DNA from: a virus
Taxonomy: Duplodnaviria > Caudoviricetes
Length of the DNA: 64,000 nt
Virus record (IMG/VR): IMGVR_UViG_3300040811_001959
Reading direction: 5' to 3' (one strand)
Positions within the stretch are counted from its first letter, which is position 1, and each line of letters opens with the position of its first letter. The translations under genes and the position numbers were made by a program. The notes beneath the pieces are model-generated. The model saw only the letters and a list, made by a program, of their open reading frames with translations. It did no database searches and had not been told where the DNA came from. Below are positions 1 to 64,000 of the stretch, one piece after another.

Positions 1-178
1 TGGTGATTACAATGTGCAGCAGTTTGATCCTAATGTGGTTTACAACTGGTAATCTAACTGCAATCTATTGGACTGCAGGCTTTATGGCACTGGTAGTGAT
101 ATGGGGCTGGAGATATCCAGGCAGCGAAGCAGAATGGCTACGCAGGAAAGATGCAGGTGAAAAGATAGCGTGGATCCG

Positions 179-709
179 CTAGAGATATTTTTCCCAAACT
201 GGATGTTTTATATCAAACTCTAATTGCTTACGCTTTGCAACCAATTCCCAATAGTCAGGCTTAAACGGTAATTGCTTAGGCCTTTCTACCCTATTGCCTT
301 TACGCTCGTTACAGCAGTGACACGCTACAACAATATTTTCCCAATTCGTCCTGCCACCTTTGCTTAGAGGAATAACATGGTCCATTGTACATTGGCTATG
401 GGCTAGTCTTTGTTCGCAATACTGACAGGTGTACAAATCTCTGATACAGATATTAGTTTTTGAAAATCTCGGTTTACGTTTTGTCCTTAGTCGTTCTTTC
501 AACATTATTACAGCAGGCACACGGGTTTCCCAACTTGGGCTCCTAACTACCCAATCATCATACCATTCTAATACTGTGCATTTATCTAAGAACAAATAAG
601 TTATAGCATCCTTCCACTGTATTGCGCTCAGTGGAAGGTAGTTAAGTGGGAGTCCGTCTGTGCTTAAAACTAGAACGTCGGTCATATCATGTTTCGATAG
701 GTTTCTCAA
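179..709 (-). CDS. HNH endonuclease (McrA-like, Zn-binding)
   Basis: RDLYTCQYC...TMDHVIPLSKGGRTNWENIVVACHCCNERKG is the classic HNH motif with CxxC pairs. Confidence 0.9.
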   Translation of the reverse strand: MRNLSKHDMTDVLVLSTDGLPLNYLPLSAIQWKDAITYLFLDKCTVLEWYDDWVVRSPSWETRVPAVIMLKERLRTKRKPRFSKTNICIRDLYTCQYCEQRLAHSQCTMDHVIPLSKGGRTNWENIVVACHCCNERKGNRVERPKQLPFKPDYWELVAKRKQLEFDIKHPVWEKYL

Positions 710-1124
710 ATTGTGCTGGTTTTAGATTTGTACCACTGCCAATAATGCAAGCGGCTATACCCATAGGATTAGATAACATCTCGTCGGGTAACTTAAAAAC
801 AATGCTGTAGGATCCTGTATTAGGGTTCATAAACATTGCCGTTTCGCCTGTTACAACCCGTGGAGGTAATTGACCTTTTGGATCCATAGGAACTTGCATA
901 ATGCTTTTGTTACTGTGGATAAAAGGAATTTCCTGGTAAGGTGCCAACTTTGCCATAATAGCTGGTAAAGTTCCGCAATCCATTGCCATTGGCATCTTGT
1001 GTAATTGTAACTGTGGTGGTACCACAGGTTGTGGTTTTTGTGTGCTCGGCTCTTCGGCGTGTAAGGATACTGTTGTGAGCAATATCGCCAACCCGCTGAA
1101 AAGCGATATTAGGGTTAGCTTCAT
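687..1124 (-). CDS. hypothetical exported protein
   Basis: N-terminal signal-peptide-like stretch (MKLTLISLFSGLAILLTTVSLHA); TAAATA motif upstream. Confidence 0.65.
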   Translation of the reverse strand: MKLTLISLFSGLAILLTTVSLHAEEPSTQKPQPVVPPQLQLHKMPMAMDCGTLPAIMAKLAPYQEIPFIHSNKSIMQVPMDPKGQLPPRVVTGETAMFMNPNTGSYSIVFKLPDEMLSNPMGIAACIIGSGTNLKPAQFEKPIET

Positions 1125-1155
1125 TTTATACTCCTATAAACATATATTTATTATA

Positions 1156-1710
1156 CTAGAAGTATTGGTCAAACATCTGCGATCCACATGCTTCAAATGC
1201 AGCATGCCAAATACGATCATCTGTTGTTTTAAAAATAATATCAGCCGATGCGTTAGAAATTAACCAACTATTTTCAGGTCGATATGGCCATTTACCTGTG
1301 AGTTCTGCCTGCAGTTGTTGCGGTGCCCAAGTGGATAACCCTCCAAATAGTTTCCAATAACGTGGTTGATCTACTCGGGCAATTTTTTCCAACATCATAT
1401 TATCACTGCTAATTCTAAGATTGTTGCCTGCATCGACAGTGTTTACACTGGTCCAATCATTACTATGCAATAAAATTAATGCATTTGAATTAACTGGGCC
1501 ACCATGGTAGATAGGAACATTACTTCCTGTAAATTGAACATTTTTTTCCTCGCATACATCTTTAACAAAAAATTTGCTAGGCTTATTTACAATAACACCA
1601 ATTGATCCTTGATCTTTCCTATCTTGATAAAGATAAATTACAGATTTATAAAACAAAGAATCTCTTGGACAATTTGGATGAGCAATTAAAAATTTACCTT
1701 CTAATGACAT
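1156..1710 (-). CDS. yqgE: YqgE/AlgH (UPF0301) family protein
   Basis: GKFLIAHP, SVIYL, GSIGVIVNKP, YHGGPV and GLSTWAPQQLQAEL family motifs. Confidence 0.85.
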   Translation of the reverse strand: MSLEGKFLIAHPNCPRDSLFYKSVIYLYQDRKDQGSIGVIVNKPSKFFVKDVCEEKNVQFTGSNVPIYHGGPVNSNALILLHSNDWTSVNTVDAGNNLRISSDNMMLEKIARVDQPRYWKLFGGLSTWAPQQLQAELTGKWPYRPENSWLISNASADIIFKTTDDRIWHAAFEACGSQMFDQYF

Positions 1711-1712
1711 AA

Positions 1713-2564
1713 TTATACAATTTGTAGTTGATCTAGTTGAGCTATTGTATCTTCAGCATTGACATTAGCTTTGTTGTTGCCAAGACCTAAATAAAAAGAT
1801 TTACCAGTAGATGGATCTGGTAAACCTGCCCAAGTTTTAGATAATCGTTTTAAAAATTTTTCGCTTGTTATTTGTCCATCTAAAAACTTATCTAAATTAT
1901 GTTCTTTTTTTAGATGGAATAATGCAATTTTATCCTGTGTAGCTTCGTTAAACACTGTTGTTTTAGGATCAAGACCCATTTGACGTACAAGGCTTCGAAG
2001 TGTTTTGTATATATATTGATACCTACCGGAAGCAGAGCCGCCATGTGATCTTATCCTTTTCCGCATGTCTTGGAAAAGTTCTGTAAGTGTCATTGAAATG
2101 ATTTGTGGACGTCTCTTACCAGGATATATCGCATCGTAATTGCCAGACGACTCAGGTTTAGCAATAATATCTAAAATTTCTTTTTCTTTATTAAATGATG
2201 TGGCAAGGGGTTTTTCAATTGTCTCAGGATCACGCTTAGGGGATGCTACCATTGCAGATAGCTTATTAGGTTGCACAGTCTTCTTACCATTCCATCCCAT
2301 CATCGCCAGGATGGTTTTCCTGCCTGCATCTCCGTCTGGTTTCAGCCCTGCGTCTTTTTGGAATTTTTTTACAGCCATTGCTGTCTTAGAACCGTAAATC
2401 CCATCTACAGGGCCTGCAGCATAATTATTATCATTTAACCATTGTTGCAGTTCTTTAACCTGTTCTCGTCTGCCTCTACGTGCCAGTCCGCCCTTCATCT
2501 TAGGATCAAGATACATAAATGTTGTAGTATCTTTATCTAGATTAATTTCAAATAAATTCATCAT
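1713..2564 (-). CDS. peptidoglycan-binding domain + lysozyme-like muramidase
   Basis: VKELQQWL...VDGIYGSKTAMAVKKFQ...DGDAGRKT (PG_binding_1); ESSGNYDA...ASGRYQYIYKTL...QDKIA...WAGLP (lambda-R-like muramidase). Confidence 0.85.
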   Translation of the reverse strand: MMNLFEINLDKDTTTFMYLDPKMKGGLARRGRREQVKELQQWLNDNNYAAGPVDGIYGSKTAMAVKKFQKDAGLKPDGDAGRKTILAMMGWNGKKTVQPNKLSAMVASPKRDPETIEKPLATSFNKEKEILDIIAKPESSGNYDAIYPGKRRPQIISMTLTELFQDMRKRIRSHGGSASGRYQYIYKTLRSLVRQMGLDPKTTVFNEATQDKIALFHLKKEHNLDKFLDGQITSEKFLKRLSKTWAGLPDPSTGKSFYLGLGNNKANVNAEDTIAQLDQLQIV

Positions 2565-2663
2565 CTATCCTTATAATTTTTATATATTTATAGGATATAA
2601 ATTATTATTGACAAAAAAATTTAAATAGTATAAACTTAGCTAAATCCCAACAAAAGGAGTAAT

Positions 2664-2876
2664 ATGATTGAAGCTGTCGTAATTTATCTAATCATACAAT
2701 TAGCGATCTATGAAGTAGATCCTAATCCAGCACCAAAAGGGTACACAAAGTATGATCCGTGCTTCCGTTGTGGCGACGACTGGGAATTTTATCCAGCACA
2801 TCAAAGCGGTGACGGTGTTGATGTTGACTGGGATGCAAAAACACTAAGACCACAACATATTACATTTACAGATTGA
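2664..2876 (+). CDS. small hypothetical protein
   Basis: GGAG RBS before ATG; coupled to the next ORF. Confidence 0.55.
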   Translation: MIEAVVIYLIIQLAIYEVDPNPAPKGYTKYDPCFRCGDDWEFYPAHQSGDGVDVDWDAKTLRPQHITFTD

Positions 2877-2877
2877 T

Positions 2878-3069
2878 ATGGAAGAATGGATATTTCAATT
2901 GCTTGCTTATGGAATAGGCACACTAACTGGATTGTTAATCACACGGCATCAGATTAATGATGCCGTGCATCTTATGTTAGATAATCTTGTTGATAATGGA
3001 TTTTTACGTCATAGGAAAGATGATGCGGGTAATGTTGTAATATTAAAATATCATGATACAAGGTCTTAA
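2878..3069 (+). CDS. small hypothetical membrane protein
   Basis: hydrophobic N-terminus; starts 1 nt after the previous stop. Confidence 0.55.
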   Translation: MEEWIFQLLAYGIGTLTGLLITRHQINDAVHLMLDNLVDNGFLRHRKDDAGNVVILKYHDTRS

Positions 3070-3311
3070 CTAGACCAATCGGGTAATGGTCCGCCATATT
3101 TTTTGCCCCTAATTTTTTTACCAGCAACTTTGCTCCTGCCTTTGCCAGTGTAGTTATGGCGCATATTACCTGATCTAGATCTATATCCTTGGCTCTTACA
3201 ACTTGCTAATGCACTTGCACCAAGAGAACTATTAGGTCTACTACTTGTACATAATTCACGACTAGCTTGCCATTCTTGGACTAAGTCGTCGTCTAATTCT
3301 AATATTAACAT
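3066..3311 (-). CDS. small basic hypothetical protein
   Basis: Lys/Arg-rich C-terminus ending KKYGGPLPDWS; TAAATA upstream. Confidence 0.6.
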   Translation of the reverse strand: MLILELDDDLVQEWQASRELCTSSRPNSSLGASALASCKSQGYRSRSGNMRHNYTGKGRSKVAGKKIRGKKYGGPLPDWSS

Positions 3312-3371
3312 TAAAATATTTATCGAAATATTTTAATGTTATTCATAATTTTATAAATAATAGTAATCAAC

Positions 3372-3536
3372 ATGTTTAAAATACTTTTAGGATTTTTATT
3401 AGGATGCTTCGTAACATTTAATTATGTTATGCCCAACGAAAAATATAAACAACTATTTGAATATTCCAACCAACTTGTCCTTGAATTTATCCAGTCTCTC
3501 GAAGAGGAAATAAGTAAAAATGTTAACAATCAATGA
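3372..3536 (+). CDS. small membrane protein (not in ORF track)
   Basis: manual translation MFKILLGFLLGCFVTFNY..., 54 aa; TATAAATA just upstream; overlaps the start of the next ORF. Confidence 0.5.
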   Translation: MFKILLGFLLGCFVTFNYVMPNEKYKQLFEYSNQLVLEFIQSLEEEISKNVNNQ

Positions 3537-3783
3537 TATCCAAGCCGGCAAATCCTATGCTTGTAAATTTAAAATAAAAACTTTGCTCGATAAAAGTGGA
3601 GAGCCAACTGAAGTAATATCAGAAAATAATGAGATTAAAGATTACGAATCTTTTGGGGTTATTCAACAAAGAGATTTAGAAAACAAACTATTAGCCATTA
3701 TAGATCAAAAAACCAATATAAAATTTATAGTCGATTTTGATTCAGTTTGGGATGTAGACACTGTTGAATGGATCCAAGACTAA
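3520..3783 (+). CDS. hypothetical protein
   Basis: 87-aa ORF with plausible composition. Confidence 0.6.
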   Translation: MLTINDIQAGKSYACKFKIKTLLDKSGEPTEVISENNEIKDYESFGVIQQRDLENKLLAIIDQKTNIKFIVDFDSVWDVDTVEWIQD

Positions 3784-4078
3784 TTTTAACGACCCCGGCG
3801 ATCGGTCCACAATTCCTTCCGGTTAAAGGCTTATTGTTCTACGGCCGCCGATAGCCATTACCCCACCCCCTGGGAAACTGGGGGGCCTCTCCAACTTTTC
3901 AGTTGACTTTTTTAATATTGTATATATAATTATAACTTAACGCTAACAAAGAGGAACTATGTGGAAAACAATTAGAAAGGGTATTACCTTTGAAAGAGTT
4001 TTTTATACCTATCTTATCTTTGCTTGGTTTGCAGGCCTAATAGCATTTGCGAGTCTGCGTTTCTATCATTAATTTTGA

Positions 4079-4153
4079 GTCCCGGTAGTTAAATGGATAT
4101 AACAGTAGACTTCTAATCTTCTATTCTAGGTTCAATTCCTGGTCGGGACACCA
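4079..4153 (+). tRNA. tRNA-Arg (TCT)
   Basis: GTCCCGG/TCGGGAC acceptor stem, loop CTTCTAA, GGTTCAATTCC T-arm, encoded ACCA end. Confidence 0.92.
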
Positions 4154-4164
4154 TAAAAAAATAG

Positions 4165-4192
4165 TTGACATAATAAACAGCTATGTTATACT
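4165..4192 (+). promoter_or_regulatory. sigma70-type promoter for tRNA-Leu
   Basis: TTGACA-16-TATACT. Confidence 0.65.
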
Positions 4193-4205
4193 TTTAGAAC
4201 ATTAA

Positions 4206-4292
4206 GCGACTGTGGTGAAACAGGTAAACACACTGGACTTAAAATCCAGCGGCAGTGATGCTTTGCCGGTTCGATTCCGGCCAGTCGCACCA
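4206..4292 (+). tRNA. tRNA-Leu (TAA)
   Basis: GCGACTG/CAGTCGC acceptor stem, CTGGA-CTTAAAA-TCCAG anticodon arm, long variable arm, GGTTCGATTCC, ACCA. Confidence 0.95.
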
Positions 4293-4314
4293 CCATTATT
4301 ACTTAAACATTTAC

Positions 4315-4752
4315 ATGAAAAATTTACATAAATGCATAGCGCCAGTATGTGCGATGCCAGCTTGCACTACTCTAGTTGGTTACCATAAACAGCTTATTGA
4401 TAAAAATGGTAATGTAAGTTATAAATTCAGAGCATTTTGTTCTTACCATACAACACATGTCGTTGGTAAAAAAGCAATGAAAGCTTTCAAAATGCGTAAA
4501 GGCGGTTGTGAAAATGTTGACGGAAGATGTGGGTTTGTTTGCGATGCTCCTAATCAACCGTGGCATGTACTAGAGATAGATCACTGGGACGGAGATCGCT
4601 ATAATGTAGAAGAAGATAATCTAGTGGTCCTATGTCCTTGCTGTCATAAGAAAAAAACTTATTTAGTTGGTGACCATCTTAAGAAAAAATACGAAAAAGG
4701 TTCAAATAGTTTATACGATCCTAAAATAAACGAATTTTTTATTATTGAGTAA
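4315..4752 (+). CDS. HNH-family nuclease (putative homing endonuclease)
   Basis: LEIDHWDGDRYNVEEDNLVVLCPCCH plus upstream CxxxxC; true start taken as MKNLHK, after the tRNA. Confidence 0.75.
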   Translation: MKNLHKCIAPVCAMPACTTLVGYHKQLIDKNGNVSYKFRAFCSYHTTHVVGKKAMKAFKMRKGGCENVDGRCGFVCDAPNQPWHVLEIDHWDGDRYNVEEDNLVVLCPCCHKKKTYLVGDHLKKKYEKGSNSLYDPKINEFFIIE

Positions 4753-4756
4753 GAAA

Positions 4757-4885
4757 ATGAAAACACCACCACGTAATTGGGTAGCTCAACAATGTAGGGA
4801 TTTAAAAGGTCCATTCCGTCCTACTGTAGAGTGTGACCGTTCTAAGTATACCCGCAAGCAAAAACATAAAGAGAGATATGCTTAG
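4757..4885 (+). CDS. small basic protein (not in ORF track)
   Basis: manual translation MKTPPRNWVAQQ...DRSKYTRKQKHKERYA. Confidence 0.5.
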   Translation: MKTPPRNWVAQQCRDLKGPFRPTVECDRSKYTRKQKHKERYA

Positions 4886-4919
4886 ATTCCTGCGAGGGTT
4901 ATTTTACGCCAGTTTTTCC

Positions 4920-4948
4920 TTGACATTTATTATTGTTAGTATTATACT
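4920..4948 (+). promoter_or_regulatory. sigma70-type promoter
   Basis: TTGACA-17-TATACT; GGAGG RBS follows before the ATG at 4991. Confidence 0.7.
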
Positions 4949-4990
4949 AATTGCTTTACTACTAGAAGTTTACATCTTTGAGGAGGTACT

Positions 4991-5296
4991 ATGTCCCTGT
5001 CAACAGTGATTAAAGAAGCAAACATTTATCGTAAATTTTGCAGACAAATGCCTATCGATCCTAGACATGTAAGCGTTAAAGATTCTATTGATCTTTTCCG
5101 CTATATTGATCGAGAACTTAGTCCAGAACACTTGTATCAAGACGGAGAACGTTCTCCTAAAGAAGCTCAACGTCAAGCCGCAAAATTACGCAAGGCTGCA
5201 CAGGTATTGCTAGACCGCGGCTATAAAGCTCCAATTAACCTAGATTGCCTAAGGATTGATTATGCGAATAGATTTTCAAAAGGCGTATGCATCTAA
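4991..5296 (+). CDS. hypothetical protein
   Basis: GAGGAGG RBS; 101 aa. Confidence 0.7.
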   Translation: MSLSTVIKEANIYRKFCRQMPIDPRHVSVKDSIDLFRYIDRELSPEHLYQDGERSPKEAQRQAAKLRKAAQVLLDRGYKAPINLDCLRIDYANRFSKGVCI

Positions 5297-5582
5297 ATCC
5301 TACTATGATGATGACGGGAAACAATGGCTAGTACAGTTTGGTAATGACTACCAACTCAGCATCATCCGTCATCGTGGTAGTATGGGATACCGTGAAGGAT
5401 TATTTGAAATCGGTGTCTTCGGTGACTGTGACAGCATGGCGGAACTACCAGGTATCACAGCAGAAGGTGATACTGTAAAAGGATTTCTCACACCCGAAGA
5501 AGTTTCTTGTATAATCTTAAAAATGCAATTCCTTACTGACTCACAGCCTCTTTCAGTATTTGGTTTAAGAAATGAAACTTGA
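5256..5582 (+). CDS. hypothetical phage protein
   Basis: YQLSIIRHRGSMGYREGLFEIGV pattern typical of small phage early proteins. Confidence 0.65.
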   Translation: MIMRIDFQKAYASKSYYDDDGKQWLVQFGNDYQLSIIRHRGSMGYREGLFEIGVFGDCDSMAELPGITAEGDTVKGFLTPEEVSCIILKMQFLTDSQPLSVFGLRNET

Positions 5583-6150
5583 AATATTTGAAAATAATAT
5601 TTTAGATATTACTACAAATTTTACTGTACAACAAAAACATTTTTATGATAATATTATTATACTAGTTGACAATTTTTATCAATATCCGCACCATGTAAGG
5701 AATTTTGCAACTAAATTACCTTACTTAAAAGAGACCGATATATCTTATACTGCAGAAGTTATAGTTCCAAATAATATTTTTATTATAGTAGAAGAATTAA
5801 TTAAGGAACATTACCCTCATTTAAGTAAAATAGTTAAGCCTTCAGACACAATAAGATTTAGATTTGTTGACTGTCATAATGAAGAACAAGTAAAAGAAGA
5901 ATGGCATACAGATGGAAAGGGAATAGCAGGTATAATTTTCTTAAATGAAAGACAGAATTCTGGTGGCACAAGTTTCAAGTGTGGCGATACAATTTTAAAT
6001 GTTGAAGGAAGATGGAATAGGCTTATTTTGTTTCCAATGACTTTAGCACACAAACCTTGGTTTGATGACGGAGTATTTGCAGATAGCTATAGAATAACAC
6101 AATTGTTAGCATATAGAATTCGATTAAATAAAATTCTTGAAAATAAATAA
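5572..6150 (+). CDS. 2OG-Fe(II) oxygenase-like protein
   Basis: WHTD (HxD) ... GIIFLN...GGTSF...NRLILF...H facial-triad pattern. Confidence 0.7.
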   Translation: MKLEIFENNILDITTNFTVQQKHFYDNIIILVDNFYQYPHHVRNFATKLPYLKETDISYTAEVIVPNNIFIIVEELIKEHYPHLSKIVKPSDTIRFRFVDCHNEEQVKEEWHTDGKGIAGIIFLNERQNSGGTSFKCGDTILNVEGRWNRLILFPMTLAHKPWFDDGVFADSYRITQLLAYRIRLNKILENK

Positions 6151-6160
6151 ATTTGAAATT

Positions 6161-6237
6161 GGACCTCTAGCTCAATAGGTTAGAGCACACGACTCATAAT
6201 CGTTAGGTTCTCGGTTCAAGTCCGAGGGGGTCCACCA
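6161..6237 (+). tRNA. tRNA-Ile2 (CAT, lysidine type)
   Basis: GGACCTCTAGCTCA...GGTTAGAGCA..CGACTCATAATCG matches the ileX-type pattern rather than Met; ACCA end. Confidence 0.88.
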
Positions 6238-6264
6238 ACACCATTACACCCCAGGAGAATTATA

Positions 6265-6447
6265 ATGGATTTTAATCACTTTGTATTAATGTTAGCTACT
6301 GCATTTGCTTTCGGTATCTTTGGATATGTTCTAGGTGAGCAAGAACGAGAACGGCAAGCAATCGAACGAGGCTTTGCAATCCACTGTCCATTAGATGGTA
6401 AATTTGGTTGGATAGACGAATGCAAAGAAGAACTTGACATACCTTAA
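6265..6447 (+). CDS. small membrane protein
   Basis: AGGAG RBS; N-terminal TM helix. Confidence 0.6.
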   Translation: MDFNHFVLMLATAFAFGIFGYVLGEQERERQAIERGFAIHCPLDGKFGWIDECKEELDIP

Positions 6448-6461
6448 TTACATGCTATAAT
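6434..6461 (+). promoter_or_regulatory. consensus sigma70 promoter for the tRNA-like RNA
   Basis: TTGACA-16-TATAAT with TG extended -10. Confidence 0.75.
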
Positions 6462-6478
6462 AAAGTTATATTGAAAAT

Positions 6479-6565
6479 GCGGGGCGTTCCTTCCAGCTGT
6501 CTTATAAGCAGTCAGCCAAACAGGGAGGCGGTGCTATAGAGGTTCAACTCCTCCGCCCCGTACCA
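6479..6565 (+). ncRNA. non-canonical D-armless tRNA-like RNA, anticodon TAT
   Basis: GCGGGGCG/CGCCCCGT 8-bp acceptor stem, GAGG-TTCAACT-CCTC T-arm, GCTGT-CTTATAA-GCAGT anticodon arm, ACCA end, no D-arm. Confidence 0.75.
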
Positions 6566-6587
6566 CTCAACCCTAATCACCCATCTT

Positions 6588-7271
6588 ATGATATCTAAAC
6601 GTGTACGAGATCGTTTTGTAGCACAACACGGGGAACCAGCTAACCTAGATGAATTAGGACGAGCCCTTGTCGCCCATATCAACAACCTTGGTGAAAGCTC
6701 AAAGGGCCGTGATAAGGGTCAGCGGGTGCTGGGCTTAGTTTGGAATATTAGCTCAGGCGAGCAGTGCAACAGCCACAACGCACCAGTGGGGGTACCATGT
6801 AGCTGGCATGAACCTGAGAGGTTTCCTGCGTTTTATGGTAAGGTATGGCTGAGACTAGCCAAGCCTCCTGGATGGTCTGTTACTGATTACTTTGAGGGTA
6901 CTTGTTGTCACTTAGGATCAGGTGGGGGCGGGTCATATGAAGGCCCATGGGACCAGCTATATGCAACCTGGCATCAGCAGCATAGGCGTTGGCGTACAAG
7001 GATAAAGTTAGACTATCCTGAACCCATCCTTTACAGTTGGACTTTTACTATCTGGCTGCAGGATTGGCCTCTAATCGAAAAGCATTACAGTAAGTTAGAC
7101 ATGCTTGACATGATCAAAGGAGTTAGGGTAGATTACCTTAAACGTAATCATATGTTTACCTATGAAGCAGAAGGCATAGATGCTGCTGATGGCAAATATA
7201 TACAGCAGTATGCCGAGATTGACTACTCTTTTTGTAGAGATAACCTTTTAAACGAGATTTTTAATGACTGA
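6588..7271 (+). CDS. hypothetical protein
   Basis: 227-aa ORF in the + strand run. Confidence 0.7.
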   Translation: MISKRVRDRFVAQHGEPANLDELGRALVAHINNLGESSKGRDKGQRVLGLVWNISSGEQCNSHNAPVGVPCSWHEPERFPAFYGKVWLRLAKPPGWSVTDYFEGTCCHLGSGGGGSYEGPWDQLYATWHQQHRRWRTRIKLDYPEPILYSWTFTIWLQDWPLIEKHYSKLDMLDMIKGVRVDYLKRNHMFTYEAEGIDAADGKYIQQYAEIDYSFCRDNLLNEIFND

Positions 7272-7428
7272 AGAAACTATCCAAGAACTTGAATATATCC
7301 TACGTGAACAGCAGAGTATGCTCAACGAGTTTGCTACTAATATCGCACAGGTAAGTAGGCAGCTTAGAGAAGTAACTGACCTATTAGACGAGGTAAAATA
7401 TGCGAGTGAACATCAGGCGACCGCCTAA
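7264..7428 (+). CDS. small coiled-coil protein (not in ORF track)
   Basis: manual translation MTEETIQELEYILREQQ..., overlapping both neighbours. Confidence 0.5.
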   Translation: MTEETIQELEYILREQQSMLNEFATNIAQVSRQLREVTDLLDEVKYASEHQATA

Positions 7429-7801
7429 GAATCCAGAACGCAATCAACGTGTAGATGTACTAGTTGAACCCCATGACGTATGGAGCTTAGACTGGACACT
7501 TGCACAGATAATACACCCTGCCCTTATGATGTTGAAGCAACAAAAGAATGGGGCTCCTTGGGTTGACCCTATGGATGTACCAGAGGAGCTGAGACCCACA
7601 CCCGAAGAGCTGGCAAACTACGAAGAGGATGCACGTACTGACGAACTGTGGTTTGACCGTTTTGACTACATCTTAGATGAAATGATCTGGGCATTTGACC
7701 AGATAAAGCAAGATGTGAATATCCATTCTAAGTCGGATGCTGCAAGGATCAATAACGCTCTGCGTTTGTTTGGTAAATATTACCAGAGTTTATGGTGGTA
7801 A
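7400..7801 (+). CDS. conserved hypothetical phage protein
   Basis: DVWSLDWTLAQIIHPAL...ILDEMIWAF...LFGKYYQSLWW pattern familiar from large phages. Confidence 0.7.
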   Translation: MRVNIRRPPKNPERNQRVDVLVEPHDVWSLDWTLAQIIHPALMMLKQQKNGAPWVDPMDVPEELRPTPEELANYEEDARTDELWFDRFDYILDEMIWAFDQIKQDVNIHSKSDAARINNALRLFGKYYQSLWW

Positions 7802-7834
7802 TATATTAAGAATTAAATTAACAATTTATAATAA

Positions 7835-8278
7835 ATGGATATGACTAGAACAGAAACAAAAGATCGATTCCATCGGATGGCGAGTGAACTTATGCAGAAT
7901 ATGGATTTCACTCGCATCCATCATACCATGCAGGTGCTAGACTGGCGGTATCAAGGAGAACGGCAGTCTGAGGGTGATATCCGTATTTTTTGCCGCAGAC
8001 TACTACACGAAACAATTGAACGTGTATTAGATTCGCCTACAGGAGAAGCATTCCTAAGCACAGGTGGTTTTGAAATCTCCATTTATCACCCAGACCATTT
8101 AGACGAAGAACGTGCTGGTACATTAGATGTCAAGTTTGTAGTCGAACATGACATGATGATCTTTGACCAGACTAAACAATCAAAAACAAATATACAAGAA
8201 CAGATTGATGAAATCCTAACAAGATTAGACATACTTGAAGACGAAGTTAATCGTTATATTGTAGACTACAGGGAATAA
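7835..8278 (+). CDS. hypothetical protein
   Basis: 147-aa ORF. Confidence 0.65.
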   Translation: MDMTRTETKDRFHRMASELMQNMDFTRIHHTMQVLDWRYQGERQSEGDIRIFCRRLLHETIERVLDSPTGEAFLSTGGFEISIYHPDHLDEERAGTLDVKFVVEHDMMIFDQTKQSKTNIQEQIDEILTRLDILEDEVNRYIVDYRE

Positions 8279-8347
8279 TATGACACGTTATTTAAATTGG
8301 TTCATTGCGGCTATCGTTGTGTTAGCACTTCTTGACCAGGTAGGAAT

Positions 8348-8545
8348 ATGAAATATTTTGTAGTTTGGGCACAGGATTTTGGTTTAGAATATCTCCAGTA
8401 TAAGACTGCACAGGAAGCATTTGGTTTCCTTGAAACACTATTACTGGATGGCGTAGATGCGGACAAGATTATGATCTTCCATGGCGACACGGTTGGTTAT
8501 ACGGTTGAAGAACACAAACATTATACAATTAAAGGAGACGAATGA
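8348..8545 (+). CDS. small hypothetical protein
   Basis: AGGA RBS; ATGA overlap with the next ORF. Confidence 0.55.
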   Translation: MKYFVVWAQDFGLEYLQYKTAQEAFGFLETLLLDGVDADKIMIFHGDTVGYTVEEHKHYTIKGDE

Positions 8546-8787
8546 AAGGTAGAACAGCACAACGTATTAGACGTAAGGCAGCAGTTGAAAGACTAGAATA
8601 CCAGCACACTCATTACAGTGATAAGGTAAGAGAGATTAAAGAAGCTCTCAAGACGGCTCGTAATCACAAAGATAAGCAGGAAGAACAATTGCAGGAAGAT
8701 CTATTAAGGATCGCAGAAGACAAGTTAGCTAAGTGCAAGACCACGCTGGACAACACAACGAGACTGTTAAAGGCAACTGCTGCATAA
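8542..8787 (+). CDS. basic coiled-coil hypothetical protein
   Basis: GGAG RBS; helical composition. Confidence 0.6.
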   Translation: MKGRTAQRIRRKAAVERLEYQHTHYSDKVREIKEALKTARNHKDKQEEQLQEDLLRIAEDKLAKCKTTLDNTTRLLKATAA

Positions 8788-8810
8788 ATATTCTAAACAA
8801 GGATTAGAAT

Positions 8811-9872
8811 ATGCAGGATATAAGACATTACATCAATGTCATAGACCAACTGAACGAAGAGGTGCGCTGGCAAAAAAGCCTCTTCGATCATCTCTTCGTA
8901 GATGATATCAAAATATACGACTTCAATCCTGACTCAGGATATAACGAAGAAAAACGATACCCCTACCTTATACAACCAAATCATAAAAAATTCTGGACGC
9001 CTGTGGTTCCTAGCATGATGGAAAGACTTGAAATGACCCGGCGTATGGCAGGTTGTCATGTGTTAGGTGTAGATAAGCTCAAGCAATTGATTGCTATACA
9101 AGGTCGAAGGCAAAAGCAAATATCTGTGTTTACATCAGATGTAGAAGGCTTTATCTCAGCGTCAGGTATTTGGGGCGGAGGCGGCTTAGTAGCAATCTTA
9201 ACAGGTGATGTATCAGTAGGTGCCGCAGCAGATATCATGTCAGTAGTGGACAAAGGCGGACGTAGATTGATAGACCTTGGTCCTGAGCCAGACTTCCAAG
9301 GAGAATTTCCTTACGATATCTATGACGAAAGACCTTACAATCTACTATGGAATGCGCTGGTAGATATGCGTACTCCTATCATAGCAGAGCTTAAATCAAC
9401 GGGTGTAGAACCTCCTGTACCCCCAGACATCAGACGTAATACACTAGGCAGCCGTATGCTGGTAGACAGCGATAGTTTTACAGGCGAACAAAAAGCTCGT
9501 GCCATTAAACAGTACATTGACGGTGTTGAACGTGTGATTGCACAACATAAACCAGTGTTCCAGGAGATGTTCTTCCAGCACGTAGAACGGCAGAGTACCG
9601 CATGGGAAGACCTTGTGGAAGACTATGATGAATTAGTAATGGGCAACTTTCGGATTGAAAAACTATATGTTATCGCAGAATACATCGATGCAGATGATGG
9701 AAAGCGAGACGGATGGCCAAGAGATTATTTTCCTGAGGAAGGAGTATTCTGCAGTGAACCACGTCGGCAATGCATCGCATTAGATTTTCCAGTAGAATTT
9801 ACTACTGAACACGATCTCAGAGATCGTCTCGAACGAGAAATGGTAAACCGTAATCACAGGAGGGCACAATGA
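8811..9872 (+). CDS. hypothetical protein, possibly head-packaged
   Basis: TAAATA upstream; N-terminal MQDIRHYINVIDQLNEE leader ending in E. Confidence 0.7.
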   Translation: MQDIRHYINVIDQLNEEVRWQKSLFDHLFVDDIKIYDFNPDSGYNEEKRYPYLIQPNHKKFWTPVVPSMMERLEMTRRMAGCHVLGVDKLKQLIAIQGRRQKQISVFTSDVEGFISASGIWGGGGLVAILTGDVSVGAAADIMSVVDKGGRRLIDLGPEPDFQGEFPYDIYDERPYNLLWNALVDMRTPIIAELKSTGVEPPVPPDIRRNTLGSRMLVDSDSFTGEQKARAIKQYIDGVERVIAQHKPVFQEMFFQHVERQSTAWEDLVEDYDELVMGNFRIEKLYVIAEYIDADDGKRDGWPRDYFPEEGVFCSEPRRQCIALDFPVEFTTEHDLRDRLEREMVNRNHRRAQ

Positions 9873-10018
9873 CGGAACAACAGGAACAACGTAAACGACA
9901 GCATGACGAATATCTAAAGCGAATACAAGAAGCTAGAGAACGTGGAGATCGTGCTACAGAAGCCCAGCTACAACAAGAACTCAACTACATGGACGATGCT
10001 GCCTACAATAACCGTTAG
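9869..10018 (+). CDS. small hypothetical protein (not in ORF track)
   Basis: manual translation MTEQQEQRKRQHDEYL...; ATGA coupling. Confidence 0.45.
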   Translation: MTEQQEQRKRQHDEYLKRIQEARERGDRATEAQLQQELNYMDDAAYNNR

Positions 10019-10788
10019 ATACCTAATCTAGTCATGTTTTGCTGATATGCATCTTTATGTAGTTGATACATGTCTTCTAGGAATGCATAAAGGTGTGTGA
10101 CCATTGGCAACTGATTTTCTTTTAGCATATGTTCACAGTTAGCGATATATTGATGTACATAGTATTTTGCTGCATAAGGATGTACTCCCCAAGATTCTAA
10201 ATGTCCAAAAGTTCCTTTAGTAATTGTCCCCTGTTGTGTAATATCCTGCACAGCCTGTTTAAATGCCTGCTTGATATGGTCTTCAATACTGGCACGATCA
10301 AGCTCTTCATCACTAAGATCATCGGGTATATCAAAAGCCGCCTTGATGCGTTCTGCTGTAGCCATGTATTGATTTAATTCAGTGATACTGTTCTCTACAT
10401 AACCCTGTGAAATAACATATTGTGTTTTTAATTCTGCCAATTTTATATCATCTAATTCCGATCGATCGGTCCGAGCTTCGAGCCGACGGATTTTTACAGC
10501 AGATTTCTGTAGATCGTAGAATGCCTGTACACTGGCTTCAGCACGTTGATTGGCTTGGCTATAGGCCTGTTTATACCAAATTACCGGCGAGTCTCCGGCC
10601 ATCTGTAGATTGCCTATCTGCCTTTCATTTAGTGTTTGTGGTTTGCCTATGGTGCGTTTGATGCGTTCTAGCTGGTTCACGTGTGGGCTTAATTGTTGCT
10701 CATAATATTCGAGTCTGCGTTCTACTTCAGCTACCTGATAAGTTTCTGCGGCCTTAATTTGTAAACCGTAATCTTTATCCTGGTCCAT
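10015..10788 (-). CDS. coiled-coil hypothetical protein coupled to the fibre-like gene
   Basis: helical composition; start at MDQDKD overlaps the stop of the upstream gene. Confidence 0.65.
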   Translation of the reverse strand: MDQDKDYGLQIKAAETYQVAEVERRLEYYEQQLSPHVNQLERIKRTIGKPQTLNERQIGNLQMAGDSPVIWYKQAYSQANQRAEASVQAFYDLQKSAVKIRRLEARTDRSELDDIKLAELKTQYVISQGYVENSITELNQYMATAERIKAAFDIPDDLSDEELDRASIEDHIKQAFKQAVQDITQQGTITKGTFGHLESWGVHPYAAKYYVHQYIANCEHMLKENQLPMVTHLYAFLEDMYQLHKDAYQQNMTRLGI

Positions 10789-12256
10789 GTCCGTTGTCTC
10801 CGTTCGAAAAAGTGGTGCTGCCAAAATTTACTGCGGCTGCACTACTACTTAAACTCAGTTTACGCCACACATAGTTAGATCTGGATCCTGCACCGTGCAA
10901 AACTATGTCACTAAAATCACTGCTGCTCACTCCCGAATCGGACACGGTCAACGACATAAAGTTGGTGTTCATTGCACCTGAACTCCAGGTATACCGTTTT
11001 ACATAATCTCTTGGTGTGTAAGGATAATTTCCATAGTTACCAGTGATGTATGCGTAGGTACTGTTGCCCGCCGACTGCATCACATACATGACCTCACCTA
11101 GGCTGCCGGATCCTACCACTGAATTCTGTGTCACATGTGAAATACGCATGGTGTCTGATCGTCGTGCGGTTGACCAATCGCCAGCACCTGCCAACGAAGT
11201 ATCCACGCCATTTGATACATTAAACACATGCCGTCGTCCGAAGGTCAGCATCTGTCCCCAGGTTAAGCTGGTAGAATCAGTACTGAAACTCTTGTATGAA
11301 ATAGGTCGTGTGTTACCGGTTGGTCCTGGCGAATTGGATGGATTCCACCATCCGCCGGTCATGATACACACTTCTGAATTACCTGATGCTGCACCAAGAT
11401 AGTGAACAGCCGCCGAGTTACCCCAGCTGATAGCATTTGAATTGCGAGAGAGATCCTTGTAGGCTACATCAGTATATCCGCCATAGCCGTTGTAACCACC
11501 TGACATCATCACCTGCCAGTTGGTACAGCCTGCTCCGTTCCCGCCAGTCGTGGAAGGTAAGGTGCCAAAGCTGGCTTCATTGGTACCTGAGTTCCATGCA
11601 CGGCGTGTAAACGAAGCTGTATATCCCCCTGAAGTGCCGCCACCTGCCAATACCATGTAAGCGGTTGATTTACACAGATAAGGCATTGTATAATTAAACC
11701 AACTGCCTAAACTCCAGTAATACGAATAGTAGTTTGCATGGGCAGCATAGAAACCAGGTCTGTTGTAGTTATGGAAGCTGGCAAAGTATCTGCGAATGCT
11801 GCTGTAGTAAAAAGTTCCACCTCTTGTTACCATGCCCATGTCAGCACCTGCACCATACTGCCAGGTAGTCACCGAGAGATACTGGAGTTGTGCGTTTGAT
11901 AAACTTGAGAAATCATTCCAATCCGCCACTGTCCAGTCTGAGCCTATGTCTGCGCTGATACGATTGTTGGCAAGGTTAACATCGTTACTCTCCGTGTAGG
12001 TATTCACAGTTGGTCGGAACTTTAGACCAAGCGAGGCAATATAGCCTATCTTCCCTGCGGTGTTGGCTAGGCCAGTTGCTTGGCTGCTAACTCCATAGAA
12101 ATCGCTGAATCGAATCGTTCCCGAACTGGGAGGACCAGCACCTGCAGGAGTGTATGCACCACCTGCGTAGTATTCTGATAAACCAATAGGATTCGAACCT
12201 CCTAGTTCTGATTGTATGTTCGCAGCGGATATCTGTCCTGAACTCTGTAGTGCCAT
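10775..12256 (-). CDS. tail-fibre/virion-surface-like protein with beta-repeat C-terminus
   Basis: MALQSSGQIS..IQSELGGSNPIGLSEYY N-terminus; G/S/T/N/Y-rich body with repeated SxG-x5-GG...YK units. Confidence 0.7.
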   Translation of the reverse strand: MALQSSGQISAANIQSELGGSNPIGLSEYYAGGAYTPAGAGPPSSGTIRFSDFYGVSSQATGLANTAGKIGYIASLGLKFRPTVNTYTESNDVNLANNRISADIGSDWTVADWNDFSSLSNAQLQYLSVTTWQYGAGADMGMVTRGGTFYYSSIRRYFASFHNYNRPGFYAAHANYYSYYWSLGSWFNYTMPYLCKSTAYMVLAGGGTSGGYTASFTRRAWNSGTNEASFGTLPSTTGGNGAGCTNWQVMMSGGYNGYGGYTDVAYKDLSRNSNAISWGNSAAVHYLGAASGNSEVCIMTGGWWNPSNSPGPTGNTRPISYKSFSTDSTSLTWGQMLTFGRRHVFNVSNGVDTSLAGAGDWSTARRSDTMRISHVTQNSVVGSGSLGEVMYVMQSAGNSTYAYITGNYGNYPYTPRDYVKRYTWSSGAMNTNFMSLTVSDSGVSSSDFSDIVLHGAGSRSNYVWRKLSLSSSAAAVNFGSTTFSNGDNGHGPG

Positions 12257-12298
12257 ATACATATTTAGTGTCAGATAAATATATTAAAGGAGAGCAAC

Positions 12299-12568
12299 AT
12301 GGAAGATCAAATCCCTGAGTATGAATTAGATCCAGACACACAGGCACTCTTGCAGACAGTACTAGAACTGGCACTGATGAGCGCTAACCTACAGCTTGAT
12401 CCTAAGAACACACAGTCAGTAATGGACATAGTGTTCACCACCGCACATAGGTTTGGTATAGAGTTCGCCACGATCACACAGGAACCAAACACAGACCAAG
12501 CCGGAATAAACCTACAAGACTTACCTTTCGACATCCAAGTTACATTCATAGACAATATATCAGAATAG
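12299..12568 (+). CDS. hypothetical acidic protein
   Basis: TAAATA then AAGGAG RBS. Confidence 0.65.
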   Translation: MEDQIPEYELDPDTQALLQTVLELALMSANLQLDPKNTQSVMDIVFTTAHRFGIEFATITQEPNTDQAGINLQDLPFDIQVTFIDNISE

Positions 12569-12747
12569 GTCACCGCTGCTAGTCAAGTGCTAGCCAGTGG
12601 TCACCGCTGCTACGGTCTAGTGTTACACAGCGAACACTAATGGTCACCGCTGTTAAGGTCTAGTACACAACAGGATAGACCAATGGTCACCGCTGTTAAG
12701 GTCTAGTACTACACAGATACGGATAATGGTCACCGCTGTTAAGGTCT
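12568..12747 (+). repeat. five-copy interspaced repeat, 43-bp period
   Basis: GGTCACCGCTG at 12568, 12599, 12642, 12685, 12728; consensus AATGGTCACCGCTGTTAAGGTCTAGT with 17-nt variable spacers. Confidence 0.9.
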
Positions 12748-12770
12748 GCTAAATACCGAAAGGAGACACT

Positions 12771-12944
12771 ATGTACATAATACACATACCAGACAACCAA
12801 CAGATAGAACCAAAGCTTAGATCTACCTATAGTGCTGCATGTAAAGAGAAACAGAGCTTAGACCAGTTAGTAGGTAAACCCAGTGCAGTAATAGATCAAA
12901 TCGCAACTGTAAGATTTACAAACCAGGATACGAAAGATGAATAG
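12771..12944 (+). CDS. small hypothetical protein (not in ORF track)
   Basis: CTAAATA then AAGGAG RBS then ATG; 57 aa. Confidence 0.5.
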   Translation: MYIIHIPDNQQIEPKLRSTYSAACKEKQSLDQLVGKPSAVIDQIATVRFTNQDTKDE

Positions 12945-13257
12945 AGAAACATATACATATGCATGCAGCATTTGTAGCATTAACTTCATATGCTATATGT
13001 GATTGGTACTGTGAATAGTACCACGTGCAGTCGTTGAGACACAACCGTAGAGTCAGTGAAACCAGTCGAGAGACTGTCGACTACTGTAATAGACTCGAGT
13101 TTGCAAAGTGATCGAGTCGGTTTGCAAAGTGATGCATTGTGATGCATTATGGAGACAGAGTATTTAAACTATGCCTGTCACCACCATTCTCCACCTTTTT
13201 TCACCATTCTCAACCGTGCCTCTTTTTTCGTAAGAAAATTCACATTTAAATTACAAC

Positions 13258-13283
13258 AAAAGTTAGCAGATACTAACTTTTTT
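13258..13283. terminator. hairpin / possible bidirectional intrinsic terminator
   Basis: AAAAGTTAG-CAGATA-CTAACTTTT perfect 9-bp stem. Confidence 0.45.
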
Positions 13284-13299
13284 GGTTAGTAGATACTAA

Positions 13300-13459
13300 A
13301 TTTGCATATAACTATATGTGCATATATGCATATGTGCATATACAAATATTTGTATATTTTTACATTTGTATATTTAAATATTTGTTTATTTAGATATTTG
13401 TATATTTTTACATTTATATATTTAAATATTTGCATATTTAGATATTTATATATGCAAAT
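13300..13459. repeat. very AT-rich low-complexity block with a ~48-bp tandem duplication, bounded by 11-bp inverted repeats
   Basis: ATTTGCATATA (13300-13310) / TATATGCAAAT (13449-13459); unit ATATTTGTATATTTTTACATTTRTATATTTAAATATTTG..ATTTAG occurs twice. Confidence 0.8.
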
Positions 13460-13497
13460 CCTCACCTGTTTTCACCCCTACCCCAAATTCCACCATA

Positions 13498-13678
13498 AAC
13501 TGAATATTATGTTTTCCAAATCTGGTTGGAACTGAATATTATGTTTTCCTAATTTGCCCTAGCACGGTTCTTGCATACCGTTGGAACTGAATATTATGTT
13601 TTCCTAATTGGGTTGGAACTGAATATTATGTTTTCCAAATCTCCGTCAGATTGAAACTGAATATTATGTTTTCCTAAT
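13498..13678 (+). repeat. five 24-bp iteron-like direct repeats
   Basis: AACTGAATATTATGTTTTCCWAAT at 13498, 13530, 13585, 13617, 13655. Confidence 0.92.
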
Positions 13679-13709
13679 CCAGGCGGAGGGGTGGTGAGAT
13701 GGACCTTGA

Positions 13710-13773
13710 AAAAAGATCCGTAATGATCACAGTGACTTAGCAGTAAGTCACTGATATTGCACGGGATCATTTC
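13710..13773. promoter_or_regulatory. palindromic upstream element, copy A
   Basis: AAAAAGATCC-N10-CAGTGACTTA-GCAG-TAAGTCACTG-N10-GGATCATTT. Confidence 0.75.
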
Positions 13774-13775
13774 CG

Positions 13776-13804
13776 TTGCAATTCTCACCCCGTGCTAGTA
13801 TACT
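13776..13804 (+). promoter_or_regulatory. early promoter P1
   Basis: TTGCAA-17-TATACT followed by the ACAGTGAGCGA leader. Confidence 0.75.
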
Positions 13805-13860
13805 ATATGGACAGTGAGCGAAGGGCTTGCTTTTATACGCAACACAAACGGAGATACTTG

Positions 13861-14352
13861 ATGTCCAAGCAAAGAACATTCTTAAGAGACGTGATCATTC
13901 CTACTCTTCCAGAACTGTTTCCTACAGAAGAGTCCCGTGAATATGCAATGAAAAATCCGCATATATATAATGTAGAACATCTCGTAGAAATATGCCTAGC
14001 CAAGGTTGGCGGCTACGAGTTTGTAGATGAAGAAGGATATGACTTTACAGACTATTCAGACTCAAAGACTACCAGTATAAATGAGAAAACTCTTGTGCTT
14101 ACGATATGCTCAGTAGAAAATAAGATCGGTAGTCTCCGTATTTGTGCCTACAATCCAATCGCAGATCGCATTGACTTTTTCTACATGACACAGAGTCAAT
14201 TGAGGGCGACTGAGGTTGCTTGTTGGGGGAAGAACAGTCATAAGACTCGTATACTTGCTAGATGGAACGCAGGTCGAGACAATTATAATTCTTTTGAAAA
14301 GTTCCGTGTAGACTCATTTGAAACTCTTGCAAAGAAAGGGACACTGAAATGA
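13861..14352 (+). CDS. hypothetical early protein
   Basis: GGAG RBS; start MSKQR downstream of P1. Confidence 0.7.
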   Translation: MSKQRTFLRDVIIPTLPELFPTEESREYAMKNPHIYNVEHLVEICLAKVGGYEFVDEEGYDFTDYSDSKTTSINEKTLVLTICSVENKIGSLRICAYNPIADRIDFFYMTQSQLRATEVACWGKNSHKTRILARWNAGRDNYNSFEKFRVDSFETLAKKGTLK

Positions 14353-14534
14353 TTCCGAATACAGTAAAGAATGACATACTGAATAAGCAGGAACAGGAGC
14401 TAGAACGGAATGCTCAGATCGCACGGATTAAGATCGTAGAACAAAAGATACGAGATTGGGACGTTCCCGGTTTGGGATTTGCGGGACTGAGGAGACTTGA
14501 ACGACAATTGCAAGACCTAAAAGGCTCGGTTTGA
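14349..14534 (+). CDS. small hypothetical early protein
   Basis: ATGA coupling. Confidence 0.55.
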   Translation: MIPNTVKNDILNKQEQELERNAQIARIKIVEQKIRDWDVPGLGFAGLRRLERQLQDLKGSV

Positions 14535-14581
14535 GGAGACGACGAACAGCATCCACCGAGGGGCGATTTACCTAACAATAT

Positions 14582-14656
14582 CAGTAGGTTAGTGCTAAGT
14601 CACTGTGATCACAAGGGATCTTTTTTGTTGACTTTCCCAGTTCGATCAACTATACT
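14582..14656 (+). promoter_or_regulatory. palindromic element copy B + early promoter P2
   Basis: CAGTAGGTTA-GTGC-TAAGTCACTG-N10-GGATCTTTTT, then TTGACT(14628)-17-TATACT. Confidence 0.8.
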
Positions 14657-14709
14657 ATTAAGACAGTGAGCGAACAGCTCCAATTGCAAACTCCACACTA
14701 GGAGACTCC

Positions 14710-14940
14710 ATGAACAGTTTCACCCGCTCAGCCCATCCATACTACACAGACCGAGACTTCTGCGACAAGCTCACACTATACCGGACAGCCTGGAGTACGG
14801 TACACGAGACCTATGTAGGACTCCGTGCGGTATGGCGTGATCCTAACAATGTTCCTGTCATCTCAGCCCATGTGCTAGGCACTCCGGACGAAGAGACACA
14901 TCTGTTCCGTCCAACTGAGTTGATCAACTACGTCCTCTAA
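14710..14940 (+). CDS. small hypothetical early protein
   Basis: AGGAG RBS after P2. Confidence 0.65.
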   Translation: MNSFTRSAHPYYTDRDFCDKLTLYRTAWSTVHETYVGLRAVWRDPNNVPVISAHVLGTPDEETHLFRPTELINYVL

Positions 14941-14958
14941 AAAAAATAAAAAAAATGG

Positions 14959-14987
14959 TTGACTTCCGAAAGGGAGTCAGCTATACT
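14959..14987 (+). promoter_or_regulatory. early promoter P3
   Basis: A-tract, TTGACT-17-TATACT. Confidence 0.85.
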
Positions 14988-15043
14988 ATTAATACAGTGA
15001 GTGAACGGCTCACGCTTCCAATAACTCCTGCTACGGAGATCCA

Positions 15044-15364
15044 ATGTCAGAACTATCCAATACAGTTTACTCATTCTGCTCAGATCCCAGTCACGGTTGG
15101 CTAGCAGTTCCGCAGGCTGATCTCGCCCGTGTAGGTCTTTCCGCTGCAGACCTGTCAACATTCAGCTTTTGGGACTCAGAATACTTCTACTTAGAAGAGG
15201 ACATGGACTATGCGATCTTCTGTCGTGCCTTTGAGCGCACCGTAGGACACGCTCCAAACGTGAGATTTATTCCCTCAACAAGAGGCAATCACCCAATCCG
15301 CCGCAAGAACCGCAACATTATTGGTTGTACAGACAGTTCAAAACTCATCTCTCTAATGGTATAA
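15044..15364 (+). CDS. hypothetical early protein
   Basis: GGAG RBS; SDPSHGWLAVP...FYLEEDMD pattern. Confidence 0.7.
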   Translation: MSELSNTVYSFCSDPSHGWLAVPQADLARVGLSAADLSTFSFWDSEYFYLEEDMDYAIFCRAFERTVGHAPNVRFIPSTRGNHPIRRKNRNIIGCTDSSKLISLMV

Positions 15365-15702
15365 AATGGAAGTAGAAGCAATCGTAAGGATCACGTTGAA
15401 GGAAGGATATGACCTTTCAACCCCAGATCGCGTCATAGAAGTGCTTAATGAAATGGATTATGAGTTTACACACGAGGCGATCGAAGACACTGAAATCGTA
15501 GACATCAATTGGGAGATTGACTGATGACATATCGGGAAGCAGATCAGCGACTAACCGCAATCCTAGACCGGCGGGTTAAAGAGTGTACAGAAAACGAAGA
15601 CTTACAGAACAGTCATTCGTATAAGCTAGGTGTGTTAATGAGTATGATGTCTTGTGTACTAACCGACAGTCAATTACGGAAGTTTGAACAAGGAGTGCTC
15701 TA

Positions 15703-15797
15703 AAAAAGATCCTTAACAAGATCAGTGACTTACAGCTAAGTCACTGATCCTACAGGGAATCATTTTTGTTGATTTTTTTGCCCCAATCAACTATACT
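15703..15797 (+). promoter_or_regulatory. palindromic element copy C + early promoter P4
   Basis: GATCAGTGACTTA-CAGC-TAAGTCACTGATC perfect 13-bp arms, then TTGATT(15769)-17-TATACT. Confidence 0.82.
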
Positions 15798-15850
15798 ATT
15801 TAGACACTGAGCGACAAGCTCCAATTGCAAACTCCACGCACGGAGACAGT

Positions 15851-16036
15851 ATGAAAGCAGTCATTAAGTTCCGCCCAAAAGCAGAGAAGCGCTCACGAAA
15901 CTTGGATGCCGATCTGCGTACAGGTCAGGTCTACCTACTAGAGGGCAGGACTGTTGAGGAGACTATGAAGTCAGCTCGTCTAAACAATCGTCGCTACGAA
16001 ATGATCGGAGGCAAGAAATTTTTGGTAGTCAGCTAA
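15851..16036 (+). CDS. small basic early protein
   Basis: GGAG RBS after P4. Confidence 0.6.
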   Translation: MKAVIKFRPKAEKRSRNLDADLRTGQVYLLEGRTVEETMKSARLNNRRYEMIGGKKFLVVS

Positions 16037-16044
16037 AAAAAAGG

Positions 16045-16073
16045 TTGACGGCAGGGCCTCGCCCTGCTATACT
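16045..16073 (+). promoter_or_regulatory. early promoter P5
   Basis: TTGACG-GCAGGGCCTCGCCCTGC-TATACT. Confidence 0.85.
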
Positions 16074-16127
16074 ATTAAGACAGTGAGCGAACAGCTCTTC
16101 CTTCCAAAACTCCAACCGGGAGATCCA

Positions 16128-16334
16128 ATGTCAGATACACGAAAAGCCACTAACCGACTGCTAGAACTAGTAGGCGACGGACTGCTAGATCAGTATCAGG
16201 TAATCCTAGCCTGCGTAAAGTATATGAGCGAGGACGATGTTGCAGACATGTGTCACCTAAACGAGTTTTTTGAGCAGGAGGACGAGGACCTGCTGGACGA
16301 CTTCAACTATGCGGGCAGTCGTCATCATTATTAA
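16128..16334 (+). CDS. small acidic early protein
   Basis: GGGAG RBS; start MSDTRK. Confidence 0.6.
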   Translation: MSDTRKATNRLLELVGDGLLDQYQVILACVKYMSEDDVADMCHLNEFFEQEDEDLLDDFNYAGSRHHY

Positions 16335-16343
16335 AAAAAAAGG

Positions 16344-16372
16344 TTGACACGAGGCGTTCGGCCTGCTATACT
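16344..16372 (+). promoter_or_regulatory. early promoter P6
   Basis: TTGACA-17-TATACT. Confidence 0.85.
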
Positions 16373-16427
16373 ATTAAGACAGTGAGCGACAAGCTTGCAT
16401 TTTTCCAATCTACGCTAAGAGGGCACA

Positions 16428-16805
16428 ATGGCAACAAGAGCAAGAATTGCATACCGCTACACAGACGGATCATATGTTTCTGCTTATCATCATTGGGACG
16501 GCTATTTAGACGGCTTAGGTCTTCTGTTAACAGAACACTATACAGATCCTAAACTAATTGAGAAATGCATACAGAAAGGCAACGCTTCTACATGGACTCC
16601 AGAGCCTGAGAACAATAATTACTATCACAACGAGCGTTGTATGACACATGCCGACACAAAGGCACTAATGGAAGACGCTTGGAACATGGATGAGGAATAT
16701 CTTTACGTATACTCAGAAAAACTGCAAGGTTGGAGTGTACGATTCCGCAACGGAGATACGACACGGATCTCAGCTGAAAGTATTTTGTCAGCAAGAGAAA
16801 AATAA
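16428..16805 (+). CDS. conserved hypothetical phage protein
   Basis: MATRARI...SAYHHWDGY motif recurrent in large-phage early regions. Confidence 0.7.
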   Translation: MATRARIAYRYTDGSYVSAYHHWDGYLDGLGLLLTEHYTDPKLIEKCIQKGNASTWTPEPENNNYYHNERCMTHADTKALMEDAWNMDEEYLYVYSEKLQGWSVRFRNGDTTRISAESILSAREK

Positions 16806-16808
16806 AGG

Positions 16809-16837
16809 TTGACGGCAGGGCCTCGCCCTGCTATACT
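16809..16837 (+). promoter_or_regulatory. early promoter P7 (identical core to P5)
   Basis: TTGACG-GCAGGGCCTCGCCCTGC-TATACT. Confidence 0.85.
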
Positions 16838-16892
16838 ATTAAAACATTGAGCGAGTCAGCTCACTTTTCCAAACTTGCACTAAGGACACACA

Positions 16893-17897
16893 ATGACACA
16901 GGTCAAAATTGTCGAAGGAACTTACAACGTTCGTGGAACTGATACATCTGTTGCAGGTATGATCTTTACGCTTGTAGAGGACTTCAAGCTTGGTGTTAAT
17001 GGCGGATATATTACAATTGACGGCAGCAAGACAGTAGGCTTTCCTGATCGTAACCTTAAGATCAAAATGGTAGGACCTCACTGTAGAGAACTGCTTGACG
17101 AAACTGTTTCTGTTAACAGTCGCAAAGAAACTGATGAGGAGACTATCGAAAGACTGCGAGAGCGATTTGACATGTTAGAGGACATGACACGAGCATGCAA
17201 GAAGGGCGATGTACGTGCAATGATCGTGTCAGGTCCTCCGGGAGTAGGCAAGTCACACGGTGTTGAGAAAGTACTTGCAAAGCATGATATGATCACAACG
17301 CTTGCGAATACTGCTCCTAAATACGTAATCGTAAAAGGTGCAATGTCGCCTTTAGGTCTATACATGAAACTGTACAACTATTCTGCTAAAGATAATGTTG
17401 TAGTTTTTGATGACTGTGACAGCATCTTCCAGGATGAACTTAGTCTTAACATCTTAAAAGCTGCATTAGATAGCAAGAAGACACGTAAGATCTTTTGGAA
17501 TACCGACAGTCGTGCGCTTCGTTCGGAAGGTATTCCAGATCAGTTCGAGTTTAAAGGCTCTGCAGTATTCATTACTAATCTAAAGTTTGAGAAAGTCAAA
17601 GGCAAATTGCGTGAGCATTTAGAAGCATTAGAGTCACGCTGTCACTACATCGACCTAACTATCGATACAGATAGAGAGAAGATGTTACGTATCAAGCAGA
17701 TCGTATCAGACGGCATGCTCGACGAATATGCATTTGAAGACGACACTGCAGAGGAGATACTAGACTTCGTGTCAATTAATAAAGATCGCTTGAGAGAACT
17801 CAGTCTTCGGACTGTGCTTAAGATTGCAGATCTTGCAAAAGCTTTTCCAACCAAATGGGAAGCTATGGCAGAGAATACGGTGATGCGTCGAGCCTAA
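16893..17897 (+). CDS. AAA+ ATPase
   Basis: Walker A GPPGVGKS, Walker B VVVFDD, sensor FITN, ALESR arginine finger. Confidence 0.88.
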   Translation: MTQVKIVEGTYNVRGTDTSVAGMIFTLVEDFKLGVNGGYITIDGSKTVGFPDRNLKIKMVGPHCRELLDETVSVNSRKETDEETIERLRERFDMLEDMTRACKKGDVRAMIVSGPPGVGKSHGVEKVLAKHDMITTLANTAPKYVIVKGAMSPLGLYMKLYNYSAKDNVVVFDDCDSIFQDELSLNILKAALDSKKTRKIFWNTDSRALRSEGIPDQFEFKGSAVFITNLKFEKVKGKLREHLEALESRCHYIDLTIDTDREKMLRIKQIVSDGMLDEYAFEDDTAEEILDFVSINKDRLRELSLRTVLKIADLAKAFPTKWEAMAENTVMRRA

Positions 17898-17972
17898 GCC
17901 CTCGGGCTCCGCATTGCACGGGCGGCAGTGCCCCTCAGCTGTCGCCCCAGAACAAAAAAAATAAAAAAAAGG

Positions 17973-18001
17973 TTGACGCGAGCACAAGGCTTTGCTATAC
18001 T
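17973..18001 (+). promoter_or_regulatory. early promoter P8
   Basis: A-tract, TTGACG-17-TATACT. Confidence 0.85.
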
Positions 18002-18057
18002 ATTAATACAGTGAGCGACAAGCTCATCCTTCCAATAACTCCACATAGGAGATCACA

Positions 18058-19038
18058 ATGGCAGCAAGACGCAAGACAATCGACTTAGACACTTTCGTCA
18101 ACTGGTGCAACGACAGGCTCGCCAAGAGCAATTTCCAAGAACAAGACAGCACAGAAGGTGTTGGCTATCGCAAGGGCATTATGACAGCCGTTGAGGAGGC
18201 GCTGTTCAGTGCCAATCGCTACCAAGGCTATCGCGCCATCCGTCCACACGAAGCAGAAGTGAAGGACGGCTGGGGATACGACGATGCGACTGGTGAGTGG
18301 AACGATGACACTCGTCGTGTGTATTTCATCTAATCTAAAACTAAGGAGAATTATGATCGAAGACAACCGTACCAGCAAAGATATCCGCAAGGAGATCAAG
18401 CAATTGAAAAAGCTTGTGAAGGTAAAGCAGGAACTGTTAGGCATCGTGCTGATGCAGGAAGAGCTAAGCCAGATCAAACTACAGAAGACTTTTGACGACG
18501 CCGGTAACTAATTAATTTAATCTAAGGAGCACGACATGGCACAGGTAACCAAGCGAGTACAATCACTTTCACAGACAGTACAAGAAGTAGAAGAAGACAT
18601 CTGCTGGCTGCAGCGACATGCAGTGAACGGCATCGTACCGCAGAAGGTACAGAAAGAACTGCAGGACCTGCAGCGGACACGAGCTAGCCTGATTGAACGA
18701 CAAACAGAGCTGGCGTAAACGGTTCCTTATAAGGCAAGGGTTTGGTTTGGTAGAGCCTGGAGTGACCCTTGCCGCCTCCACCACTACACTTCACGACGAG
18801 AATCACAATGACAACGATCCAGAAACGATACAATAAACTAAGACAGATGTCAATCCAGGAATTAGAAACAGAACGATCCAGCCTGTATGACGCGATGGCA
18901 GAAGAAGAAGCAGATCCCTACGGAGGATGGGGTAGCTATCACCACGACAGCCTAAGCCTAGATGTGTCAATTGTAGAAGAGGTGCTGGACGAAAAAAAGA
19001 AAGCCAACAAGATCAATGACTTAGCGTTAACCTGCTGA
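18058..19038 (+). CDS. run of four small early ORFs (18058-18333, 18353-18511, 18536-18718, 18808-19038)
   Basis: same strand downstream of P8; the first three have AGGAG RBS. Confidence 0.6.
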
Positions 19039-19088
19039 TATCGCAAGAGATCTTTTCTGTTGATTTTTTGGACCGGATCAGATATACT
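19014..19088 (+). promoter_or_regulatory. palindromic element copy D + early promoter P9
   Basis: CAATGACTTA-GCGT-TAACCTGCTG-N10-AGATCTTTT, then TTGATT(19060)-17-TATACT. Confidence 0.72.
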
Positions 19089-19131
19089 ATATGCATAGTG
19101 AATGATACCACAACGCCAACTAGGAGCGAAC

Positions 19132-19326
19132 ATGACACGAGAGCAGATCCAACAAGCAACACAGGCATTCCTTGCAAACGGCGGAGAGATCCAGAAGATG
19201 CCAGAGCGCAAATCCTACACCTGGGCTGACATCAGCAACATGCTGGAGCGGATACTAGATCAGGTAGACGGCATTGATGACGAAGTTGAAGCCGGAGGAT
19301 ATGACGAAGCTGCCGTAGGAATTTGA
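19132..19326 (+). CDS. small acidic early protein
   Basis: AGGAG RBS; start MTREQ. Confidence 0.6.
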   Translation: MTREQIQQATQAFLANGGEIQKMPERKSYTWADISNMLERILDQVDGIDDEVEAGGYDEAAVGI

Positions 19327-19345
19327 AAATAATTTAAAAAAATGG

Positions 19346-19374
19346 TTGACTTCTCCGCAGGAGTCAACTATACT
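19346..19374 (+). promoter_or_regulatory. early promoter P10
   Basis: TTGACT-17-TATACT. Confidence 0.85.
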
Positions 19375-19428
19375 GTATAGACACTGAGCGAACAGCTCCA
19401 CTCCACTCACTCCACACTAGGAGATCAC

Positions 19429-19894
19429 ATGCCACAGTCAGTCTACCACATCCAATTACAAGAGATCCAAGAAGAGATTGATATGCTGAACGAAGCCTGC
19501 ACTAGGCCTGAAGAAGACGAGTTCCAGATCATGCGTTGGAGAGATCGCATCTTTGATCTGGAGCAGGAGCAGATCTTAATTGAGCAGCGACATGCAGAGC
19601 TGGATCAGATGGACGACGACTACGCCTTGTTTGAAGACTTCATCGAATTCGTTTAATCACTACCAAGGAGACACCATGAGTGTAGCAGCCAACATGAACT
19701 TCATCTGGGGCGCCATTGCCAACAAGAGCCGCACAATGATCCAAACAGATCAGGGTCCGATGCGGATCTTCTCCATCCGCACCAAGGCAGGAGTGGATAT
19801 GGAGATCATGGCCGTCAACAATCAATCCAACAACCACACCTTCATCACAGTCACTCCAGACAATTCGGGTGACATCAGATCACGACTTTTTTAA
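19429..19894 (+). CDS. two small early ORFs (19429-19656, 19676-19894)
   Basis: AGGAG RBS before each. Confidence 0.6.
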
Positions 19895-19902
19895 AAAAAT
19901 AG

Positions 19903-19931
19903 TTGACTTATCCAAGCTCGTTTGCTATACT
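19903..19931 (+). promoter_or_regulatory. early promoter P11
   Basis: TTGACT-17-TATACT. Confidence 0.85.
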
Positions 19932-19987
19932 ATATAGACAGTGAGCGAACGAGCTCCATTTCCAATAACTCCAACAGAGAGTTCCAA

Positions 19988-20206
19988 ATGTTGCAAGCAA
20001 TCCGATCAGCTTCAGGCCTAATCTCAGTCCTATTCTTCTTCATCGCAGTAGGCAGTGACAATTGGCCCGCCACACTCTGTGCCGCAGCCATAGCGTTCTT
20101 GTTCGCAGTCGTAGAATATGAAGAAGCAAAAGAACTGGGCTTCTTCAACAGACCCACGGCGCAAAAGAAAATTTCCCTACAAAATCAACAGGTTGCACGT
20201 AAATAA
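19988..20206 (+). CDS. small two-TM membrane protein
   Basis: two hydrophobic helices; start MLQAIR. Confidence 0.55.
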   Translation: MLQAIRSASGLISVLFFFIAVGSDNWPATLCAAAIAFLFAVVEYEEAKELGFFNRPTAQKKISLQNQQVARK

Positions 20207-20260
20207 CTGAAATTGCATAGGATCTTTTTTGTTGCTTTTTTTATGCTAGTAAACTATACT
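20186..20260 (+). promoter_or_regulatory. degenerate palindromic element copy E + early promoter P12
   Basis: CAACAGGTTG-CACG-TAAATAACTG-N10-GGATCTTTTT, then TTGCTT(20232)-17-TATACT. Confidence 0.65.
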
Positions 20261-20316
20261 ATTAAAACAGTGCAGCAAAGCTTGCTGCGTTTTTTAAATT
20301 GCATTAGGAGTTTACT

Positions 20317-21180
20317 ATGCAAACTATTAAAGTACTTGTAAGCGGCACAAAAAGCTTTATGCAACATGCAATTGCACTGACAACTGGCTATACAGTTAAA
20401 AGTTACTTGCATGAAGAAAGTATGAGTGAGGATGACGAATGGACAGAGTTTGCAGTATATGTGTTAGAGGGAACAAGAGAAGACATTGATGAAGTAGACA
20501 CGCAACTGCAACAAATTGCAGCAATTGTTGATGAAGAACTATACGGAGGAGAACTAGGCGAAATTTAATGTAACACAAACATGCAGCATTATGCTGCATG
20601 TTTTTTGCATACAACAAACGGAGAGATTAACGTGCAACAAACAAAACACAAACCTCTGGACGTTCCTGGCTCACCTTATTGGTGCGGCAAGAAGGATAAG
20701 CAAGACGGATTAAAGTCACGTCCACATTACTATCCCAGCATGCTGGCAGGCAGTATGAAACGCTGGGGCACTGACCGTATGATGCAGATGGAGATAGAAG
20801 AGTATGAGCTTGGATACAACGAAAACTAATAACCTATATCGTGTACGCTATGCACACGGTACCAACGAATATGTGGACGAGATCATAGCACCCACAGAGC
20901 GGCATGCAGCCCAGATCATCATACACTACATGCACACCAACAACTGGACTACAGGACGGGTGCTGGGTGTACAACTACTAAAGCGAGCATACTCATGAAC
21001 ATATACTCTGCAGTAGAACGATTGGAAAGATTGATGTGGGAGAAGACAAGGATTGAAAGAGAGATAGTAGAAATGAATATCATAATCGATCGTCTCTCGG
21101 AATCCGAGAAAGAAAATTTTTTCGGTCGGGAGGAGAAAAAAAATTTCCTCGAGGGGTCGGGGCTTATAAATTATAATTAA
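20317..21180 (+). CDS. run of small early ORFs (20317-20568, ~20581-20829, 20804-20998, 20995-21180)
   Basis: coupled ORFs on the + strand; exact starts uncertain. Confidence 0.5.
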
Positions 21181-21254
21181 TGATAACAGCTACTTAGCTT
21201 AATGACCCCATATGTGCAAAACCACCACCCTGAAACTGTAAGTACTCCACCATG

Positions 21255-21281
21255 AAAAATTTGCGCCCGCAGATTTTTTTC
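21255..21281. terminator. bidirectional intrinsic terminator ending the early block
   Basis: AAAAATTTGCG-CC-CGCAGATTTTTTTT between convergent genes. Confidence 0.6.
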
Positions 21282-21332
21282 ACGCAGGAACCCCTTTGGG
21301 CTGCAAGCCTCCGTACCCCTCATCCGGGTGTT

Positions 21333-21740
21333 TCACGGTAATAACTGTATGGGAATTTGATTCACGGTGGAATGCACCAGTGTCGCTGCTAACACAAAGT
21401 GTCGACTCATCATCTGGAACGGTTCTCTGTCAATCCTCGCATAAGCTGACTCGCCAATCTGTCTATAGTACTCCGTTGTTATTCCACGGTGCTGCCTGTA
21501 TGTGGGCCACGCTCCTGAGACTAGCAGTGCACAATCCGCAACCGTTTTACAGTCTAGGTCTGTTTCAGCGGTTAGATATTGTTCTGCGAAAGTCTTCTCC
21601 TGCGTGACAGCAGGTTTATCACAGTATTCTGCCATTACGGCTGTTGTATACTGCTGCAGTTCCCATGGTAAGCATAATCCTTGCTGGTCTACGACTTCTT
21701 TAACTAATTGTTCAAATATGGTTAAGTAAACTGCTTGCAT
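21333..21740 (-). CDS. hypothetical protein
   Basis: perfect TATAAATA immediately upstream on the - strand. Confidence 0.65.
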   Translation of the reverse strand: MQAVYLTIFEQLVKEVVDQQGLCLPWELQQYTTAVMAEYCDKPAVTQEKTFAEQYLTAETDLDCKTVADCALLVSGAWPTYRQHRGITTEYYRQIGESAYARIDREPFQMMSRHFVLAATLVHSTVNQIPIQLLP

Positions 21741-21918
21741 ACTATATTTATAGTCGGAGGAACGAATATAAAATTGCCTAAAATTAGCGATCGGGGCGTA
21801 TGATGTATAATGATGTGTCGTTTTAACTGTTAAGAGGAGGTAATGACAAAAATGCGGAAATCGCCTGCGGGCTTACCGCTTTACGCTTCGCGCTCTAGAT
21901 CTTACCACTAAATACCTT

Positions 21919-22512
21919 ATGTCACGTATAATCGCATTTGGATGTTCAAACACATTTGGTCAAGGTTCTCCTGATTGCGTTACTGCTAGGCGTGGGGATC
22001 AACCTAGTCGCTACGCTTGGCCGGCAGTGCTCGGAAGACTGTTAAATAGACCTGTGGTTAATCTTGCAGTGCCTGGTGCTAGCAATTTAGAAATACTACA
22101 TCAAATAACTCGAACAGAATTTAAACCTGGCGATCTTGTATATGTGTTTTGGTCTTATCTTGATAGATGGTCAATCATTCGTGAATCAGACGTCGTCCAG
22201 ATAGGTCCTTGGTTTCAAGAATTTCCAAAGCGGAAAAACATGATCGAAACATGGTACAAGTACTTCCACGATGATTACCATGCACAATTCATGTATCGAA
22301 TAATTGTAGAAGAAGCTAGGAGATTAATTTCTAAAACAGTAACCACGTGTACATTCTTAGAGCCTGGTCCTTCGGGCATACAGTTTGGATTTCCCATGTT
22401 ACCGATAGATTTAGATCAACTACGAGAGCGATTTCCTGTTGGGCTAGATAACGTACATGTAGGAACAGAAGCACACAGGTATATAGCTGCACAGTTAAAA
22501 GAACGGTTATAA
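21919..22512 (+). CDS. SGNH/GDSL-hydrolase-like protein
   Basis: IIAFGCSNTFG (block I), NLAVPGASN (block II), DNVHVG (DxxH-like block V). Confidence 0.75.
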   Translation: MSRIIAFGCSNTFGQGSPDCVTARRGDQPSRYAWPAVLGRLLNRPVVNLAVPGASNLEILHQITRTEFKPGDLVYVFWSYLDRWSIIRESDVVQIGPWFQEFPKRKNMIETWYKYFHDDYHAQFMYRIIVEEARRLISKTVTTCTFLEPGPSGIQFGFPMLPIDLDQLRERFPVGLDNVHVGTEAHRYIAAQLKERL

Positions 22513-23021
22513 TGTTTTATTCCGTTATAGATTTTTTCTCCTACGATACTATACAAAAAATTACCGCAGATATAAACTGTTATTCCAGTAGAGATTACTC
22601 GGGTTGGTCGGAACGTTATAATTACACTGTGCGCACCGATCGTTGTTGTTTGTATTATTCAGATTGGGTATGGAGACTGTTAAGGAAAAAAATATCAAGT
22701 ACTCATCTATTACCTGTGGATTGGATTTTCCGTCCTTGGAGGATACACAAATTTTCAGCAGGAGGTTTTTATTCTTGGCACACGGATAATGTAATAGCCA
22801 ATAAGGAAACACACAGTGTCCGAACAAGGACAATAGTTATTAATTTAGATACAGAATATGATTTTAAATTAGAAACCGTTAAGGGTGATTATGATTTAAA
22901 ACCTGGAACGGGTATACAGATGCCAGTTGAAGACTACTATGCAATTAACATAGGTCGAAATGAAAGGTTAGAACACCGTGTTCTAACCACATGGGGAATG
23001 CGATCTAAGCTGTTTAGTTAG
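22512..23021 (+). CDS. 2OG-Fe(II) oxygenase-like protein
   Basis: GGFYSWHTD (HxD), LEHRV, TWG. Confidence 0.6.
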   Translation: MFYSVIDFFSYDTIQKITADINCYSSRDYSGWSERYNYTVRTDRCCLYYSDWVWRLLRKKISSTHLLPVDWIFRPWRIHKFSAGGFYSWHTDNVIANKETHSVRTRTIVINLDTEYDFKLETVKGDYDLKPGTGIQMPVEDYYAINIGRNERLEHRVLTTWGMRSKLFS

Positions 23022-23520
23022 GTCGTTCTTGTTTTGGAGGAAGCAATCTTGTAGAGTCAATGTCATACAGTTCAAACATATCTCCGCCTTGGGATTTATT
23101 CGTACCTAAACCACCTGACTGATCGCCTAGATCTCCTATGCCTTCGTCATCCTCGGATGTTTGATTAAAGTTTCCTTCTACCCAAACTCCATTGCGTGCC
23201 TTCTGCATTGCTGCTTCTAGCTGTGCATGCTGTTCTTCTGTGTACGGTAATGAGTAAGCTCTAGGTTCAGTATCGTTGTCGTGTATTACCCACATGAATA
23301 ATCTATCGTCGGAATTAGCATAACTCAAGAGTACAAACTTTGATTGTAGATAACGTGTGGTAGGATATCCCAGTATGCTGCCATAAAAAGTATATAATCC
23401 AATCGCACAAGCAAGTGAAACAGGAATTATATAATAAAGATGTATGCTGCTTCTAGTGCTGATAATAGCGTATAGGATCAGCAGCACAACAACTATTGCA
23501 ATCAATAATAAATAGGTCAT
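23014..23520 (-). CDS. membrane protein, third gene of the ExbBD-like module
   Basis: two N-terminal TM helices; coupled to the upstream gene. Confidence 0.65.
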   Translation of the reverse strand: MTYLLLIAIVVVLLILYAIISTRSSIHLYYIIPVSLACAIGLYTFYGSILGYPTTRYLQSKFVLLSYANSDDRLFMWVIHDNDTEPRAYSLPYTEEQHAQLEAAMQKARNGVWVEGNFNQTSEDDEGIGDLGDQSGGLGTNKSQGGDMFELYDIDSTRLLPPKQERPN

Positions 23521-24176
23521 TAAAAGCCTCCTGAACGACTACCGCTTGATGTTGTTGTTGTGCCTACCTGTGCTTGCACTAATCGTTTAGGTAGTCTGTT
23601 TATTTTAGTAGCAGTGCCTTCTGCATCAAGTGTAAATCTAACAAATGTTTCTTCTTGTCCTTTTGCATCTAGAGTTTTACCATCTGAAAATATAATTTGG
23701 AACGGGTTTAATCTTAAAACTTCTATTTTTACTTCTGCAGGAATACGAGTTCCATATTGTTCAGAACCTATGCCTGGAGTAGTATAATAATGGGCATTGA
23801 CTACATAGTCGCCTGGTTGCAGTGCTCTAAGGGTAACTATTTCTCTGTTAAGATAGATCTTTTCTACCTCGCCATTTGGTAAAGTATAATAATCATTTCT
23901 TACACCTAAATCGTCCTTGTCTAGGTGTGCATGGCCTGCAACAGGGTTTATGTAGCTGACTTTGCCGTTAGGAGTCTCTACCCAAAGGTCAATATCTCCT
24001 TCGTGATCGTCCTGCCAGCTCATTACAATCATAATCTCTGCTTTGTATTCTATTTCAGATGTTTTGGCAGGATTATTAATCAGCAAGAAGCTGATTAGGA
24101 ACAGCATCACAAAACCAAGTATTAAATTGAATAATAAATCTATAAATGCAAGATTTGATACGTAACGTCTATCCAT
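23520..24176 (-). CDS. ExbD/MotB-like single-pass membrane protein
   Basis: short N-terminus, TM helix with conserved Asp (AFIDLLFNLILGF), soluble domain DIDLWV...LDKDD. Confidence 0.6.
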   Translation of the reverse strand: MDRRYVSNLAFIDLLFNLILGFVMLFLISFLLINNPAKTSEIEYKAEIMIVMSWQDDHEGDIDLWVETPNGKVSYINPVAGHAHLDKDDLGVRNDYYTLPNGEVEKIYLNREIVTLRALQPGDYVVNAHYYTTPGIGSEQYGTRIPAEVKIEVLRLNPFQIIFSDGKTLDAKGQEETFVRFTLDAEGTATKINRLPKRLVQAQVGTTTTSSGSRSGGF

Positions 24177-24645
24177 CTACGTGCTCATCCACTAACACCA
24201 GTTGTAACTTTAACAGCACACTCGCAATTAAGCCAACCAGTGTAGTCCATAGAGCAGTTCCCATTCCTGTAGCCATCATACCCAGTGCTTCCTGTACACT
24301 TGCGGTATCTTCTACATTTAAATCTATAAACACTGTGGTTAGCATGTAGATAAATCCTACCACAGTTCCTATCATTCCTAAGCTCAGCATGGTCTCACCG
24401 GCGAACCATTCTGGATTGGTGCTAAAAGTGTATCTGTCTTTATCACGGTCAAATCGGTGTAATCTGTAGCCTAGTCTCAGAGAGAATAAGAAATATAATC
24501 CTATAATAACCCAGCTAATCTTAGTAATGTCACTTTTGTATAGGCTGTCCAGGAATCCAAACGTCCAGCTGAGATACATTACTAATACACTTACACAGAA
24601 TACCGTATACCATTTAAGTCTAGTTTGTACATGTTCGTTCATCAT
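24169..24645 (-). CDS. MotA/TolQ/ExbB proton-channel family protein
   Basis: LGMIGTVVGFI...GMGTALWTTLVGL. Confidence 0.8.
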   Translation of the reverse strand: MMNEHVQTRLKWYTVFCVSVLVMYLSWTFGFLDSLYKSDITKISWVIIGLYFLFSLRLGYRLHRFDRDKDRYTFSTNPEWFAGETMLSLGMIGTVVGFIYMLTTVFIDLNVEDTASVQEALGMMATGMGTALWTTLVGLIASVLLKLQLVLVDEHVDG

Positions 24646-26285
24646 TTATTTATCTCACCCCATTGTTTAAAAGTGTAACACTTGGTATCTACTGTATGTA
24701 TATAATCTGATCTGTCCTGTGTGCGGATGCGACCTTGACCATATACGATGTCATAATCTCTATATGCTACTGGTCTTTGCACTGTAACGTCTATGTATTC
24801 GCCATAGCCTGTGCCTAGTGTTAAGAATGTTACCCAGCGTCCGTTAGTACCACGGAATGCACGACCGTTAGCTACAATACCTGCAAACTCTACACGGTCA
24901 AGCCACTGCTGTCGTACACCAAGCCCGTCCGGAAATCCCTTGTGCCACCAGCCCGGTTCTGCAGGCACTTTCACCCTGTGTGCTTCACAGTTGTATACCC
25001 AGCGCCTATAACTACCTTGACAGTGCTTTAGACATGCTGCCCAGAACTTGCGTTTGTTATGTGCTTTCTGATATGCCAGTGCCCAGATAAGCCGGCCTAG
25101 GTTAACAGCATGCGCCCTGCACAATCCAAAGCCACTTAGCTCTTGCAGTGCTGTAATAGCTTCTTGCTTGCGTGGATGATCTCCTATCCGTTGCATAAAT
25201 TCAAGTATCCTTGAATCGTTCTTCTTTGCAAACGCACGGCGATACATGTCTGCTTCGTAGTTGTCTACATCTATTATATCACTGATAATCTCAATAGCAT
25301 CATCCTCAAACACTATTGTGTCCTGTACTGCTTCTCTGCTCCAGTCGTGGAACATAGCAGCCTTCTGCCTACCTGATAGTGCTACTGGACGTATCAGTGC
25401 AGTAGCAAACACACAATCCTCCACGCTCTGCGGTTGTAGCGCACGGAATAACCTACGCATCGCAGGAGACTCGCCTTGTGTAACACCCAGCACATCTCCC
25501 CTGCACAACAGTTCACTAGTAGCAGGATCCGTGCGTGGATAGTCTGCAAGTGCTGTATCTGGATCTATTTCTAGCAGTTGCGACAGTCCACGATTAGCTA
25601 GGATATCTACCTTAAGGTGCTCTAGGTCTTCTACTTCATATTTGTCCAGCAGTATTTGATTATCTGCTGATATAAGACTTTTGGGTAGCTGGCGTGTAAA
25701 CATTACTACACCGCCACAGTGCTTGCTTATACAACGCTTCTTGCCCAAGAGCTTGCGTTCTATACGTTTGGCTTCCTTAGGATCCACACCCGCAGATTCA
25801 TACGTAAATCCACGCTTTAAAGCTCCTGTAGCACCCAAACGCTTTGCTGCTTCTCTACGTGCGCTCTTTTCTTTATATGTAACGTAGTTGCTTAAACGTG
25901 CAGTCTTACCAGGCCATTTTTTAAATATCCGCTGCATAACTTCATTCTGCCTGTGATGCTCAAAGTCTATGTCAACATCAGGCAAGTCATCACGCATTGG
26001 ATTCATAAAACGTGCAACTGGTATACGCCACAGTACAGGATCAACATCTGTAATACCAAGTAGGTAACAGATGAGGCTAGAGCCTGCGCTGCCACGTGTC
26101 ATGTGGGTAAGATCGTCTGTGAGATCTATTATATCACATATTTGGAGGAAGTAATCTGTGAAGCGTTGATTGAGGATTAGTTCGAATTCTTCTACTAGCC
26201 TTAGCTTGTATTCTTCGCCTTCGGGTACGGGTCTTTTAAAGCGACCCATGAGCCTTTCTATATTATCTAAATCTGTGTTTGCCAT
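24642..26285 (-). CDS. dnaE: DnaE-like (family C) DNA polymerase lacking the PHP domain
   Basis: RGSAGSSLICYLLGITDVDP, PDVDIDF, KHCGGVV, KVDILANRGL, GVTQGES, FGLCRAHA, C-terminal OB-like fold. Confidence 0.85.
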   Translation of the reverse strand: MANTDLDNIERLMGRFKRPVPEGEEYKLRLVEEFELILNQRFTDYFLQICDIIDLTDDLTHMTRGSAGSSLICYLLGITDVDPVLWRIPVARFMNPMRDDLPDVDIDFEHHRQNEVMQRIFKKWPGKTARLSNYVTYKEKSARREAAKRLGATGALKRGFTYESAGVDPKEAKRIERKLLGKKRCISKHCGGVVMFTRQLPKSLISADNQILLDKYEVEDLEHLKVDILANRGLSQLLEIDPDTALADYPRTDPATSELLCRGDVLGVTQGESPAMRRLFRALQPQSVEDCVFATALIRPVALSGRQKAAMFHDWSREAVQDTIVFEDDAIEIISDIIDVDNYEADMYRRAFAKKNDSRILEFMQRIGDHPRKQEAITALQELSGFGLCRAHAVNLGRLIWALAYQKAHNKRKFWAACLKHCQGSYRRWVYNCEAHRVKVPAEPGWWHKGFPDGLGVRQQWLDRVEFAGIVANGRAFRGTNGRWVTFLTLGTGYGEYIDVTVQRPVAYRDYDIVYGQGRIRTQDRSDYIHTVDTKCYTFKQWGEINK

Positions 26286-26350
26286 TGTGCCTTTCTTTGC
26301 CTCTATGGCAAATATTTACTTCCTAGTAGGTGTAAGGCACAATGATCTGA

Positions 26351-27184
26351 TTAGCCTACAAAGGCTTTCTCTACTACATAATCTCCAGGAGTTCCTGTAT
26401 TACCTTCTGCAAATCTATTTGCGTCAAGTATACGTTTTAAGTCTTCATTAAACTCCATACTACCGCAAAGCATTACACGATCTTGTTGAGGATCCATTTC
26501 TCCTAGTAATACCTTATCATTGATAAGTTCTGTAATACGTTTCTGATATCCAATATACAATTCATCTCTAGTTACAATAGGAAATAAATTTAGATCGTAT
26601 CCTGTTAGGTCTGCCCTATATGCTTTAAGCTCGTCTTGCTCTCTTACACTCCATGCTACATTAACTTCTGCGAAAACATTGAAAATATCCTTCTGTCTTA
26701 CTAAGCTCATAAAAGGTGCAATACCTGTTCCTGTTGCAAGTAACCAAAGCCTGCGACCTGGCTTTAGGTTTTCTAATAACAGGGTGCCTGTTGCCTTAGC
26801 GCCTACTTCAACTGTATCACCAGGCTGAATATTTTTTAGCCTTGAAGTAAGTGCTCCGTCAGGCACCTTGATCGAATAAAATTCTAAATGATTATCTTCA
26901 GGAGAACTGGTAATTGAATACGCTCTGCGTACCTTATCACCAAGCCCGATCATTACAAACTCACCTGCTTTAAATGTGTAGTCTACTGGTTTGTCTGTAA
27001 CAAATCTAAACAGTGTATCAGTATAGTGCTGTACTTCTCTAACCATTACAACATGTTTATCGTTTTTTGGTTTTTCCGCAACTTGTTCTGCTTGCAGTAT
27101 TAATAGTTCTGCTTGCCATTCTGCTTCTGATAAAGCATGCCATCCTCTACAAAAATCTGGACTTCGTCCGCATCCACACGCCAT
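26351..27184 (-). CDS. fpr: ferredoxin-NADP+ reductase with N-terminal CDGSH-like Fe-S motif
   Basis: RAYSITS, LEFYSIKVPDGALTSRL, LLATGTGIAPF, MLCGS, VVEKAF; N-terminal CGCGRSPDFCRGWH. Confidence 0.88.
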   Translation of the reverse strand: MACGCGRSPDFCRGWHALSEAEWQAELLILQAEQVAEKPKNDKHVVMVREVQHYTDTLFRFVTDKPVDYTFKAGEFVMIGLGDKVRRAYSITSSPEDNHLEFYSIKVPDGALTSRLKNIQPGDTVEVGAKATGTLLLENLKPGRRLWLLATGTGIAPFMSLVRQKDIFNVFAEVNVAWSVREQDELKAYRADLTGYDLNLFPIVTRDELYIGYQKRITELINDKVLLGEMDPQQDRVMLCGSMEFNEDLKRILDANRFAEGNTGTPGDYVVEKAFVG

Positions 27185-27193
27185 AGTTCTCCT

Positions 27194-28621
27194 TTAGTCT
27201 GTTTCAGTGTTTAGGTTATTTAAGAATTCTTTAAGTTTAGTACTGTCAGTTTTGGCTTTGATCTTACCTACTGTATCTCCTTCTGCAGGATCCTCTCTCA
27301 CGGTTTCCTGTTGTGTTTGTGCAGTCCTTTTGATCTGGTCAAACACTGTGCTCTTACGTTTGTTAAATTCTTGATAGTCTTCGTCCTCGTTCATATCACG
27401 TATACGCAAATTATCAATATCAAATTCTAGATCTACTTTACTACCAACACCACTCGAGTTACGTGTTTTCATTAGCTGTATTTGATATCTACCACGCTCT
27501 CGCATTGCCCTACTTGTAAAGATACCTATCACATTATCTGCAGTTTGTATCTTACTAAGTCCGCCTGATATGTGTGAATGATCAAACTCTATCTCTTCCA
27601 CGCTTGCTCTATTCAGCTGGCTAGCTGTAACAAACAGTGTGTTAGTTTCCATTGCTAGGTTACGTAGTTCCTCACTTACATATTTGTCCTTAACAAACAA
27701 GTTTTCTGCTGATATACGTTTAGCAATAGGCATCATTAGATCTAAATAATCAACAAGTATCACTTCAATCTTACGTCCTGTCTTAACCTCAAACTCTTTA
27801 ATGTAACTACGTAGATCATTTGCAGTCTTACCACTTGGCATATACTTAACTTGGAAAGCACCGGACTTTTTACCTATCATCTTTACTTTCATTTCTACAT
27901 CGTCTATGCTTTTAAATATCTCTCTGCTGGGTATGTCTGTAACCATACTGTCAAGCCTCATGCTTACAATATTCTCACTAAGCTCAAATGTCAAGTACAG
28001 TACATTAAGTCCTGCCAGCGCCCAATTCACTCCTAGATTAGCTAAGAACAAACTCTTACCAGCACCACTACCTCCTGCGAATATATTAAGCTCTCCCCTG
28101 TTAAATCCACCAAACAGTCGCTTATCTAGCGTAGCCCAGCCTGTGCTAACCTGTCCATTACGACTTTTTATTTCTTCTAATCTTGCACGGGGGTCTCTCC
28201 AATAGTCTGTTCCTAGATCTTTCTGTAATCCTATTTGTACTGCTCTCTTAACTAGATCTTCAACAGGTCCATATTCTCCTTTCTCTAGTAAGTCTGCTGA
28301 TTTGAGGATTGCATCTTCTAGTGCTTTATGTCTACTAAATGTTTCAAACTCCTGCAACAACCAATCATAATGTTGTTCTTGTAGTGTACCTGGATTTTTT
28401 AAATCGCATTTAGCGGCAGCATTAATCATGTCAAACGTAGGCAATGCGTTATGCTCTGCTACATAATCCTTTAGGAATTCTGCAGCAGGTTGCAAACGCC
28501 TATCAAACGTCTTTGGTTCAAATACACCTTGACATCTTACATAACTTTCGGCATCTGTAAGGAACATCTCAAGATATACTTTTTGTATATCATAACCGTA
28601 GTCTACATTTTGTCTTGACAT
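27194..28621 (-). CDS. DnaB/T4 gp41-like replicative helicase
   Basis: GFNRGELNIFAGGSGAGKS, ILVDYLDL, TASQLNR, KTRNS. Confidence 0.92.
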   Translation of the reverse strand: MSRQNVDYGYDIQKVYLEMFLTDAESYVRCQGVFEPKTFDRRLQPAAEFLKDYVAEHNALPTFDMINAAAKCDLKNPGTLQEQHYDWLLQEFETFSRHKALEDAILKSADLLEKGEYGPVEDLVKRAVQIGLQKDLGTDYWRDPRARLEEIKSRNGQVSTGWATLDKRLFGGFNRGELNIFAGGSGAGKSLFLANLGVNWALAGLNVLYLTFELSENIVSMRLDSMVTDIPSREIFKSIDDVEMKVKMIGKKSGAFQVKYMPSGKTANDLRSYIKEFEVKTGRKIEVILVDYLDLMMPIAKRISAENLFVKDKYVSEELRNLAMETNTLFVTASQLNRASVEEIEFDHSHISGGLSKIQTADNVIGIFTSRAMRERGRYQIQLMKTRNSSGVGSKVDLEFDIDNLRIRDMNEDEDYQEFNKRKSTVFDQIKRTAQTQQETVREDPAEGDTVGKIKAKTDSTKLKEFLNNLNTETD

Positions 28622-29020
28622 TTATTTTTTGGTTGGCATTGTAAAAAGTGCATTTACTGCATTTTCAGTTGGCTTACGTGCAAACACACACCATTGTAAT
28701 ACTTCTTCATCTGGATAGTTTTCTGCTACATAATCTTGGAAGCTCTTGCCTGTTGTATACACATCATCTACTACAAGCACAGGATCATTTAAGTTTTGAG
28801 TACTGTACTTATCTAGTGCTTTGCCTAGTGCTACGCCACCTCTGGGTATACCTATAGCGGCTCGCCAGTTACGAGGCTCATACTCTCTAATAATATGTGC
28901 AAGGGCTACCCATTCGTCTGGTGATATAGCATCACATTCGATCTTCCAGGTAAGTGGCAAGCCTGCATGGCTAATAAAATTTATTTTTTGGAATAAGTCT
29001 ATGTTAATGTTTTTATTCAT
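28622..29020 (-). CDS. type I phosphoribosyltransferase (OPRTase-like)
   Basis: GIPRGG and LVVDDVYTTGKS PRPP-binding loop. Confidence 0.85.
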   Translation of the reverse strand: MNKNINIDLFQKINFISHAGLPLTWKIECDAISPDEWVALAHIIREYEPRNWRAAIGIPRGGVALGKALDKYSTQNLNDPVLVVDDVYTTGKSFQDYVAENYPDEEVLQWCVFARKPTENAVNALFTMPTKK

Positions 29021-30540
29021 GAAAATACCTTTACATTGTATAGTTTACTAAATTCTTGTGCATCTGTCAATGTGTTTACTATCGGTTTGCCTTTTATATT
29101 GAGACTAGTGTTTAACAACATAGGACAGCCTGTTAGTTCGTACCATCTTTCCAACAACGCTCTAAAACCTGGGTGATCTTGCTTTGTAACTGTTTGAACT
29201 CTGCTGGTTCCGTCTGCGTGGACAATTGCAGGGTATCTTTCAGGATAGCGACAACGTGCGGTGTACTGCATATAACGTCCGAAGGGCGGCTCAAATAAAC
29301 TGGATGCGTGTTCTGCAAGGACTGCAGGTGCGAAGGGACGGAACTTCTGTCTACGTTTAATGGCATTGACTTTATCTTTAATATCCATACGCTGAGGGTC
29401 AGCAAGAAGGCTGCGAGCGCCAAGGCTACGAGGACCGAACTCGGCTCTTCCTGACGCAACCCCTGCAATACCTGTTTGCATAAGTTCTGTAATGATTTCA
29501 TCTACTGGATATTCTCCTTCTATATCATAACCCAGATACGGTCCAGGCCATTCTATATGTGTGCCTCTATGTGCAAGCACTGCTCCTATGCAACTGCCTG
29601 CATCGCCCGGATTAGGCATTATCCAAATGTTACCTTCACCATTCCAGTGTTCAACTATCTTGCTGTTAGCACTGCAATTCAATGCACAACCACCCATAAA
29701 CACTAGGTTACTGCTAGCATATGTCCTAGCTACAGCCTTACTTATCTTAGTTAATATATGCTCATATGCCCATTGCGTTCCTGCTGCTACGTCATACGCC
29801 CATTGTGTAAATTCTTGTTTATCGTCTAAGATATTAAATGCAATCTTAGTAGGTTCCCACCACATGCATCCCCTATGTAGATTGTGCTTTAGCTGGAAGT
29901 TAGGAAGGCGATTAAAAAAGTTTAAATGGTTAGGAAATTGTTCCCAAAAATCGTTTAATATTGTTTCTCCATACTTACCTGCATCTCCATATGCTGCCAT
30001 ACCCATAAGTATGTATTCTTCCTCATTTGGTTTAAGACCTATGCGCTGTGTCATTGCACTATACCAAATACCTATGCTGTTAGGATAGTTCCATGTCCGT
30101 TTACAGGTTAGTTTATCATACTCACCTTCCCACACACTTAGTGTATTCCATTCTCCTATTGCATCTATGACTAGAATTGTTGCATGATCAAATCCACTAG
30201 TATAATATCCCGCTGCTGTATGTGAACGATGATGACCTACTGTTGATATAGGCGATGTTATACCATATTGTGTCAAATATTTTTTTATGCGATTCTTATT
30301 GAATAAATCTTTTTGTCCTGCATACCATTGTCTTGTAGTTTTTAGAAAAGGTTTTTCATACCAAACAATCCTATCAGGCTGCCCCCATTGTAGTGCATAA
30401 TTAATAATACTAGGATTTAAGTGTGCATCATTTTTTTTATGGCTAAATCTTTCTGCATGACTTGCAAATTTTATTTTGTCGTTGTTATGCACACTAATTG
30501 CAGCGTCATGACTATTAGCACTAATTCCCCATGTAATCAT
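29017..30540 (-). CDS. NodU/CmcH-family carbamoyltransferase
   Basis: HDAA, HHRSH, IDAIGE, EYILMGMAAYG, GRAEFGPRSLGARSLLA, IKRRQKFRPFAP, VHADGTSRVQTV, LLNTSLN. Confidence 0.93.
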   Translation of the reverse strand: MITWGISANSHDAAISVHNNDKIKFASHAERFSHKKNDAHLNPSIINYALQWGQPDRIVWYEKPFLKTTRQWYAGQKDLFNKNRIKKYLTQYGITSPISTVGHHRSHTAAGYYTSGFDHATILVIDAIGEWNTLSVWEGEYDKLTCKRTWNYPNSIGIWYSAMTQRIGLKPNEEEYILMGMAAYGDAGKYGETILNDFWEQFPNHLNFFNRLPNFQLKHNLHRGCMWWEPTKIAFNILDDKQEFTQWAYDVAAGTQWAYEHILTKISKAVARTYASSNLVFMGGCALNCSANSKIVEHWNGEGNIWIMPNPGDAGSCIGAVLAHRGTHIEWPGPYLGYDIEGEYPVDEIITELMQTGIAGVASGRAEFGPRSLGARSLLADPQRMDIKDKVNAIKRRQKFRPFAPAVLAEHASSLFEPPFGRYMQYTARCRYPERYPAIVHADGTSRVQTVTKQDHPGFRALLERWYELTGCPMLLNTSLNIKGKPIVNTLTDAQEFSKLYNVKVFS

Positions 30541-30675
30541 TTAATCATATATAAAAGGATCGTCTTCTCTTAATTTTTTTAATTTTTTCCGGTATTTTAT
30601 TTCATCTTTAATCCAGTAATAAGGATAAGATATCCAATACCAAATAATGCTTAATTTTTCTTTTAACCAAACCAT
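30541..30675 (-). CDS. small protein (not in ORF track)
   Basis: manual translation MVWLKEKLSIIWY...KLREDDPFIYD; fills the primase-carbamoyltransferase gap. Confidence 0.55.
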   Translation of the reverse strand: MVWLKEKLSIIWYWISYPYYWIKDEIKYRKKLKKLREDDPFIYD

Positions 30676-31643
30676 TTTTTTGCCCTTAAATTTATTTTTA
30701 AATTAGATGTTTCTATTGCGGTGATAATACTGTATAAAGTTAACATCCTACCGTATTTATGTACAGCGTCACCTATGTCATTTATATCTTTACTCCACAT
30801 AGGAAAACTTACACTCCAGCCTAGATCTATTGCTTGGTTGATTAATTTTTTTCCAGCAGGATCTCTGTCCGGTATTATAATTTTTTCAGTTTCTAATGAA
30901 TTTAATAATAATGCCTGACCAGTTGATATTTCAGATCCTAAAATACTAGTAGCGCCAATAAGTAGTGCATCAATAGGGCCTTCGCAAACTAGTGTAAGTT
31001 TATAATTTTCTTTTTGCTGGTCTAGCCCAAAAACATATCCAGGCTGTGAATTGGTTATATATTTTGGTTTTTTATTTTGTGTTGTACGTGCTGTATAACC
31101 AACAATTTCATTTTCATAATAAAAAGGAATAATTAATCTATCTCTATATCCTATTTTACTAGACCAATAAAAATTTGTATCATTAAAATCTAATCCTCTA
31201 TTTACAATATATTCTATAATTGGAATTAAATTTTTATCAACACTAATAGAATCGTTAATACAAACAACATTATCTGGTAGTTTTATTTTTTTAAATGCTG
31301 GTACTTTGATATCATGCAGTTTTGATTTTTTATTATCAATTTGTTTTAATAAATCTAAGGCGAGTTGATTAATTGTAGTATCAGGAACGCCAATCCAACT
31401 TAAAAAATTTTTAAATTTTAAAGAAAGATTACGTCCAGCTTGCCAGCTACATTTAAAACCACAATTAAAGCAGTGATAAGTTACACCTTCGTCGCCATTT
31501 ATAATTAAACCGCCGCGACCTCTTGTATCCTGTGCGTGTCCATTATAATGACAACACGGGGCATTAAAACTTATCCAACCACTAGGTGTAATTTTTTTCT
31601 TTGCTGGTATGTGTACAGATACAATATTAGATACAATGCTCAT
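30663..31643 (-). CDS. DNA primase (T4 gp61-like)
   Basis: N-terminal Zn-binding CC...YHCFNC; RLIIPF, VCEGPIDA, PDRDPAG, DIGD TOPRIM motifs. Confidence 0.88.
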   Translation of the reverse strand: MSIVSNIVSVHIPAKKKITPSGWISFNAPCCHYNGHAQDTRGRGGLIINGDEGVTYHCFNCGFKCSWQAGRNLSLKFKNFLSWIGVPDTTINQLALDLLKQIDNKKSKLHDIKVPAFKKIKLPDNVVCINDSISVDKNLIPIIEYIVNRGLDFNDTNFYWSSKIGYRDRLIIPFYYENEIVGYTARTTQNKKPKYITNSQPGYVFGLDQQKENYKLTLVCEGPIDALLIGATSILGSEISTGQALLLNSLETEKIIIPDRDPAGKKLINQAIDLGWSVSFPMWSKDINDIGDAVHKYGRMLTLYSIITAIETSNLKINLRAKKWFG

Positions 31644-31649
31644 ATTTTA

Positions 31650-31678
31650 ATTATAGCAAAGTAACTATCGTTTGTCAA
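31650..31678 (-). promoter_or_regulatory. consensus sigma70 promoter of the primase/helicase operon
   Basis: TTGACA-17-TATAAT with TG extension on the - strand. Confidence 0.75.
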
Positions 31679-31679
31679 G

Positions 31680-32057
31680 TTAATGATTTAGTTTTACACT
31701 ATTAACAGAACCATCAGTCCACGATGTTATTAAACATCTAACCCATACAAAATTACCAGTAAAGTTATACATTTTACTACTGGTTTCATTTACAAGATAT
31801 TCAACATAATTCGATATTGTATTTGTAGTCACATCTGTTATGTTAACTGTAAACCAATCTTCGTCTGCAGGATCGGTAGCTAGTGATGCTTGTATTTCTA
31901 CTTTACCTAAGAATCCTGTGAGCACAACTTGTACGGTATGGAAGCCATCTGCACGACCATAATAACCATCGCCTTTAAATTTTTCACTTGTAATAGTTTG
32001 TTCTGAACTGTCTCCCGGGTGCGTCTGGGTTGCTATAATAGTTTCACTTGTTGCCAT
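31680..32057 (-). CDS. putative virion structural protein
   Basis: beta-rich; GKVEIQASLATDP...FTGNFVWVR resembles the C-terminus of the upstream protein. Confidence 0.55.
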   Translation of the reverse strand: MATSETIIATQTHPGDSSEQTITSEKFKGDGYYGRADGFHTVQVVLTGFLGKVEIQASLATDPADEDWFTVNITDVTTNTISNYVEYLVNETSSKMYNFTGNFVWVRCLITSWTDGSVNSVKLNH

Positions 32058-32065
32058 ACCTATTC

Positions 32066-32830
32066 CTAATTCCTTACTAAAATTTTTGTTACGGTATCAT
32101 TTGGTGATGCAGTTGTCTTAAATCGTAAGTAGTTGTATACGCCTCTAAAATTAAAATAAGCAGGCATTGTTTCTGTACCATCAAATGTTATCGTGTTTAT
32201 CGGTGCCCAACTAGTATCTTCATTAATGTTTACATCAAGTGTAGCTTCTAGTGTTGCATTACCTACATAATTGTTTGTATATATTGCTGCTGTATGTAAA
32301 GCTTCGTTACCGTTGAGAGCAGGTTCTGCTGATATGGCCTCACTAATCCATTCTGTATTGTCTTGTACAAAAGTAGATACAGTGTGCGGTTCTGCTGGTC
32401 CTGGAAATGCATAATCGTCAACAAACAGAGTGGCATTGTTATCAAAATTACTATCTGCGAAGGTTAAATGATTATCACCTTCTAAATCTGTAAGATAGAT
32501 ATTGTAACGTAAGTACTGTCTTTGAATGTTTAATAAATCATTTTCTGTAATGTTAATCTCAAATTTACCTTTAGCTCCATCTTGTACAGTGCCTACTCTT
32601 CTTATAACTTGTCTTTTTGTTTCGTCAAACGCTACAAATGTAGGCATATAATCGGTTATATCCATTGGTTTTTGATCTGCATTAACTATTTTAAATTGTA
32701 TTTTATTGTCAATACCCCGGTAGGCTTTTATCTGTCTACTATACACTGGCATGTACTCCGTGTCAAATCCTGTTTCATTTGTTACAATTATAATTGTATT
32801 TTTTACTAAATATCTTGGTATAAGCTGCAT
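32066..32830 (-). CDS. putative virion structural protein
   Basis: start MQLIPRYL after TAAATA; beta-rich; C-terminal domain similar to the next gene. Confidence 0.55.
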   Translation of the reverse strand: MQLIPRYLVKNTIIIVTNETGFDTEYMPVYSRQIKAYRGIDNKIQFKIVNADQKPMDITDYMPTFVAFDETKRQVIRRVGTVQDGAKGKFEINITENDLLNIQRQYLRYNIYLTDLEGDNHLTFADSNFDNNATLFVDDYAFPGPAEPHTVSTFVQDNTEWISEAISAEPALNGNEALHTAAIYTNNYVGNATLEATLDVNINEDTSWAPINTITFDGTETMPAYFNFRGVYNYLRFKTTASPNDTVTKILVRN

Positions 32831-32861
32831 ATTATATTTATTAGAAAGAATACTATTATTA

Positions 32862-33236
32862 ATGCTACGAAAAGATATAGAAGAAAAGTATCCGTTTATA
32901 AGTTTAATACAATATGGTGGTAAAGAATATGTTGGAATTATAGTAAACCAAGATTCATTTATTACCACTATTTTAGATTATTCTATCTTAAAAAATCTAA
33001 AAGATAAAAAATTTTTTCTACAATTAGGAGAAATGTGGTGGATGGAAAGTAATCGAATGATTCCTATTACAATCTTTTTACGACATGATATAGTTCCATT
33101 AAAATATTGTTTAAAAAATTTGAATACAAAAGATGTTGATATAATTATTGGTCCTACAGTCAATTTAGGAAGTCTTCATTTAAAACGTGTTAAGCGGAAA
33201 AGTATTCAAATGGTAAGGAAACCAAAAAAAAATTAA
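32862..33236 (+). CDS. conserved hypothetical protein
   Basis: start MLRKDIEEKYPF; lone + strand gene; GEMWWMESNRMIPI. Confidence 0.65.
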   Translation: MLRKDIEEKYPFISLIQYGGKEYVGIIVNQDSFITTILDYSILKNLKDKKFFLQLGEMWWMESNRMIPITIFLRHDIVPLKYCLKNLNTKDVDIIIGPTVNLGSLHLKRVKRKSIQMVRKPKKN

Positions 33237-33856
33237 AAATAATTTCCGTAAACTCTATAGTCTTCTTTATATAAATTTTTTATTTTATCCACTTCATCTT
33301 TTCTAATATCAAAAAACTCAACTGCAAAAGAATTTTTGTAAAACACATTAGGAATATTTTCTGTAAGTGAAACATTTTCTACTAATGGAATAAATTTATC
33401 ACCTATATTTTTTGTTAAAATTATTTCAGTATATATAGACGGATCGCTACCATAAGACGTTATTAAAGAACGGGTGTGATTTCTGATGTCACGATAATTT
33501 AGAATAATTGTTTCATACTCGTTGACAAATTGTGTAAACGATTTTACTGTTTGTTTTATATGATCTTTATTCCTTTGTAGGACTCTATCCTTGTATGCAC
33601 TTACAAATCTCTCAACAGGGTCTCTGATTATTGCAACTCTGGTTGTAAAAGAAAAAATTTGGTCTTTTGATAATTTGACAATTTGGCCATTTGCCCAATT
33701 TTTAGTTGGAATTTTTCTAGTATCTTTTCTAAATTTAAAAGATCCTAAAAATGGATAACCTAATATAGTTATTACAGAACTTGATCCACATTTATTAGCA
33801 ACTGTAACCAAAATTTTATTTTTATTATTAAAAGTAACTAGATAAGTATCTTTCAT
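33233..33856 (-). CDS. sulfotransferase family 2 protein
   Basis: KCGSSS (5'-PSB) and RDPVERFVSAY (3'-PB) PAPS-binding motifs. Confidence 0.8.
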   Translation of the reverse strand: MKDTYLVTFNNKNKILVTVANKCGSSSVITILGYPFLGSFKFRKDTRKIPTKNWANGQIVKLSKDQIFSFTTRVAIIRDPVERFVSAYKDRVLQRNKDHIKQTVKSFTQFVNEYETIILNYRDIRNHTRSLITSYGSDPSIYTEIILTKNIGDKFIPLVENVSLTENIPNVFYKNSFAVEFFDIRKDEVDKIKNLYKEDYRVYGNYF

Positions 33857-34416
33857 TTACTGATTACATTTTCGCAAATTAAATTCATGTGTACAGTAAT
33901 TGCAACTGCATAAGATATTGCATGAGCTTTTTTAAAATAGTATTTATTGTCATCAGGTTTCGACCATACTTCTGATAGTATGGTACTCCAATTTTCATTC
34001 AATAGATATCTCTTTGCAGGTCTAATTATAGCAAGTACAGCAGCAAGTTGTTCTATGTTTTTAGGTTTAAGTTTTTTACAAATTTCTGAATGTCCTGATA
34101 AATGGAAAAGTAAATCAACAAATTCTTTGTGTTCTAATAATTCCCACAATGGTTCTTTTTCCATTAAACGAATTAAATGTTCTTCATCATTTACATCTTT
34201 GTAAATTGAAACATTTAGGAAATCTAATTTAAAATATCCTCTATCTTCTGCTTGTTTATAATCAATTGAAGCATAATTATTAATAGGATTATGCGGAATT
34301 TCTGTTACGTATATCCCAGTATTATGTTTTTTTGTGTCATCAATAGTTGCAATCCGATGTTCTATTTTTGAAAGAATATTATTCCTATCTGCAAAATCTA
34401 TATCAATATCAGGCAT
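33853..34416 (-). CDS. miniature DnaE-like (family C) polymerase core
   Basis: PDIDIDF, KHNTGIY, KLDFLNV, VLAIIRP, YFKKAHAISYA within 187 aa. Confidence 0.78.
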   Translation of the reverse strand: MPDIDIDFADRNNILSKIEHRIATIDDTKKHNTGIYVTEIPHNPINNYASIDYKQAEDRGYFKLDFLNVSIYKDVNDEEHLIRLMEKEPLWELLEHKEFVDLLFHLSGHSEICKKLKPKNIEQLAAVLAIIRPAKRYLLNENWSTILSEVWSKPDDNKYYFKKAHAISYAVAITVHMNLICENVISK

Positions 34417-34417
34417 G

Positions 34418-34774
34418 CTATTCTATGTATAAAATTATATTAGGATATAAAACCATTAAACTTATCCAAAGCCATAATGTATTAAAACTAACAAGCGTAG
34501 GCAACAGTTTTTTATTGCTTGCCCATATTAATGTTGCACTTGTAAATAGACTTAAAAAATATAATTGCCAAATTTGTATTTTCCATAATAGTCCAGGTAT
34601 AATAATAATAGCTTTTGTAAACCAACTTGCAGCTTCGATTATATTATAATTAGTCCAATACTTTTTTGTAAACCATAATTTATAACAATTTATTATTTCC
34701 TTCCACCCAGTAAAGGTGTAGAGTAAAATTGTAAATAATAACCAAATAATAATAATGATAATAACATTAGGCAT
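34418..34774 (-). CDS. integral membrane protein
   Basis: 3-4 hydrophobic helices. Confidence 0.65.
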   Translation of the reverse strand: MPNVIIIIIIWLLFTILLYTFTGWKEIINCYKLWFTKKYWTNYNIIEAASWFTKAIIIIPGLLWKIQIWQLYFLSLFTSATLIWASNKKLLPTLVSFNTLWLWISLMVLYPNIILYIE

Positions 34775-35264
34775 AATGTTTTTGTATTTTTTTTGCTTTT
34801 TTATTAGCCATTTTCCAAACTAGTGGGGATACACGATCTTTAAAAGTAATACCCTGTAAGTGATCATATTCGTGCAAAAATACTTTAACACTATAATCTT
34901 TTAAATGTGTTCTTTTCTTTTCTAAGTTTTCATCATAATACTCTACTAGGATTTCTTTTGGTCGTTTTACTTGTGCAAATACATTTGGAAAACTTAAACA
35001 GCCTTCTATGTCAATAACAATTTCTTTTGTGTGCTGAAGTACAACAGGGTTAATTAAAATCGAGTTATTCTCTTTACCGTCTCCCATAACAAACAATTGT
35101 GCATCTAAACCAATCTGATTCGCTGATAATCCAATTCCATTGTTACTTAACATAAATTCTACCATTTCATTTTTTAAGTCTACTGGATTAAAATCTACGT
35201 TATCGATATTAACCGAATTGACTTTTTTAGATAGAAATTCGTCTGGATAATATACAAGTTTCAT
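34767..35264 (-). CDS. def: peptide deformylase
   Basis: GIGLSANQIG, EGCLSFP, HEYDHLQG. Confidence 0.95.
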   Translation of the reverse strand: MKLVYYPDEFLSKKVNSVNIDNVDFNPVDLKNEMVEFMLSNNGIGLSANQIGLDAQLFVMGDGKENNSILINPVVLQHTKEIVIDIEGCLSFPNVFAQVKRPKEILVEYYDENLEKKRTHLKDYSVKVFLHEYDHLQGITFKDRVSPLVWKMANKKAKKIQKHYA

Positions 35265-35965
35265 AGTCTACTTTCTTTAATAATTTGTTTTGCTAATTCT
35301 AAATCTTTTGTTTGTCTTTTAAATTTTAGTGCCCAGTGTTCAGGATCAACAATATGATATATCATTTTTAATTGCTCTTCATTAAATTTATCAAGCATTT
35401 GTTTACCGCTGGTGCTATTTAAAACAATCCAAGGAGAAATTTTTCCATCTTTAATATGATATACAGCTCTGTTTGTACTAACTAAATTAAAATAATGATT
35501 CCATACTGCTGGCGGATTTTCTTCGGCCCATTCAGTCATTGTAAGTACACTACGTTCTAGCGCAGTAGTTACATCTTCTTTTTTAATAAGCTCAATTGCG
35601 TAACGTTCATATAATTCTTCTTTACACCATTGTTCTAACTTCACGCCACTTGTTACAACATAGTCTACATACTTTTCTGGATATAGTGGTTTGACATTGT
35701 TAAGGAAGCTACCAAATTTTACAAAACTGTTGTAGTATGGACTCTTGCAAAATTCTTCATACGTCTTATCTTTCTTAGAGCCCATACTACGTTTGTAAAA
35801 TTGATTAAATGCATAGAAGCCTAACTGTACCCTTTTCTCATCTCGCTGTAACGCTCTGCGTTTCTTTTCGCATAAATGTGCAAAAAGTGTTTTTTCTCGT
35901 GTGTATGATGTGTTACAGTATTCGCAGGTATACTTAGAGTTTGATGTCAAGCGCATGATCCTCAA
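35261..35965 (-). CDS. hypothetical protein with N-terminal C2H2/C2HC-like Zn finger
   Basis: CEYC...LFAHLC. Confidence 0.7.
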   Translation of the reverse strand: MRIMRLTSNSKYTCEYCNTSYTREKTLFAHLCEKKRRALQRDEKRVQLGFYAFNQFYKRSMGSKKDKTYEEFCKSPYYNSFVKFGSFLNNVKPLYPEKYVDYVVTSGVKLEQWCKEELYERYAIELIKKEDVTTALERSVLTMTEWAEENPPAVWNHYFNLVSTNRAVYHIKDGKISPWIVLNSTSGKQMLDKFNEEQLKMIYHIVDPEHWALKFKRQTKDLELAKQIIKESRL

Positions 35966-36386
35966 TTAGCTGTTTAATTTCATCCTCTGTAGACAATTGA
36001 GCTAGCAATTCAATTTCGTCTGCCTTTCTTTCAGGATAAATTTTTGTAAGTATTTTTTCAAACTTTCCGGTCACGTTTGTGACATTTGATTTTAATCCTT
36101 GCCATTTATGGAATTCTATTTTGCCTGTGTTTCCGCATAAGCATAATAACTGCCATTGTAGTTCCTGATGTGAACTAACAACCATATAGTTTTTGTTATA
36201 GTATTCGTTTGTTTTTAAGACAGCAAGTTCCTGTTTTTCTCTTTTTCCTGCAACACTTGAAGCATATCTATTCATTAACCAAAAGGATATACCTTTTTTA
36301 GATTCGTCATCTAATTCTTTCCAAACAGATTTTGCGCCCATATCAACTGCAGCAAGAATATCTTTTACTGGTAGTTTATTAGCCAT
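35934..36386 (-). CDS. possible clamp-loader small subunit (gp62-like)
   Basis: size, helical composition, FWLMNRYAS pattern and replication context; family call tentative. Confidence 0.4.
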   Translation of the reverse strand: MANKLPVKDILAAVDMGAKSVWKELDDESKKGISFWLMNRYASSVAGKREKQELAVLKTNEYYNKNYMVVSSHQELQWQLLCLCGNTGKIEFHKWQGLKSNVTNVTGKFEKILTKIYPERKADEIELLAQLSTEDEIKQLIEDHALDIKL

Positions 36387-36397
36387 AATATATATTA

Positions 36398-36904
36398 CTA
36401 TATAAGATTACAAAAATCAATGACTTCAGTTTGTCTCGATACATCCTTTACAAAAAAAGCACACAATGGATTATCATCGTTATTTAATGGAACAGATAAA
36501 AGTTGACCATTTTTCATTTTTGGAAAGTACCATTTTACATCATTGTAAAAATTTGTAATTTTTATTTCTCCATAATCTGCTTTAAAACTTTTTAATGGAT
36601 TGAACAAGAATGCATCAAAGCCTCTGTCGTTTAAACTCGTTAAAGGTAGTATTTCTAAATCTTTACCTGTATTACGATCACCCACAGCAATATGCCAATC
36701 AACTGGCATGATAATTTCATTTCCGTTGATATCCATAGCTATAGCAGGACTACTAAAAGATTCTAAAAAGATTAATGGAATAAAAAAGAAATCAGGATCC
36801 GACGGGTCACTGTTATCTAGTACACTAAATCTAAAATCTTCTTCGATTTCATCTGGTAAATTATTAAGATCATAAGTTTTGTTTTCTAATGTAAGTATTC
36901 TCAT
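36398..36904 (-). CDS. conserved hypothetical protein
   Basis: 168-aa ORF coupled to the helicase. Confidence 0.65.
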   Translation of the reverse strand: MRILTLENKTYDLNNLPDEIEEDFRFSVLDNSDPSDPDFFFIPLIFLESFSSPAIAMDINGNEIIMPVDWHIAVGDRNTGKDLEILPLTSLNDRGFDAFLFNPLKSFKADYGEIKITNFYNDVKWYFPKMKNGQLLSVPLNNDDNPLCAFFVKDVSRQTEVIDFCNLI

Positions 36905-38391
36905 TGCCAGTCAACCTTTTCTATTGTAAATGGATATTGAGCGTCTCTATAAAATTTTTTCCGCTCTGTTAAATGTCTTTTTGCAAATTTGCAAGTACTA
37001 GTAAAATCCCAAATCTGTACAAAGTCTTTGTCCTTAGCTTTACGAACTCCTCGTCCAATTGATTGTATTACCCGAACAAAACTTTTGCCAGGTTCAATTA
37101 AAACAAGATTAAAAATACGAGGAATATTGATCCCCACAGCAGCAACCCCGTAAGTTGCAACGATAACCATATTGTCTGCATCTTGAATTTCATCATAAGC
37201 TGATTTTCTGTCCTTTAATTTTACATCACCTTTTATAAAAATTGAATTTTCTATACGTTCATGCAAAAGTTCGCCCGCACTAATACGATCAATTAATATA
37301 AGTGTGTTACCAGATTCCTTAATCTTATTTAACATTTTAGCAATGTAGTTTACACGATTTTCTTCGGTTACAAGATATTTTAATTCGCTTTGATAGTCTC
37401 TGTGTGCAACTGTGTCTATTAGCTGTACAATGTTTACATGACAGTTAGACAGTACACCTTTGTCCTGCAATTCTTTAGCTGTAATCTGTCCAATAACAGG
37501 TCCTATACTTGCGTGTAGTGCTTCGAATTCAAAACGTTCTTTAGGCACTGTACCTGTTAGTCCCCAACGTATCGGAGCATTACGTAGGTTGCGTGTAAGC
37601 AAATTCTTCAAGACCTCGGCCTTTGCTTGATGCACTTCGTCAATTATTATTGTGCTTACACCGTCTAAGAACTCTGCAAGTGTCAATACTGCTGTACCGT
37701 CTTTACTTTTCTTATCTAGTATGTTGAGACTTTGCCAAGTGCATATGGTATGTGTTTTGGATAGGTCTTTCCTATCGCCAAAGTATACGCCGCAGTCCAG
37801 CCCGCAATTTCGGTAATCTTCTTCAGTTTGTTGCACAAGAGATTTGTTTGGAACAACGACAAGTGTTCGTCCATATTTTTCCGCTATGTGTGAGAGTGTT
37901 GCGGTGGTAATAGTTTTACCAGCGCCTGTTGCAATCTCCTGTAGAGACTGCGGATTCTTAACAAAATTATTTATAGCTTCTACTTGATAATCTCTTAATA
38001 CAATATCTTCACCTGCTGCAGGATGTCCTTCAGGCCATTTTACTCCTTGTTGTTTCCAATAGTCTTCTGTTATAGGTTGGAAGTCTAGTGTAACAGGATG
38101 CCTGCGATCTTCTATGTCAGAGATCTCTACATTATTGTTTTGCAATATCTCTACGATTGTATTGAGATGATTGACGTATCCTGTACCGCCTATACCAAAA
38201 AATGCTACCTTTCCATCCCATCTACCGAGTTTATACTGCGGCATGTAACGTGCATATGGTACTTCAAATTTAAGTGCATTTGCAAGTTTCCTACGTATCT
38301 CAACTGGAAGTCCTTCTAACTTAATATTGACTTCATCTTCGATAATTAATTTACATGATGTCATATTTCTGTTGTTTTTTGATGAATCCAA
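36901..38391 (-). CDS. uvsW: SF2 helicase, UvsW-like
   Basis: LRDYQ, ATGAGKT, IIIDEVH, GLTGT, ATYGVAAVGINIP, QSIGRGVR. Confidence 0.88.
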   Translation of the reverse strand: MDSSKNNRNMTSCKLIIEDEVNIKLEGLPVEIRRKLANALKFEVPYARYMPQYKLGRWDGKVAFFGIGGTGYVNHLNTIVEILQNNNVEISDIEDRRHPVTLDFQPITEDYWKQQGVKWPEGHPAAGEDIVLRDYQVEAINNFVKNPQSLQEIATGAGKTITTATLSHIAEKYGRTLVVVPNKSLVQQTEEDYRNCGLDCGVYFGDRKDLSKTHTICTWQSLNILDKKSKDGTAVLTLAEFLDGVSTIIIDEVHQAKAEVLKNLLTRNLRNAPIRWGLTGTVPKERFEFEALHASIGPVIGQITAKELQDKGVLSNCHVNIVQLIDTVAHRDYQSELKYLVTEENRVNYIAKMLNKIKESGNTLILIDRISAGELLHERIENSIFIKGDVKLKDRKSAYDEIQDADNMVIVATYGVAAVGINIPRIFNLVLIEPGKSFVRVIQSIGRGVRKAKDKDFVQIWDFTSTCKFAKRHLTERKKFYRDAQYPFTIEKVDWQ

Positions 38392-39569
38392 GTAGTAGGT
38401 TGAGTATCAAAGTGAATGACTAGTTCACATTTATTATAATATGTTGACACAAGTCTGCTATGTCTTATACTAGCTAAAAGTAATGTTGTGGTTGGCTGCC
38501 ATTTACTAATAAGTAAAGGCTTAGGAAGTTTTTCATTATTAATAATAATTACCTGTGTTGCTTCTGTAATTTTGTTATTTAATTTAAACTTTTTTACATT
38601 TTCGTTAAAGTCGATATTATTTCCAGATATGTTGTCTAGTCTAAACAGTACGCTTATGTCTTTTATATCTATGAATTTTTGTAAACTGTCTATCAAATCA
38701 ACTAGATCTTGATTTTCTTGTCCTTTAGATAAAATTACTAACAAAGGAAATCTTTTAAGTTCATTTATTACATTACACACATCAAAAAAAGTATGTATAA
38801 TTTTTGACATGAATATATTTTTATTTTCAAGTTTTGCAATTTTTTCTGCCAATGGCGTAAGCATCGAAAATGATCTATTTAATTCGTTACTATCAAATAA
38901 ATTTAATCCAAGAATATCTTTCCTGTCATAATATAATGCAAGATTTTTTACAGTAGGAACTCCTAAGATTTTTATTGCATATTCTTCAGCAATTTTTGAT
39001 GTATTGACAAATTTATAATTTACAATACCCGGTATAAAATCATTTTTAGACTCAATAAATTTTTGTATAATATTATAAAAATTTAGCAATTCTTCATCAA
39101 TTTCAAAATTACATTCTTTTAATCTATCTACAATTTCAAATACATTCTTCTCATTTAATTTTAAAAAATGAGTTTTCGATTTACTATCATAATCATTCCT
39201 ATCTTGCAAAGATTTTATAAAATTTATATGCTTTATCATTTTATTAGAGTAAGGAAATGTAATTCCTATCATTACTTTCTTTTCATTATCAAATAAAGTA
39301 AACGACTCTTTTTCAACCAAAAAAACTTTTTTAGATCTGTCTATTTCTCTATAGGGATGTCTTAAATTATCTAATCCGTCATTAATATCATAACCATTTT
39401 TTGAGAACTCTTTTTCATATTCTTTTACCTTCTTTTTTGCCAAGGAATGCTGTCTATCAGTTAAACCTATGTTTTTTTTAATTTGACTTGATAAACTAGT
39501 AATTAATTTTCTATCTCGTGTGTCAACATCTAATGTTGATAATATTTCAATATAATCTTCAATAGTCAT
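38361..39569 (-). CDS. hypothetical protein
   Basis: 402-aa ORF upstream of the helicase. Confidence 0.7.
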   Translation of the reverse strand: MTIEDYIEILSTLDVDTRDRKLITSLSSQIKKNIGLTDRQHSLAKKKVKEYEKEFSKNGYDINDGLDNLRHPYREIDRSKKVFLVEKESFTLFDNEKKVMIGITFPYSNKMIKHINFIKSLQDRNDYDSKSKTHFLKLNEKNVFEIVDRLKECNFEIDEELLNFYNIIQKFIESKNDFIPGIVNYKFVNTSKIAEEYAIKILGVPTVKNLALYYDRKDILGLNLFDSNELNRSFSMLTPLAEKIAKLENKNIFMSKIIHTFFDVCNVINELKRFPLLVILSKGQENQDLVDLIDSLQKFIDIKDISVLFRLDNISGNNIDFNENVKKFKLNNKITEATQVIIINNEKLPKPLLISKWQPTTTLLLASIRHSRLVSTYYNKCELVIHFDTQPTTWIHQKTTEI

Positions 39570-39597
39570 AAAAATCCTAACAAAATATTATTATATA

Positions 39598-40443
39598 TTA
39601 TTTGAAAGCTTTCGTCAATCTGTTTAATGGTTCGCCGGTACTAATTTCGTCTAAGGTCCATTCAGTATAGCTAAGATCATTTAACCACTGATATCTATCA
39701 GGTTTTGAAGGATTGTTAATTGTTGAAAAATTTTGATTACTTACTTCATATGCAAGGCTAGAAGAACTTGTAAAAATTGGGATTCCGTTCATTGCTGCCA
39801 GGATTGCAGGATTACTACTGTGATTTACAAGTGCTGTGTAATTTTCAAATATCAAATCATAATCATCATAAGTGTTGAATAATTTTTTTGGATACTGAAT
39901 TTTAACATTTTTAAAACCTGCTAAATCAATTCTTATAGGGTTACGAGGATGGGGACGTACTACTATCTCTTTATCAGTATGCATCCTTAAAGATTTAATT
40001 GTGTCATTAATATAATTCCTTCCATGATTAATATCTTTCCATTGTCCACTTTTTAGATGTTGGCATGCAATTAGTATAGGTCCGGTATTAGTTTTCCAAT
40101 CATGTAGTTTCAAATTTAATTTTTTTACACGTTGATCATTATTAAGTTTTTCTCCAAAATATGCATCTCTATTAACACCATTTACTGCAACTTTCCATGT
40201 AGTACCACGCCTAAAGCATCCTATCTCTAAGACAATAATTGGCTTATTTTTTTGTCTACATCTGTCCCAAATAAGTTTATTCTTCGTCATCCTTCCGGAC
40301 CAAAGTACACTCCATATAACTTCAATATCAGATTCCATATTTAAACATACAGAGTATCCAAGTTTTTTTACTCCTTGGGCAAATGCTTCAAATACAGGTT
40401 TAGAATTTAATGCTCCGTTTGCTGTCCAAAGTCCAAATTTCAT
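39598..40443 (-). CDS. capsule-biosynthesis-like (KpsC/KpsS-type) glycosyltransferase
   Basis: VVRPHP, VNHSSNPAILAAMNGIP, WLNDLSYTEW. Confidence 0.7.
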   Translation of the reverse strand: MKFGLWTANGALNSKPVFEAFAQGVKKLGYSVCLNMESDIEVIWSVLWSGRMTKNKLIWDRCRQKNKPIIVLEIGCFRRGTTWKVAVNGVNRDAYFGEKLNNDQRVKKLNLKLHDWKTNTGPILIACQHLKSGQWKDINHGRNYINDTIKSLRMHTDKEIVVRPHPRNPIRIDLAGFKNVKIQYPKKLFNTYDDYDLIFENYTALVNHSSNPAILAAMNGIPIFTSSSSLAYEVSNQNFSTINNPSKPDRYQWLNDLSYTEWTLDEISTGEPLNRLTKAFK

Positions 40444-40481
40444 TGTTAAATACCTTTATACTATTTAAGAAAGATTTGCCT

Positions 40482-41318
40482 ATGAAAAATATTTTAGCTG
40501 TTACAACTTTTAATAAAGAAGGTTTAGATTTGTATGGACAAAGATTCCTAAACTCTTTTGCAGAAAATGTAGACAAGGAAATACGATTGATTTGTTATGC
40601 AGAAAAATGCCAACCAGAAAATCCTAGCCCAAACAACATTTTAATTTTAGATCAGGAGGAAGCCCTGCCAGATTTAGTTAGATTTAAAAAGACATGGCAG
40701 GATGTTCCAATGGCAACTGGCACCTGTCCGTGGCCTCAACGGCGTCCGAGAGATCATCACAAAACTTTTAAATGGGATGCAATAAGATTTTCCAATAAAG
40801 TTTATGCAGTGTTTGATGCTTGTGAAAGAGCAGAAGATTGGTGCGTATGGATAGATGCAGACTCTTATGTTCATAGTCCGTGGTCATATGAAGAATTTAG
40901 TTCTATACTACCAGATAATGTTTGGTTAACATATGTAGGTAGAGGAAAAGCATCTGCGACATGGCCTGAATGTGGATTTTATGGTTTAAAAGTATCTGAT
41001 GCAAAATGTAGACAATTTGTTGCGAATTTTAAATACATGTATGAAAATGCCAACATAGGAATTTTTAAATTAGAAGAATGGCACGACAGTTATGTATTTG
41101 GTCATGTATTAGATAAATTTAAACAAATGTATCCAGACATGCACGATTACACTAAAGACATGATGTTAAAGCAGGCAAGTACAGGCGGAGGAGGTCATCC
41201 TCTAATTAATACTGTTCTTGGAAAATGGATTGATCATTTAAAAGGTGACAGAAAAAGATTACAAAAAAGTAAAAAGAATGACTTGACTGTACATCGAGCA
41301 GAAAAGTATTGGAACTAA
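40482..41318 (+). CDS. nucleotide-diphospho-sugar transferase (GT-A)
   Basis: RFSNKVYA, VWIDADS (DxD), ECGF. Confidence 0.8.
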   Translation: MKNILAVTTFNKEGLDLYGQRFLNSFAENVDKEIRLICYAEKCQPENPSPNNILILDQEEALPDLVRFKKTWQDVPMATGTCPWPQRRPRDHHKTFKWDAIRFSNKVYAVFDACERAEDWCVWIDADSYVHSPWSYEEFSSILPDNVWLTYVGRGKASATWPECGFYGLKVSDAKCRQFVANFKYMYENANIGIFKLEEWHDSYVFGHVLDKFKQMYPDMHDYTKDMMLKQASTGGGGHPLINTVLGKWIDHLKGDRKRLQKSKKNDLTVHRAEKYWN

Positions 41319-42040
41319 TCTGTTAATTTAAAGCGTTTTTCTAATATTTCATTATCAACTCCGTCTTTCGCTCCAGCTTTCATGTGATCAATGTATGGAG
41401 CTAAAACACTTTTTGGAATTGGAGTTTTAAGTTTATGTAGATTTAAGTTCAACATTTTATTACCTTTTGCTTCCAAAAGTTCTACGGTCTTACCATAGAC
41501 TTCACCGTCGTAAAATCTGCGTAGTCCGTGATACTTGTCATTTACATAAATGTCTCTATATGTATCAACAAATTCTTGGAAAGCTGGATGTTTTTTGTTA
41601 AGTATAAAAAATCCTGTTTCGCAACTATGGAAAATTTTTCCATCAACGTCATGCCACACTGAAAAATGTGTACTCAACACATCCTCTGGTGCAATTAGAT
41701 TTAAAAGTTGGTCTGGTATGTCTGTTTTTATAATTGTATCAGCATCAATCCAAATTAATCTATCGCAATCTATTTCTGCACAGCCTTTTATGATCGACCA
41801 TGCTTTTTTAGAAAATTGTTTAACTTTCTTATTTTGATGCCTAGCTTGGAAATCCCAATATTCTTTTGGCATATGCCATCCCATAGATACAATAGTTTTT
41901 ACCTTAACTTCAAAATCTCCTTCATTGTATACATGCATAGGAGTATGAGCTGACCAACCATGTTTATAACTTCTTAACATAGCTCTACCTACATGATCAT
42001 AGTAGGCTCTATTCATGCTTGTTACTGCTGCAAAATTCAT
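41315..42040 (-). CDS. nucleotide-diphospho-sugar transferase (GT-A)
   Basis: QFSKKAWS, LIWIDADT, ETGF. Confidence 0.8.
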   Translation of the reverse strand: MNFAAVTSMNRAYYDHVGRAMLRSYKHGWSAHTPMHVYNEGDFEVKVKTIVSMGWHMPKEYWDFQARHQNKKVKQFSKKAWSIIKGCAEIDCDRLIWIDADTIIKTDIPDQLLNLIAPEDVLSTHFSVWHDVDGKIFHSCETGFFILNKKHPAFQEFVDTYRDIYVNDKYHGLRRFYDGEVYGKTVELLEAKGNKMLNLNLHKLKTPIPKSVLAPYIDHMKAGAKDGVDNEILEKRFKLTD

Positions 42041-42951
42041 ATATATTCCTTAATTATATTCCATGCTATTCCGTTTTTTAAATCAGCAAAATTAAAATGA
42101 CACATTGCAATTTTTTCAATCCATTCCTGTCGGTCGGGCAAAAGCGGACTTTCAATAAATTTTAAATCTGTATTACATATATCAAATGCTTGACTATCTT
42201 GTGGTACCGGATCTGTTACAAATACAGGAATTCCCTCAATTGCACTAGCTACTCCAGGACTGCTATTATAAGTTATGCATGCCCACGCATTTTTTAAATC
42301 ATCTTGTAGTAATTCATTTTTACTTTTTTTTACTCTATATTTCCAAATTAATTGATCTAAATTAAACTTACGATCGCCTGGATGCCCTCTTACAATTATT
42401 GGCCGGGTGGTGTACGAACGTAAATTTTTAATAACCCAATCAAACCATTCTATAATAGGTTTTCCTTTCATTGACCAACCGCCATTTCTTTGTAAACAAA
42501 TTAATATATGTTCTCCTTGTAATCTCCAAGGTTGTAAATCTATATTATAATCTTTTTTAATTTGTTGCCATCTTTCTGGTAAAATTGTTTTAGTAAAATA
42601 ATTTCCTGTTGTAGGAAATACGTCATTTAAACTAAATCTTAAATAATTTGAGGAATTTGATTTATCTAAATATAAAAATAAATTACTATCTACTGTAAGG
42701 GTTTGTTTACCTATTTTTTTTTGAGAAGCAATAATTTCTTTTCTAAACATCAAATGTGGAGTTCTTCCTGAATCTTTATGTACCCATCCTTGTATGACCG
42801 CTAAGTCAGCTGGTTCCCACGATCTTGTACGAATTTCTTTACTTTGAGCATCTACACCAACTCCAATATGAAAATTTGTTAGAACCAAAGATTTTTCTTT
42901 TTTTGTGTTAGAAGAAGGAATACCCCCATAATAAACCCTAACTTGTTTCAT
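42037..42951 (-). CDS. capsule-biosynthesis-like glycosyltransferase
   Basis: IVRGHP, ITYNSSPGVASAIEGIP; paralogue of 39598-40443. Confidence 0.7.
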   Translation of the reverse strand: MKQVRVYYGGIPSSNTKKEKSLVLTNFHIGVGVDAQSKEIRTRSWEPADLAVIQGWVHKDSGRTPHLMFRKEIIASQKKIGKQTLTVDSNLFLYLDKSNSSNYLRFSLNDVFPTTGNYFTKTILPERWQQIKKDYNIDLQPWRLQGEHILICLQRNGGWSMKGKPIIEWFDWVIKNLRSYTTRPIIVRGHPGDRKFNLDQLIWKYRVKKSKNELLQDDLKNAWACITYNSSPGVASAIEGIPVFVTDPVPQDSQAFDICNTDLKFIESPLLPDRQEWIEKIAMCHFNFADLKNGIAWNIIKEYI

Positions 42952-43657
42952 AGTCTATTGTGTCTGTTCTTAAAAAATCTTTGCCAGTCATGTCCTTATA
43001 TTCATTACACCATTCGACTGAAAGATGCTGCATATAATATTTGTTAAACCAAGGTCCGCCTTCTGTATAATGTATAAGTTTAGGAGGTCCGTCATGATTA
43101 TAATAATGACCAACTAAGTAATTCCATTCATGATGTAGTGTGCCTATTTCAATGTCTTTTAGCCAACTAAACCTATGGAAGTATGCACCATCTTTTGTTT
43201 CGTCATTTACTAACTCTTTAGTCAAAATTTTATTACTAGGATGACCACAGTTAAATAACATTACACTAGACCAATTTTTTCTAGGATATCTAGACTGGGT
43301 TCTACCATCCATTTTCATTGTATGTGTTGGATGAAATTTGTGTTTAACAACCATTACAGCATATTGATCATCTGCTAATTCAAATAATTCTGTAATGTCT
43401 GATTGTAAAAGCATGTCGCAATCTATAAATAATGCCCAACCTTTGTGTTCCATTAACGCAGGTACAAGGAACCGTGTAAATGTAAATTCAGTAGAAGCTA
43501 ATTTATCTATAGGACGAGTGTACCAATTTTCTGCTTCAAGATCTTTTTTTATTAAAGGTTGTATGATTACATCTGGAGTTCTTTTTAAAATGCTATGCTT
43601 GCAAACTTGATAAGCAATGTCTTCTCTTGGATCGTAACCAATAAATATTTTTTTCAT
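42938..43657 (-). CDS. GT8-like glycosyltransferase
   Basis: IFIGYD, STEFTFTRF, FIDCDML, YPRKNWSS, HYTEGGPW. Confidence 0.85.
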   Translation of the reverse strand: MKKIFIGYDPREDIAYQVCKHSILKRTPDVIIQPLIKKDLEAENWYTRPIDKLASTEFTFTRFLVPALMEHKGWALFIDCDMLLQSDITELFELADDQYAVMVVKHKFHPTHTMKMDGRTQSRYPRKNWSSVMLFNCGHPSNKILTKELVNDETKDGAYFHRFSWLKDIEIGTLHHEWNYLVGHYYNHDGPPKLIHYTEGGPWFNKYYMQHLSVEWCNEYKDMTGKDFLRTDTIDYETS

Positions 43658-44199
43658 AAATTAAATTTTAATTCGCATGTATGATACTTATCGCACTTGT
43701 ATAGAGTTTTAAATATTTCTACCTCAGGAGGAAGCAATATTTTTACAAAATCGCTATTCTTATATTTTCTTATTCTTATGTCAAAAATATATTTTGTATC
43801 GTCATGGCTATGTTTTTTTATAAATTCGTAGTAAGTATTTAAAGGATAATGGAATCCGCAAGACATAAAGGAAGTAATCAAATCAAATTTTATTGAATCC
43901 TCTAAATCTAAATTATCAGCATCTACTAGATGGTACTCGGTATCTTTAAAAATTATTTTTTGTTTTTCAACAAGTTTTTCTTTTATCCAGTAATGGGCAA
44001 AATTTGCAGCATCTGCATTCCATTTTGCTTTTACGGGATTAATTTTTAAATTATTATTTCTTGCATCTCCTTCTATTATCCAAACTTTAGAACTAAATTT
44101 ATCAGCTAAAATTTTAGCTTTGTGTCCATTGCCTCCGCCGATATCGCATAGTTTGTTAAATTTAAAATTATTAAAATGATCGAGTACTTCTTCTAACAT
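43654..44199 (-). CDS. class I SAM-dependent methyltransferase
   Basis: LCDIGGGNG motif I; FDLITSFMSCGFHYP. Confidence 0.7.
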   Translation of the reverse strand: MLEEVLDHFNNFKFNKLCDIGGGNGHKAKILADKFSSKVWIIEGDARNNNLKINPVKAKWNADAANFAHYWIKEKLVEKQKIIFKDTEYHLVDADNLDLEDSIKFDLITSFMSCGFHYPLNTYYEFIKKHSHDDTKYIFDIRIRKYKNSDFVKILLPPEVEIFKTLYKCDKYHTCELKFNL

Positions 44200-44238
44200 G
44201 TGCTACCTTTCGTTATATGTGTATTTAATAAATATAGT

Positions 44239-45012
44239 ATGCAAAATGTTACAGTTGTCTGGAGAGCATGCGATGCTAGGTTTGGAGTTCATGCAAAAGA
44301 TAGATTTTTTTCAAATAGTAAAACAGAAGTTTCTATAACTTGTTTCCAAAGTTTTTATAATTCATTTAAAAATTATTTAGATAGAACTAAGTTTGTAATT
44401 ATCCTAGACCGTCCTAGTCAAAAATTATTAAATTTTTATAAAACAATAGATGCAAAAATTGTAAATTATATAGGAGATTCTAAAGGAGGATTACGACAAA
44501 ATATCCAAACAAGTTTACAAGAAGCCTATAATGTAACAACAGATTGGGTATGGATACAAGAAGATGATTATTTATTTGTAGAAAATGCTGCTGAGAGTTT
44601 TTTTAATCTCATTGATAATAAAAATAGAATACTAAAACAAAAAAATGATAAAATTAATTTAATCATCTATCCAGCTGACTATAGCGATAGATATATTAGA
44701 ACACAGGACGGCAGGAGTAGATATCAATTATTTTTAGGTGATTACGGATATTGGAGAGAGATTCACAATACAACTTTTTCTTGGTGCATTAAAACTGCAA
44801 ATTTAAATCTATTAAAAGACCAATTCCAGCAGATGTTTGTTGAAAGAAGGTATAAGAATTTCGACAGTTATTTAAGCGAAGAAATTTGGAAAGACAGTTT
44901 GATTGTTAGTCCTTTACCAAGTTTAAGTTTCCATTTAGATACGCATGTTAAACCTCCTCCGTGTATAGATTGGAAAGGATTATGGAATAAAAATGTTCAT
45001 GTATGTGTGTGA
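44239..45012 (+). CDS. glycosyltransferase-like protein (GT-A)
   Basis: WVWIQEDDY; start after TAAATA. Confidence 0.65.
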   Translation: MQNVTVVWRACDARFGVHAKDRFFSNSKTEVSITCFQSFYNSFKNYLDRTKFVIILDRPSQKLLNFYKTIDAKIVNYIGDSKGGLRQNIQTSLQEAYNVTTDWVWIQEDDYLFVENAAESFFNLIDNKNRILKQKNDKINLIIYPADYSDRYIRTQDGRSRYQLFLGDYGYWREIHNTTFSWCIKTANLNLLKDQFQQMFVERRYKNFDSYLSEEIWKDSLIVSPLPSLSFHLDTHVKPPPCIDWKGLWNKNVHVCV

Positions 45013-45571
45013 CTGGTTTGCTAAACACAGAGCTAAAGAAAATGGTTACTTCGTAGAAATTGGCGCCTATACTGGTAAAACTCAAAATTCTACATTTGTA
45101 TTAGAAAAAAAAGGATGGCATGGATTGTGTTTTGAGCCAGTATATGGTAATTTTAGGAAACTAAAAAAAAGAAGGAAATGCGAATGTATAAATGCCGCTG
45201 TGTATGATTACACTGGGGAAATAGAATTTGTCGAAGTAGATATTTCAGGTTGGGGAGGTATTAGTGAATCTCATCAACCAAAACATAAAGAAAGATATAT
45301 AAATTCCACAAAAAAATATTCTGTACCATGCATAGCGTTTAATGATGCAGTAAAATTACAAAATATAAATTATTTACAGATAGATGTAGAAGGAGCAGAA
45401 TCAAAAATATTAAAATCTATAGATTGGAATTTTTATAATATAGATTATATTTGTATAGAAGATAACCTGCGAGTTGAAACAAAGGATAGTTACTACAGTA
45501 ATTTGATGAAAGATTTAGGATATAAAGAGATTTATTTTGAAAAGAAAGATTTTTTATATGAAAAAATCTAA
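44993..45571 (+). CDS. FkbM-family methyltransferase
   Basis: FVEIGA, GLCFEP, YLQIDVEGAE. Confidence 0.85.
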   Translation: MFMYVCDWFAKHRAKENGYFVEIGAYTGKTQNSTFVLEKKGWHGLCFEPVYGNFRKLKKRRKCECINAAVYDYTGEIEFVEVDISGWGGISESHQPKHKERYINSTKKYSVPCIAFNDAVKLQNINYLQIDVEGAESKILKSIDWNFYNIDYICIEDNLRVETKDSYYSNLMKDLGYKEIYFEKKDFLYEKI

Positions 45572-46049
45572 ACCTTATATGAAAAGTAAAGAATGGAATT
45601 TTTTAATTTCACATCTAAATTCAGAAGATATAATGTTAGAGTACGGAAGCGGTTCATCAACAACTCTGCTAGGACCCTTGGTAAAAAAATTAGTAAGTCT
45701 TGAACATGATAAAAAATGGTATGAAAAGGTTTTAAATGAAAATAATCTTGCTAATGTTGAATTGTGTTTTGTACCTCCAGATAGTCCAAGGACTATACCT
45801 ACACAAAAAGAACAGTTTCTATCCTACATAAATTGGGTTACAACTAGGAAAGAAATATTTACAAAAGTTTTAATTGATGGTCGTGCTAGGCAATGGTGTG
45901 CAGAGTCAATTTTAGATAATTTAGCAGAAAATCATTTAGTATTTCTTCATGATTATAATTTAATTGAACGTCCTTATTACCAAAGAGTTTTAAATTTTTA
46001 TGAGATAATAGATAAATGTCACACTATGATAATGTTACAAAAGAAGTAG
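45558..46049 (+). CDS. class I SAM-dependent methyltransferase
   Basis: MLEYGSGSST, SLEHD, VLIDGRAR, FLHD. Confidence 0.75.
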   Translation: MKKSKPYMKSKEWNFLISHLNSEDIMLEYGSGSSTTLLGPLVKKLVSLEHDKKWYEKVLNENNLANVELCFVPPDSPRTIPTQKEQFLSYINWVTTRKEIFTKVLIDGRARQWCAESILDNLAENHLVFLHDYNLIERPYYQRVLNFYEIIDKCHTMIMLQKK

Positions 46050-46771
46050 TCCTTGCTACTACATTTAGTGAAAATGGTTATAATAAGTACGGTAAATCTT
46101 GGATTGAAAGTGTTAAAAAATATTGGTCTCCGAACATCAATGTACATTTATATTTAGATTTTACAGTTCCAAACTTACCATCAAATTTTAAAATCTTATC
46201 TTTTAAAAGAAATTTTTCTACGATTCAAAAAAATTTAATTGAAAGGGTTAACGATCATTATAAGGATTCTAAAGGAAAAGGTTTAGTTATTAAAGATAAA
46301 ACAATTAAATTCAGTCATAAAATGTTTGTTGTATTAAATGAAATTAAAAACGTATCTTTGAAAAATTTTGTTTGGTTAGACGGAGATGTTGAAACGATAG
46401 ATTTTGTAGATAAAAACTTTATTTTAAAAATAAATGACGGTAAGTTTTTAGGTTGTCAAACAGAAAAACAAACACATAGATATCCGCATATAGAAAGTGG
46501 CATATTAATTTTTGATTTAGCAAATCAACATGTAAAACAATTTTATTCTTTGTTGAAATTATTTTATACGTCGGATTATTTGTTTAAATTAAAAAAACCA
46601 TATGACGGATATGTAATTGGTTTTATCCTAAAAAAATATAAGTTTTCTTTTTATGATTTTAACAAAGGATTAAAAATTGTAGGTAAAACAAGTCATGCAG
46701 ATGAGACATTTCAACACCCTCTTTTGCAAGAAAAATTTGTACATAATATAGGAGATAGGAAAAATTTATAA
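46016..46771 (+). CDS. nucleotide-diphospho-sugar transferase (GT-A)
   Basis: KFSHKMF, VWLDGD, ESG; third paralogue in the island. Confidence 0.78.
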   Translation: MSHYDNVTKEVVLATTFSENGYNKYGKSWIESVKKYWSPNINVHLYLDFTVPNLPSNFKILSFKRNFSTIQKNLIERVNDHYKDSKGKGLVIKDKTIKFSHKMFVVLNEIKNVSLKNFVWLDGDVETIDFVDKNFILKINDGKFLGCQTEKQTHRYPHIESGILIFDLANQHVKQFYSLLKLFYTSDYLFKLKKPYDGYVIGFILKKYKFSFYDFNKGLKIVGKTSHADETFQHPLLQEKFVHNIGDRKNL

Positions 46772-47221
46772 ACTTGCATCTTCCATTCCTGCTACCCTTA
46801 GCTTAACAATGTTAGTAATTTGCCATTGTTTCTGATCGAGACCTTTTAGTATTCCTAACCATTTATTCCTTAATAAAGCAAACTCGTTAACTATCTTTTC
46901 AAAATCAACCACATCTAGTTCTCCGTCTACATACTTTTCAACATCACGACTAGACAATGCTCGTTGATAATTTTCTAAATATTTTTTAAAATAACTGCTA
47001 CGTAATTTCCTCAGTTCAATATTCAGATAGTTTAATATAGCTTCTATTTCTTGCAATTGATTAAAACGATGTTCTACAATTCCTGGAAGTTCTGCAGCAA
47101 GTTTTTCAACATTACCTTTAACTTTGCATTCAAGTTTTGCATCTCTTAATTCAGTTTCAAAATGCAATATAGCATCCGGAATTTTTCCAATGTCTCTTGC
47201 AACTTCGCTATACCAACCCAT
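46766..47221 (-). CDS. uvsY: recombination mediator UvsY-like
   Basis: LENYQRALSSRDVEKYVDGE...LDQKQWQITNIVKLR; downstream of uvsX. Confidence 0.8.
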   Translation of the reverse strand: MGWYSEVARDIGKIPDAILHFETELRDAKLECKVKGNVEKLAAELPGIVEHRFNQLQEIEAILNYLNIELRKLRSSYFKKYLENYQRALSSRDVEKYVDGELDVVDFEKIVNEFALLRNKWLGILKGLDQKQWQITNIVKLRVAGMEDASL

Positions 47222-47229
47222 TTATCCTT

Positions 47230-47442
47230 TTAATAATCTTCATCATCTTCGTCTATGTCTAAGTAATAGGAAATTGCAATATCAAGTGTATTACAATTTC
47301 CTAATGAATTTTTCATTGCATCGTCTGTCGTTCCAAAATCTGCAAGTAGTTCTACAAAGTGTTCTGCTGCAACTGTTAACTGTTTCTTGTCACAGTGCTC
47401 ACGAAACAGGCTCCAAATCTCGACTATCTGTTGTTCCGTCAT
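47230..47442 (-). CDS. small acidic hypothetical protein
   Basis: 70-aa ORF between uvsX and uvsY. Confidence 0.55.
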   Translation of the reverse strand: MTEQQIVEIWSLFREHCDKKQLTVAAEHFVELLADFGTTDDAMKNSLGNCNTLDIAISYYLDIDEDDEDY

Positions 47443-48496
47443 TTTCTATAATCTCCTCTTCCATAGATGGAGTATTTATGTCTTTTTGTTTTTTTGGATA
47501 GTCTTGCATAACCATATCTAACAGTTCGCCAGTCCAATTTTTACGATATTCTTTGTGCTCATTTCCTTCACTATCGATGTAACGCAATCTATTTCCGTCC
47601 TTAACAAGATGACCTTGTTTTTCAAATAGGTCAACAAGACCACTATACGGATTCATTCCAGTTTCATAAGGAATCTTAACTTGCACTCCTTCAAACGGTT
47701 TTGCATAACGTGTTTTCATTACCTTACAAGCTGCACGGATACCTTGTACTTCAGAGGTTTTGTTACCATCTTCATCTTCTTTTAGTTTAAGTTTCTTCAT
47801 TGCAACTACAATACTACTTGCATAGATAAAACCTTGTCCGCCTGAAATTTTATCATCAGGATCAAACATATCTTGACTTGCGTATGTGTGATTAGTTGCT
47901 ACAAGTCCTACATTATGACTGCCGAACATGTTTACACAATTCCTTACAAGTGCAGTAAGTGCTTTAGGTTTCCTACCCATATCACCTTTAAGATCGCCCT
48001 TGCCAAATTGATCAACATCAGTTGGTGTTAGTAACATGCCTAAACTGTCGATAACAAACAATACCTTAGGTTTGTCTTCTCCTTCAAGATTTTTGTAATC
48101 ATCAATAAAGACTGAGATAGTTTTAGCTACATCATCAATCATACTCATATTAAGCTTTAGTAGCTTTTTTTCGCTTGTATCAACATTTAATTTCCTAAGC
48201 CAGTCTTCGTCAAGTGCATTTTCACTGTCAATGAGCACAACAAAAATGTCTTGGTCTTGTGCTGCTTTTACAATGTTACCTGCACAGATATAGCTCTTAC
48301 CTGCACCGGACTCTCCTGCAAACACACTCACTTTGCCTAATGGAATGCCTTTGTGAAAATCTCCTGAGATAAGATAATTTAATGCATAGTTGCCAGTTGA
48401 TATCCAATCAGTTGGATCATTAAAACCAGCACTCATGCCTGTGATAGATTTTGTTAATTGTGTTCTAAATTTACTTGGATCAAATGCTTTTGCCAT
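47399..48496 (-). CDS. uvsX: RecA/UvsX recombinase
   Basis: GIPLGKVSVFAGESGAGKS, IDSENA, VIDSLG, ISGGQGFIYASS, MKTR. Confidence 0.92.
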   Translation of the reverse strand: MAKAFDPSKFRTQLTKSITGMSAGFNDPTDWISTGNYALNYLISGDFHKGIPLGKVSVFAGESGAGKSYICAGNIVKAAQDQDIFVVLIDSENALDEDWLRKLNVDTSEKKLLKLNMSMIDDVAKTISVFIDDYKNLEGEDKPKVLFVIDSLGMLLTPTDVDQFGKGDLKGDMGRKPKALTALVRNCVNMFGSHNVGLVATNHTYASQDMFDPDDKISGGQGFIYASSIVVAMKKLKLKEDEDGNKTSEVQGIRAACKVMKTRYAKPFEGVQVKIPYETGMNPYSGLVDLFEKQGHLVKDGNRLRYIDSEGNEHKEYRKNWTGELLDMVMQDYPKKQKDINTPSMEEEIIENDGTTDSRDLEPVS

Positions 48497-48553
48497 AATT
48501 GTGCCTTAAAAAGTCAGAATGCAAGGAACAATATGTTCCTTGCTGGTAATGTG

Positions 48554-49516
48554 TTAGTCTGCTTGTCTTGCTCGGATCATTGCAAGGATGTCTTTTGCAT
48601 TATCCCCGCCTGCTGAAGTTTCTGCTACTACAGGTTCGCTTACTGTAACAGTTTCTTCTTTTGTTTCAACTACAGTAGTTGTTGTAGTAGGAGTAGAATT
48701 TGCATTTGTATTAGGATCTCCAGTCATTGCTGACATTCCTGCTGGACGGAAGTATTGACTCCATCGTTCGCTATCGTATGCTTCTCCGTCTACGCTAGCC
48801 TCAAACATCTGTTGAATGATTTTAAGCTCAACATCAGTTGGTTTCTTAGGAAGGAAATCATTTAGATTAAATAAGCCAAATGAATTAATTGCATGCATTT
48901 CTTTGTCGTTTAGTGGCCGCTCTCTACGTGCCCAATTACTAGTTGAATAATCGGCAAATCCACCTTTAGATGTCTTATTAAGACGGAAGTCAATACCACT
49001 TGTATAATCAGTTGGCAATTCTTCCATATCCGGATCCATTAACGCTTGTTTAATAATCTGGAAGATTTGAGGTCCAATAATAAATCTGCGGATTGGATTT
49101 TCTGGTACAGTTTCTTCTTTTAATGGATCGTCGTTCACAAAACCTTGGAAAAGATATGAACGCTTTTTCCAATACTTACGACCCATTTCTTCTAGGCTAG
49201 GATCTTTAAACCAGCCACGTACCTCATTAAGGATAGCACAACTCTCGCCATACATTTCCATACAAGGAATTTGCACCTGTACTGGTTTACTGTCGGTTTC
49301 TCCTTTTACACCTGCAAAAGGAAGTTTGATCATTAGTCGCTCTCGCCAGAAAAAAGTATTGTTGTTATCGCCATCTGGAAGGAACCTAAGAGATGCAGTA
49401 GTACCCTCTGCCATATTCCAAAAGGGATAGATACCGTTATCACCACCGGATGTGTTTCCACCTTGTCTTGATTCTTGTTCTTTGAGTTTTGCTCGAATTT
49501 CTGCTAAAGTTGCCAT
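48554..49516 (-). CDS. single-stranded DNA-binding protein (T4 gp32-like)
   Basis: LRFLPDG, C...C..L...WF..., GRKYWKKRSY, IIGPQIF, GIDFRL, YSTS. Confidence 0.85.
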   Translation of the reverse strand: MATLAEIRAKLKEQESRQGGNTSGGDNGIYPFWNMAEGTTASLRFLPDGDNNNTFFWRERLMIKLPFAGVKGETDSKPVQVQIPCMEMYGESCAILNEVRGWFKDPSLEEMGRKYWKKRSYLFQGFVNDDPLKEETVPENPIRRFIIGPQIFQIIKQALMDPDMEELPTDYTSGIDFRLNKTSKGGFADYSTSNWARRERPLNDKEMHAINSFGLFNLNDFLPKKPTDVELKIIQQMFEASVDGEAYDSERWSQYFRPAGMSAMTGDPNTNANSTPTTTTTVVETKEETVTVSEPVVAETSAGGDNAKDILAMIRARQAD

Positions 49517-49636
49517 AATATGCCTTTCTATAAATTGTTAAATGTGCCTTAGCTGTTGCCTTAAATGTGTAGCACAAACATATATGCTACACGAGTATTT
49601 ATCAAATGTCAATAATTAAATTACTGATTTGATAGA

Positions 49637-49822
49637 TTATTTGTGTTCATCTGTGCAGTGTGTGTGCCAGTATGAACTTCCGTGTTGATCGTCATGATCA
49701 TGATGTTGCCATGAATTGCAATGATCATGATCATGCATTCGTGACATATGGTGTTCTCTGTGTGGTGTAGTACAAGCTGCGAGTAAAATAGTTGCAGCCG
49801 CTACAGTAAAAAATAATTTCAT
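49637..49822 (-). CDS. His-rich small lipoprotein
   Basis: lipobox LAAC; mature part dominated by His/Asp. Confidence 0.65.
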   Translation of the reverse strand: MKLFFTVAAATILLAACTTPHREHHMSRMHDHDHCNSWQHHDHDDQHGSSYWHTHCTDEHK

Positions 49823-49831
49823 AATTTCCTT

Positions 49832-51574
49832 TTATGCTATTCCAGCAAGCTTCAAAATATCTTGTGCTTCTGTACTGTACTTATCTTTAATTCTACCAAG
49901 CTCTTCTTGATTGGCGCCATCTCTTCCTGCTTGAGCAAGGGCTTTCATGCCATCTTTGCCATATTTCTTTTTACCAATATGATATTGTAAACCGGATTCG
50001 TCTACATCGTTTTCGTAGGTCTTTGTGAATTGCGGATCAACTTCGTGTATTTTATTGCCATACATCATTTTTAATTTATGGAACGCAGAATTAGGCAATA
50101 CCATGACTTCTGAATTTTCATCAGCAACTTCTATGTAACCGGCAAATCTTCTGTCATTCTGTATGTCATAATAATCTTCCATGTTAGGAACTACAAAATA
50201 TCGTCTATCACTTTTTGGTTTAGGATCAATTAATCTTTCTTCTACATCGTCGTCCATTAATACACCATCGGCATCAGTGTTATAACCGTTGTACTCTTGG
50301 AACTTTTGATTTATAGCTTCTATAAATTGTTTAGCTGGGTTGATTAGATTTTCGCCATAATCCTTTTCTACAGCAGTTAATACAGCAGTTTCTCCTTTTG
50401 GAAATTGTCCTGTTTCTCTATCATACATGCTTAATATAAATTCAGTTACTGGTACACTTTGCTTAGGCTTAAGATCATCTTCTGAAAGGGCATTATCTAC
50501 TATATCATCTGCCCATTCTTCAAATTCATGAAAAGTATCTTCTTCTTTTTCTGTTTCCTCTACCTCTTCGTCATTTACTTCATCAATAATATTATCAGGC
50601 GTAATTTTTTCAGCTTGTTTCTCACTAATCAATTTATAAATGTAAGGAAATACTTCTTGTAATTCTTCGTTGAATTGCTTGATAGTTAATTGATCAATCC
50701 AATTTTCTGCAACATCTTGTGGAACTTCTTGTAGATCTTCATTACTAAAATTTTCGACCATTTCTCGATATCTGTTTTCTTTTTGGATGCTTTCGATAGT
50801 TTTCTTTACAGTTGTAATACGATCATTTACAATGTCTGCATATTCAGATAAGCCTTCTGCCATAACACTTGATCGACTTACATAATTTTTAAACTTCTTA
50901 AGTTTACCTAATTCTTCGCTAAGACCTACAATGTGCTTGCCAAAATCATCATGCATTGTGCCTCCTTCTGAGACGTGTCTAGCCATTGCCCGTGCGCCAT
51001 TTAAATGCTTGATTGGATATTTAAATCTCTCTCCTTCGGCATTTTCTACATATATATTTTCTATATGTTGTGTTCGGCCACTTGCTAGATTATTATTTAC
51101 TGGTTGCGAATGCTTAATACTTAATCTAGCAGCACCTATATCTTGATAACTAGTTTTACTAGTTCCATAAAGTCGTGATTCTGTCATTGCTCCTTCTCCG
51201 GCGTTTTTAGCTAAAAATTGATAATCTCTTCTATTTAAATTACTTTTTGTTATGTCTCTTACATCAAAAGTTAATAATCTCTTTTTTGAAAAGTTTCTTA
51301 ATTCTCTTAAAAATGCATACCAATTTTTCTTTGTAGTTGCATCTTGTCCTTCTACAAAATTTTGTGCATACATAATGTTCAAACTTTTTTCATCAAGAGC
51401 TATGCTTACTTTGCCCAAACTATCGCCATTTTCTGTAAAATCAAAATCAAAAAATCTTGCTTCTTTTGGTTCGTTAGTTACATTTCCTTCTTCGTCACCT
51501 AGTGTAACACTGGGAAATTTTCCTCTAACTTTGTTAAATAGCTCTTCGCCTATAAAATTAATGTTCTTTTCCAT
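49832..51574 (-). CDS. hypothetical virion/head-region protein
   Basis: acidic protein directly after the terminase; TAAATA upstream; C-terminal ILKLAGI. Confidence 0.7.
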   Translation of the reverse strand: MEKNINFIGEELFNKVRGKFPSVTLGDEEGNVTNEPKEARFFDFDFTENGDSLGKVSIALDEKSLNIMYAQNFVEGQDATTKKNWYAFLRELRNFSKKRLLTFDVRDITKSNLNRRDYQFLAKNAGEGAMTESRLYGTSKTSYQDIGAARLSIKHSQPVNNNLASGRTQHIENIYVENAEGERFKYPIKHLNGARAMARHVSEGGTMHDDFGKHIVGLSEELGKLKKFKNYVSRSSVMAEGLSEYADIVNDRITTVKKTIESIQKENRYREMVENFSNEDLQEVPQDVAENWIDQLTIKQFNEELQEVFPYIYKLISEKQAEKITPDNIIDEVNDEEVEETEKEEDTFHEFEEWADDIVDNALSEDDLKPKQSVPVTEFILSMYDRETGQFPKGETAVLTAVEKDYGENLINPAKQFIEAINQKFQEYNGYNTDADGVLMDDDVEERLIDPKPKSDRRYFVVPNMEDYYDIQNDRRFAGYIEVADENSEVMVLPNSAFHKLKMMYGNKIHEVDPQFTKTYENDVDESGLQYHIGKKKYGKDGMKALAQAGRDGANQEELGRIKDKYSTEAQDILKLAGIA

Positions 51575-51585
51575 AATTGTATTTA

Positions 51586-53166
51586 TCAATAGTTGGTACT
51601 TACAAAGATAGGCATAGGTGCCTGATAATCTTCCTCTTCGTCCATGCTTTTAAATGAATTATATATCCGTGGGTCCCAATCTCGCAATATACTAATAATG
51701 CGTAAACATAACAACATTGCGCTTACTAGATCGTCACTCTCTTCTGCTTTTGCCCTATATGTGGTTCCTACAGCAACAAAATTTTTCAATTCACTAATTA
51801 ACGGAGCACTTGTAATCTGTAATTTATTATTTTCAATCATTACTTTTAATTTACTACATGCGGTTAATTTACTGCTATGTGTAGTATTAAATCCTTTCCT
51901 AAACTTCCTTACATGACCTTTGCGTATAGGCTCACTAATAAATAATCCAGGAATATTTTCTTCTCCGAAATCATTAATTACAAGTAAAGCAGCTTCTCCA
52001 ATAGCATTGTTTTCAACACTCCAGTATATATTTGTTGCGTTTTTTGTATGGCTAGCAATATAATCGCAAATATCTTTTAACACACGGATCTGTCCTGGTA
52101 TTGCAGTTGTATTATGCCTCCATTCACCTACTTGTTTATATGTAGGTAATTCTATTATTTGTATAGCAGCATAATCACCACCAGTTCCCATACTAGGATC
52201 TAAACCTACTACATATGTTGCATCTGGTTTTATTTTGTCGTACCATCGTGTTTGCCCCATGTTTACAACAACTTTAGATGCTTCCATTGTAGCAAGTGTC
52301 ATGCTATTAATAAGTGTTTCATCATAAACTAAAAATTCACACCCATATTCTCTGCGGAAACGTTCTTCTCCAATGCGACCCATTTCAGCTTCGCGCCATT
52401 CTTCGTCACGATCAGGGTGTTCATCCCAATGCACTGTAAAACTATGGAATCCATTAAGTCCTAATTCTTGTTCATTTCCATGATCGTCATACTTTTGTTC
52501 TGCTTGTTTCCAAATTGTTGCAAATGTATCTTCGTCTGAGTTTGGTGTACTGGTGATAATTGCACGACCACCAGTTGCGAGGGTAGGTGATATACTGGTC
52601 CAAAATTCTTCTGCAATGTTTGGAGCTACAAACGCAAACTCGTCACAGTATAATAAAGATATACTCATACCTCTACCAGTGTTATCTGTTGTAGTTGCAC
52701 TTACAATACGAGATCCGTTTTCAAATTCAATGCTACCTTTGTTATAACTAATTACTCCTGCTCTAATATAATCTGGACACATTTCATACACATATCTAAC
52801 CCTTTGCATAATTTCTTGTGCGCCTGTATATTTGTGGGCAGCAATTAAAATTGTTTGATCAGGGTTAAACATTGCAAACCAAGTTAGATAAATTGCAGCA
52901 CAAGTAGTTTTACCTGTTTGTCTTGGCAACATGTTTATATTAAATCGATATTTGTGATATGTATCAAAAAGTCTAACTTGGTATTCAAACGGATCAAATT
53001 TTAATTTGCCTTTTACAGGATGTTGAATATATGCAAAATTTTTAGAGAAGTATAAGTATCCATCTTGAGGATTCATGCATTTCATAAGATCCTCAATTTG
53101 TTCGTTTGTAAAAGTTTCTGTTTGATTTGCTTTTTTAGTTATTACACCATCTAAAGATTTACTCAT
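51586..53166 (-). CDS. terL: terminase large subunit (T4 gp17-like)
   Basis: PRQTGKTT, LLYCDEFAF, ITSTPN, GLDPSMGTGGDY, VENN, DDLVSA. Confidence 0.95.
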   Translation of the reverse strand: MSKSLDGVITKKANQTETFTNEQIEDLMKCMNPQDGYLYFSKNFAYIQHPVKGKLKFDPFEYQVRLFDTYHKYRFNINMLPRQTGKTTCAAIYLTWFAMFNPDQTILIAAHKYTGAQEIMQRVRYVYEMCPDYIRAGVISYNKGSIEFENGSRIVSATTTDNTGRGMSISLLYCDEFAFVAPNIAEEFWTSISPTLATGGRAIITSTPNSDEDTFATIWKQAEQKYDDHGNEQELGLNGFHSFTVHWDEHPDRDEEWREAEMGRIGEERFRREYGCEFLVYDETLINSMTLATMEASKVVVNMGQTRWYDKIKPDATYVVGLDPSMGTGGDYAAIQIIELPTYKQVGEWRHNTTAIPGQIRVLKDICDYIASHTKNATNIYWSVENNAIGEAALLVINDFGEENIPGLFISEPIRKGHVRKFRKGFNTTHSSKLTACSKLKVMIENNKLQITSAPLISELKNFVAVGTTYRAKAEESDDLVSAMLLCLRIISILRDWDPRIYNSFKSMDEEEDYQAPMPIFVSTNY

Positions 53167-53171
53167 TTTAT

Positions 53172-54641
53172 TTAAACTAGATTTGTAAAGAAGGTTTTTG
53201 GATCTACGCCTTGCCCTTGTAAGTAGTTAACTATCTTTTTACTAACCGCTTGTATTTTTGGATCAATTTTTGGTGCTGCTCCACCTTTTGCCTGAGGTGC
53301 TGCTCCACCGCCACCTTGTGCAAAATTCGCCTGTTGTGCTGCTGGCTTAGCTGCTGGCTTAGCTGCTGGCTTAGGTGCTGGCTTGGCTGCTCCACCTGCA
53401 CGTTGCTGTTGGAAATAATTTGCTTGATCATTTGTTGCTGGCTTGGCTGCTCCACCACTTTTCTCTGCTCCTGTAGGTTGTGTTTGTGAAACATCTGGTT
53501 GAGTTGCCGGTTCTGCTGTTGGCTCTTGTCCTTTTGTCGGAGTAGGAGGCGGACCTGCTTGGGGATTTGCTTGTCCTGCTGGTGGTTCTTCAGCTGGAGT
53601 TGGTGCTATATCGGGTGTATATTCTGCTGTAGGATCGTATGCCTGCTGACCAGCTGCTGGTTCTTCTGCTGCTGCTGGTTCTGCTGCTGCTGGTTGTTGT
53701 TCAGGTGGTGTTTGTTCTTCAGGTGGTGTTTCAGGTGCTGCTGCTGGTTGTTGTTCAGGTGGTGTTTGTTGACCACTACTTTGTTGAGTATTATCGTCTG
53801 TAGCAGAAACCTTCTGCGCTTGAGTTTGATCTTGTTTTTCTGCATCTTCGGCCCCTTTGTCTGCAGATCCAACACTTTGAGCATTTTTTATAAATTCATC
53901 CTCTTTGTCCATTAAGCTAAATTGATCGCCGCCACCTTTATAATGATCTCTCTTTTGCTCTAAATATTTTATCATTTGTTCTTTATTTAACTCGACTGTT
54001 TTACCAGTTCCATAATTCATTGTTGCTTTATAAGTATCAGGCTGGTTTTTTACATTTGCAATCTGTGCATCAAGCTGTGCTGCAGGGTCCTTTTTCTTTT
54101 TCTTTTTTTTTGCCGTAGGTTTAGCTGCTGTTTTTGTTTGCGTAGTTTGCGGTTGCTGATTATTATCTGATCCTCCACCGGTAGCCTTGTTGAATAAGTT
54201 CTTACCGGCTGATACTACATCATTCCAACTGAATTCATCTAGTTGTTCGTACTTTTCATACAAGTTTTTTTTTAACTGTGCTTTTAATTTTTGCTCATAT
54301 GTTATTGCAGGATCTTTAGCTCGTAACGCACCTTTATCTTTTTTCCTATTTAAGCCACCAGATAAATCCTGTAGCATGTATGAATCATCTTGATATTCTT
54401 CGTCTGGAGAATTAGCATATTCTTCTTCTACTGCTTCTCCACACGGTGTATCCATGCTGTGGGCTGCAGCACAAGCAGGACACATATGATCACCTTCATC
54501 AGGCATAGGTTGATTAATGTCCATGTCTGTAACTAGATGTGCAGTGTCTAAACCTGCATTTTTTAGAATTGCCATTAATTCTAAGACTTCGCTGCTGGTG
54601 TTTCCAGTCATTGATATATTCATACTTGCTTCTTTTAACAT
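53172..54641 (-). CDS. low-complexity P/A/Q/E-rich hypothetical protein
   Basis: TPPEQQPAAA and KPAA repeats; N-terminal CPACAAAH. Confidence 0.7.
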   Translation of the reverse strand: MLKEASMNISMTGNTSSEVLELMAILKNAGLDTAHLVTDMDINQPMPDEGDHMCPACAAAHSMDTPCGEAVEEEYANSPDEEYQDDSYMLQDLSGGLNRKKDKGALRAKDPAITYEQKLKAQLKKNLYEKYEQLDEFSWNDVVSAGKNLFNKATGGGSDNNQQPQTTQTKTAAKPTAKKKKKKKDPAAQLDAQIANVKNQPDTYKATMNYGTGKTVELNKEQMIKYLEQKRDHYKGGGDQFSLMDKEDEFIKNAQSVGSADKGAEDAEKQDQTQAQKVSATDDNTQQSSGQQTPPEQQPAAAPETPPEEQTPPEQQPAAAEPAAAEEPAAGQQAYDPTAEYTPDIAPTPAEEPPAGQANPQAGPPPTPTKGQEPTAEPATQPDVSQTQPTGAEKSGGAAKPATNDQANYFQQQRAGGAAKPAPKPAAKPAAKPAAQQANFAQGGGGAAPQAKGGAAPKIDPKIQAVSKKIVNYLQGQGVDPKTFFTNLV

Positions 54642-54652
54642 TGTTTTTCCTC

Positions 54653-57600
54653 TTAATAAAACTCTTTTAATAAACCTGCGTTCTTTAATAATCTTGTAAA
54701 ATCTGTGCTGGAATTGTCTTTCTTTCTTAGATTTTTTTGGTACTGCTCATAATCTTCTTTCCCACTACTAGATAGCTCGTCTTTTGCTTTATTAATCACA
54801 TCTTTAAGTGGTCCTTCCGGACGTTTGTTTGCAGCAGACTGCACCGATGAATCCGGAGCGTCATTAACTTTATTTGCATCTTGATTTTGTACAGGAATTT
54901 TTTTATCAACCTTGTCATTTACTGTAGATGTTTGTTTTCGTTGTCCAAGTTCGCTGTGGAATTGGTCTAGCCTGTTTACCCGCTCCCGCTCTGTGTCACT
55001 ATCTGCCGGAACTACCCTGTCTGTTGCCTTGTATTGATTTTCCGTAGGTAAATTTGTTGGCTGCTCTCGTACAGTTTTAATCACCGTCCCATCTGCGCTA
55101 TGTATTTTAAACCTGCCCCCTTGTAGAGGTCCAGTGTAGTATGCTGGTCTTCTACCTCCTAGATTGTTTCCACCTTGCCCGCCTTGTAAATGATTTGTAG
55201 TTCCAGCTTCTTGTCTATTCCGGTATTCATTTTTTGTGGGTAGTGTACCTGTGTATTTTTGACCCTCTTTTCCTCTGTCAACTTCTGTATCATTTGCATC
55301 GTATATGGCCCATACTTTTTTCCTCATCTGTCCGCTTGAATTTATGTAGTCGTAATATACAGCTTTGCCTGGGGTTTTGCCTGTGCCCATCGCAGATGCT
55401 GGACGAGACCCAGTCCCAGGAGATCCTAATCCTGATCCAGTTGAGTCAGGATCTGCGGCATAATTAAATTTACGTTCTCGTTCAGCTTTCTTTTTGGCTA
55501 ATGCATCTTTACCAAATTGGCTTTGGCTCCATAAGTCACCTGTTTCACCTGGGTCACCCTTGTTTGCGTCTAGCTCTGCATTAGTTGCTTGAAATTTTGC
55601 AAACTTATCTGCTTGAGCTTGATCAATTAATGAAGTATTATTGTCCTTTAAGAATTGCATAATTGCATCACGAGCCCTGTTAAATTTAGTATCGTGTACA
55701 GTTTCAAATCCAGTGCCTTTTGTATCTGAAGTAATCTGCAGTTGATTACTCATCAAGCCTCTTCCAGGAATAGGTAATCTATCTACATAATACTGGGTTT
55801 TTTTATCACCTCTAAACAGCCTATTCAAGTTTTTTGGTATTGGCACATATCTAACATAAGCATATTTGCCTGTTGGCATTTTGTCTTTATTATATTTTTG
55901 TCCAAACTTTTTACCAAACTCACTACCTACTTTATTTGCTGCCAGTCCGCCATCAGCTGAGGGTCGATCTGACCGACCGCTAGTTGATGTAGTTTGACCG
56001 GTATCAGTAGTTGCTTGTCCGGCTGCTTGCAATTCATCTGCTGTGTCTAGATCAGCAGGTTTAGTTCGTTCTCCACTCTTAACCGTTGGACTTACATCAC
56101 CTGTTTTTTCAGGTTCTTGTGGTTCTTGCTTTGTAATACCAAATCTTTTGTATACATCATCAACTGTATTAGTGCTGCTCATTTGTATAGAAGCAGGTAA
56201 TAAGTTTTTATTAAGCTGAGCTTGTGCAACTGCTTTGTGTTGTGGATTATCAAAATCAACTGCTTCAACACTGTACTCGCCAAATGGTAACATATCTGGC
56301 ATTTTATTACTGAAGTCAGTTTTCCTTGCTTTTGAAGAAACAACCATAGGACTATTCATAAATGAGTTTCTATGAGTGATCAACCCTGTCAATCCCATAG
56401 CTTTCGCTACATGTCCGTAAAATGCGCTAAATTTCATTCGGTCTGTGTCAAACCCATCTAAATCCATTGCTGCTGCTGCCTCAGCTTGTTTTATTAAATT
56501 CTCAGGTGAAGGATTATTTATAACAGCCATTACTTGATCGTTAAATACACCATAATTTGTATCGCTACCAGGTGCTTTGATATCCATTGCTTTTTTAAGC
56601 GTATCAGGTGTACTACCTTTTGTACTTGCAGATTGTTTAGTTATTTCATCTCTTTGCTGTAATACTTTTTTGAAAATATCATGTTCTGCAGGTTTAATAG
56701 TCTTTCGCTTTGCCGCAGTCTGAAAGGCTTTCTCAATTGCAGCTAGGTCATATGCATCAGTCTGATTTATTTTCATAGGTTGTTCTACTAAAAATAAATT
56801 AAGTGTGTGTCTAATTTGTTCTGCAATAGATTCTTTTGAGAGATCTTTATACCCGCCGCCTTTTCCGCTGCCTGATTTATATTTTCTCAATATTTTTTGG
56901 TAAGCTGTTACATATTCTTTATAAGTATCAGATGTTAGAGGAGGCAATGTTTTTGAAGTTCCTTTTAATTTCAATTCCCCTGTATTTTTAAAACCTTTTG
57001 TTCCAGCTTGCATCTGCTGTGACATGCCGCTTTGAGAAGGTAGATCGTTCAACCCAAAAAGATCTACTAATTTGTTTGCTTTTGTAGAATCTATTAAATC
57101 TAAATCAAATTGAGCTTGGACAATTTCTTTGTGCGTGTCATTATTTGCATCAACTTTTTCAGTTGATCCATCTGCAAAAACTATACGGTCTGATCTTACG
57201 AATCCCTGGAGTCCTAATTTTGTTGCTAATAATGAATAAAATATTGTGCTGTATTTTGCTGCTTCGGCGTTTGGCAACTGAGCTGTGATATTTCTTAAAT
57301 CTGTTTTTGCCTTACGTACACTATTTTTCAAATCGCCCATATTTAACGAATACATTATACGTTGAATTCTTTCTGTATATCCGTCACGATTTTTTTGATC
57401 TTTTGCTACTCTATTGCTAGGATCTATCTGGCTCTGCATACCCATGCCGCTTTGCTTAGGTAAATTTGCTAGCATTGCATCTGCTTCAACATCATCTCCG
57501 CTACCTGTAAACGTTCCTGAAGATTTTGTGCCAGGATCAAATCCACTTGATCCTCCTAATGCTGGATCAGAAGAATCTGTTGCTGCAAAATAAATTTTAT

Positions 57601-57946
57601 CTCTTCTACGAATAATATTTTTGAATGCATCTTTTGCAGGTCCGGGAACAGTTTTATAAGCCTGTCTAATTACCTTTTTCCAGTAATTCCATCTATCATC
57701 TAAATCTTTACGTTTTTGTCGTTTCTTAAAAGCAGATTCAGCCTCTAATAAGGCAAACATATCTTTGACACTTGTTATAGAATCTCTAATTTTATCTCTA
57801 ATTTTATCTCTATATCCAGTATCATCAATTTCTGGTTCGGATAAGCCTAATATTTCTTCATATTCGTCAATTAAATCATTTCCAATGTTTACCCACAATT
57901 TCCAATTATCCTTAGAAGGCTTTGCAACTTTTCGTAAATCTTTCAT
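54653..57946 (-). CDS. large hypothetical protein, possibly head-internal
   Basis: 1097 aa; in the head gene cluster; C-terminal LLKNAGL. Confidence 0.7.
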   Translation of the reverse strand: MKDLRKVAKPSKDNWKLWVNIGNDLIDEYEEILGLSEPEIDDTGYRDKIRDKIRDSITSVKDMFALLEAESAFKKRQKRKDLDDRWNYWKKVIRQAYKTVPGPAKDAFKNIIRRRDKIYFAATDSSDPALGGSSGFDPGTKSSGTFTGSGDDVEADAMLANLPKQSGMGMQSQIDPSNRVAKDQKNRDGYTERIQRIMYSLNMGDLKNSVRKAKTDLRNITAQLPNAEAAKYSTIFYSLLATKLGLQGFVRSDRIVFADGSTEKVDANNDTHKEIVQAQFDLDLIDSTKANKLVDLFGLNDLPSQSGMSQQMQAGTKGFKNTGELKLKGTSKTLPPLTSDTYKEYVTAYQKILRKYKSGSGKGGGYKDLSKESIAEQIRHTLNLFLVEQPMKINQTDAYDLAAIEKAFQTAAKRKTIKPAEHDIFKKVLQQRDEITKQSASTKGSTPDTLKKAMDIKAPGSDTNYGVFNDQVMAVINNPSPENLIKQAEAAAAMDLDGFDTDRMKFSAFYGHVAKAMGLTGLITHRNSFMNSPMVVSSKARKTDFSNKMPDMLPFGEYSVEAVDFDNPQHKAVAQAQLNKNLLPASIQMSSTNTVDDVYKRFGITKQEPQEPEKTGDVSPTVKSGERTKPADLDTADELQAAGQATTDTGQTTSTSGRSDRPSADGGLAANKVGSEFGKKFGQKYNKDKMPTGKYAYVRYVPIPKNLNRLFRGDKKTQYYVDRLPIPGRGLMSNQLQITSDTKGTGFETVHDTKFNRARDAIMQFLKDNNTSLIDQAQADKFAKFQATNAELDANKGDPGETGDLWSQSQFGKDALAKKKAERERKFNYAADPDSTGSGLGSPGTGSRPASAMGTGKTPGKAVYYDYINSSGQMRKKVWAIYDANDTEVDRGKEGQKYTGTLPTKNEYRNRQEAGTTNHLQGGQGGNNLGGRRPAYYTGPLQGGRFKIHSADGTVIKTVREQPTNLPTENQYKATDRVVPADSDTERERVNRLDQFHSELGQRKQTSTVNDKVDKKIPVQNQDANKVNDAPDSSVQSAANKRPEGPLKDVINKAKDELSSSGKEDYEQYQKNLRKKDNSSTDFTRLLKNAGLLKEFY

Positions 57947-57949
57947 AGA

Positions 57950-58459
57950 TTATTTTTCCTTTGCAATGCCTTTAGTTGGATCATATTCGTTTTCTTTTTT
58001 TACAGTTTCTAATTCTTTTAGTAGATCCATAACCCTATTTTGTCCAACTTGATCCTGTGCAGATTCTCCGCCAAGTTCTTCTTTAGTAAGCAGTGTTTCG
58101 TATTGTGTAGGTTCTTTTTCTTCTTGATATTTTTCTGTTTCATCATTTTCTCCACGTACTCGCAAATGACTAGCAGGATAATCAGTATTAAGTGTTAGAT
58201 AACTTTCTAAAACATGACTTGTAGTTGGATAACTTACTTCAGCATCAAAAGTAGTAACTTCACAGTTAGTTAATTGAGGAAAGTCTAATGGTCTTTCAGT
58301 AATAGGAGTTGTTTTGCCTTTTGAGAAACTAACAACTTCATACTTGTTAAGAGCGGTTTCAAGCTTATCAACAAAGCCTTCTGGTAATTCTCCAGCAGCT
58401 CTAATTTTAAATTTATAAGTTTTTTTCGATTCGGTTAAAAATTCTTTAAGTGATTTCAT
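57950..58459 (-). CDS. head-region protein with capsid-targeting-like N-terminus
   Basis: MKSLKEFLTES; TAAATA upstream. Confidence 0.65.
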   Translation of the reverse strand: MKSLKEFLTESKKTYKFKIRAAGELPEGFVDKLETALNKYEVVSFSKGKTTPITERPLDFPQLTNCEVTTFDAEVSYPTTSHVLESYLTLNTDYPASHLRVRGENDETEKYQEEKEPTQYETLLTKEELGGESAQDQVGQNRVMDLLKELETVKKENEYDPTKGIAKEK

Positions 58460-58479
58460 TGCAATAATCCTAGTTTTAT

Positions 58480-58968
58480 CTATTTATCCATATTTTTTAG
58501 TTTTTCTAGGAGACTGTTACGATCAGTAACAAGGTATCCCTCTCCTTGCACAACATTTTGCTCCGGATTAGCTTCTTTATCTAACTTTTCTTTCTTCAAT
58601 TGTAACTCAACCATTTTTAATTTTTTATCTAATTTTGCAACTTTACTATCTAAGTTAGTCCTAAGCATATTACCAGCAACTTCAAATATCCTGCCGCTGT
58701 ACCTTGCTTCTACATTCATACCTAGATCCATTAAGTCTTCGTATGCAGCCATTGATTTTTCACTGACTTCGTCAAGTTCTGTATCACCTAAATCTCCTAA
58801 GCCTGTAACTTGCGGCAATGCAGCAGTAATTTTATCAAATTCCTGCAATTGTTCTAGCGCATGAACTGGAATTGAAGATTTTTTTGGGCTTTTGTTTTTT
58901 TCGTTTTCTTGTTGGATTATTTCTTTTGATTCAGGCAGGTTTAATAATTCTTCTAATTTTTTGGTCAT
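58480..58968 (-). CDS. possible terminase small subunit (gp16-like)
   Basis: helical ~160 aa, RIFEVAGNML...KLKMVELQLKK; next to the gp4-like gene; call tentative. Confidence 0.5.
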   Translation of the reverse strand: MTKKLEELLNLPESKEIIQQENEKNKSPKKSSIPVHALEQLQEFDKITAALPQVTGLGDLGDTELDEVSEKSMAAYEDLMDLGMNVEARYSGRIFEVAGNMLRTNLDSKVAKLDKKLKMVELQLKKEKLDKEANPEQNVVQGEGYLVTDRNSLLEKLKNMDK

Positions 58969-58997
58969 AGCAAAATCTCTAATAAATACTATTTATT

Positions 58998-59435
58998 TTA
59001 CCTCCTTGCGCCATAATGAAAAATGTCATTTTCAGTAATAACTCTGAAGATTATTCCTTGTTTTTTACACCACATTTTGGCTGCTGCCCATTTAGCTTGA
59101 TTGAGTGCATAGTGTGCTTGATTGTTCTTACTACGTCCAATTTTTTCTTGTAGCGTTTGATTTGCAGGTTTTACTTCTATAAGTTCTGTTCTAACTTTTC
59201 CTGTTTTATCACTGAATTGGATTAAAAAGTCTGGTACATAGACTGTTCTTTTACCAGTTAGTGGATTAATGTAAGGAATTTTAATACCTTCTGATACCCA
59301 TTGCGTTATGCTAGGATGTTCGTCACAGAAACGCATCATAGTAAACTCCCAGCTACTCCTATATAATGGAGCATTACCACCTATATATTTTTCTGGATTT
59401 TTACAGCGAAATCTACCTTGTGCAAAACGTGCCAT
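58998..59435 (-). CDS. head completion nuclease (T4 gp4 / TnsA-like PD-(D/E)xK)
   Basis: YRSSWE, YVPDF, LIEVKP, NQAKWAAA, FRVITE. Confidence 0.88.
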   Translation of the reverse strand: MARFAQGRFRCKNPEKYIGGNAPLYRSSWEFTMMRFCDEHPSITQWVSEGIKIPYINPLTGKRTVYVPDFLIQFSDKTGKVRTELIEVKPANQTLQEKIGRSKNNQAHYALNQAKWAAAKMWCKKQGIIFRVITENDIFHYGARR

Positions 59436-59436
59436 T

Positions 59437-61029
59437 TTAAGTATTGCTAAGTGTAAATTTACTATTTGTAGTTACGTTTAATGGTTGACGTCCGTATCTA
59501 GAATACAACATCCTATTACTTGCTCCTATTAGACTTTCATCTATAAGTTCATAGTCTGTATCTGAACCCGTTGTGTATAGCACACTCTTAGCGTCATTAA
59601 AAATTCTATCTTGCATTTCTGCAGGAGTTAGATTAGGGAATACCTGTAGGTGTTGTGCAATTACTCCACATACTTGAGGACTAGCCATTGATGTTCCGCT
59701 AATACTTGTTATTACATAATTGTTATCAGTAGGATCTGAAACAGTTGTGTAGTTATCGTTGATGTTAGATGTGCCAGCAAGTATGTTAGAACCAGGTGCC
59801 CATATATTAACACTTGGTCCTCTACTAGATGAAAATGCAGTTTTATCTTTGTATGTTGTATCAAGTATTTGTGTTGAATTAATGTTACCAACCATAAATG
59901 CATTTTGTGAACGTGGGCTTGATCCTTGATGGTAGCTTCTAGTACCTATACCAGAAAATAACACAGTGTTATTATAATCCGGTCCTCCACTTATGTCTGC
60001 TTTGTGCCAATCATTGCCTGCTGCAATGCAAACGTGTATACCGTCTAAGATCATATCTTCAACTTCAGCATCTACTGAAGCAACTCTTGCCGGAATGCTA
60101 AAATAATCATATGCAGGATTAAAAATACCGTAAACACCTTCAATTGTGTCACTTACACCTGTTGCAGCCATTAGTACTGCTCTGTCTGTATAGTCAACAC
60201 CCCAAGTCCACGCAGTGCCTCTATATACGCCACTTGTAGGATTGCCTGATGCTGTAGCACTGTAGCCCCAGCTCATATTAACTACAGTTGGACGCCCGTT
60301 AGTTTTAGCATTGTGCCAAAGACGTATAGCATCAAATGCATCTGCTAAAGGAATGCCTGTTCCACTATCACCTGCACCTTCAAGTCCGCCTAGTTTCTGT
60401 GAGTACACATGAGCGCCCTTAGCCCATCCGTATTTTAATCCTGCGGCTGTACTTGCTACGTGTGTTCCGTGTCCGTCGAAGTCTCTGTAGTGGTTAGCAC
60501 TCTGTGTTCCTGCTAGGCCACTAGCAGTGTACCAATCAATTTGTTGTAAACGACTAACACCGTTATAGTCATTCCATTCAGGATGATTTGCTTCAATGCC
60601 ACTGTCTTGTATTACTACGTCAACACCTGTGCCGTCAATTGCATACTCGTAATCGCCTGAAATGGTTGTGCCATTATTGTATGTATTTGTTTCTTCTATG
60701 CAGCGTCTTAGTCCCCAATTTACATAAGCACTATTCACTCCGCTGCCTCTTTGGAATGTTCCTTGTTGATAAGCATTTAATCCAATACTAATATCATCAC
60801 GTTGCTCTGGCGGTATCTCTACTGCACGTACTCTAGGGTCTGCACGTAGAGCTTCTGCTTCTTCATCTGTAAGCATAAAGTGTGTTTGTATACGTGAACC
60901 AGGACGTGGGTTAGCAACGTCTACTGAGCGATTAGGAATAGGGCCTGCTCCGCTACTAGCAGTAATCTCTTCTTCTAGTTCGGGCAAGTCTTCTCTAGTG
61001 TTTGCTATTACTGTGTATTCTTTTTCCAT
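59437..61029 (-). CDS. subtilisin-like S8 serine protease
   Basis: catalytic triad VVIQDSG / GHGTHVAS / GTSMASP, oxyanion AAGND, N-terminal propeptide-like region. Confidence 0.92.
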   Translation of the reverse strand: MEKEYTVIANTREDLPELEEEITASSGAGPIPNRSVDVANPRPGSRIQTHFMLTDEEAEALRADPRVRAVEIPPEQRDDISIGLNAYQQGTFQRGSGVNSAYVNWGLRRCIEETNTYNNGTTISGDYEYAIDGTGVDVVIQDSGIEANHPEWNDYNGVSRLQQIDWYTASGLAGTQSANHYRDFDGHGTHVASTAAGLKYGWAKGAHVYSQKLGGLEGAGDSGTGIPLADAFDAIRLWHNAKTNGRPTVVNMSWGYSATASGNPTSGVYRGTAWTWGVDYTDRAVLMAATGVSDTIEGVYGIFNPAYDYFSIPARVASVDAEVEDMILDGIHVCIAAGNDWHKADISGGPDYNNTVLFSGIGTRSYHQGSSPRSQNAFMVGNINSTQILDTTYKDKTAFSSSRGPSVNIWAPGSNILAGTSNINDNYTTVSDPTDNNYVITSISGTSMASPQVCGVIAQHLQVFPNLTPAEMQDRIFNDAKSVLYTTGSDTDYELIDESLIGASNRMLYSRYGRQPLNVTTNSKFTLSNT

Positions 61030-61036
61030 AATTTTC

Positions 61037-61867
61037 TTATATTAAGTTTACCCAAGCACCATTTTCGTAACCTTGGAATTTGTTGTCGGTTACATTGTAT
61101 ATAATATCACCATTGCCTGCAGTTAAATCATTTCTTTCTGTAGTAGTTAAAACAGGTGGTCTAAAAGCACCGCCAGTTACTCTAGTTCCGTCGGCAGAAT
61201 TCAATGTTAAGGTACTTGCACTATCTAAAGTTATAGTACCAGTTCCTGACGTTTCTAAGGCACTAAAACTTAGTGTTCCTGATGTTGAAAAGTCATCGTT
61301 TATCCATTGTGTACCACTCCATTTTAGGAATTGTCCACTTTGAACTGTAGTAATATTTGTATCAGACAAGTCGTTTAATACTGCATCAATATCTAGTATT
61401 TGTTTCCAGTTGCCGTCATGAGCAAAATATGCATGACCTTCTGTGTGAGCGTGGGCAAACATTCCATGATAGGTGCTTGCATTTACTGTAGTATCTAAGG
61501 TGTTAAAATCTGCAAAAACGTTTGAATACCATAATTGGCCAGTTGTTATTAGATTACCAGTATCGTCGATTGTTATAGCAGAATTTTGCAGTGTATCACC
61601 AGTTGTGCCATCAAACCGTACAATAGCATTATCAGTTGAACTTGCTGCTTTTGTAACATCTCCAGTTGCGGTTGCACTTATTACACCATTTACATCTATT
61701 GTTATATTTGTTCCTTGCTTTACACCACCTAAAACAGTATTAGTTGCAATAGGTAAAGTATATGCAGTTGCTGCGGAAGTCCAAGTAGTTCCGTCCCATG
61801 TCCAAGTTATATCACCTACTGTAAGAGTATCGTTAAGTACTGGTGAATTTGGAAAATTAATTGCCAT
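61037..61867 (-). CDS. tail-fibre/virion structural protein
   Basis: MAINFPNSP..., YTLPIAT..VLGGVKQG, DNAIVRFDGTTG, GDIIYN..DNKFQGY modules. Confidence 0.75.
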   Translation of the reverse strand: MAINFPNSPVLNDTLTVGDITWTWDGTTWTSAATAYTLPIATNTVLGGVKQGTNITIDVNGVISATATGDVTKAASSTDNAIVRFDGTTGDTLQNSAITIDDTGNLITTGQLWYSNVFADFNTLDTTVNASTYHGMFAHAHTEGHAYFAHDGNWKQILDIDAVLNDLSDTNITTVQSGQFLKWSGTQWINDDFSTSGTLSFSALETSGTGTITLDSASTLTLNSADGTRVTGGAFRPPVLTTTERNDLTAGNGDIIYNVTDNKFQGYENGAWVNLI

Positions 61868-61885
61868 GTTTATCTATTCCTTTTC

Positions 61886-62896
61886 TCATAAATCATGAAT
61901 AATTATCATGATTTCGCCTAAATCTAATGGAGTTTCATTCCAACGTCTAATTATAAATTCAACTCTGTCAACAAATCTTGTTGTGCCAATTTGTACTCCA
62001 TTTCCTGCTGTCCAGTTAGTACCATCATAAGACGCATTTACAATGTAATCTGTTCTAGCAGAGTAAGGAGATGGAAATGTAAGGGTATATACAACGTCTA
62101 AACCTTGAGCTGATCCGTCACCGCCGGACTTTGATACAGTATAACCGGTTGTGCCCATCCATGTTGGATTGTTACCATTCATATTAATACAACCGATTGC
62201 AGTTGGTGAACTTTGTGAAGGACTGGAACCACCTTGTGGTGTGGTATCAACCCATTGCAAACTTGTACCGTCATTGTAATAAATTTTTAGTAAGCCGTTG
62301 CTTGAATTCCACCAAAGATCCCCATTAGCAGCAGTCACGGGAGCTGTATCAGAAATAGATACCGCAGTAGCTGTTGTCAAATATCCAGCAGTTGAATGAT
62401 CTCCCCAACTGTAAGCTGTATTCCAATTAGAAATTTCAGTATTTCCAATATTTGCTGCAGGACTTTGGGTAAAAACTGGATCAGTTTCTGTGTAGGCAAA
62501 TGTAGATGCCACCCAAGCTGTTCCATTCCATCTTAACAATTGGTTAGTTTCAGGACTATCTGTAAAATCAACATCTTGTAATGATCCTAAATTTTGCTCA
62601 GATATTGTTGTTAGATAGCCAGCACTTGAATGATTGCCCCAGTTGTATGCGGTGCTCCAATTTGCAATGTTCAAATCAGTTATTCCAGCAGCAGGACTAT
62701 CAGTAAAAACAGGATCAGTTTCTTCATAAAAAGTTAAATATCCAGCTGCAGCATGATTGCCCCAAGTATACGCTGTGCTCCAATTTGCGCTGTTATTTTC
62801 TAATGCTGTTGTCCTAGTATTTAAATCCGTGAAATTCCCATCTAATTCTTCGTGCGTTAGAGCACCATTTTTTGTTAGTCTTAATACTATTGCCAT
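61886..62896 (-). CDS. tail-fibre/virion structural protein with internal repeats
   Basis: LRLTKNGALTHEELDGNF N-terminus; NWxTAYxWGxHxxAGYL three times; ETDPVFTxSPAA twice. Confidence 0.75.
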   Translation of the reverse strand: MAIVLRLTKNGALTHEELDGNFTDLNTRTTALENNSANWSTAYTWGNHAAAGYLTFYEETDPVFTDSPAAGITDLNIANWSTAYNWGNHSSAGYLTTISEQNLGSLQDVDFTDSPETNQLLRWNGTAWVASTFAYTETDPVFTQSPAANIGNTEISNWNTAYSWGDHSTAGYLTTATAVSISDTAPVTAANGDLWWNSSNGLLKIYYNDGTSLQWVDTTPQGGSSPSQSSPTAIGCINMNGNNPTWMGTTGYTVSKSGGDGSAQGLDVVYTLTFPSPYSARTDYIVNASYDGTNWTAGNGVQIGTTRFVDRVEFIIRRWNETPLDLGEIMIIIHDL

Positions 62897-63360
62897 TATT
62901 CTACATATCCTAATTCTACATAATCTGGTGTTATGTATGTGTTGGTATCTATTACAATATCTTCTTCTGCATTAATATTTAGTGAGGTAGATAATGGATC
63001 TTGTAGATTTCGTAACTCTACAAGATGATTTTTTCTAGTAGTTTTAAATCCTAATTGTGATGTTTTATCTCTACTTAAATTTATAACCTTAACAACTATA
63101 GAACTTAAAGCACGTTTATCTAATCCTCCTAAACTGTCTAACAATGTAAATATTTTTACACCTTCGACTTTGGCTTGGGTTAACAAAACTTGCGAAATTG
63201 TACGACTTGCAAGAGTACCAAACCCTCTTTTTTCAAAAAAACCTAATACCGCATCATATTCTGACACTGCTATTTCTACAGGTTTGTTAAAATAATTATC
63301 AAAATATTGAATAACTTTGGATTCAGATTTTGTTAAAGGTTTTTTTGGCAATGCTGACAT
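62896..63360 (-). CDS. hypothetical structural-region protein
   Basis: 154-aa ORF coupled to the fibre gene. Confidence 0.65.
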   Translation of the reverse strand: MSALPKKPLTKSESKVIQYFDNYFNKPVEIAVSEYDAVLGFFEKRGFGTLASRTISQVLLTQAKVEGVKIFTLLDSLGGLDKRALSSIVVKVINLSRDKTSQLGFKTTRKNHLVELRNLQDPLSTSLNINAEEDIVIDTNTYITPDYVELGYVE

Positions 63361-63373
63361 TTTTATCCTTTAC

Positions 63374-64000
63374 TTAAAAATTTGCATTAGGCAAACCGCT
63401 TACAACATTATCATAGACACTGTCAGATCCGCTAGTAATAATATTTGTAATATCTTCGTTTATTCCAGCTTGCGTTAAGTCACCTATATTTTGTGCAAGA
63501 TTAACTCCTGCAATAACTGCCGCAATTGGGTTACTGAATCCTTTGCCTGTTGCTCCGTATTCAAATAAATCCGCTGCACCTGACAATACTGCTCCTAGTG
63601 AAACTGATCCTCCACCTAATAAAGTTATAGGACTAGGTGTGACATCGTAATGTGCTAAATCTCCAAATCCATTAGGTTCTCCATCTGCACCTGCTTCGGT
63701 ACCTCCTCTGTCAATCCAAACTGTTTCATATGCAACAGTCATAGTATTTTCATTTGTGCTACTTCCGTCAGCAGAATTTACATCTCCATGTTTCCATTCT
63801 GTTACAATAGGATTGACTAGGGTATAGGTAGTATAGGTATGTCTAGTCATTTGACTTATTTGTATGTCTATAAAAAACGGATCTGTAATTTGATTATGTA
63901 AACCAAACGTGTATTTATTTCTCTCAGCACCTAGGTAAGTATTGTCTCTTGCCGGCCAACTCTTATCATAAGCTCTACGTAATTGATCAACTCCGTAATT
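63374..64000 (-). CDS. tail-tube-like (gp19/gp54 family) protein, 5' end outside window
   Basis: frame stays open to the window edge; YTLVNPIVTEWKHG...NTMTVAYE pattern. Confidence 0.55.
   Translation of the reverse strand, partial: NYGVDQLRRAYDKSWPARDNTYLGAERNKYTFGLHNQITDPFFIDIQISQMTRHTYTTYTLVNPIVTEWKHGDVNSADGSSTNENTMTVAYETVWIDRGGTEAGADGEPNGFGDLAHYDVTPSPITLLGGGSVSLGAVLSGAADLFEYGATGKGFSNPIAAVIAGVNLAQNIGDLTQAGINEDITNIITSGSDSVYDNVVSGLPNANF

Follow-up and report, generated by a model that had tools for sequence, protein, structure and literature searches.

A phage tRNA-like gene with a UAU anticodon and a variable-loop helix in place of the D-arm

The stretch of phage DNA analysed here (the window, 64,000 nt) contains an 87-nt tRNA-like gene with a UAU anticodon, hereafter the element, and comparison with its relatives strongly supports a non-cloverleaf topology in which a helix, P2, formed with an enlarged variable loop takes the place of the D-arm. 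Judged from the aligned sequences, P2 crosses the variable-arm stem, and the predicted fold is a pseudoknot and not a simple Y shape. The element is probably a functional phage-encoded tRNA of non-canonical form that is charged, plausibly with isoleucine, and reads AUA.

The acceptor stem (GCGGGGCG/CGCCCCGT) has 8 bp, pair 1:83 being a G.U wobble, and together with the 4-bp T-stem it makes a 12-bp acceptor branch; discriminator A84 is followed by CCA in the DNA. The anticodon arm (GCTGT-CTTATAA-GCAGT) presents the UAU anticodon in a 7-nt loop, CUUAUAA, on a 5-bp stem, with Y32, U33, A37 and A38 present. Only 9 nt, TT-CCTTCC-A, lie between the acceptor and anticodon stems, where a local D hairpin is absent, and 26 nt including GGGAGG separate the anticodon arm from the T-arm. 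A preliminary description of this DNA had listed an 8-bp acceptor stem, A73 plus CCA, a 4-bp T-stem with a TTCAACT loop, a CT-TAT-AA anticodon loop, a missing D-arm and an extra arm of ~26 nt with GGGAGG, all of which are present in the sequence. When the 64-kb window was scanned on its two strands with minimal requirements (a TTCRANN loop, N-CCA and perfect pairing at all 12 acceptor-plus-T positions), three canonical tRNAs and the element came out, and nothing else; here the element paired perfectly with the 8/4 split only. In the family alignment described below, stem pair 8:83 is G-C across the 8/4 group.

Table 1. Positions in the window of the element, its parts and the neighbouring promoter and tRNA genes.
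Feature	Position	Strand	Evidence
D-armless 8/4 tRNA-like gene, anticodon UAU, CCA encoded; 87 nt	6479..6565	+	24 copies, covariation, R2 model
Acceptor stem 5' strand, GCGGGGCG; pairs with 6554-6561	6479..6486	+	8 pairs, all changed on both sides
CCUUCC, 5' strand of P2 (putative D-stem replacement); pairs with 6523-6528	6489..6494	+	Covariation
Anticodon arm: stem 6496-6500/6508-6512, loop CUUAUAA 6501-6507, anticodon UAU 6503-6505	6496..6512	+	RNAalifold
Variable-arm stem 5' strand AGC; partner GCU 6533-6535; crosses P2, giving a pseudoknot	6514..6516	+	Covariation
GGGAGG, P2 3' strand, within the variable loop	6523..6528	+	Covariation, permutation test
CGGU linker (contains YGG) between P2 3' strand and variable-stem 3' strand	6529..6532	+	Alignment
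Variable-arm stem 3' strand GCU	6533..6535	+	Covariation
T-arm: 4-bp stem GAGG/CCUC, loop UUCAACU	6539..6553	+	Sequence, covariation
Acceptor stem 3' strand CGCCCCGT 6554-6561, discriminator A 6562, encoded CCA 6563-6565	6554..6565	+	Sequence
Sigma-70-type promoter TTGACA-16-TATAAT, extended -10 TG; predicted leader ~10 nt to G1	6434..6461	+	12/12 match
tRNA(CAU), canonical; 241 nt upstream of the element	6161..6237	+	ARAGORN: Met; Rfam 66 bits; possibly Ile2
tRNA-Arg(UCU)	4079..4153	+	ARAGORN, Rfam
tRNA-Leu(UAA)	4206..4292	+	ARAGORN, Rfam; own promoter TTGACA-16-TATACT

Pairing of CCTTCC with GGGAGG had been proposed beforehand, with compensatory changes in homologues as its test, and such changes are found in distant homologues. 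In an alignment-free comparison, P2 takes the form of 11 distinct complementary helices of 6-7 bp, and none of 10,000 permutations of own versus swapped partners matched the observed score. When the family was aligned by fitting to a model, 97.9% of cells were paired, compared with 70.8% in shuffles and 49-57% with slid partners, and both-sided changes occurred at 19/23 pairs (8/8 in the acceptor stem across the family; 5/6 in P2). Structure-blind alignment with MAFFT followed by RNAalifold recovered the acceptor, anticodon, variable and T stems, with compensatory changes in the anticodon stem at 18:34, 19:33 and 20:32. The variable-stem pairs 36:62, 37:61 and 38:60 covary (GC/AU/CG; alignment A6), and alignment A7 holds the stem types AGC/GCU, GGC/GCC, GGU/GCC, GAC/GUC, GGGC/GCCC, GCGC/GCGC, CCC/GGG, GCA/UGC and GCG/UGC. 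P2 and the variable stem were tested separately, since no single alignment could hold both: the P2 3' strand is placed wrongly by MAFFT, and the variable stem by the model-fitted alignment. The non-cloverleaf topology of the preliminary description therefore stands, but the variable-arm stem had been missed there, and it is this stem that makes the fold a pseudoknot. The anticodon-stem register originally given, 18-22/30-34, is supported by covariation. MFE folding favours 18-21/35-38 with the loop UAUAAGC, a register incompatible with the covarying variable and 18-22/30-34 stems and for that reason set aside.

A GG is found at the position of the CGGU linker in all aligned family members, those with a GUA anticodon included; this conservation is partly imposed by the search pattern, and the GUA members were found without that motif in the pattern. 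By analogy with D-loop G18G19, the GG linker is a candidate partner of the T-loop. Conservation of GTCTTATAAGC, GGTG and GGTTCAA in the family set is imposed by the search pattern.

Relatives of the element were recovered by looser pattern and covariance-model searches, which revealed that D-armless UAU genes form a diverse family in phages, located within tRNA arrays. Exact and semi-exact patterns and a route through neighbouring proteins yielded nothing beyond the same lineage, as did blastn against 50,697 GenBank phages; distant relatives surfaced only with patterns that left the stems free. The family models R1 and R2 describe, in order, an acceptor stem, a 2-nt linker, a strand that pairs into the variable loop and an anticodon arm, and then a variable stem crossing that helix, the GG linker and a T-arm. 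The element has this arrangement and scores 101 bits with R2, and homologues reach 33-95 bits with R1. Of 93 unique UAU family sequences, 92 have A as the discriminator. Members directly adjoin canonical tRNAs in arrays, as on contig L205, where one (7011-7099) lies between tRNA-Arg (6928-7001) and tRNA-Thr (7100-7176). The same scaffold also occurs with a UCG anticodon and with a GUA anticodon. The GUA gene (L214:16103-16190) heads a tRNA array for which ARAGORN lists 38 tRNAs covering 19 amino acids, Tyr alone missing; the GUA scaffold is the only Tyr decoder found in this contig, a fragment of 23.8 kb. Within prokaryote genomes the family pattern was found on one MAG contig only, which carries a phage-like tRNA array, and a 22-nt T-arm/acceptor string from the 3' half matched none of 185,579 prokaryote species genomes. 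Taken from these searches, the family appears to be phage-specific and to use several anticodons.

Standard tools pass over these genes. ARAGORN reported nothing for the element in its standard, intron, pseudogene, mitochondrial or tmRNA modes, and the Rfam tRNA model RF00005 gave no match; with both gathering and E-value cut-offs applied, Rfam yielded only a weak match to tRNA-Sec, whose score of 21.4 bits is under the gathering score of 47. Rfam also misses seven other 8/4 members, the GUA one included, and all tested 8/4 relatives escape both ARAGORN and the Rfam tRNA model, a 7/5 family member alone barely passing the Rfam threshold. Set against a canonical tRNA, the element has the 12-bp acceptor/T branch with N73-CCA, a UUCRANY-type loop and an anticodon arm; it lacks a local D-arm hairpin and is not detected at threshold by Rfam.

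Twenty-four copies of the element, identical at 85-87 of 87 positions, were found in at least six unrelated flank contexts. The conserved block extends exactly from G1 to CCA and is sharp at both ends; at two loci the alignment to the window comprises the element +/- 3 nt and nothing more. Across the same phage set tRNA-Arg(UCU) is 72-100% identical, and in the L053/L056 group the PolIII gene has 72-74% nucleotide identity. The near-identity of the element amid otherwise diverged phages suggests a recent spread of this allele among estuarine and freshwater phages that occur together. Within the lineage, G1A changes G.U to A-U and C7T changes C-G to U.G, pairing being kept in both cases, the U.G pair only in + strand RNA. 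The common variant A58G (6536) adds a fourth variable-stem pair, C35-G58, and G46A, present in the single contig L050, leaves an uncompensated C.A mismatch in P2.

The TTGACA-16-TATAAT promoter that had been assigned to the gene matches the sigma-70 consensus at 12/12 positions and is the sole perfect match within 5500-8500, and TTGAC(A/T)-16/17-TAtAaT boxes lie upstream of the element in most flank contexts. Contigs of four metatranscriptomes, from estuary and salt marsh, cover the element, one of which (93 nt, spanning 6477-6566) is the deepest in its run, and the flanking coding DNA was without coverage in two runs; these are assembled contigs, which neither define RNA ends nor exclude DNA carry-over. 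A 227-aa gene (6588-7271) begins 23 nt downstream with no terminator between. The remainder of the tRNA region of the phage consists of tRNA-Arg and tRNA-Leu (4079-4292), and an encoded A-CCA end is common to all of its tRNA genes. An Ile2(CAU) gene had been placed ~240 nt upstream; the distance holds, and the identity is only possible, ARAGORN calling this gene Met. Its C4-G69 and C5-G68 would fit the TilS determinants.

AUA accounts for 39% of the Ile codons in the phage genes (25 per 1000), AGA for 39% of the Arg codons and UUA for 41% of the Leu codons. Between a decoder and a decoy we lean towards a decoder, AUA reading being favoured indirectly because the family sits inside tRNA arrays, because its scaffold supplies the sole tRNA-Tyr found in a 38-tRNA array and because AUA is heavily used in the phage. 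According to the model we propose, early transcription would start at the element's own consensus sigma-70 promoter and give a leader of ~10 nt, host RNase P would presumably trim the transcript at G1, and 3' exonucleases would trim it back to the encoded CCA. The 8-bp acceptor stem would stack on the 4-bp T-stem, keeping the standard 12-bp branch, and the short variable-arm stem would close a 16-nt loop beside an ordinary anticodon arm. P2 would enclose the anticodon arm as a surrogate D-stem, pseudoknotted with the variable stem; from the geometry, it would stack on the anticodon stem and restore the length of the anticodon branch, and the conserved GG after P2 would touch the T-loop. Aminoacylation would most plausibly be with isoleucine, given A35, U36, A37, A38 and A73, and the product would read AUA on host ribosomes, supplementing the host beside the phage tRNAs for AGA and UUA.

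Several points bear on this model. If the phage tRNA(CAU) is tRNA-Ile2, as it may be, an AUA decoder would be redundant. Bacterial IleRS normally requires G34 or lysidine, and the D-arm identity elements of IleRS are absent from the element, in which an unmodified U34 would also carry a risk of reading AUG. In bacteria that lack TilS, such as Mycoplasma mobile, tRNA-Ile(UAU) reads AUA without lysidine. The element itself may be independent of TilS. An engineered D-armless tRNA is accepted by E. coli HisRS, EF-Tu and ribosomes (PMC11551756), and activity in E. coli is also on record for 8/4-split tRNAs (PMC5389517).

The RNA might instead be produced and processed like a tRNA but deliver no amino acid to the ribosome. 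It could serve as a decoy or sponge, aimed at a host anticodon nuclease, at some other defence that targets tRNAs or at an uncharged-tRNA sensor, or it could have a regulatory role. The closest described relatives, allo-tRNA(UAU), fit such a mimic in that six species showed no activity in E. coli after conversion to CUA suppressors, with cell death in two cases, and non-translational roles were proposed by the authors (PMC5389517); defences that target tRNAs are known to be countered by tRNAs of phages (PMC10264068), and the phage already has a tRNA(CAU). The near-total invariance of the element across lineages also exceeds that of ordinary tRNAs, but recent spread explains the invariance of all 87 positions better than a decoy role, because the stems covary freely elsewhere in the family. 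GUA and UCG anticodons on the same scaffold in tRNA arrays, with GUA the sole Tyr decoder found, likewise speak against a mimic, and a decoy for a single nuclease would not need the 12-bp branch, A73, CCA, canonical T-loop and U33/A37 loop that are kept. We consider a non-translational mimic unlikely overall, and this covers the decoy reading of the preliminary description, in whose favour nothing positive emerged.

A tRNA that inserts an amino acid other than isoleucine at AUA, its class II-like A73 scaffold being charged by an anticodon-blind synthetase such as LeuRS or by another enzyme, seems improbable to us. The element does have a variable arm and A73, aligns weakly with the phage tRNA-Leu(UAA) over the variable and T region, and shares its D-armless scaffold with genes resembling tRNA-Tyr, itself a class II identity with A73. 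Bacterial LeuRS, however, depends on the D-loop and tertiary elements, which are absent from the element RNA; A35, U36, A37 and A38 in the anticodon loop are an Ile tRNA signature, and putting Leu systematically in place of Ile at 25 codons per 1000 would carry a high cost. A precedent for recoding is the class II nev-tRNA(UAU) of nematodes, which carries leucine (PMC3333845). It is highly improbable that the element acts in cis as a leader of the 227-aa gene, or that it is a partner RNA of that gene, a decayed tRNA pseudogene or an attP-type remnant of a host tRNA. The 227-aa ORF follows the element in most copies and no terminator intervenes, but quite different genes lie downstream at L068, L057, L056, L053, L049 and L066, and the element is absent from 26/26 viral loci with distant homologues of the protein (233 distant homologues, no Pfam family), so the leader or partner role was rejected. 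The attP or host-tRNA remnant was rejected on the 22-nt T-arm/acceptor string, found in 0 of the 185,579 prokaryote species genomes. Conservation confined to G1 through CCA and stronger than that of functional tRNAs is not expected of a pseudogene; this conservation, the element's own promoter and its presence in RNA libraries refute the decay that the preliminary description had named as the alternative.

To our knowledge, D-armless tRNAs are limited to animal mitochondria and laboratory constructs, and the replacement of a D-arm by a variable-loop helix is a fold undescribed for tRNAs used by bacteria. In full-text literature searches no D-armless tRNA from a phage or bacterium came to light, and according to a 2024 paper every bacterial tRNA known is a cloverleaf (PMC11551756). 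Some overlap may exist between the present family and the 'five-stem-junction' drawings that accompany PMC5389517. The element resembles allo-tRNA(UAU) in the 8/4 split of the 12-bp branch, the long variable region and the anticodon, UAU being the commonest among allo-tRNAs; these were also first seen as sub-threshold tRNA-Sec matches, and 8/4 tRNAs are partly phage-associated (PMC5389517). As had been claimed from the outset, however, allo-tRNAs keep a D-arm, which is tRNA-Sec-like with a long stem and tetraloop, whereas the element has none; they mostly have G73/U73 (Ser identity) where the element has A73, and their anticodon stems are longer than its 5 bp (PMC5389517). Their long variable arm contrasts with a variable stem of 3-4 bp whose 16-nt loop is engaged in P2, so that among the defining features of allo-tRNAs the element shares the 8/4 or 9/3 composition and lacks the Sec-like D-arm, long variable arm and G73/U73. 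The described allo-tRNA(UAU) come from soil Acidobacteria, near toxin-antitoxin loci (PMC5389517).

Metazoan mitochondrial tRNA-Ser, for example Ascaris suum tRNA-Ser(UCU), also has a short connector for a D-arm and is active in translation, but mitochondrial D-armless tRNAs have a short T-arm and variable loop, are flexible and work with co-evolved factors (PMC7609411). The phage RNA, by contrast, is 87 nt long and not shortened, its connector lies in a covarying 6-bp helix and is not unpaired, and it must use ordinary bacterial machinery. Mini HisT is likewise D-armless and accepted by a bacterial synthetase, EF-Tu and ribosome (Edelmann et al. 2024, PMC11551756); it is an artificial tRNA that PNPase degradation holds back in vivo. 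The phage family would be its natural counterpart with a stabilising surrogate helix. Bacterial class II tRNAs (Tyr, Leu, Ser) share the variable-arm stem, and Tyr and Leu the A73, and the class II-like tRNA-Ile(UAU) of Sinorhizobium phage Phosso shares the setting in phage tRNA arrays, the CUUAUAA loop and the apparent decoding niche; both keep the D-arm and a compact variable hairpin, unlike the element. A YAGAUNN variable loop is found in 75/84 D-arm-bearing phage UAU tRNAs versus 0/8 D-armless ones. The tRNA-Ile(UAU) of M. mobile and the nematode nev-tRNA(UAU) share the UAU anticodon, with AUA read without lysidine, but are cloverleaves. The nev-tRNA demonstrates that class II UAU tRNAs can exist; it is Leu-charged and eukaryotic (PMC3333845).

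The balance tips slightly towards a wider claim, that phages encode a family of D-armless tRNAs with a pseudoknotted five-helix fold that become aminoacylated and serve ordinary bacterial ribosomes in reading AUA, UAY and CGA, and that these are invisible to standard tRNA finders and leave phage repertoires systematically under-counted. As ARAGORN and Rfam miss these genes, the annotation of phage tRNAs and codon usage would need correction and, if the claim is true, the resistance of phages to host tRNA-targeting defences is perhaps under-counted as well. The 87-nt allele, nearly unchanged in unrelated phage contexts, gives a clean example of tRNA gene mobility between phages. The family makes it testable whether an altered tRNA architecture counters host nucleases or modification needs such as TilS, and it would offer a natural scaffold for orthogonal tRNA design. 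If the fold works with normal bacterial machinery, the core of a tRNA can be rebuilt from different strands.

Direct reading of the 87-nt element showed that the stems, anticodon loop, encoded CCA and missing D-arm given in the preliminary description match the sequence exactly. The 8-bp acceptor stem pairs GCGGGGCG with CGCCCCGT (pair 1 being G.U), its 3′ strand is followed by A and an encoded CCA, the T-arm (GAGG-TTCAACT-CCTC) has a 4-bp stem, and the anticodon arm (GCTGT-CTTATAA-GCAGT) presents UAU. Only nine bases (TT-CCTTCC-A) join the acceptor stem to the anticodon stem, while the 26 bases that separate the anticodon arm from the T-arm include GGGAGG. The promoter and upstream tRNA(CAU) gene described alongside were likewise present (see table). 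ARAGORN did not detect the element in any mode, and Rfam returned just a sub-threshold tRNA-Sec match (21.4 bits versus a gathering score of 47). The 64-kb window was also scanned, on either strand, for a minimal pattern (T-loop, N-CCA and twelve acceptor/T base pairs, all perfect), which returned the three canonical tRNAs and the element, nothing else; therefore the element is no chance look-alike. Its acceptor/T branch was compatible with an 8/4 split (acceptor/T-stem base pairs) only. An encoded A-CCA end is common to all canonical tRNA genes of the phage, its tRNA-Leu has its own TTGACA-16-TATACT promoter, and the element is built in the same manner as these other tRNA genes.

Locations of the element, its neighbours and related genes (L numbers denote related contigs or loci)
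Feature	Location	Strand	Basis or remark
D-armless UAU tRNA-like gene (the element)	window 6479-6565	+	direct sequence reading
TTGACA-16-TATAAT promoter, extended -10 TG	window 6434-6461		sole 12/12 match within 3 kb
Canonical tRNA(CAU)	3′ end 241 nt upstream of element		ARAGORN
227-aa ORF	window 6588-7271		downstream of element
GC-rich structured stretch	window 3791-3892		opens tRNA region
D-armless GUA (Tyr) genes	L137:905-992; L165:7686-7773 (= L214:16103-16190)		R2
D-armless UCG (Arg) gene	L104:2864-2945		R2
D-armless gene, non-UAU anticodon (GUA/UCG set)	L171:724-811		
Class II-like tRNA-Ile(UAU) examples	L070:4469-4560; L212:5995-6087		L212, Sinorhizobium phage Phosso
Class II-like tRNA-Ile(UAU) copy	L137:3303-3394		missed by Rfam tRNA model
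78-nt tRNA(CAU) genes	L048:16-93; L054:8632-8709; L064:2555-2632		
tRNA with four-base anticodon (caaa)	L207:5309-5387		ARAGORN
tmRNA near D-armless UAU gene	L209:6488-6823		phage
tmRNA near D-arm-bearing UAU gene	L074:8017-8355		phage

A pattern in which only loops and linkers were fixed (CTTATAA-N28-40-GGTTCRANTCC-N11-CCA) matched >116 viral contigs. Most matches were 90-103-nt tRNAs with a D-arm and variable hairpin, called tRNA-Ile(tat) by ARAGORN; some had no D-arm, and a pattern tuned to that form matched 33 contigs. The ARAGORN and covariance-model searches proposed earlier were run: standard tools miss the element, and the family was found with these looser patterns and our own covariance models, R1 and R2. 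R1 aligned 27 distinct D-armless sequences (33-119 bits). There are two groups, 8/4 (including the element) and 7/5 (82-86 nt), both located within phage tRNA arrays and often adjoining canonical tRNAs. The Rfam tRNA model missed the family except for one borderline 7/5 member, blastn found none in 50,697 GenBank phage records, and prokaryote genomes held essentially none, the one match being a MAG contig whose tRNA array is phage-like. Probably a mis-binned phage contig, L213 (JALNZQ010000019.1, labelled Methanothrix MAG) had been assigned to an archaeal bin; it is 20 kb long, has low coverage and holds 11 tRNAs in a bacterial-type array, together with a D-armless UAU gene. The phage array of L207 holds both a D-armless UAU gene and the four-base-anticodon tRNA, which may be of frameshift type, and two phage tmRNA genes lie near UAU tRNA genes.

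The CCTTCC/GGGAGG pairing had been proposed to replace the D-arm; compensatory changes in this helix were found among homologues, and the suggested topology is confirmed. In the model-fitted alignment 97.9% of cells were standard pairs, versus 70.8% when shuffled and 49-57% with partners slid, and two-sided changes occurred in 19 of 23 pairs, including five of the six in the long-range helix (positions 11-16 with 45-50). Such an alignment is biased towards its own structure, and two independent tests were added. Structure-blind analysis with MAFFT and RNAalifold recovered the 8-bp acceptor stem, the anticodon stem as first described, the 4-bp T-stem and a 3-bp variable stem (36-38/55-57), with compensatory changes in every one; another anticodon-stem register, preferred by thermodynamic folding alone, is contradicted by covariation. 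The alignment-free test identified 11 distinct 6-7-bp long-range helices at one place in the family (CCTTCC/GGGAGG, CCATTC/GAGTGG, CCCTCAA/TTGGGGG, CCTTCAA/TTGGGGG, CCCGGC/GCCGGG, CCTCCC/GGGGGG, CCAACC/GGTTGG, CTTCTC/GAGAAG, CATCTC/GAGATG, CCACCT/AGGTGG and GCCCGC/GTGGGT), with a mean score of 14.2 for own partners versus 9.4 for swapped ones and none of 10,000 permutations reaching the observed value. The D-armless fold is a pseudoknot because the long-range helix crosses the variable stem; the helix forms a surrogate D-stem that takes its 3′ strand from the variable loop and encloses the anticodon arm. GG follows it in every family member, including those found without a GG motif in the search pattern, and may stand in for D-loop G18G19.

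The element was found on 22 metagenome contigs as well as on two in IMG/VR and one in Logan, and 24 aligned copies are identical at 85-87 of 87 positions. The only variants are G1A (G.U to A-U, pairing kept), C7T (C-G to U.G, a pair possible in + strand RNA only), T9A in a linker, A58G (the majority form, extending the variable stem by a pair) and G46A (a single contig). At least six unrelated flank contexts surround the copies, identity starting at G1 and ending after CCA; alignment of L068 and L057 to the window is limited to the element ±3 nt, and in L068, whose phage has late-promoter boxes of T4 type, the copy is flanked by two other ORFs. Identity within these phages ranges over 72-100% for tRNA-Arg(UCU), whose stem changes are compensated, and is 72-74% at the nucleotide level for PolIII in the L053/L056 group. 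A decaying tRNA pseudogene, raised at the outset as a possible refutation, is ruled out by such conservation across contexts in which tRNA-Arg(UCU) falls to 72%, and the unrelated flanks likewise rule out a leader bound to the downstream 227-aa gene. This ORF (G+C about 50%, above its surroundings) lacks an evident Shine-Dalgarno sequence, and neither Pfam nor PHROG gives a match; its product is one of 233 detectable members of an uncharacterised protein family, in which G, P, R, Y and D positions are invariant and W and H positions nearly so, one 2165-aa relative holding about ten domain copies. The element was missing from 26/26 viral loci encoding distant members. Its 3′ half had no match in 185,579 prokaryote species genomes, which speaks against an attP-type origin from a host tRNA. 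Because the stems of other family members covary freely, we infer that near-invariance reflects one allele recently spread among co-occurring phages.

The element is covered in the contig assemblies of four metatranscriptomes. The deepest contig of run X15, 93 nt long, spans 6477-6566, and X15 and X17 cover the tRNA(CAU) gene, a short spacer and the element, leaving flanking coding DNA (5600-6148 and beyond ~6640) uncovered. A contig of X16 has 39 differences from the window over 430 positions, just one of them (A58G) inside the 87 nt. Such contigs can neither define RNA ends nor exclude DNA, and they support expression short of proof.

The source of the window is a large myovirus-like phage encoding a terminase, UvsX-like recombinase, DnaB-like helicase (50-54% identical to helicases from jumbo phages of Sinorhizobium, Agrobacterium and Pseudomonas), primase, split PolIII alpha, carbamoyltransferase and many 2OG oxygenases. 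Near-identical DNA occurs in metagenomes of 14 studies (estuary, freshwater, marsh, salt-marsh, seawater). The stretch opening its tRNA region contains TTCCTTCC and a CCCCC...GGGGGG hairpin and matched neither D-armless model. The 78-nt tRNA(CAU) genes of some relatives have an altered D-arm and a wholly exchanged, compensated anticodon stem (CCCCG/CGGGA), with acceptor and T arms unchanged. The class II-like tRNA-Ile(UAU) genes of phage arrays (90-103 nt) form a large family, with ~84 unique sequences in L069-L184, and combine a short Sec-like D-arm with a variable hairpin. In 75 of the 84 the 7-nt variable loop reads YAGAUNN and so includes GAU, the major tRNA-Ile anticodon, which may serve as an anticodon mimic recruiting IleRS.

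Among described tRNAs the (8/4) allo-tRNAs come closest, and UAU is the most frequent anticodon in that class. A tRNA-Sec-like D-arm and, mostly, G73 or U73 define it (PMC5389517), none of which the element has, so it resembles the class without being a member. In mitochondrial D-armless tRNAs the connector is unpaired and the molecule shortened. No description of a D-armless bacterial or phage tRNA was found in the literature searched, and a 2024 paper states that every known bacterial tRNA is a cloverleaf (PMC11551756).

Several observations bear on a role in translation. R2 also finds the D-armless scaffold with GUA and UCG anticodons, in genes to which ARAGORN is blind. On the 23.8-kb contig behind L165, itself a fragment, ARAGORN lists 38 tRNAs for 19 amino acids, Tyr alone being absent; the D-armless GUA gene, on the array's strand and 152 nt past its end, fills this sole gap, as a working tRNA-Tyr would be expected to. 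A73 is present in all UAU sequences but one, and U36, A37 and A38 are as expected for an ANN-reading tRNA. EF-Tu recognises 12 bp (PMC5389517), which the 8+4 branch retains, and an engineered D-armless tRNA was accepted by E. coli HisRS, EF-Tu and ribosomes (PMC11551756). No locus among the short ones examined held both D-armless and D-arm-bearing UAU genes, which fits a shared niche. The G+C content of the window is 37%. In its long ORFs AUA accounts for 39% of Ile codons, AGA for 39% of Arg codons and UUA for 41% of Leu codons; AGA and UUA are read by the phage's canonical tRNAs, as is AUA if the CAU gene is tRNA-Ile2. Against simple AUA decoding, the phage may have tRNA-Ile2 already in that tRNA(CAU), AUG could be misread by U34, the element lacks D-arm IleRS determinants, and the allo-tRNA(UAU) species of Mukai et al. 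were inactive when tested (PMC5389517). Of the two functions first suggested, AUA decoding is the better supported; a decoy role is possible but less likely, and so is recoding. We regard it as well supported, and very probable, that the element is a real RNA gene, expressed and under strong selection, whose tRNA fold is new, and we lean, with less assurance, towards its working as an AUA-decoding tRNA.

Follow-up and report, generated by a model that had tools for sequence, protein, structure and literature searches.

Iteron arrays are known from P1 oriR/incA, F oriS, RK2 oriV and the O-protein sites of the lambda ori. Classical iterons are 17-22 bp long, lie about two turns apart inside the origin and stand beside the rep gene, and in P1 the iteron sets also flank a small gene. 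Another tandem array with a protein site in every unit is the F-plasmid centromere, sopC, which consists of twelve 43-bp tandem units, each with a SopB site whose core is a 16-bp inverted repeat, and which has the partition genes adjacent to it. In CRISPR arrays, near-identical direct repeats of ~23-50 nt alternate with spacers that are independent acquisitions. In the lambdoid nut site, a boxA CGCUCUUA-type sequence is followed by the boxB hairpin. T4-type phages are said to carry PeSL cassettes, reportedly described by Arbiol and colleagues in 2010, in which a sigma-70 early promoter is combined with a stem-loop and which occur many times per genome. To our knowledge, no replication origin or early/late control region of an uncultured aquatic T4-like or jumbo phage has been mapped. 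Finally, TIGR arrays are built from two alternating 8-12-nt repeats (edge and loop) and two 9-nt spacers in a unit of 36 nt (PMC12045711; TIGRFinder preprint 10.64898/2026.09.09.750476); in an alternative form they consist of box C/D stem-loops, and a Nop-domain Tas gene is typically adjacent (Faure et al. 2025, PMC12045711; 10.64898/2026.09.09.750476).

The array described here lies in a stretch of 64,000 nt (the window) that comes from an uncultured aquatic jumbo phage. Among the proteins encoded in the window are a DnaB-like helicase, a Pol III alpha-type polymerase, a carbamoyltransferase and an AAA+ protein with weak matches to DnaC-like helicase loaders and clamp loaders, and there are three tRNAs. 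INPHARED searches in near and distant modes returned no DNA match for the window region or for the box-bearing locus L146, the array region is not in the nearest record (G001), and the fibre-gene relative L015 has no array and a different synteny. The features of the locus are as follows.

12299..12568, + strand: small late gene, 89 aa, acidic, with TAAATA at 12276 and an AGGAG ribosome-binding site upstream; its stop abuts box 1
12568..12578, + strand: box 1 (GGTCACCGCTG), also the 5' arm of hairpin 1 (motif search, folding)
12568..12605, + strand: hairpin 1, with box 1 paired to the nucleotides immediately 5' of box 2 and to the first 7 nt of that box
12599..12609, + strand: box 2 (motif search)
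12642..12652, + strand: box 3 (motif search)
12657..12681, + strand: unit-3 hairpin, GGTCTA...TAGACC (z -4.03), present in the homologous units of close relatives
12685..12695, + strand: box 4 (motif search)
12728..12738, + strand: box 5 (motif search)
12750..12765, + strand: T4-type late promoter TAAATA (12750-12755) and Shine-Dalgarno sequence AGGAG (12761-12765), belonging to gene 12771; box kept in relatives
12771..12944, + strand: small late gene, 57 aa, both ends conserved in relatives
13160..13185, + strand: conserved element with the core ...TTTAAACTATGCC...CACCACC; in other phage groups, too, it comes after the box array
13295..13679, no strand given: AT-rich tandem block of 8/16/48 bp (13295-13453), then five iteron-like repeats of 24 nt each (13498-13679); probable origin core

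Five copies of GGTCACCGCTG, all on the + strand, start at 12568, 12599, 12642, 12685 and 12728 and span 12568-12738, reproducing at the same starts the five-copy array with intervals of 31, 43, 43 and 43 that a first-pass annotation of the window had reported. No further copy was found on either strand of the window at up to one mismatch, none of 100 shuffles reached five copies, and TRF assigned the array a period of 43, 3.5 copies and a score of 176. The 26-nt constant part that had been described is exact in units 3-5 and differs at two positions in unit 2, and the three 17-nt spacers, with ACAG at a common offset, read as claimed. The array occupies the 202-nt gap between the + strand ORFs 12299-12568 and 12771-12944. 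Its reported position directly 3' of a late-type gene and 5' of a TAAATA promoter was confirmed, as box 1 starts on the last base of the upstream stop codon and the TAAATA lies 11 nt past the end of box 5 (22 nt from its start), followed by AGGAG and the ATG at 12771. The same layout of TAAATA, Shine-Dalgarno sequence and ATG precedes several other window genes, as expected for T4-type late promoters.

Searches for other signals at the locus gave little. No sigma-70 promoter was found within the array units, no intrinsic terminator (GC-rich hairpin with a U tract) was predicted in 12150-13900, and Rfam returned no family for the array region at either the gathering or the E-value threshold; its mir-297 matches at 13300-13380 were rejected as low-complexity noise, and the twin-box RNA RF01718 is not in G001 or in the relative G002. 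A mini-ORF in window units 3-4 (ATG GTC ACC GCT GTT AAG GTC TAG) was also rejected, as it is not conserved in the GGCCCC clade. When ten window proteins were scanned against Pfam and PHROG, the array-flanking proteins had no match except one marginal match to a family of unknown function. Neither small flanking protein had a family or fold match, Atlas look-ups gave nothing usable, and the AF2 model of the ORF 12299 protein, a two-helix hairpin with a pLDDT of 69, was uninformative.

Related loci were fetched through homologue clusters of the upstream protein (37 clusters for ORF 12299) and through a metagenome scan, giving 39 distinct intergenic versions. Apart from two truncated loci, all of these versions carry 2-5 boxes on the gene strand, which read GGTCACCGCTG in the window's clade and GGCCCCGCTG in all others, with occasional GACCCCGCTG copies. 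The repeat conserved across relatives amounts to only 10-16 nt, and the 26-nt constant part is confined to the window's clade. Across relatives, spacers are 20-54 nt long and CA-rich. A check proposed at first pass was whether relatives keep the repeat and vary the spacers. Between clades, the boxes are kept and the spacers have no common sequence. Among close relatives (83-94% protein identity), spacers differ by point changes and by the gain, loss or partial duplication of whole units. Examples of such drift and unit change relative to the window are L017, L020 and L043-L045; neighbouring units are identical in L045 and L044, and L020 contains a partial duplicate.

The box is not restricted to relatives of ORF 12299. 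A scan of IMG/VR for two GGCCCCGCTG copies 36-65 nt apart recovered ~35 low-GC, non-coding loci without the ORF 12299 family, whose neighbours include T4-type endonuclease V and a 2OG-Fe(II) oxygenase of other aquatic T4-like phages. Many further matches of this pair scan were collagen-like coding repeats (spacing in multiples of 9, GCTGG) and were left out, and a scan of viral contigs for the GGTCACC variant together with GGTCT gave 14 matches, all of them single GC-rich chance matches in coding sequence. From 193 distinct instances we obtained the 16-nt consensus A(-3) W A(-1) GGCCCCGCTG Y D R, whose variable part is formed by a small palindrome (GGCC or GGTCACC); a restriction-site test revealed no notable avoidance of GGCC or GGTNACC elsewhere. 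Carriers have 2-7 copies, the longest arrays being of seven units (e.g., L162, with a 46-nt period), and the spacers are rich in alternating A-pyrimidine runs. The literature search with the box motif returned unrelated primers and genes only, with no paper naming the motif, and resemblances to sigma-54, MotA-box and boxA sequences, judged by eye, broke down at the defining positions.

The distance between boxes is more constrained than the sequence that fills it. Among 74 non-redundant adjacent pairs, distances peak at 43-44 nt (22 pairs) and at 53 nt (9 pairs), and the length constraint on later spacers is seen in nine unrelated spacers of 43 nt and five unrelated spacers of 53 nt. At a helical period of 10.5-10.7 bp, the mean phase of the 74 pairs is +0.6/-0.4 bp (V-test u = 4.2-4.3), a near-zero value that depends largely on the two length classes and may partly reflect descent rather than selection. 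First spacers (31-64 nt) and a minority of later ones (38, 46 and 50) are off phase.

Five whole records were searched for dispersed boxes. A CheckV-complete record of 357,559 bp holds three copies at a single locus and on one strand, a 261.8-kb record holds two copies at a single locus, and three further whole records hold 3, 3 and 4 copies, again each at a single locus. The 49.8-kb relative G002 has one extra lone copy, which serves as the 3' arm of a hairpin located past a stop codon. With respect to strand, box A of L146 and L091 is separated from boxes B and C by a small, conserved gene that is encoded on the other strand and whose own TAAATA lies beside box B; L121, L149 and L174 are without that small gene between their boxes. 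The strands of flanking ORFs are mixed over all loci; together with the opposite-strand gene of L146 and L091, this indicates that the box strand is untied from the local transcript.

Beyond the array, in the direction in which the boxes point, lies a region of origin type. Of 43 loci, 29 have an element with a AACTATGCC...CACCAC core 3' of the array. The fetched loci, 255 kb in all, contain seven clusters of at least four DnaA boxes (4-7 boxes within 150 nt), and all seven lie 620-850 nt past the last box in that same direction. In the complete genome G004, the element is followed by six TGTGGATAA-type DnaA boxes in ~105 nt and then by sigma-70 early promoters. The window has its AT-rich block and iterons, both conserved in L016, in the place taken by the DnaA cluster in other carriers. 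This composite control region is most likely a phage replication origin. The DnaA-box clusters at the same relative position in other carriers support the candidate origin of the window, and the origin reading also fits the bacterial-type replisome encoded there (DnaB-like helicase, Pol III alpha). Between the array and the putative origin core there are 0.4-0.85 kb, in which small genes often lie; the 12771 gene is shortened or lost in some relatives that still carry boxes.

Judging from sequence comparison, the reading we favour, if tentatively and at a little under an even chance, is that the array is a series of iteron-like, helically phased protein-binding DNA boxes that flank the origin and the early/late control region. 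A DNA iteron set had been named at first pass as the alternative to a guide array, and it now comes out ahead. It fits (i) boxes that are kept while spacers are free, (ii) the helical phasing, (iii) the restriction to a single locus, (iv) the independence from gene and strand, and (v) the synteny with DnaA boxes, the array lying upstream of the DnaA-box/iteron region. The boxes would be putative sites for a sequence-specific, oligomer-forming DNA-binding protein. As co-oriented boxes 43-44 or 53 bp apart are separated by 4 or 5 turns, the bound proteins would lie on one face of the DNA and could form a cooperative complex. The array would then be the left flank of a composite non-coding control region of many aquatic T4-like (mostly jumbo) phages, in the putative order of box array, optional small late genes, AACTATGCC-type element, DnaA cluster or iterons with the AT-rich block, and sigma-70 early promoters. 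There it may serve as an auxiliary iteron set, in handcuffing-type control, or, next to the origin and the late promoter, as a boundary complex of the roadblock or insulator kind.

Some observations pull away from protein-bound DNA boxes. The distance between array and origin is large for classical iterons, and the origin status of the region is itself putative. The array is present in RNA libraries of three studies, and the CA-rich, G-poor composition of the spacers on the box strand would be more expected of a constraint at the RNA level. A candidate binder was not found; the small flanking proteins are acidic or poorly modelled.

Folding separates one hairpin from the rest of the array. The first-pass annotation had described different hairpins in three units and a weak one in the fourth, and this was upheld for hairpin 1 (z -4.98, with none of 200 shuffles folding as well), for the unit-3 hairpin and for the weakness of unit 4 (z -0.45). 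The unit-2 hairpin UAGUGUU/AACACUA did not stand up: it has a z of only -1.43, 15 of 200 shuffles fold as well, and it is disrupted without compensation in the close relative L017. For the unit-3 hairpin, the relatives offer no covariation as a test. Folded whole, units 2-4 are no better than shuffles (z -0.2 to -0.7), and internal units across relatives have a mean z of +0.33 (n = 16, non-redundant). Hairpin 1 is the sole spacer hairpin kept in all clades, with a different sequence each time, and in 32 lineages the first-spacer hairpins have z values mostly of -3 to -5.5 at spacer lengths of 31-64 nt. It is a real feature in its own right and is probably a 3' end or stabiliser structure of the upstream gene's mRNA; in the window it runs into box 2, with no T run after it.

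Second in rank, though unlikely, is an element that acts in RNA, as an intercistronic or 3' UTR part of the late transcript of ORF 12299. The hairpin would protect the message, and the CA-rich linkers would display each box as a single-stranded binding or cleavage site for an RNA-binding protein or endoribonuclease, so that the array would be a regulator, a processing signal or a sponge. Contigs from RNA libraries of three studies do cover parts of the array (12501-12629, 12588-12781 and 12677-12818) at a depth of 1-9, compared with 30-80 (10-fold more) in early genes and no cover of part of the fibre gene, which makes low-level transcription of the array probable. These contigs give neither ends nor strand, which, with their depth, counts against an RNA-level role, and an adapter-like loose end at 12628 (X2) was left out. 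In the window's clade, all boxes share the strand of the genes on either side and box 1 abuts a stop codon, as an RNA element would have it, whereas in other phage groups the boxes flank an opposite-strand gene and no box-strand promoter is evident there. The conservation of hairpin 1 with different sequences, and the changes between L057 and L070 that convert U-A pairs to U-G pairs, likewise point to RNA; against this, hairpin 1 folds about equally on both strands (16 of 32 lineages each), so that no strand can be called from it. The composition of the 53-nt spacers on the box strand (34% C, 11% G) and the unfolded internal units would suit exposed linkers. Furthermore, TAAATA is missing in L076 and L077, where the downstream gene must consequently be read through the array. 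Length classes that are helix-phased and 10 nt apart have no obvious rationale in RNA, and a single locus beside DnaA boxes suggests a cis-acting DNA site instead.

We consider it improbable, to a clearly greater degree, that the array is a decaying set of tandem duplicates of a promoter module, in which only the last unit (box as upstream element plus TAAATA) is functional and the internal units are roleless copies from recent slippage or unequal crossover. Such copying would account for internal units that match the first 26 nt of the last unit and diverge where TAAATA sits, for the variable copy number among close relatives, including the duplicated units of L045, L044 and L020, and for an RNA-library contig without one unit (joint 12619-12677). 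TATA-like hexamers 3' of the box also peak at 11-13 and 19-23 nt, and the combination of box, GGTCTGC and TAAATA is seen again in unrelated contigs. A promoter directly upstream of each box was considered as well and rejected, TATA-like hexamers being only broadly enriched there (-14 to -6 and -22/-21). What speaks against duplicates is that each box is intact while the promoter part decays, which implies selection on each box rather than on promoter function. In addition, all clades have at least two boxes, spacing is preserved where sequence is not, and an upstream element of late promoters should recur at other late promoters, whereas the box is found at a single locus per genome.

Very unlikely, in our estimate, are oriented sites for a DNA-tracking machine, either Chi-like sites for a RecBCD/AddAB-type nuclease or polar barriers to replication forks or transcription. 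The motif is short and GC-rich, its tandem copies at a single place all point strictly the same way and keep one orientation with respect to the DnaA-box cluster, and its reverse complement contains AGCGG, which we take to be the Chi sequence of B. subtilis. However, Chi-type sites require neither a fixed spacing nor an A-W-A flank, the conserved 10-16 nt exceed the length of known Chi sites, and no DNA end is known here, the phage's own 273,945-bp contig being continuous through the locus; the barrier role overlaps with the DNA-box reading and is no true competitor of it. We give just as little weight to the view that the boxes act in RNA by having the late transcript cut into ~43/53-nt units or bound by one protein per box. 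The same low probability attaches to this being a ruler-defined small-RNA/RNP array with no cas or Tas partner, which aquatic T4-like jumbo phages would encode a single time per genome, next to the origin.

The reading preferred at first pass, a processed guide-RNA array or multi-hairpin sponge, is not supported. Least credible of all is a guide array (CRISPR, TIGR or other), from which RNAs of ~43 nt would be cut and their variable parts would lead a protein to its targets. The window does have the repeat-spacer look of 26-nt constant and 17-nt variable parts, the stretch is found in RNA libraries, and TIGR systems are known from phages (PMC12045711). We nevertheless regard guides as extremely improbable, as relatives conserve a mere 10-16 nt, the internal units are unstructured, the spacers are 20-54 nt long and CA-rich, close relatives differ through drift and duplicated units and not through newly gained spacers, and carriers hold only 2-7 copies. 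Two findings had been named that together would count against guides, namely lack of transcription and spacers that differ in relatives only by point drift from a tandem duplication; drift and unit duplication were found, but the array does have cover in contigs from RNA libraries. A search of the window with its three spacers gave no second match apart from one with 3 mismatches, and no protospacer was found there. The two alternating TIGR repeats, the box C/D stem-loops and the Nop-domain neighbour are all missing: no Tas gene adjoins the array, the 89-aa and 57-aa neighbours are without Pfam matches and those of relatives likewise, and no flanking gene has a Pfam or PHROG match bar the marginal match mentioned above. 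The called genes around the arrays of relatives include no cas gene and no partition-type family. The CRISPR and TIGR readings therefore fail on architecture, and the CRISPR-like look of a single genome can vanish when relatives are compared.

The box is short and easily searched and, in the records covered, is the mark of a single locus per genome. DnaA clusters or other iterons, and the early promoter block, lie at a constant distance and in a constant direction from that locus. Should the boxes be protein sites, they would provide a handle on a conserved DNA-binding factor and an aid to locating origins in metagenomic phage genomes. If true, the DNA-box reading suggests composite origins in phages with a bacterial-type replisome, some lineages of which would recruit host DnaA.

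Among known systems, a nut site was considered on account of CGCTGTTA in window units 3-5, which matches 7 of 8 boxA positions, and was rejected: the conserved part is the 5' GGCCCCGC, the boxA-like 3' part varies as Y-D-R, and only the first unit has a hairpin (the unit-3 hairpin aside). With PeSL cassettes the array shares the character of a repeated intergenic module of T4-type phages between whose copies small genes are variably present (as between boxes A and B of L091, L146 and L121), but its units lack a sigma-70 promoter and are found at one locus per genome. TIGR arrays are likewise phage-borne and tandem, with short conserved and short variable parts; here, in contrast, there is a single box per unit, with spacers of 17-43 nt, a period of 43/53 nt and no Nop-domain gene in the flanks. 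CRISPR arrays show the same alternation of constant and variable parts and can likewise be transcribed, but the repeat of the present array is far shorter, its spacers evolve by drift and unit duplication, it has 2-7 units and no polarity of novelty at a leader end, and no cas gene lies in the flanks.

Like sopC, the array has a 43-bp period, one short core per unit (a putative protein site here) and a unique cis site. Unlike the near-identical units of sopC, its spacers diverge, no ParA/ParB-type gene lies in the flanks, and the box is asymmetric, containing a sub-palindrome of only 4-7 nt (GGCC or GGTCACC). With iterons and operators it has in common the short, conserved and co-oriented boxes with free spacers, a spacing in helical register, and a unique locus beside a putative origin or a promoter, near DnaA boxes and an AT-rich block. 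It differs from classical iterons in its 16-nt box, in its spacing of 4-5 turns, in its distance of 0.4-0.85 kb from the DnaA/iteron block, and in that an initiator gene was not found; the second repeat set of the window (13498-13679) corresponds to more classical iterons. An iteron-like array of boxes beside an origin is of an already known kind. What is new is this particular box, together with the spacing of 4-5 turns, the distance that separates it from the origin core and its occurrence across aquatic T4-like phages.

On the 3' side of the box array lies a non-coding element, composed of a core of AACTATGCC, a short gap and CACCAC, which is kept in 29 of the 43 loci and across several phage groups. 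Examples from the window and from three other loci are as follows:

Window 13160-13185: conserved AACTATGCC-type element
L146 11290-11320: conserved AACTATGCC-type element
L091 7870-7900: conserved AACTATGCC-type element
L137 3050-3085: conserved AACTATGCC-type element

Possible roles for this element are those of a promoter, of a binding place for a protein or of an RNA start. Immediately ahead of it, the window carries two copies each of TTTGCAAAGTGAT and GTGATGCATT (13098-13148), which may be additional protein sites in the control region.

Between boxes A and B, some phages carry a gene on the opposite strand for a small conserved protein with the motif GW-x-S-x-G ... F/Y-Y-I-P-E ... D-Y/W, and others are without it; it is a come-and-go gene within the box region. 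It was found at the following loci:

L146 10989-11189 (-), opposite strand: small conserved gene
L091 7548-7780 (-), opposite strand: small conserved gene
L097 and L115, opposite strand: small conserved gene

Another small gene, starting with ATGAATAGAGAAAC, overlaps the end of ORF 12771 in the window (12937-13002), where it runs for 21 codons before a stop. Its product in relatives is 52-59 amino acids long and has a CDYYC-type motif as well as a hydrophobic stretch; the window copy looks truncated.

Units 3-5 of the window array each contain one mini-ORF (ATG GTC ACC GCT GTT AAG GTC plus stop), lacking a Shine-Dalgarno sequence:

Window 12640-12663: mini-ORF, unit 3
Window 12683-12706: mini-ORF, unit 4
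Window 12726-12752: mini-ORF, unit 5

Since this mini-ORF is absent from the GGCCCC clade (relatives with the GGCC-type box), it is probably fortuitous.

Away from the array, a GC-rich hairpin in the 49.8-kb relative G002 (L079 15876-15905) has a single GGCCCCGCTG copy as its 3' arm; it is located in the early region immediately 3' of a stop codon and 5.5 kb from the array.

In the complete jumbo phage genome G004 (357.5 kb, CheckV 100%), six DnaA boxes of the TGTGGATAA type lie within ~105 nt (L137 3440-3550), directly preceding the first sigma-70 early promoters. Comparable clusters of four to seven boxes each occur at six other loci (L090, L097, L115, L126, L135 and L161). The presence of these clusters suggests that host DnaA is recruited or titrated by the phages that carry them.

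Follow-up and report, generated by a model that had tools for sequence, protein, structure and literature searches.

Why do five of the twelve sigma70-type early promoters at 13.7-20.3 kb of this window carry the same palindromic element at the same distance upstream, and what might recognise it? By window is meant the whole stretch of DNA analysed here, 64,000 nucleotides of an uncultured T4-like jumbo phage of marine or marsh origin. The core of the element is a 24-bp inverted repeat whose last base lies exactly 22 bp from the -35 hexamer; together with its outer arms it forms a 64-bp palindrome. The elements and promoters are as follows.

13709..13775, plus strand: element A, with an A-tract and GATCC, the core inverted repeat at 13730-13753 and the right arm GGGATCATTTCCG
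13776..13804, plus strand: promoter A, TTGCAA-N17-TATACT
14561..14627, plus strand: element B, core at 14582-14605
14628..14656, plus strand: promoter B, TTGACT-N17-TATACT
15702..15768, plus strand: element C, core at 15723-15746, a perfect repeat with arms extended to 13 bp
15769..15797, plus strand: promoter C, TTGATT-N17-TATACT
18993..19059, plus strand: element D, core at 19014-19037
19060..19088, plus strand: promoter D, TTGATT-N17-TATACT
20165..20231, plus strand: element E, degenerate core at 20186-20209
20232..20260, plus strand: promoter E, TTGCTT-N17-TATACT
14959..19931 (span), plus strand: seven comparison promoters without the element, each with TTGAC and an A-tract; -35 starts at 14959, 16045, 16344, 16809, 17973, 19346 and 19903

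The first-pass annotation had placed five copies of the element, centred at 13741.5, 14593.5, 15734.5, 19025.5 and 20197.5, and had counted 34.5 bp from each centre to the first base of the -35 hexamer (13776, 14628, 15769, 19060 and 20232). Both the centres and the constant distance were reproduced. Within the window only copies A and C have a clear left outer arm, AAAAAGATCC, as had been described, but about three quarters of the metagenomic variants introduced below have it. The cores of A, B and C account for three matches at ≤3 mismatches, against 0.01 expected; the core of E has eight mismatches relative to the palindrome. Element B has the flanks of element A in inverted order. An apparent covariation of the flanks (GTGATAT, GCAATAT and AACAATAT on both sides) failed a permutation test and was discarded.

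Conservation was assessed in 82 related metagenomic loci; the nearest record, G001, spans only 38-59 kb of the window. Searches of the 6.8-kb region against phage records by megablast and blastn gave no match, and the right-arm pattern gave nine chance matches in IMG/VR, none with the palindrome. The related loci contain 62 distinct versions of the element in 12 promoter contexts. Conservation of the spacing in relatives, which the first-pass annotation had put forward as a check, is complete: the 22-bp gap is kept in 62 of 62 unique variants. Occurrences of the element away from a promoter are very rare. At ≤2 mismatches in 451 kb of related DNA, 90 of 97 occurrences are followed by a TATAC-type -10 at the fixed distance; among the remaining seven, three have a variant -10 (TATAAT, TATATT), one is cut off before the -10, two run off the end of the locus and one is unrelated AT-rich DNA.

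Such a distribution could arise if the element had no function of its own and hitchhiked on the duplication of promoter cassettes, since the copies are related to one another and the element is never inherited apart from the -35. However, the 62 variants in 12 contexts have many substitutions and no indel, conservation is strongly specific to position, and deviations from the pattern are anticorrelated between the two arms of an element. Together these three features therefore indicate selection, and hitchhiking alone is considered very unlikely.

The core promoters associated with the element are themselves distinctive. Their -35 hexamers read TTGCAA, TTGACT, TTGATT, TTGATT and TTGCTT, with a T-tract before each, whereas all of the other seven early promoters have TTGAC and an upstream A-tract, in agreement with the earlier description. 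Across the related loci a TTGAC -35 is found in 8 of 62 element-bearing promoters compared to 143 of 154 element-free ones. The extended -10 (TGn) is absent from the former (0/62) and present in 44 of the latter, as it is in five of the seven comparison promoters of the window, and in the same comparison of 62 with 154 a T-tract lies where the others have a UP-like A-tract. Judged by these sequence features, the element-bearing promoters are intrinsically weaker, having a degenerate -35, no TGn and no A-tract. The second promoter class proposed in the first-pass annotation (weak -35, no TGn, T-tract) is thus supported. The -35/-10 spacers of the comparison promoters contain inverted repeats.

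RNA-library contigs from two studies start at 16843, 34 nt past the -35 start of promoter 16809, which places the centre of the element at about -68.5 to -69.5. The earlier figure of -69.5 falls within this range, and depends on an inferred +1. The metatranscriptome evidence consists of assembled contigs, with depth differences between operons left out. The element resembles class I activator sites such as those of CRP (-61.5 / -71.5) in being two-fold symmetric, centred near -69 and associated with a weak -35. However, TGTGA-N6-TCACA half-sites are not present here, and the element is far longer (core 28 bp, overall 64 bp).

The palindrome might instead act as an RNA or DNA hairpin, serving as the terminator or attenuator of a PeSL-type cassette and ending the upstream transcription unit. 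PeSLs, or promoter-early stem-loops, are cassettes described in T4-type phages (Arbiol 2010, PMC2839356; Comeau 2014, PMC4122927), and one subclass of them places the stem-loop before the -35 (PMC2839356). Strong folding is predicted for copy A (-26.6 kcal/mol) and copy C (-26.0 kcal/mol), with z of about -5, and copy C has the A-tract/stem/U-tract shape. The elements also sit at the 3' ends of genes, element D overlapping the end of the upstream ORF (stop 19036-19038) and element E the stop of its upstream ORF (20204-20206). The folds of B, D and E, on the other hand, are no better than those of shuffled sequence, and arm complementarity does not exceed that of column shuffles, being lower in two of three segments (157 vs 176 +/- 6; 290 vs 290; 438 vs 479). 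A terminator scan calls none at the elements, and a U-run follows only half of the right arms. Some RNA-library contigs run across elements B and D, a weak argument, as DNA carry-over is possible. Because the arms show no base-pair covariation and stable folds are confined to the two perfect copies, A and C, the element is taken to be a protein site rather than an RNA hairpin or terminator, and the latter is considered very unlikely.

The surrounding region shares several features with PeSL regions, namely many near-consensus sigma70 early promoters that precede small ORFans, plasticity of the DNA, inverted repeats in or around promoters, and recombination between cassettes. The twelve early promoters here are sigma70-like, AT-rich upstream and situated beside ORFans, and the proteins encoded downstream of them belong to no Pfam family except AAA and SutA-RBD; the SutA-RBD gene (19102-19326) is driven by promoter D. 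PeSL stem-loops, in contrast, are terminators of variable, G/C-rich sequence, whereas the element is a conserved specific sequence and mostly a poor hairpin; a PeSL-like terminator stem-loop was not found in the upstream palindrome.

An inverted repeat with a short centre would also suit a recombination site, either dif/Xer-like or for another site-specific recombinase, or a homology patch for cassette shuffling. The region is plastic, and variant joints connect repeated promoter/leader sequences (15057>15869, in three runs; 19354>19960/19977). These joints nevertheless fall in leaders and promoters and not in the palindrome, and an invariant distance to the -35 would be unexpected of such a site. 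The centre is 4 bp long in 41 of 41 strict pairs; its sequence exists in 18 variants overall and differs in all five window copies, whereas dif/Xer partners have an identical central region. Tyrosine-recombinase-type strand exchange between copies is discounted because the central 4 bp differ, and a role in recombination is regarded as highly improbable.

A candidate for the binding protein is suggested by the arms. Each arm fits the IHF consensus WATCAR-N4-TTR, a 13-bp pattern (WATCARNNNNTTR) in one half of the site; this observation is new here. WATCARNNNNTTR is matched perfectly by 31 left and 45 right arms of the 62 elements (76/124 in total), and 100 of the 124 arms are within one mismatch, compared to about no perfect matches in 154 element-free promoters. 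At least one arm is perfect in 57 of 62 elements, and none of the 62 has two poor arms. Four perfect IHF-type arms lie within the window: the right arms of A (13744-13756) and D (19028-19040), both on the minus strand, and the left arms of B (14579-14591) and E (20183-20195). Element C has GATCAGTGACTTA in both arms, with G in place of W. The match was recognised post hoc, and the consensus is loose: the AT-rich window contains 19 matches, where 12 +/- 3.4 would be expected by chance.

Conservation within the arms follows the same pattern. The C of ATCA is present in 124 of 124 arms, the A in 122 and the central T of TTR in all 124. The importance of TTR for IHF has been documented, and a T>A change at its central T lowers the affinity of IHF more than 100-fold (bioRxiv 10.1101/382655). 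The N4 block is free (0.66-1.14 bits, at least 10 variants per side). Two preferences speak against IHF: the R of ATCAR is G in 97 arms and A in 24, and TGAC is still favoured in N4 (63/124). The latter may stem from common ancestry or from recognition by a specific protein. Phage arms such as TATCAGTGACTTA, TATCAATAGGTTA and AATCAACAGGTTG share the pattern of the 13-mers at the lambda attP sites H', H1 and H2, which were read directly as TATCAATTTGTTG, AATCAACTACTTA and TATCAATATATTA. An A5-6 tract is found on both outer sides of the phage element, starting 12 nt from W compared to 8 nt in lambda H', and thus 4 bp further out; the role of the phage element would be in transcription, not recombination.

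Two half-site variants had been distinguished in the first-pass annotation. Compared to the CAGTGACTTA core, arms B, D and E show 16 differences in total, all of them at R or N4; the variants are not two specificities, their differences being confined to degenerate positions of the IHF consensus. With arms that match this consensus, the controlling factor also need not be an 'unidentified' one, as had been supposed. The suggestion of methylation sensitivity was likewise not borne out: GATC occurs in only 39 of 62 arms per side, the others having TATC, AATC or GTTC, and at 39/62 each for -61 and -11 it is not invariant, as Dam/GATC control would need.

The outer arms are conserved as well as the consensus, GAT on the promoter side being present in 62 of 62, and this conservation is not explained by IHF alone. 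A serious rival, though a less likely one than the reading preferred below, is that a dedicated sequence-specific dimer or tetramer uses the element as its operator and that the likeness to IHF sites is coincidental; a phage delayed-early or 'middle-mode' activator, a shut-off repressor or a host regulator would be candidates. Sites of dimeric activators typically combine dyad symmetry with a GC-rich centre of fixed length, here 4 bp, and a constant distance to the -35. The preference for TGAC in N4 and the symmetric, strongly conserved outer arms favour such a protein, and the weak core promoters are consistent with dependence on an activator. However, positions inside the arms vary freely in one genome while ATCA and TT never do. 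No HTH, RHH or other DNA-binding Pfam domain was found in the 20 early proteins and 64 other ORFs of the window, which is part of the genome. Among 185,579 species genomes the perfect palindrome has four scattered matches, in unrelated MAGs, with no sign of a host operator.

A more specific proposal, considered rather unlikely, is that of a hitherto undescribed phage-encoded activator binding the 64-bp element as a tetramer, in a delayed-early or 'middle' mode of marine T4-like jumbo phages. Such an activator would act from about -69, whereas T4 MotA/AsiA replaces the -35. No member of the MotA or AsiA families was found among the window ORFs. Sites for CRP, FNR, LexA, Fis and CtrA, the MotA box and GANTC were compared by eye and dropped; the TTGCTT of promoter E is 2 bp too far from the -10 to be a T4 MotA box.

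The reading preferred here, held with even confidence, is that two back-to-back IHF-family sites bend the DNA and activate the second promoter class. The element would be a fixed-position upstream protein-binding module, marking out those host-sigma70-type early promoters that depend on an activator. Every arm would form a complete IHF-type site that faces the centre and has an A/T tract beyond it, and two IHF-family dimers would bind back to back, giving four subunits in all. Host IHF is the simplest candidate because the promoters are early. The nearest phage relatives infect Proteobacteria, and Proteobacteria have IHF. A phage HU/IHF-like protein would be the alternative binder; a search for PF00216 (HU/IHF) among the window ORFs and in records G001-G003, which cover part of the genome, found none. 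The predicted site centres lie near -54 and -85. Bent sharply at these two points, about three helical turns from each other, the upstream DNA would fold onto RNA polymerase and so make up for a poor -35 and for the lack of TGn and of a UP-like A-tract. The anatomy of the element, its constant spacing, the consensus match, the conservation pattern, the weak core promoters and the lack of selection for base pairing are observed; we infer IHF binding, its activating effect and this geometry. Bending of the DNA by a protein probably turns these weak promoters on, which would be a variation on a known mode of phage gene control.

The Mu early promoter Pe and the ilvPG promoter of E. coli are comparable systems. 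The IHF sites described so far are single and asymmetric, and we are aware of no inverted pair. [quoted passage not shown] Promoters of this IHF-aided type likewise have an IHF-consensus site in a fixed position upstream of a phage early promoter served by the host polymerase, with A/T tracts beyond the bend and possible distal UP-like contacts. Unlike these, the element has two predicted sites, inverted and abutting (TTR-N4-YAA) in a 64-bp palindrome, and the predicted module is reused at five promoters per genome.

The uncultured marine and marsh jumbo phages are not yet accessible to infection experiments, so cis-elements with a nameable factor are rare handles on their gene control. SutA is a slow-growth transcription factor, and in E. 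coli the IHF level rises when growth is slow. Were host IHF to drive the early genes behind the element, one of which encodes the RNA-polymerase-binding domain of SutA, expression of these genes would track the amount of IHF in the host, and the takeover programme of the phage would be linked to host physiology. An ESM Atlas search with the SutA-like protein gave no clue to the host. If true, the inverted pairing of IHF sites would add a new architecture to those known for promoters; should a new phage protein prove to be the factor, the element would be the bait for finding it. Lone arms also occur, as three direct repeats in an origin-like region of a relative (locus L015, 15760-15910).

The window (64 kb, 37% GC) is part of an uncultured jumbo phage. 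Its DnaB-type helicase has its best match in Pseudomonas phage PA5oct (about 51% identity); phages of Agrobacterium, Sinorhizobium, Xanthomonas and Vibrio come next. Twelve promoters, all on the plus strand and of the pattern TTGnnn-N17-TATACT, lie between 13.7 and 20.3 kb, and downstream of each come a conserved leader and small genes, mostly without family. Five of these promoters (A–E) are preceded by an inverted repeat at the positions reported in the first-pass annotation, every centre lying 34.5 bp upstream of the -35 hexamer's first base. A search with the 24-bp core at up to three mismatches gave 3 matches against 0.01 expected, and copies D and E are in register though more degenerate.

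Element A, centre 13741.5; promoter A (+), -35 box TTGCAA
Element B, centre 14593.5; promoter B (+), -35 box TTGACT
Element C, centre 15734.5; promoter C (+), -35 box TTGATT
Element D, centre 19025.5; promoter D (+), -35 box TTGATT
Element E, centre 20197.5; promoter E (+), -35 box TTGCTT
Promoters without the element (+), -35 starts at 14959, 16045, 16344, 16809, 17973, 19346 and 19903

Cultured phages gave no match to the early region. The pattern used to find relatives was built from the -10 box and leader, and was therefore blind to the palindrome; it matched two IMG/VR contigs as well as 82 loci in metagenomes of marsh, estuarine and aquatic origin, containing 233 unique promoter contexts. 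The gap to the -35 box is exactly 22 bp in every context within six mismatches of the core. There are 62 unique elements across 12 promoter contexts, the -35/-10 spacers of which are unrelated, and all 41 strict pairs have a centre spacer of 4 bp. In the reverse search (at most two mismatches, 451 kb), 90 of 97 occurrences were followed at the fixed distance by a -10 of the TATAC type; of the other seven, three have a TATAAT or TATATT -10, one is cut off before the -10, two run off the locus end and one is unrelated AT-rich DNA. A gap that varied among related phages had been named in advance as grounds for refutation; instead, it is kept throughout. The original observation is confirmed and considerably strengthened, and the palindrome represents a new cis-regulatory module.

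The two promoter classes are also as first described. Promoters A–E have their -35 boxes after a T-tract, whereas the seven without the element have TTGAC after an A-tract, with TGn in 5/7. Across the relatives, TTGAC occurs in 8/62 element promoters against 143/154 others, and TGn in 0/62 against 44/154. The block preceding the -35 is ATC(A/T)TTTYYG at element promoters and AAAAAAA(A/T)GG at the others, the latter resembling the proximal UP subsite. The element thus marks promoters with three weaknesses, as would be expected if they need help. The first interpretation is partly supported: a second promoter class is borne out (weak -35, no TGn, T-tract), but methylation sensitivity through Dam is not supported, since GATC is present in only 39/62 arms on each side, ATC being the conserved part. 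GATC is in excess in the early region (13700–21700; 71 observed, against 44 expected from a Markov model or 30 from base composition) and near expectation in the rest of the window; it also recurs 3–5 nt before the -10 in many promoters (+16/+18 from the -35 start).

From outside to centre, the consensus arm consists of A5-6, GATCC, about six variable bases and TATCAGTGACTTA, a 13-mer matching the IHF consensus WATCARnnnnTTR. The 13-mer is perfect in 31/62 left and 45/62 right arms (48/62 and 52/62 with at most one mismatch) and essentially absent from promoters without the element; at least one arm is perfect in 57/62 elements, and none of the 62 has two poor arms. Across arms, the C (124/124), the A (122/124) and the central T of TTR (124/124) are almost invariant, while the N4 block has the lowest information, with at least 10 forms per side (including TGAC, TAGG, CAGG, TGAG, TGGT, GTAC, CTGT and GGAG). 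This profile agrees with the IHF consensus; a T-to-A change in the middle of TTR reduces IHF affinity by a factor of more than 100 (bioRxiv 10.1101/382655). The lambda attP sites, read directly, are TATCAATTTGTTG (H'), AATCAACTACTTA (H1) and TATCAATATATTA (H2). Arms B, D and E of the window show 16 differences to the core CAGTGACTTA, every one at an R or N4 position, which explains what had been taken for two half-site variants; copy E, the worst palindrome, still has a perfect AATCAACAGGTTG.

In a related record (G003; locus L015, 15760–15910), three 59-bp direct repeats lie in an origin-like gene-free region before the first early promoter. Each carries one arm, TATCAATGACTTA, with the same left flank as the element, so an arm can stand alone; the repeats may represent IHF-type sites of a replication origin. 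An isolated paired IHF-type pattern (49600–49629, two mismatches) sits between genes in AT-rich DNA that lacks such a promoter; it recurs in another related record, G001, with three mismatches, and may be chance.

The arms could alternatively be kept to pair as a hairpin. Strong folding is found for the perfect copies A and C (z near -5), but B, D and E are at the level of shuffled sequence. Against column-preserving shuffles of the 62 variants, arm complementarity was never higher and was lower in two of three segments (variable core, 157 vs 176 ± 6; flanks, 290 vs 290; outer arms, 438 vs 479), and a terminator scan found none at the elements. Together these results make a hairpin very unlikely; the arms are therefore conserved each for its own sequence, not for mutual pairing. 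Contigs from RNA libraries also run across elements B and D, a weak point given possible DNA carry-over. The scan does flag the promoter E leader (20269–20300, +), where just past the start site a 10-bp hairpin and a following T6 may form an attenuator.

The crystal structure of lambda H' puts the middle of the site about 1 bp beyond the consensus W, on its outer side. By this geometry, a pair of IHF-family dimers would bind back to back, with centres about 15 bp to each side of the dyad, near -54 and -85; some 30 bp apart, they would be roughly in phase. Two sharp bends would then fold the upstream DNA, distal A-tract included, back onto RNA polymerase. Host IHF would be the simplest factor, since the promoters are read by host polymerase at infection start; the nearest phage relatives have Proteobacteria hosts. 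IHF acting together with a distant UP element on lambda pL is a precedent (Giladi 1998, as cited in PMC1784095). IHF-assisted phage promoters being already known, the element would add a new form, not a new system.

Several points tell against the IHF family. The R of ATCAR favours G over A, TGAC makes up half of the N4 blocks, the outer arms are conserved as strongly as the consensus (promoter-side GAT, 62/62), and the outer A-tract lies 12 nt from W rather than 8. The match was recognised post hoc, with a loose consensus that in this AT-rich window should match 12 times by chance, and we know of no precedent for paired inverted IHF sites. A dedicated dimeric or tetrameric regulator binding the element consequently stays a serious rival; no DNA-binding domain was found among the window proteins, nor an HU/IHF gene in the related genome fragments searched, the searches covering the smaller part of the genome. 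The IHF family is a concrete and testable candidate.

A dif-like recombination site is unlikely, because the centre differs in every copy and the variant joints lie in leaders, outside the palindrome. RNA-library contigs join 15057 to 15869 (three runs, 25 other letters between) and 19354 to 19960/19977, which shows variants with gene cassettes between repeated promoter/leader sequences replaced or lost, in PeSL-like shuffling. The promoter block as a whole is like the PeSL cassettes of T4-type phages (PMC2839356, PMC4122927), but in its behaviour the upstream palindrome is unlike a PeSL stem-loop. At promoters without the element (14959–19931), the -35/-10 spacers are inverted repeats of unrelated sequence, often including the -35 hexamer (TTGACTTCC...GGGAGTCA; GCAGGGC...GCCCTGC), and correspond to the commonest PeSL subclass.

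Other features of the early region are as follows.

12568–13700, long gene-free stretch directly before promoter A, resembling an origin or genome end; its repeats fall into three families (GGTCACCGCTG units; a CTGAATATTATGTTTTCC unit present five times; an AT-rich tandem repeat)
16843, start of RNA-library contigs from two studies (X1, X4), 34 nt past the -35 start of promoter 16809; a weak hint of a transcription start
16893–17897 (+), phrog_1250, the largest early gene (334 aa), with weak AAA-ATPase matches and homologues in PA5oct-like, Vibrio and Cronobacter phages
19102–19326 (+), gene driven by promoter D, encoding a 74-aa protein with a SutA RNA-polymerase-binding domain

The SutA match (PF20661, E 8.6e-9, 35.1 bits; cut-off 29.3) is to a domain also present in viral clusters of the Atlas, and the phage may use this protein to modulate host RNA polymerase.

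Follow-up and report, generated by a model that had tools for sequence, protein, structure and literature searches.

A 187-residue jumbo-phage protein as the probable C-terminal half of a split minimal C-family polymerase, with a compact one-piece DnaE in the same replication block

The 187-aa open reading frame (ORF) studied here, part of a 64-kb stretch of viral DNA that was analysed as a whole (the window), very probably codes for the C-terminal half of a minimal C-family polymerase of the group 2.2 jumbo-phage type, an enzyme in two pieces and free of inteins. This reading builds on established family membership, fold, catalytic-residue conservation, a partner gene in relatives and one natural fusion of the two halves; we infer the physical assembly and the DNA polymerase activity of the pair, made up of this C unit and a separately encoded N unit, as well as its role. 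A split minimal Pol III alpha has been described computationally in group 2.2 jumbo phages (Iyer et al. 2021, Viruses 13:63; PMC7824862). The two-piece polymerase has thus been known since 2021, and the novelty of the present genome is modest: a co-resident compact one-piece DnaE of 547 aa, encoded beside the helicase.

Results

The 187-aa ORF carries PDIDIDF (residues 2-8), KHNTG (30-34), KLDFL (63-67), AIIRP (129-133) and FKKAHAISYA (161-170), the DnaE motifs that the first-pass annotation had read in it and in that order. The ORF matches the profile phrog_11778 ("DNA polymerase") over its full length (E 2.6e-63; residues 3-186 against profile positions 8-197 of 197), far above what chance would give. 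The catalytic Asp trio of C-family polymerases, D401, D403 and D555 in E. coli, is present as D3, D5 and D65 (Table 1). An alignment to E. coli DnaE, proposed in the same annotation, revealed collinear motifs covering E. coli residues 399-405, 540-641 and 740-767, and the profile of the C-unit family matched only DnaE chains in the PDB. The C-terminal units of split Pol III alpha, such as RaK2 ORF124 and Atu_ph07 gp074, belong to this same phrog_11778. With the cultured members of group 2.2 the window C unit shares 39-51% identity, an identical size and an identical start at PDxDxD.

Homologues of the C unit fall into at least 8000 protein clusters at 90% identity, the best 120 listed being 185-202 aa long, and the family occupies at least 547 loci in IMG/VR. 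Across 80 aligned sequences (31-89% identity), D3, D5, D7, K63, D65, R132 and P133 are invariant. The annotation had left room for a recent frameshifted remnant; this is ruled out, because the length of the ORF is kept across thousands of relatives. Such conservation marks the 187-aa gene as real and conserved. A 233-aa protein (P0367) was considered as a longer form of the C unit and rejected, as it joins the first ~115 C-unit residues to unrelated sequence. A promoter scan around the C unit returned 43 sites, against 40 expected by chance.

Table 1 Features of the window: coordinates, strand and supporting evidence
Feature	Coordinates	Strand	Evidence
Probable C-terminal (Mg2+/template-binding) unit of split minimal Pol III alpha	33853..34416	(-)	187 aa; phrog_11778, AF2, VIA
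D3-x-D5-x-D7 = E. coli D401/D403/D405, two catalytic Asp	34396..34410	(-)	invariant, n=80; versus E. coli 399-406 MPDFDVDF
K63-L-D65-F-L = E. coli K553/D555, third catalytic Asp	34216..34230	(-)	K63 and D65 invariant; 2hnh 540-641
AIIRP finger motif (R132, P133) = E. coli FRPG ~638-641	34018..34032	(-)	R132 and P133 invariant
FKKAHAISYA finger motif = E. coli F756-N-K758-S-H760	33907..33936	(-)	K162, H165 nearly invariant; 2hnh 740-767
DnaB/gp41-type replicative helicase	27194..28621	(-)	PF03796 E 4e-21
DNA primase (Toprim)	30663..31643	(-)	phrog_47 E 1.9e-39
UvsW-type helicase	36901..38391	(-)	ResIII, Helicase_C and UvsW_N matches
Single-chain PHP-less compact DnaE-like polymerase, 547 aa	24642..26285	(-)	PF07733, PF17657; Mtb DnaE1 homology
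RGSAG (residues 64-68), GS nucleotide-binding motif in cis, 547-aa enzyme	26082..26096	(-)	sequence; invariant in alignment A4
PDVDIDF (residues 102-108), 547-aa enzyme	25962..25982	(-)	aligned to Mtb DnaE1 PDIDIDF
KVDIL (residues 225-229), third catalytic Asp, 547-aa enzyme	25599..25613	(-)	K225 and D227 invariant
Probable OB-like beta-barrel (residues 464-537), C-terminus of 547-aa enzyme	24675..24896	(-)	AF2 five strands, Foldseek

The AF2 model of the 187-aa protein reached a pLDDT of 96 and a pTM of 0.87. VIA gave this model Z scores of 9.6 against DnaE1 (5lew) and 9.4 against both PolC (3f2b) and Taq DnaE (2hpi); its best seven matches were all C-family polymerases, PolC included, and the next, unrelated structure had a Z of 4.1. 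In Foldseek the top 16 hits were all Pol III alpha of the DnaE type, with PolC further down the list. The predicted fold is confident and, in these comparisons of models, resembles C-family polymerases only. The VIA superposition placed 184-185 of the 187 residues on E. coli 400-784, with ~200 residues deleted.

The C unit shares its catalytic fold and motifs with bacterial DnaE (E. coli 2HNH, Taq 2HPI, Mtb DnaE1 5LEW) and PolC (3F2B). Unlike these enzymes, it spans ~185 of the ~385 residues between E. coli 400 and 784, and it has no thumb, PHP, clamp-binding, OB or tau-binding domain and is without most of the fingers; in the split phage enzyme, a second polypeptide supplies the N-terminal half of the palm. 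The domain limits of DnaE are reportedly those of Lamers et al. 2006. Searches of the 187-aa ORF for PHP, thumb, clamp-binding and OB domains found none, and Pfam gave just a sub-threshold finger match. The first residues of the ORF are M1-P2-D3-I-D5-I-D7, placing its N-terminus right at PDxDxD. In DnaE, the first strand, the GS loop and helices come before the DxD strand. With such a start, therefore, the C unit lacks all three of these elements of the Pol-beta-like fold. In line with this, the GS (GRGS) NTP-binding motif is absent from the 187-aa ORF, and the N-unit profile had no significant match on the protein.

The missing strand and the GRGS motif reside on a separate gene of ~185 aa, located far away, and not among the neighbouring ORFs that the annotation had proposed as candidate partners. 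This N unit is a 175-185-aa ORF that aligns to PF07733 positions 18-98 and terminates just ahead of PDxDxD. It is present in RaK2, Atu_ph07, Phosso and three environmental genomes (G002, G003 and G012), all six of which also encode a C unit, 31-224 kb from the N unit. The N unit ends in ..GVGRGS..EFL[R/N], aligned to PF07733 position 98, which is exactly where the C-unit ORF begins; its GRGS loop is invariant, and its abundance equals that of the C unit. No N unit was found within the 64-kb window by phmmer, tblastn or an HMM run at maximum sensitivity; the sub-significant matches were all to the palm of the 547-aa ORF. In one relative (G004; 262 kb, 73% complete) a C unit was found and an N unit was not detected, and this genome is possibly just incomplete.

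The two halves also occur joined. A 375-aa protein (P0350) is a natural N+C fusion: it matches the N unit with an hhalign probability of 99.5, and the TIGR00594 alignment runs unbroken across its N/C junction. The fused form is a single instance, on a 2.4-kb contig. Read together with the partner gene of its relatives, the sequence of the 187-aa ORF marks it as one half of a split gene and not as a self-sufficient mini-polymerase. The earlier proposal of a minimal Pol-C module that needs a partner thus stood in so far as the protein is a miniature, partner-dependent catalytic module, and fell short in that the module is itself half of a split gene.

In cyanobacteria, DnaE is intein-split and undergoes trans-splicing, its coding sequence being divided between two distant genes. 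The phage arrangement is similar in that a dnaE coding sequence lies on two distant genes, whereas the phage halves carry no intein parts and the split falls inside the palm core. No intein halves were found at the split junction, the C unit having no residues for them before P2-D3; with M-P-D as the first residues of the C-unit ORF and EFL[R/N] as the last of the N unit, an intein is not possible. Since the split lies within the palm core, the N and C units must associate non-covalently.

In a predicted complex, the window C unit was paired with the N unit of a relative (G003), whose own C unit is 67% identical to that of the window. This model scored an ipSAE of 0.92, and the best control 0.00; the mark set for ipSAE is reached by 58 of 80 solved complexes and by 2 of 110 mismatched pairs. 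Three runs shared at least 97% of their contacts, and the partner had a pLDDT of 91. In the predicted interface, N residues 146-159 touch C residues 2-9. The high score may stem from the model's memory of, or likeness to, solved single-chain DnaE structures. The C unit would bring to such an assembly the strands with all the metal-binding Asp (D3, D5 and D65) and a cut-down finger module; it is without PHP, thumb, clamp-binding, OB and tau-binding parts, and would form no palm alone. The N unit (~185 aa, encoded far off, outside the window) would bring the first strand, the GS triphosphate-binding loop and the flanking helices. Strand complementation, with N-unit VWGVG set against C-unit IDIDF, would yield an enzyme of ~370 aa.

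In its genomic setting, the C unit lies in a conserved block that is opened by UvsW and runs UvsW ... C unit ... primase-helicase, an order identical to that of RaK2. Each of 96 jumbo-phage records has a stand-alone C-unit gene of ~180-213 aa within this block. The position between UvsW and the primase-helicase, together with an N unit far away in relatives, is as in group 2.2. The window also encodes gp32-like, UvsX/RecA-like and T4-type TerL proteins, that is, a T4-like replication and packaging set; with this gene set and a source contig of 273,945 bp, it belongs with the group-2.2-type jumbo phages. Unlike the published group 2.2 set, it represents an uncultured salt-marsh/marine lineage in which the family is very abundant, and its genome adds a second, single-chain DnaE-like gene.

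No family-B polymerase is encoded within the 64-kb window, as the first-pass annotation had noted. The inference drawn there of a T4-like phage without gp43 is, however, an artefact of the window. The environmental relatives with both halves (G002, G003 and G012) carry a PolB of ~890 aa, located 120-150 kb from the C unit, or ~36 kb round the circle.

We then turn to the second polymerase gene. As had been annotated, the 547-aa ORF has the motifs shared with the C unit (here PDVDIDF and KVDIL) plus RGSAG, and no PHP domain. Two Pfam domains match it, PF07733 (E 8e-41, 140.8 bits, profile 14-260) and the PF17657 finger (E 3e-16, 59.7 bits), both exceeding the Pfam cut-offs. PF02811, the PHP domain, gave no match in the ORF, and PF07733 starts at residue 15, equivalent to profile position 14. 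Similarity to Mtb DnaE1 (E 3e-31) extends over DnaE1 residues 325-461 and 605-810. The claim that the 187- and 547-aa ORFs are not halves of one gene held: their identity is only ~25%, over 116 aa, and of the two products that of the 547-aa ORF is by far the nearer to bacterial DnaE. It belongs to an abundant marine family of ~545-551 aa (165 IMG/VR loci), and its nearest catalogued phage relative, at 34% identity, is from an uncultured 484-kb phage. To the phage DnaE-like polymerases of phrog_405, such as Streptomyces phage VieEnRose gp54 (1161 aa) and Cronobacter phage Ss1 orf29 (931 aa), it is homologous over palm, thumb and fingers at 26-30% identity, but it is about half their size and begins at the palm, with no N-terminal PHP region.

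The AF2 model of the 547-aa protein has a mean pLDDT of 58, owing to a shallow alignment (74-89% identity), and was used for coarse fold ranking only. The OB-like fold that had been suggested for its C-terminus is plausible on this model: residues 464-537 form five strands at a local pLDDT of ~50-80, and Foldseek lists the OB folds of SSB, PriB and LysRS directly after polymerases (rmsd 3-5 Å). Pfam, for its part, returned no OB domain at E up to 10 in the C-terminal 108 and 180 residues, and the atlas offered no more than a lead of 0.89, to a cluster with PF01336 in 22% of its members.

The annotation had further described the 547-aa enzyme as DnaE2-like and mutagenic, a view that found no support. 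Its best NCBIfam match is to the model of the DnaE2 subfamily, a name that some JGI records carry automatically, but the scores do not support an assignment to DnaE2/ImuC: NF004225 gives 172 bits, far short of the cut-off of 939 and barely more than the 150-163 bits of ordinary DnaE models. The scanned immediate neighbours of the gene encode an FNR-like reductase, a DnaB-like helicase and a MotA/ExbB-like protein, with no imuA/imuB-type genes among them.

In the window, as in two other assemblies (L097 and L098), the helicase is followed one to two genes downstream by the 547-aa gene. This gene also co-occurs, in collinear order, with the C unit in three assemblies independent of the window (G011, L098 and L097). 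It is absent at the syntenic site in G002, G003 and G012, which have PolB and the N and C units. In the IMG/VR contigs with the 547-aa gene (13-29% complete), no PolB was found, and the N-unit search matched only the gene's own palm. The compact DnaE would have been acquired by the subclade beside its helicase-primase genes, and would not be recently related to the C unit; it is probably an additional helicase-associated polymerase.

Discussion

A self-sufficient minimal polymerase, in which the 187-aa ORF alone makes a palm active site, perhaps with help from its neighbours, is extremely unlikely. The three catalytic Asp and the finger motifs do lie within one chain, and the model folds confidently by itself; yet the N-terminus at PDxDxD leaves the first strand, GS loop and preceding helices missing. 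Moreover, the gene for these elements co-occurs in every sufficiently complete relative, bar the incomplete G004, and is fused to the C unit in P0350. The C unit might instead be thought to partner the 547-aa DnaE-like enzyme, serving it perhaps as an accessory or an alternative catalytic lobe, given that the two genes lie ~8 kb apart in one replication block in the window and three other assemblies. We give this next to no credence: the C unit is far more widespread (at least 547 versus 165 IMG/VR loci), RaK2, Atu_ph07, Phosso, G002, G003 and G012 have C and N units without the 547-aa gene, and the 547-aa protein already holds a complete palm.

The lack of a thumb, clamp-binding and PHP domain would also suit an idle remnant or decoy. 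On that view, the phage would have domesticated a DnaE fragment to bind or inhibit the host replisome, or would use it, with no enzymatic activity, in a structural or regulatory capacity. In a decoy one would look for conserved interaction surfaces and not for conserved metal ligands, whereas D3, D5, D7, K63, D65 and R132 are strictly invariant down to 31% identity. The GRGS loop of the partner is invariant too, a pattern as expected of an active site, and we regard the decoy reading as very unlikely.

For the preferred two-piece polymerase, the likeliest role, proposed by Iyer et al. 2021 (PMC7824862), would be that of a distributive auxiliary that fills gaps or carries out repair synthesis alongside the phage's PolB replicase. 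Processive DNA synthesis is doubtful because the thumb and the duplex-binding domains are absent, and the mini-Pol III may catalyse a nucleotidyl-transfer reaction other than DNA synthesis. The 2021 computational paper (PMC7824862) is the only literature that we found on members of the split family.

The two-piece mini-Pol III, which has been put forward as a model for the ancestral bacterial replicase, has the smallest C-family polymerase core known to date. To this, our analysis adds the extreme abundance of the family in marine and marsh viromes, and the site of the split, which separates the GS loop from the DxD strand within the nucleotidyltransferase core. It also adds a natural fused form, a confident fold and a predicted strand-complementation interface; with all of these to build on, an in vitro reconstitution is easy to design. 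Phages with the split version were said to contain no other Pol III domains (PMC7824862), a generalisation that the co-resident compact DnaE contradicts. The compact DnaE also prompts the question of how labour is shared among as many as three polymerases in one phage replisome. One conceivable answer, which we consider unlikely, is that the marsh/marine subclade runs PolB, the two-piece mini-Pol III and the compact DnaE side by side, the compact DnaE being a replicase coupled to the helicase (with PolB sharing strands with it or displaced by it) and the mini-Pol III acting distributively. If true, three polymerases from two unrelated families would operate in one phage, itself a natural hybrid between replisomes of the bacterial and the archaeo-eukaryotic type.

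Metatranscriptome contigs from salt marsh and marsh (two of them DNase-treated), which cannot prove transcription, also align to the window. At 90-100% identity they span the 547-aa gene and the region of the helicase, and they leave the more divergent 30.5-34.5 kb, including the C unit, nearly bare, a gap that carries no weight as evidence.

A widespread phage protein with C-family polymerase motifs

All five motifs that the first-pass annotation had listed for the 187-aa protein, hereafter the C unit, were found in DnaE order (see the table). The protein gave an end-to-end match to PHROG 11778 ("DNA polymerase"; 197 profile positions; E = 2.6e-63), and tblastn identified homologues in 96 phage records (39–51% identity, coverage ≥90%), all of them jumbo phages of the RaK2/PA5oct/Atu_ph07/Phosso/XacN1-like/SCTP-2 type. 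A stand-alone gene encodes it in RaK2 (ORF124), Atu_ph07 (gp074) and Phosso (gene 437), with products of 164–213 aa, and the window shares with these three genomes the order UvsW, several conserved small genes of unknown function, a small membrane/virion protein, the C unit, and primase plus DnaB-type helicase. At least 547 IMG/VR loci encode it, and 8000 or more clusters (90% identity) are present in a large protein collection, the best 120 listed measuring 185–202 aa. This family size, the even lengths and the stand-alone gene in relatives rule out a recent frameshifted remnant.

Across an 80-member alignment (31–89% identity), D3, D5, D7, K63, D65, R132 and P133 were invariant, and H31, G34, K135, K162 and H165 nearly so. 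Searched against the PDB, the C-unit profile matched DnaE chains only, in three collinear pieces corresponding to E. coli residues 399–406 (MPDFDVDF), 540–641 (K553-F-D555, FRPG) and 740–767 (FNKSH); D401, D403 and D555 are catalytic in E. coli Pol III alpha. Structural comparison with known DnaE, proposed earlier as a check, bore out the family assignment. The AlphaFold2 model from this alignment was confident (mean pLDDT 96, pTM 0.87), DnaE-type Pol III alpha accounted for 16 of the 16 top Foldseek matches, and the alignment-independent VIA ranked seven C-family polymerases first (Z = 9.6 for Mtb DnaE1, 9.4 for PolC, 9.4 for Taq DnaE and 7.4–7.7 for E. coli; next match, 4.1). Because 184–185 of the 187 residues superposed across E. 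coli 400–784, the C unit is the portion of a C-family polymerase that runs from DxD to finger, less ~200 residues that include the thumb and a finger insert.

Features of the polymerase genes and their surroundings in the window
Feature	Position	Strand	Description
MotA/TolQ/ExbB-like membrane protein and two more membrane genes	23014-24645		Overlap the stop of the 547-aa gene
547-aa enzyme	24642-26285	-	Pfam DNA_pol3_alpha (PF07733, E 8e-41, profile positions 14-260); DNA_pol3_finger (E 3e-16)
Ferredoxin-NADP reductase-like protein	26351-27184		FAD_binding_6 + NAD_binding_1; Cys-rich N-terminus
Auxiliary-metabolism-type genes	29017-30540; 33233-33856; 34767-35264		Amid the replication block
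C unit	33853-34416	-	187 aa; N-terminus M-P-D-I-D-I-D-F
C-unit motifs	residues 2-8; 30-34; 63-67; 129-133; 161-170		PDIDIDF; KHNTG; KLDFL; AIIRP; FKKAHAISYA
Three conserved unknowns	35261-36904		phrog_11279, phrog_11758, phrog_11058; between UvsW and C unit
402-aa ORF	38361-39569		Adjoins UvsW; GC 0.25 (very low)

The N-terminal half is encoded separately in relatives

In DnaE, a helix-strand-GS-loop-helix element upstream of the DxD strand binds the triphosphate of the incoming nucleotide. The C unit has the DxD strand as its N-terminus. When the genomes of RaK2, Atu_ph07 and Phosso were searched with PF07733, each yielded one extra small ORF (175–180 aa), which matches the profile at positions 18–98 only and ends in ..GVGRGSS..EFL[N/E/K], just short of the PDxDxD of DnaE. 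These N units lie 33, 182 and 224 kb from the C unit. The pair also occurs in three long environmental contigs, G002 (237 kb), G003 (236 kb) and G012 (275 kb); in G003, N and C units are located towards the two ends of the contig, separated by 224 kb linearly or ~6 kb round the circle. N units are as abundant as C units (at least 8000 clusters, 177–187 aa, with PF07733). The earlier reading of a stand-alone mini-polymerase thus fails, since the C unit starts at the DxD strand and the GS-loop half is a separate gene in relatives.

A natural single-chain fusion of 375 aa (P0350, L273:1066–2193) was identified as a single occurrence on one 2.4-kb metagenome contig. In hhalign, its residues 6–180 match the N unit with a probability of 99.5; residues 190–372 correspond to the C unit, the TIGR00594 alignment runs unbroken over the junction, and ADFDID replaces PDIDID. 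Neither end of the split has space for intein halves; therefore, any association of the two proteins would be non-covalent.

We modelled the G003 N unit (43-sequence alignment) with the window's C unit (80-sequence alignment). Three runs gave ipSAE values of 0.92, 0.91 and 0.92, against 0.00 for the best of three controls, with a partner from a relative's genome and with the caveat that protein halves with solved single-chain relatives can pass because the predictor has learnt those structures. Of 80 solved complexes, 58 attain this ipSAE mark, as do 2 among 110 mismatched pairs. Between runs, ≥97% of contacts were shared (partner pLDDT 91). In the models, N-unit residues 146–159 (strand plus GRGS loop) pack against C-unit residues 2–9 (DxDxD strand), which is the neighbour arrangement expected in a Pol-beta-like sheet.

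We consider it very probable that the C unit is one half of a split C-family polymerase of two subunits. Its half of the ~370-aa heterodimeric C-family nucleotidyltransferase would be the one that binds metal and template, and the strictly conserved metal ligands and GS loop argue for catalysis. Since thumb, clamp-binding, OB and PHP domains are missing, its role may be a distributive, accessory one beside PolB, e.g. in gap filling or repair. Iyer et al. 2021 (PMC7824862, sections 3.4.1 and 3.5) described the split arrangement in group 2.2 jumbo phages, where it accompanies a family B polymerase, so the core finding is a further member of an already known, computationally defined kind; our literature search found no later experimental work on the enzyme.

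Neither the N unit nor PolB was found in the 64-kb window. In G002, G003 and G012, PolB (~890 aa) lies 21–30 kb from the N unit and 120–150 kb from the C unit, or ~36 kb from the latter round the circle. Their absence from the window is therefore expected and uninformative about the genome, and the suggestion of a phage lacking gp43 is not sustained. The genes after the N unit in G003 and G002 (L087:2071–3220, L088:2068–3221) encode a small basic protein, then a GroES-like co-chaperonin and a MazG-like pyrophosphatase; the window has none of the three.

A compact DnaE coexists with the split enzyme

The description of the 547-aa ORF as carrying DnaE motifs without a PHP domain was confirmed by its Pfam matches, none of them to PHP. 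The enzyme aligns with Mtb DnaE1 residues 325–461 and 605–810 (E = 3e-31) and has its own GS loop (RGSAG), PDVDIDF and KVDIL; a C-terminal OB-like barrel is plausible, if weakly supported. Other phage DnaE-like proteins span 931–1161 aa with a long N-terminal region, and among those inspected only that of an uncultured 484-kb phage is similarly short (34% identity). The family of the 547-aa enzyme is abundant in marine, including Tara Oceans, and marsh samples (542–558 aa, members ~80% identical; 165 IMG/VR loci). Metatranscriptome contigs from marsh samples cover the gene, which is compatible with expression but no proof of it.

With ~25% identity to the C unit over 116 aa and ~21% to N units, the 547-aa enzyme is not a recent paralogue of the split enzyme, nor is it a fusion of its two parts. 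The proposal of a mutagenic, DnaE2-like polymerase also found no support: the score with the DnaE2 model was 172 bits (cut-off 939), DnaE models gave 150–163 bits, and no ImuA/ImuB-like genes occurred among the scanned neighbours.

Relative to the gene for the DnaB-type helicase, the 547-aa gene sits one or two genes downstream, both in the window and in the independent assemblies L097 (scaffold of 265 kb) and L098 (Logan contig of 23.5 kb), which also carry C units 73% and 70% identical to the window's. Letter-identical copies of the window's 187-aa and 547-aa proteins occur on one 273,945-bp JGI contig. Because the window's interval from ~20 to 37 kb is collinear with both contig G011 and L098, an assembly artefact is ruled out as the source of the coexistence. 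In G002, G003 and G012 the syntenic neighbourhood is present and the 547-aa gene is absent from it; the gene is an accessory of a subclade. The conserved presence of a compact, single-chain DnaE alongside the split enzyme is new, and contradicts the published statement that phages with the split enzyme carry no other Pol III parts (Iyer et al. 2021, PMC7824862).

Genomic surroundings

L098 shares both the membrane gene order after the 547-aa gene and the reductase-like gene inserted between helicase and polymerase. Of the auxiliary-metabolism-type genes, one for a carbamoyltransferase separates primase from helicase, one for a sulfotransferase directly follows the C unit, and one for a peptide deformylase lies two genes upstream of the C unit. 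The 402-aa ORF matched no Pfam or PHROG profile; its slot in RaK2 is annotated "DNA polymerase exonuclease subunit". Similar-sized RaK2 genes also occupy the slot of the three conserved unknowns, whose products are candidate replisome accessories; the phrog_11058 protein has a C2H2-like zinc finger at its N-terminus. The interval 23000–37800 is mosaic: GC3 falls from 0.24–0.41 in genes at 23–30.5 kb, with 0.38 for the 547-aa gene, to 0.14–0.22 in those at 30.6–35 kb, and DNA identity to G011 drops from 96% (23014–29024) to 70–72% (30541–34417) before rising again to 83–89%, a pattern that suggests recombination between related phages at ~30.5 kb.
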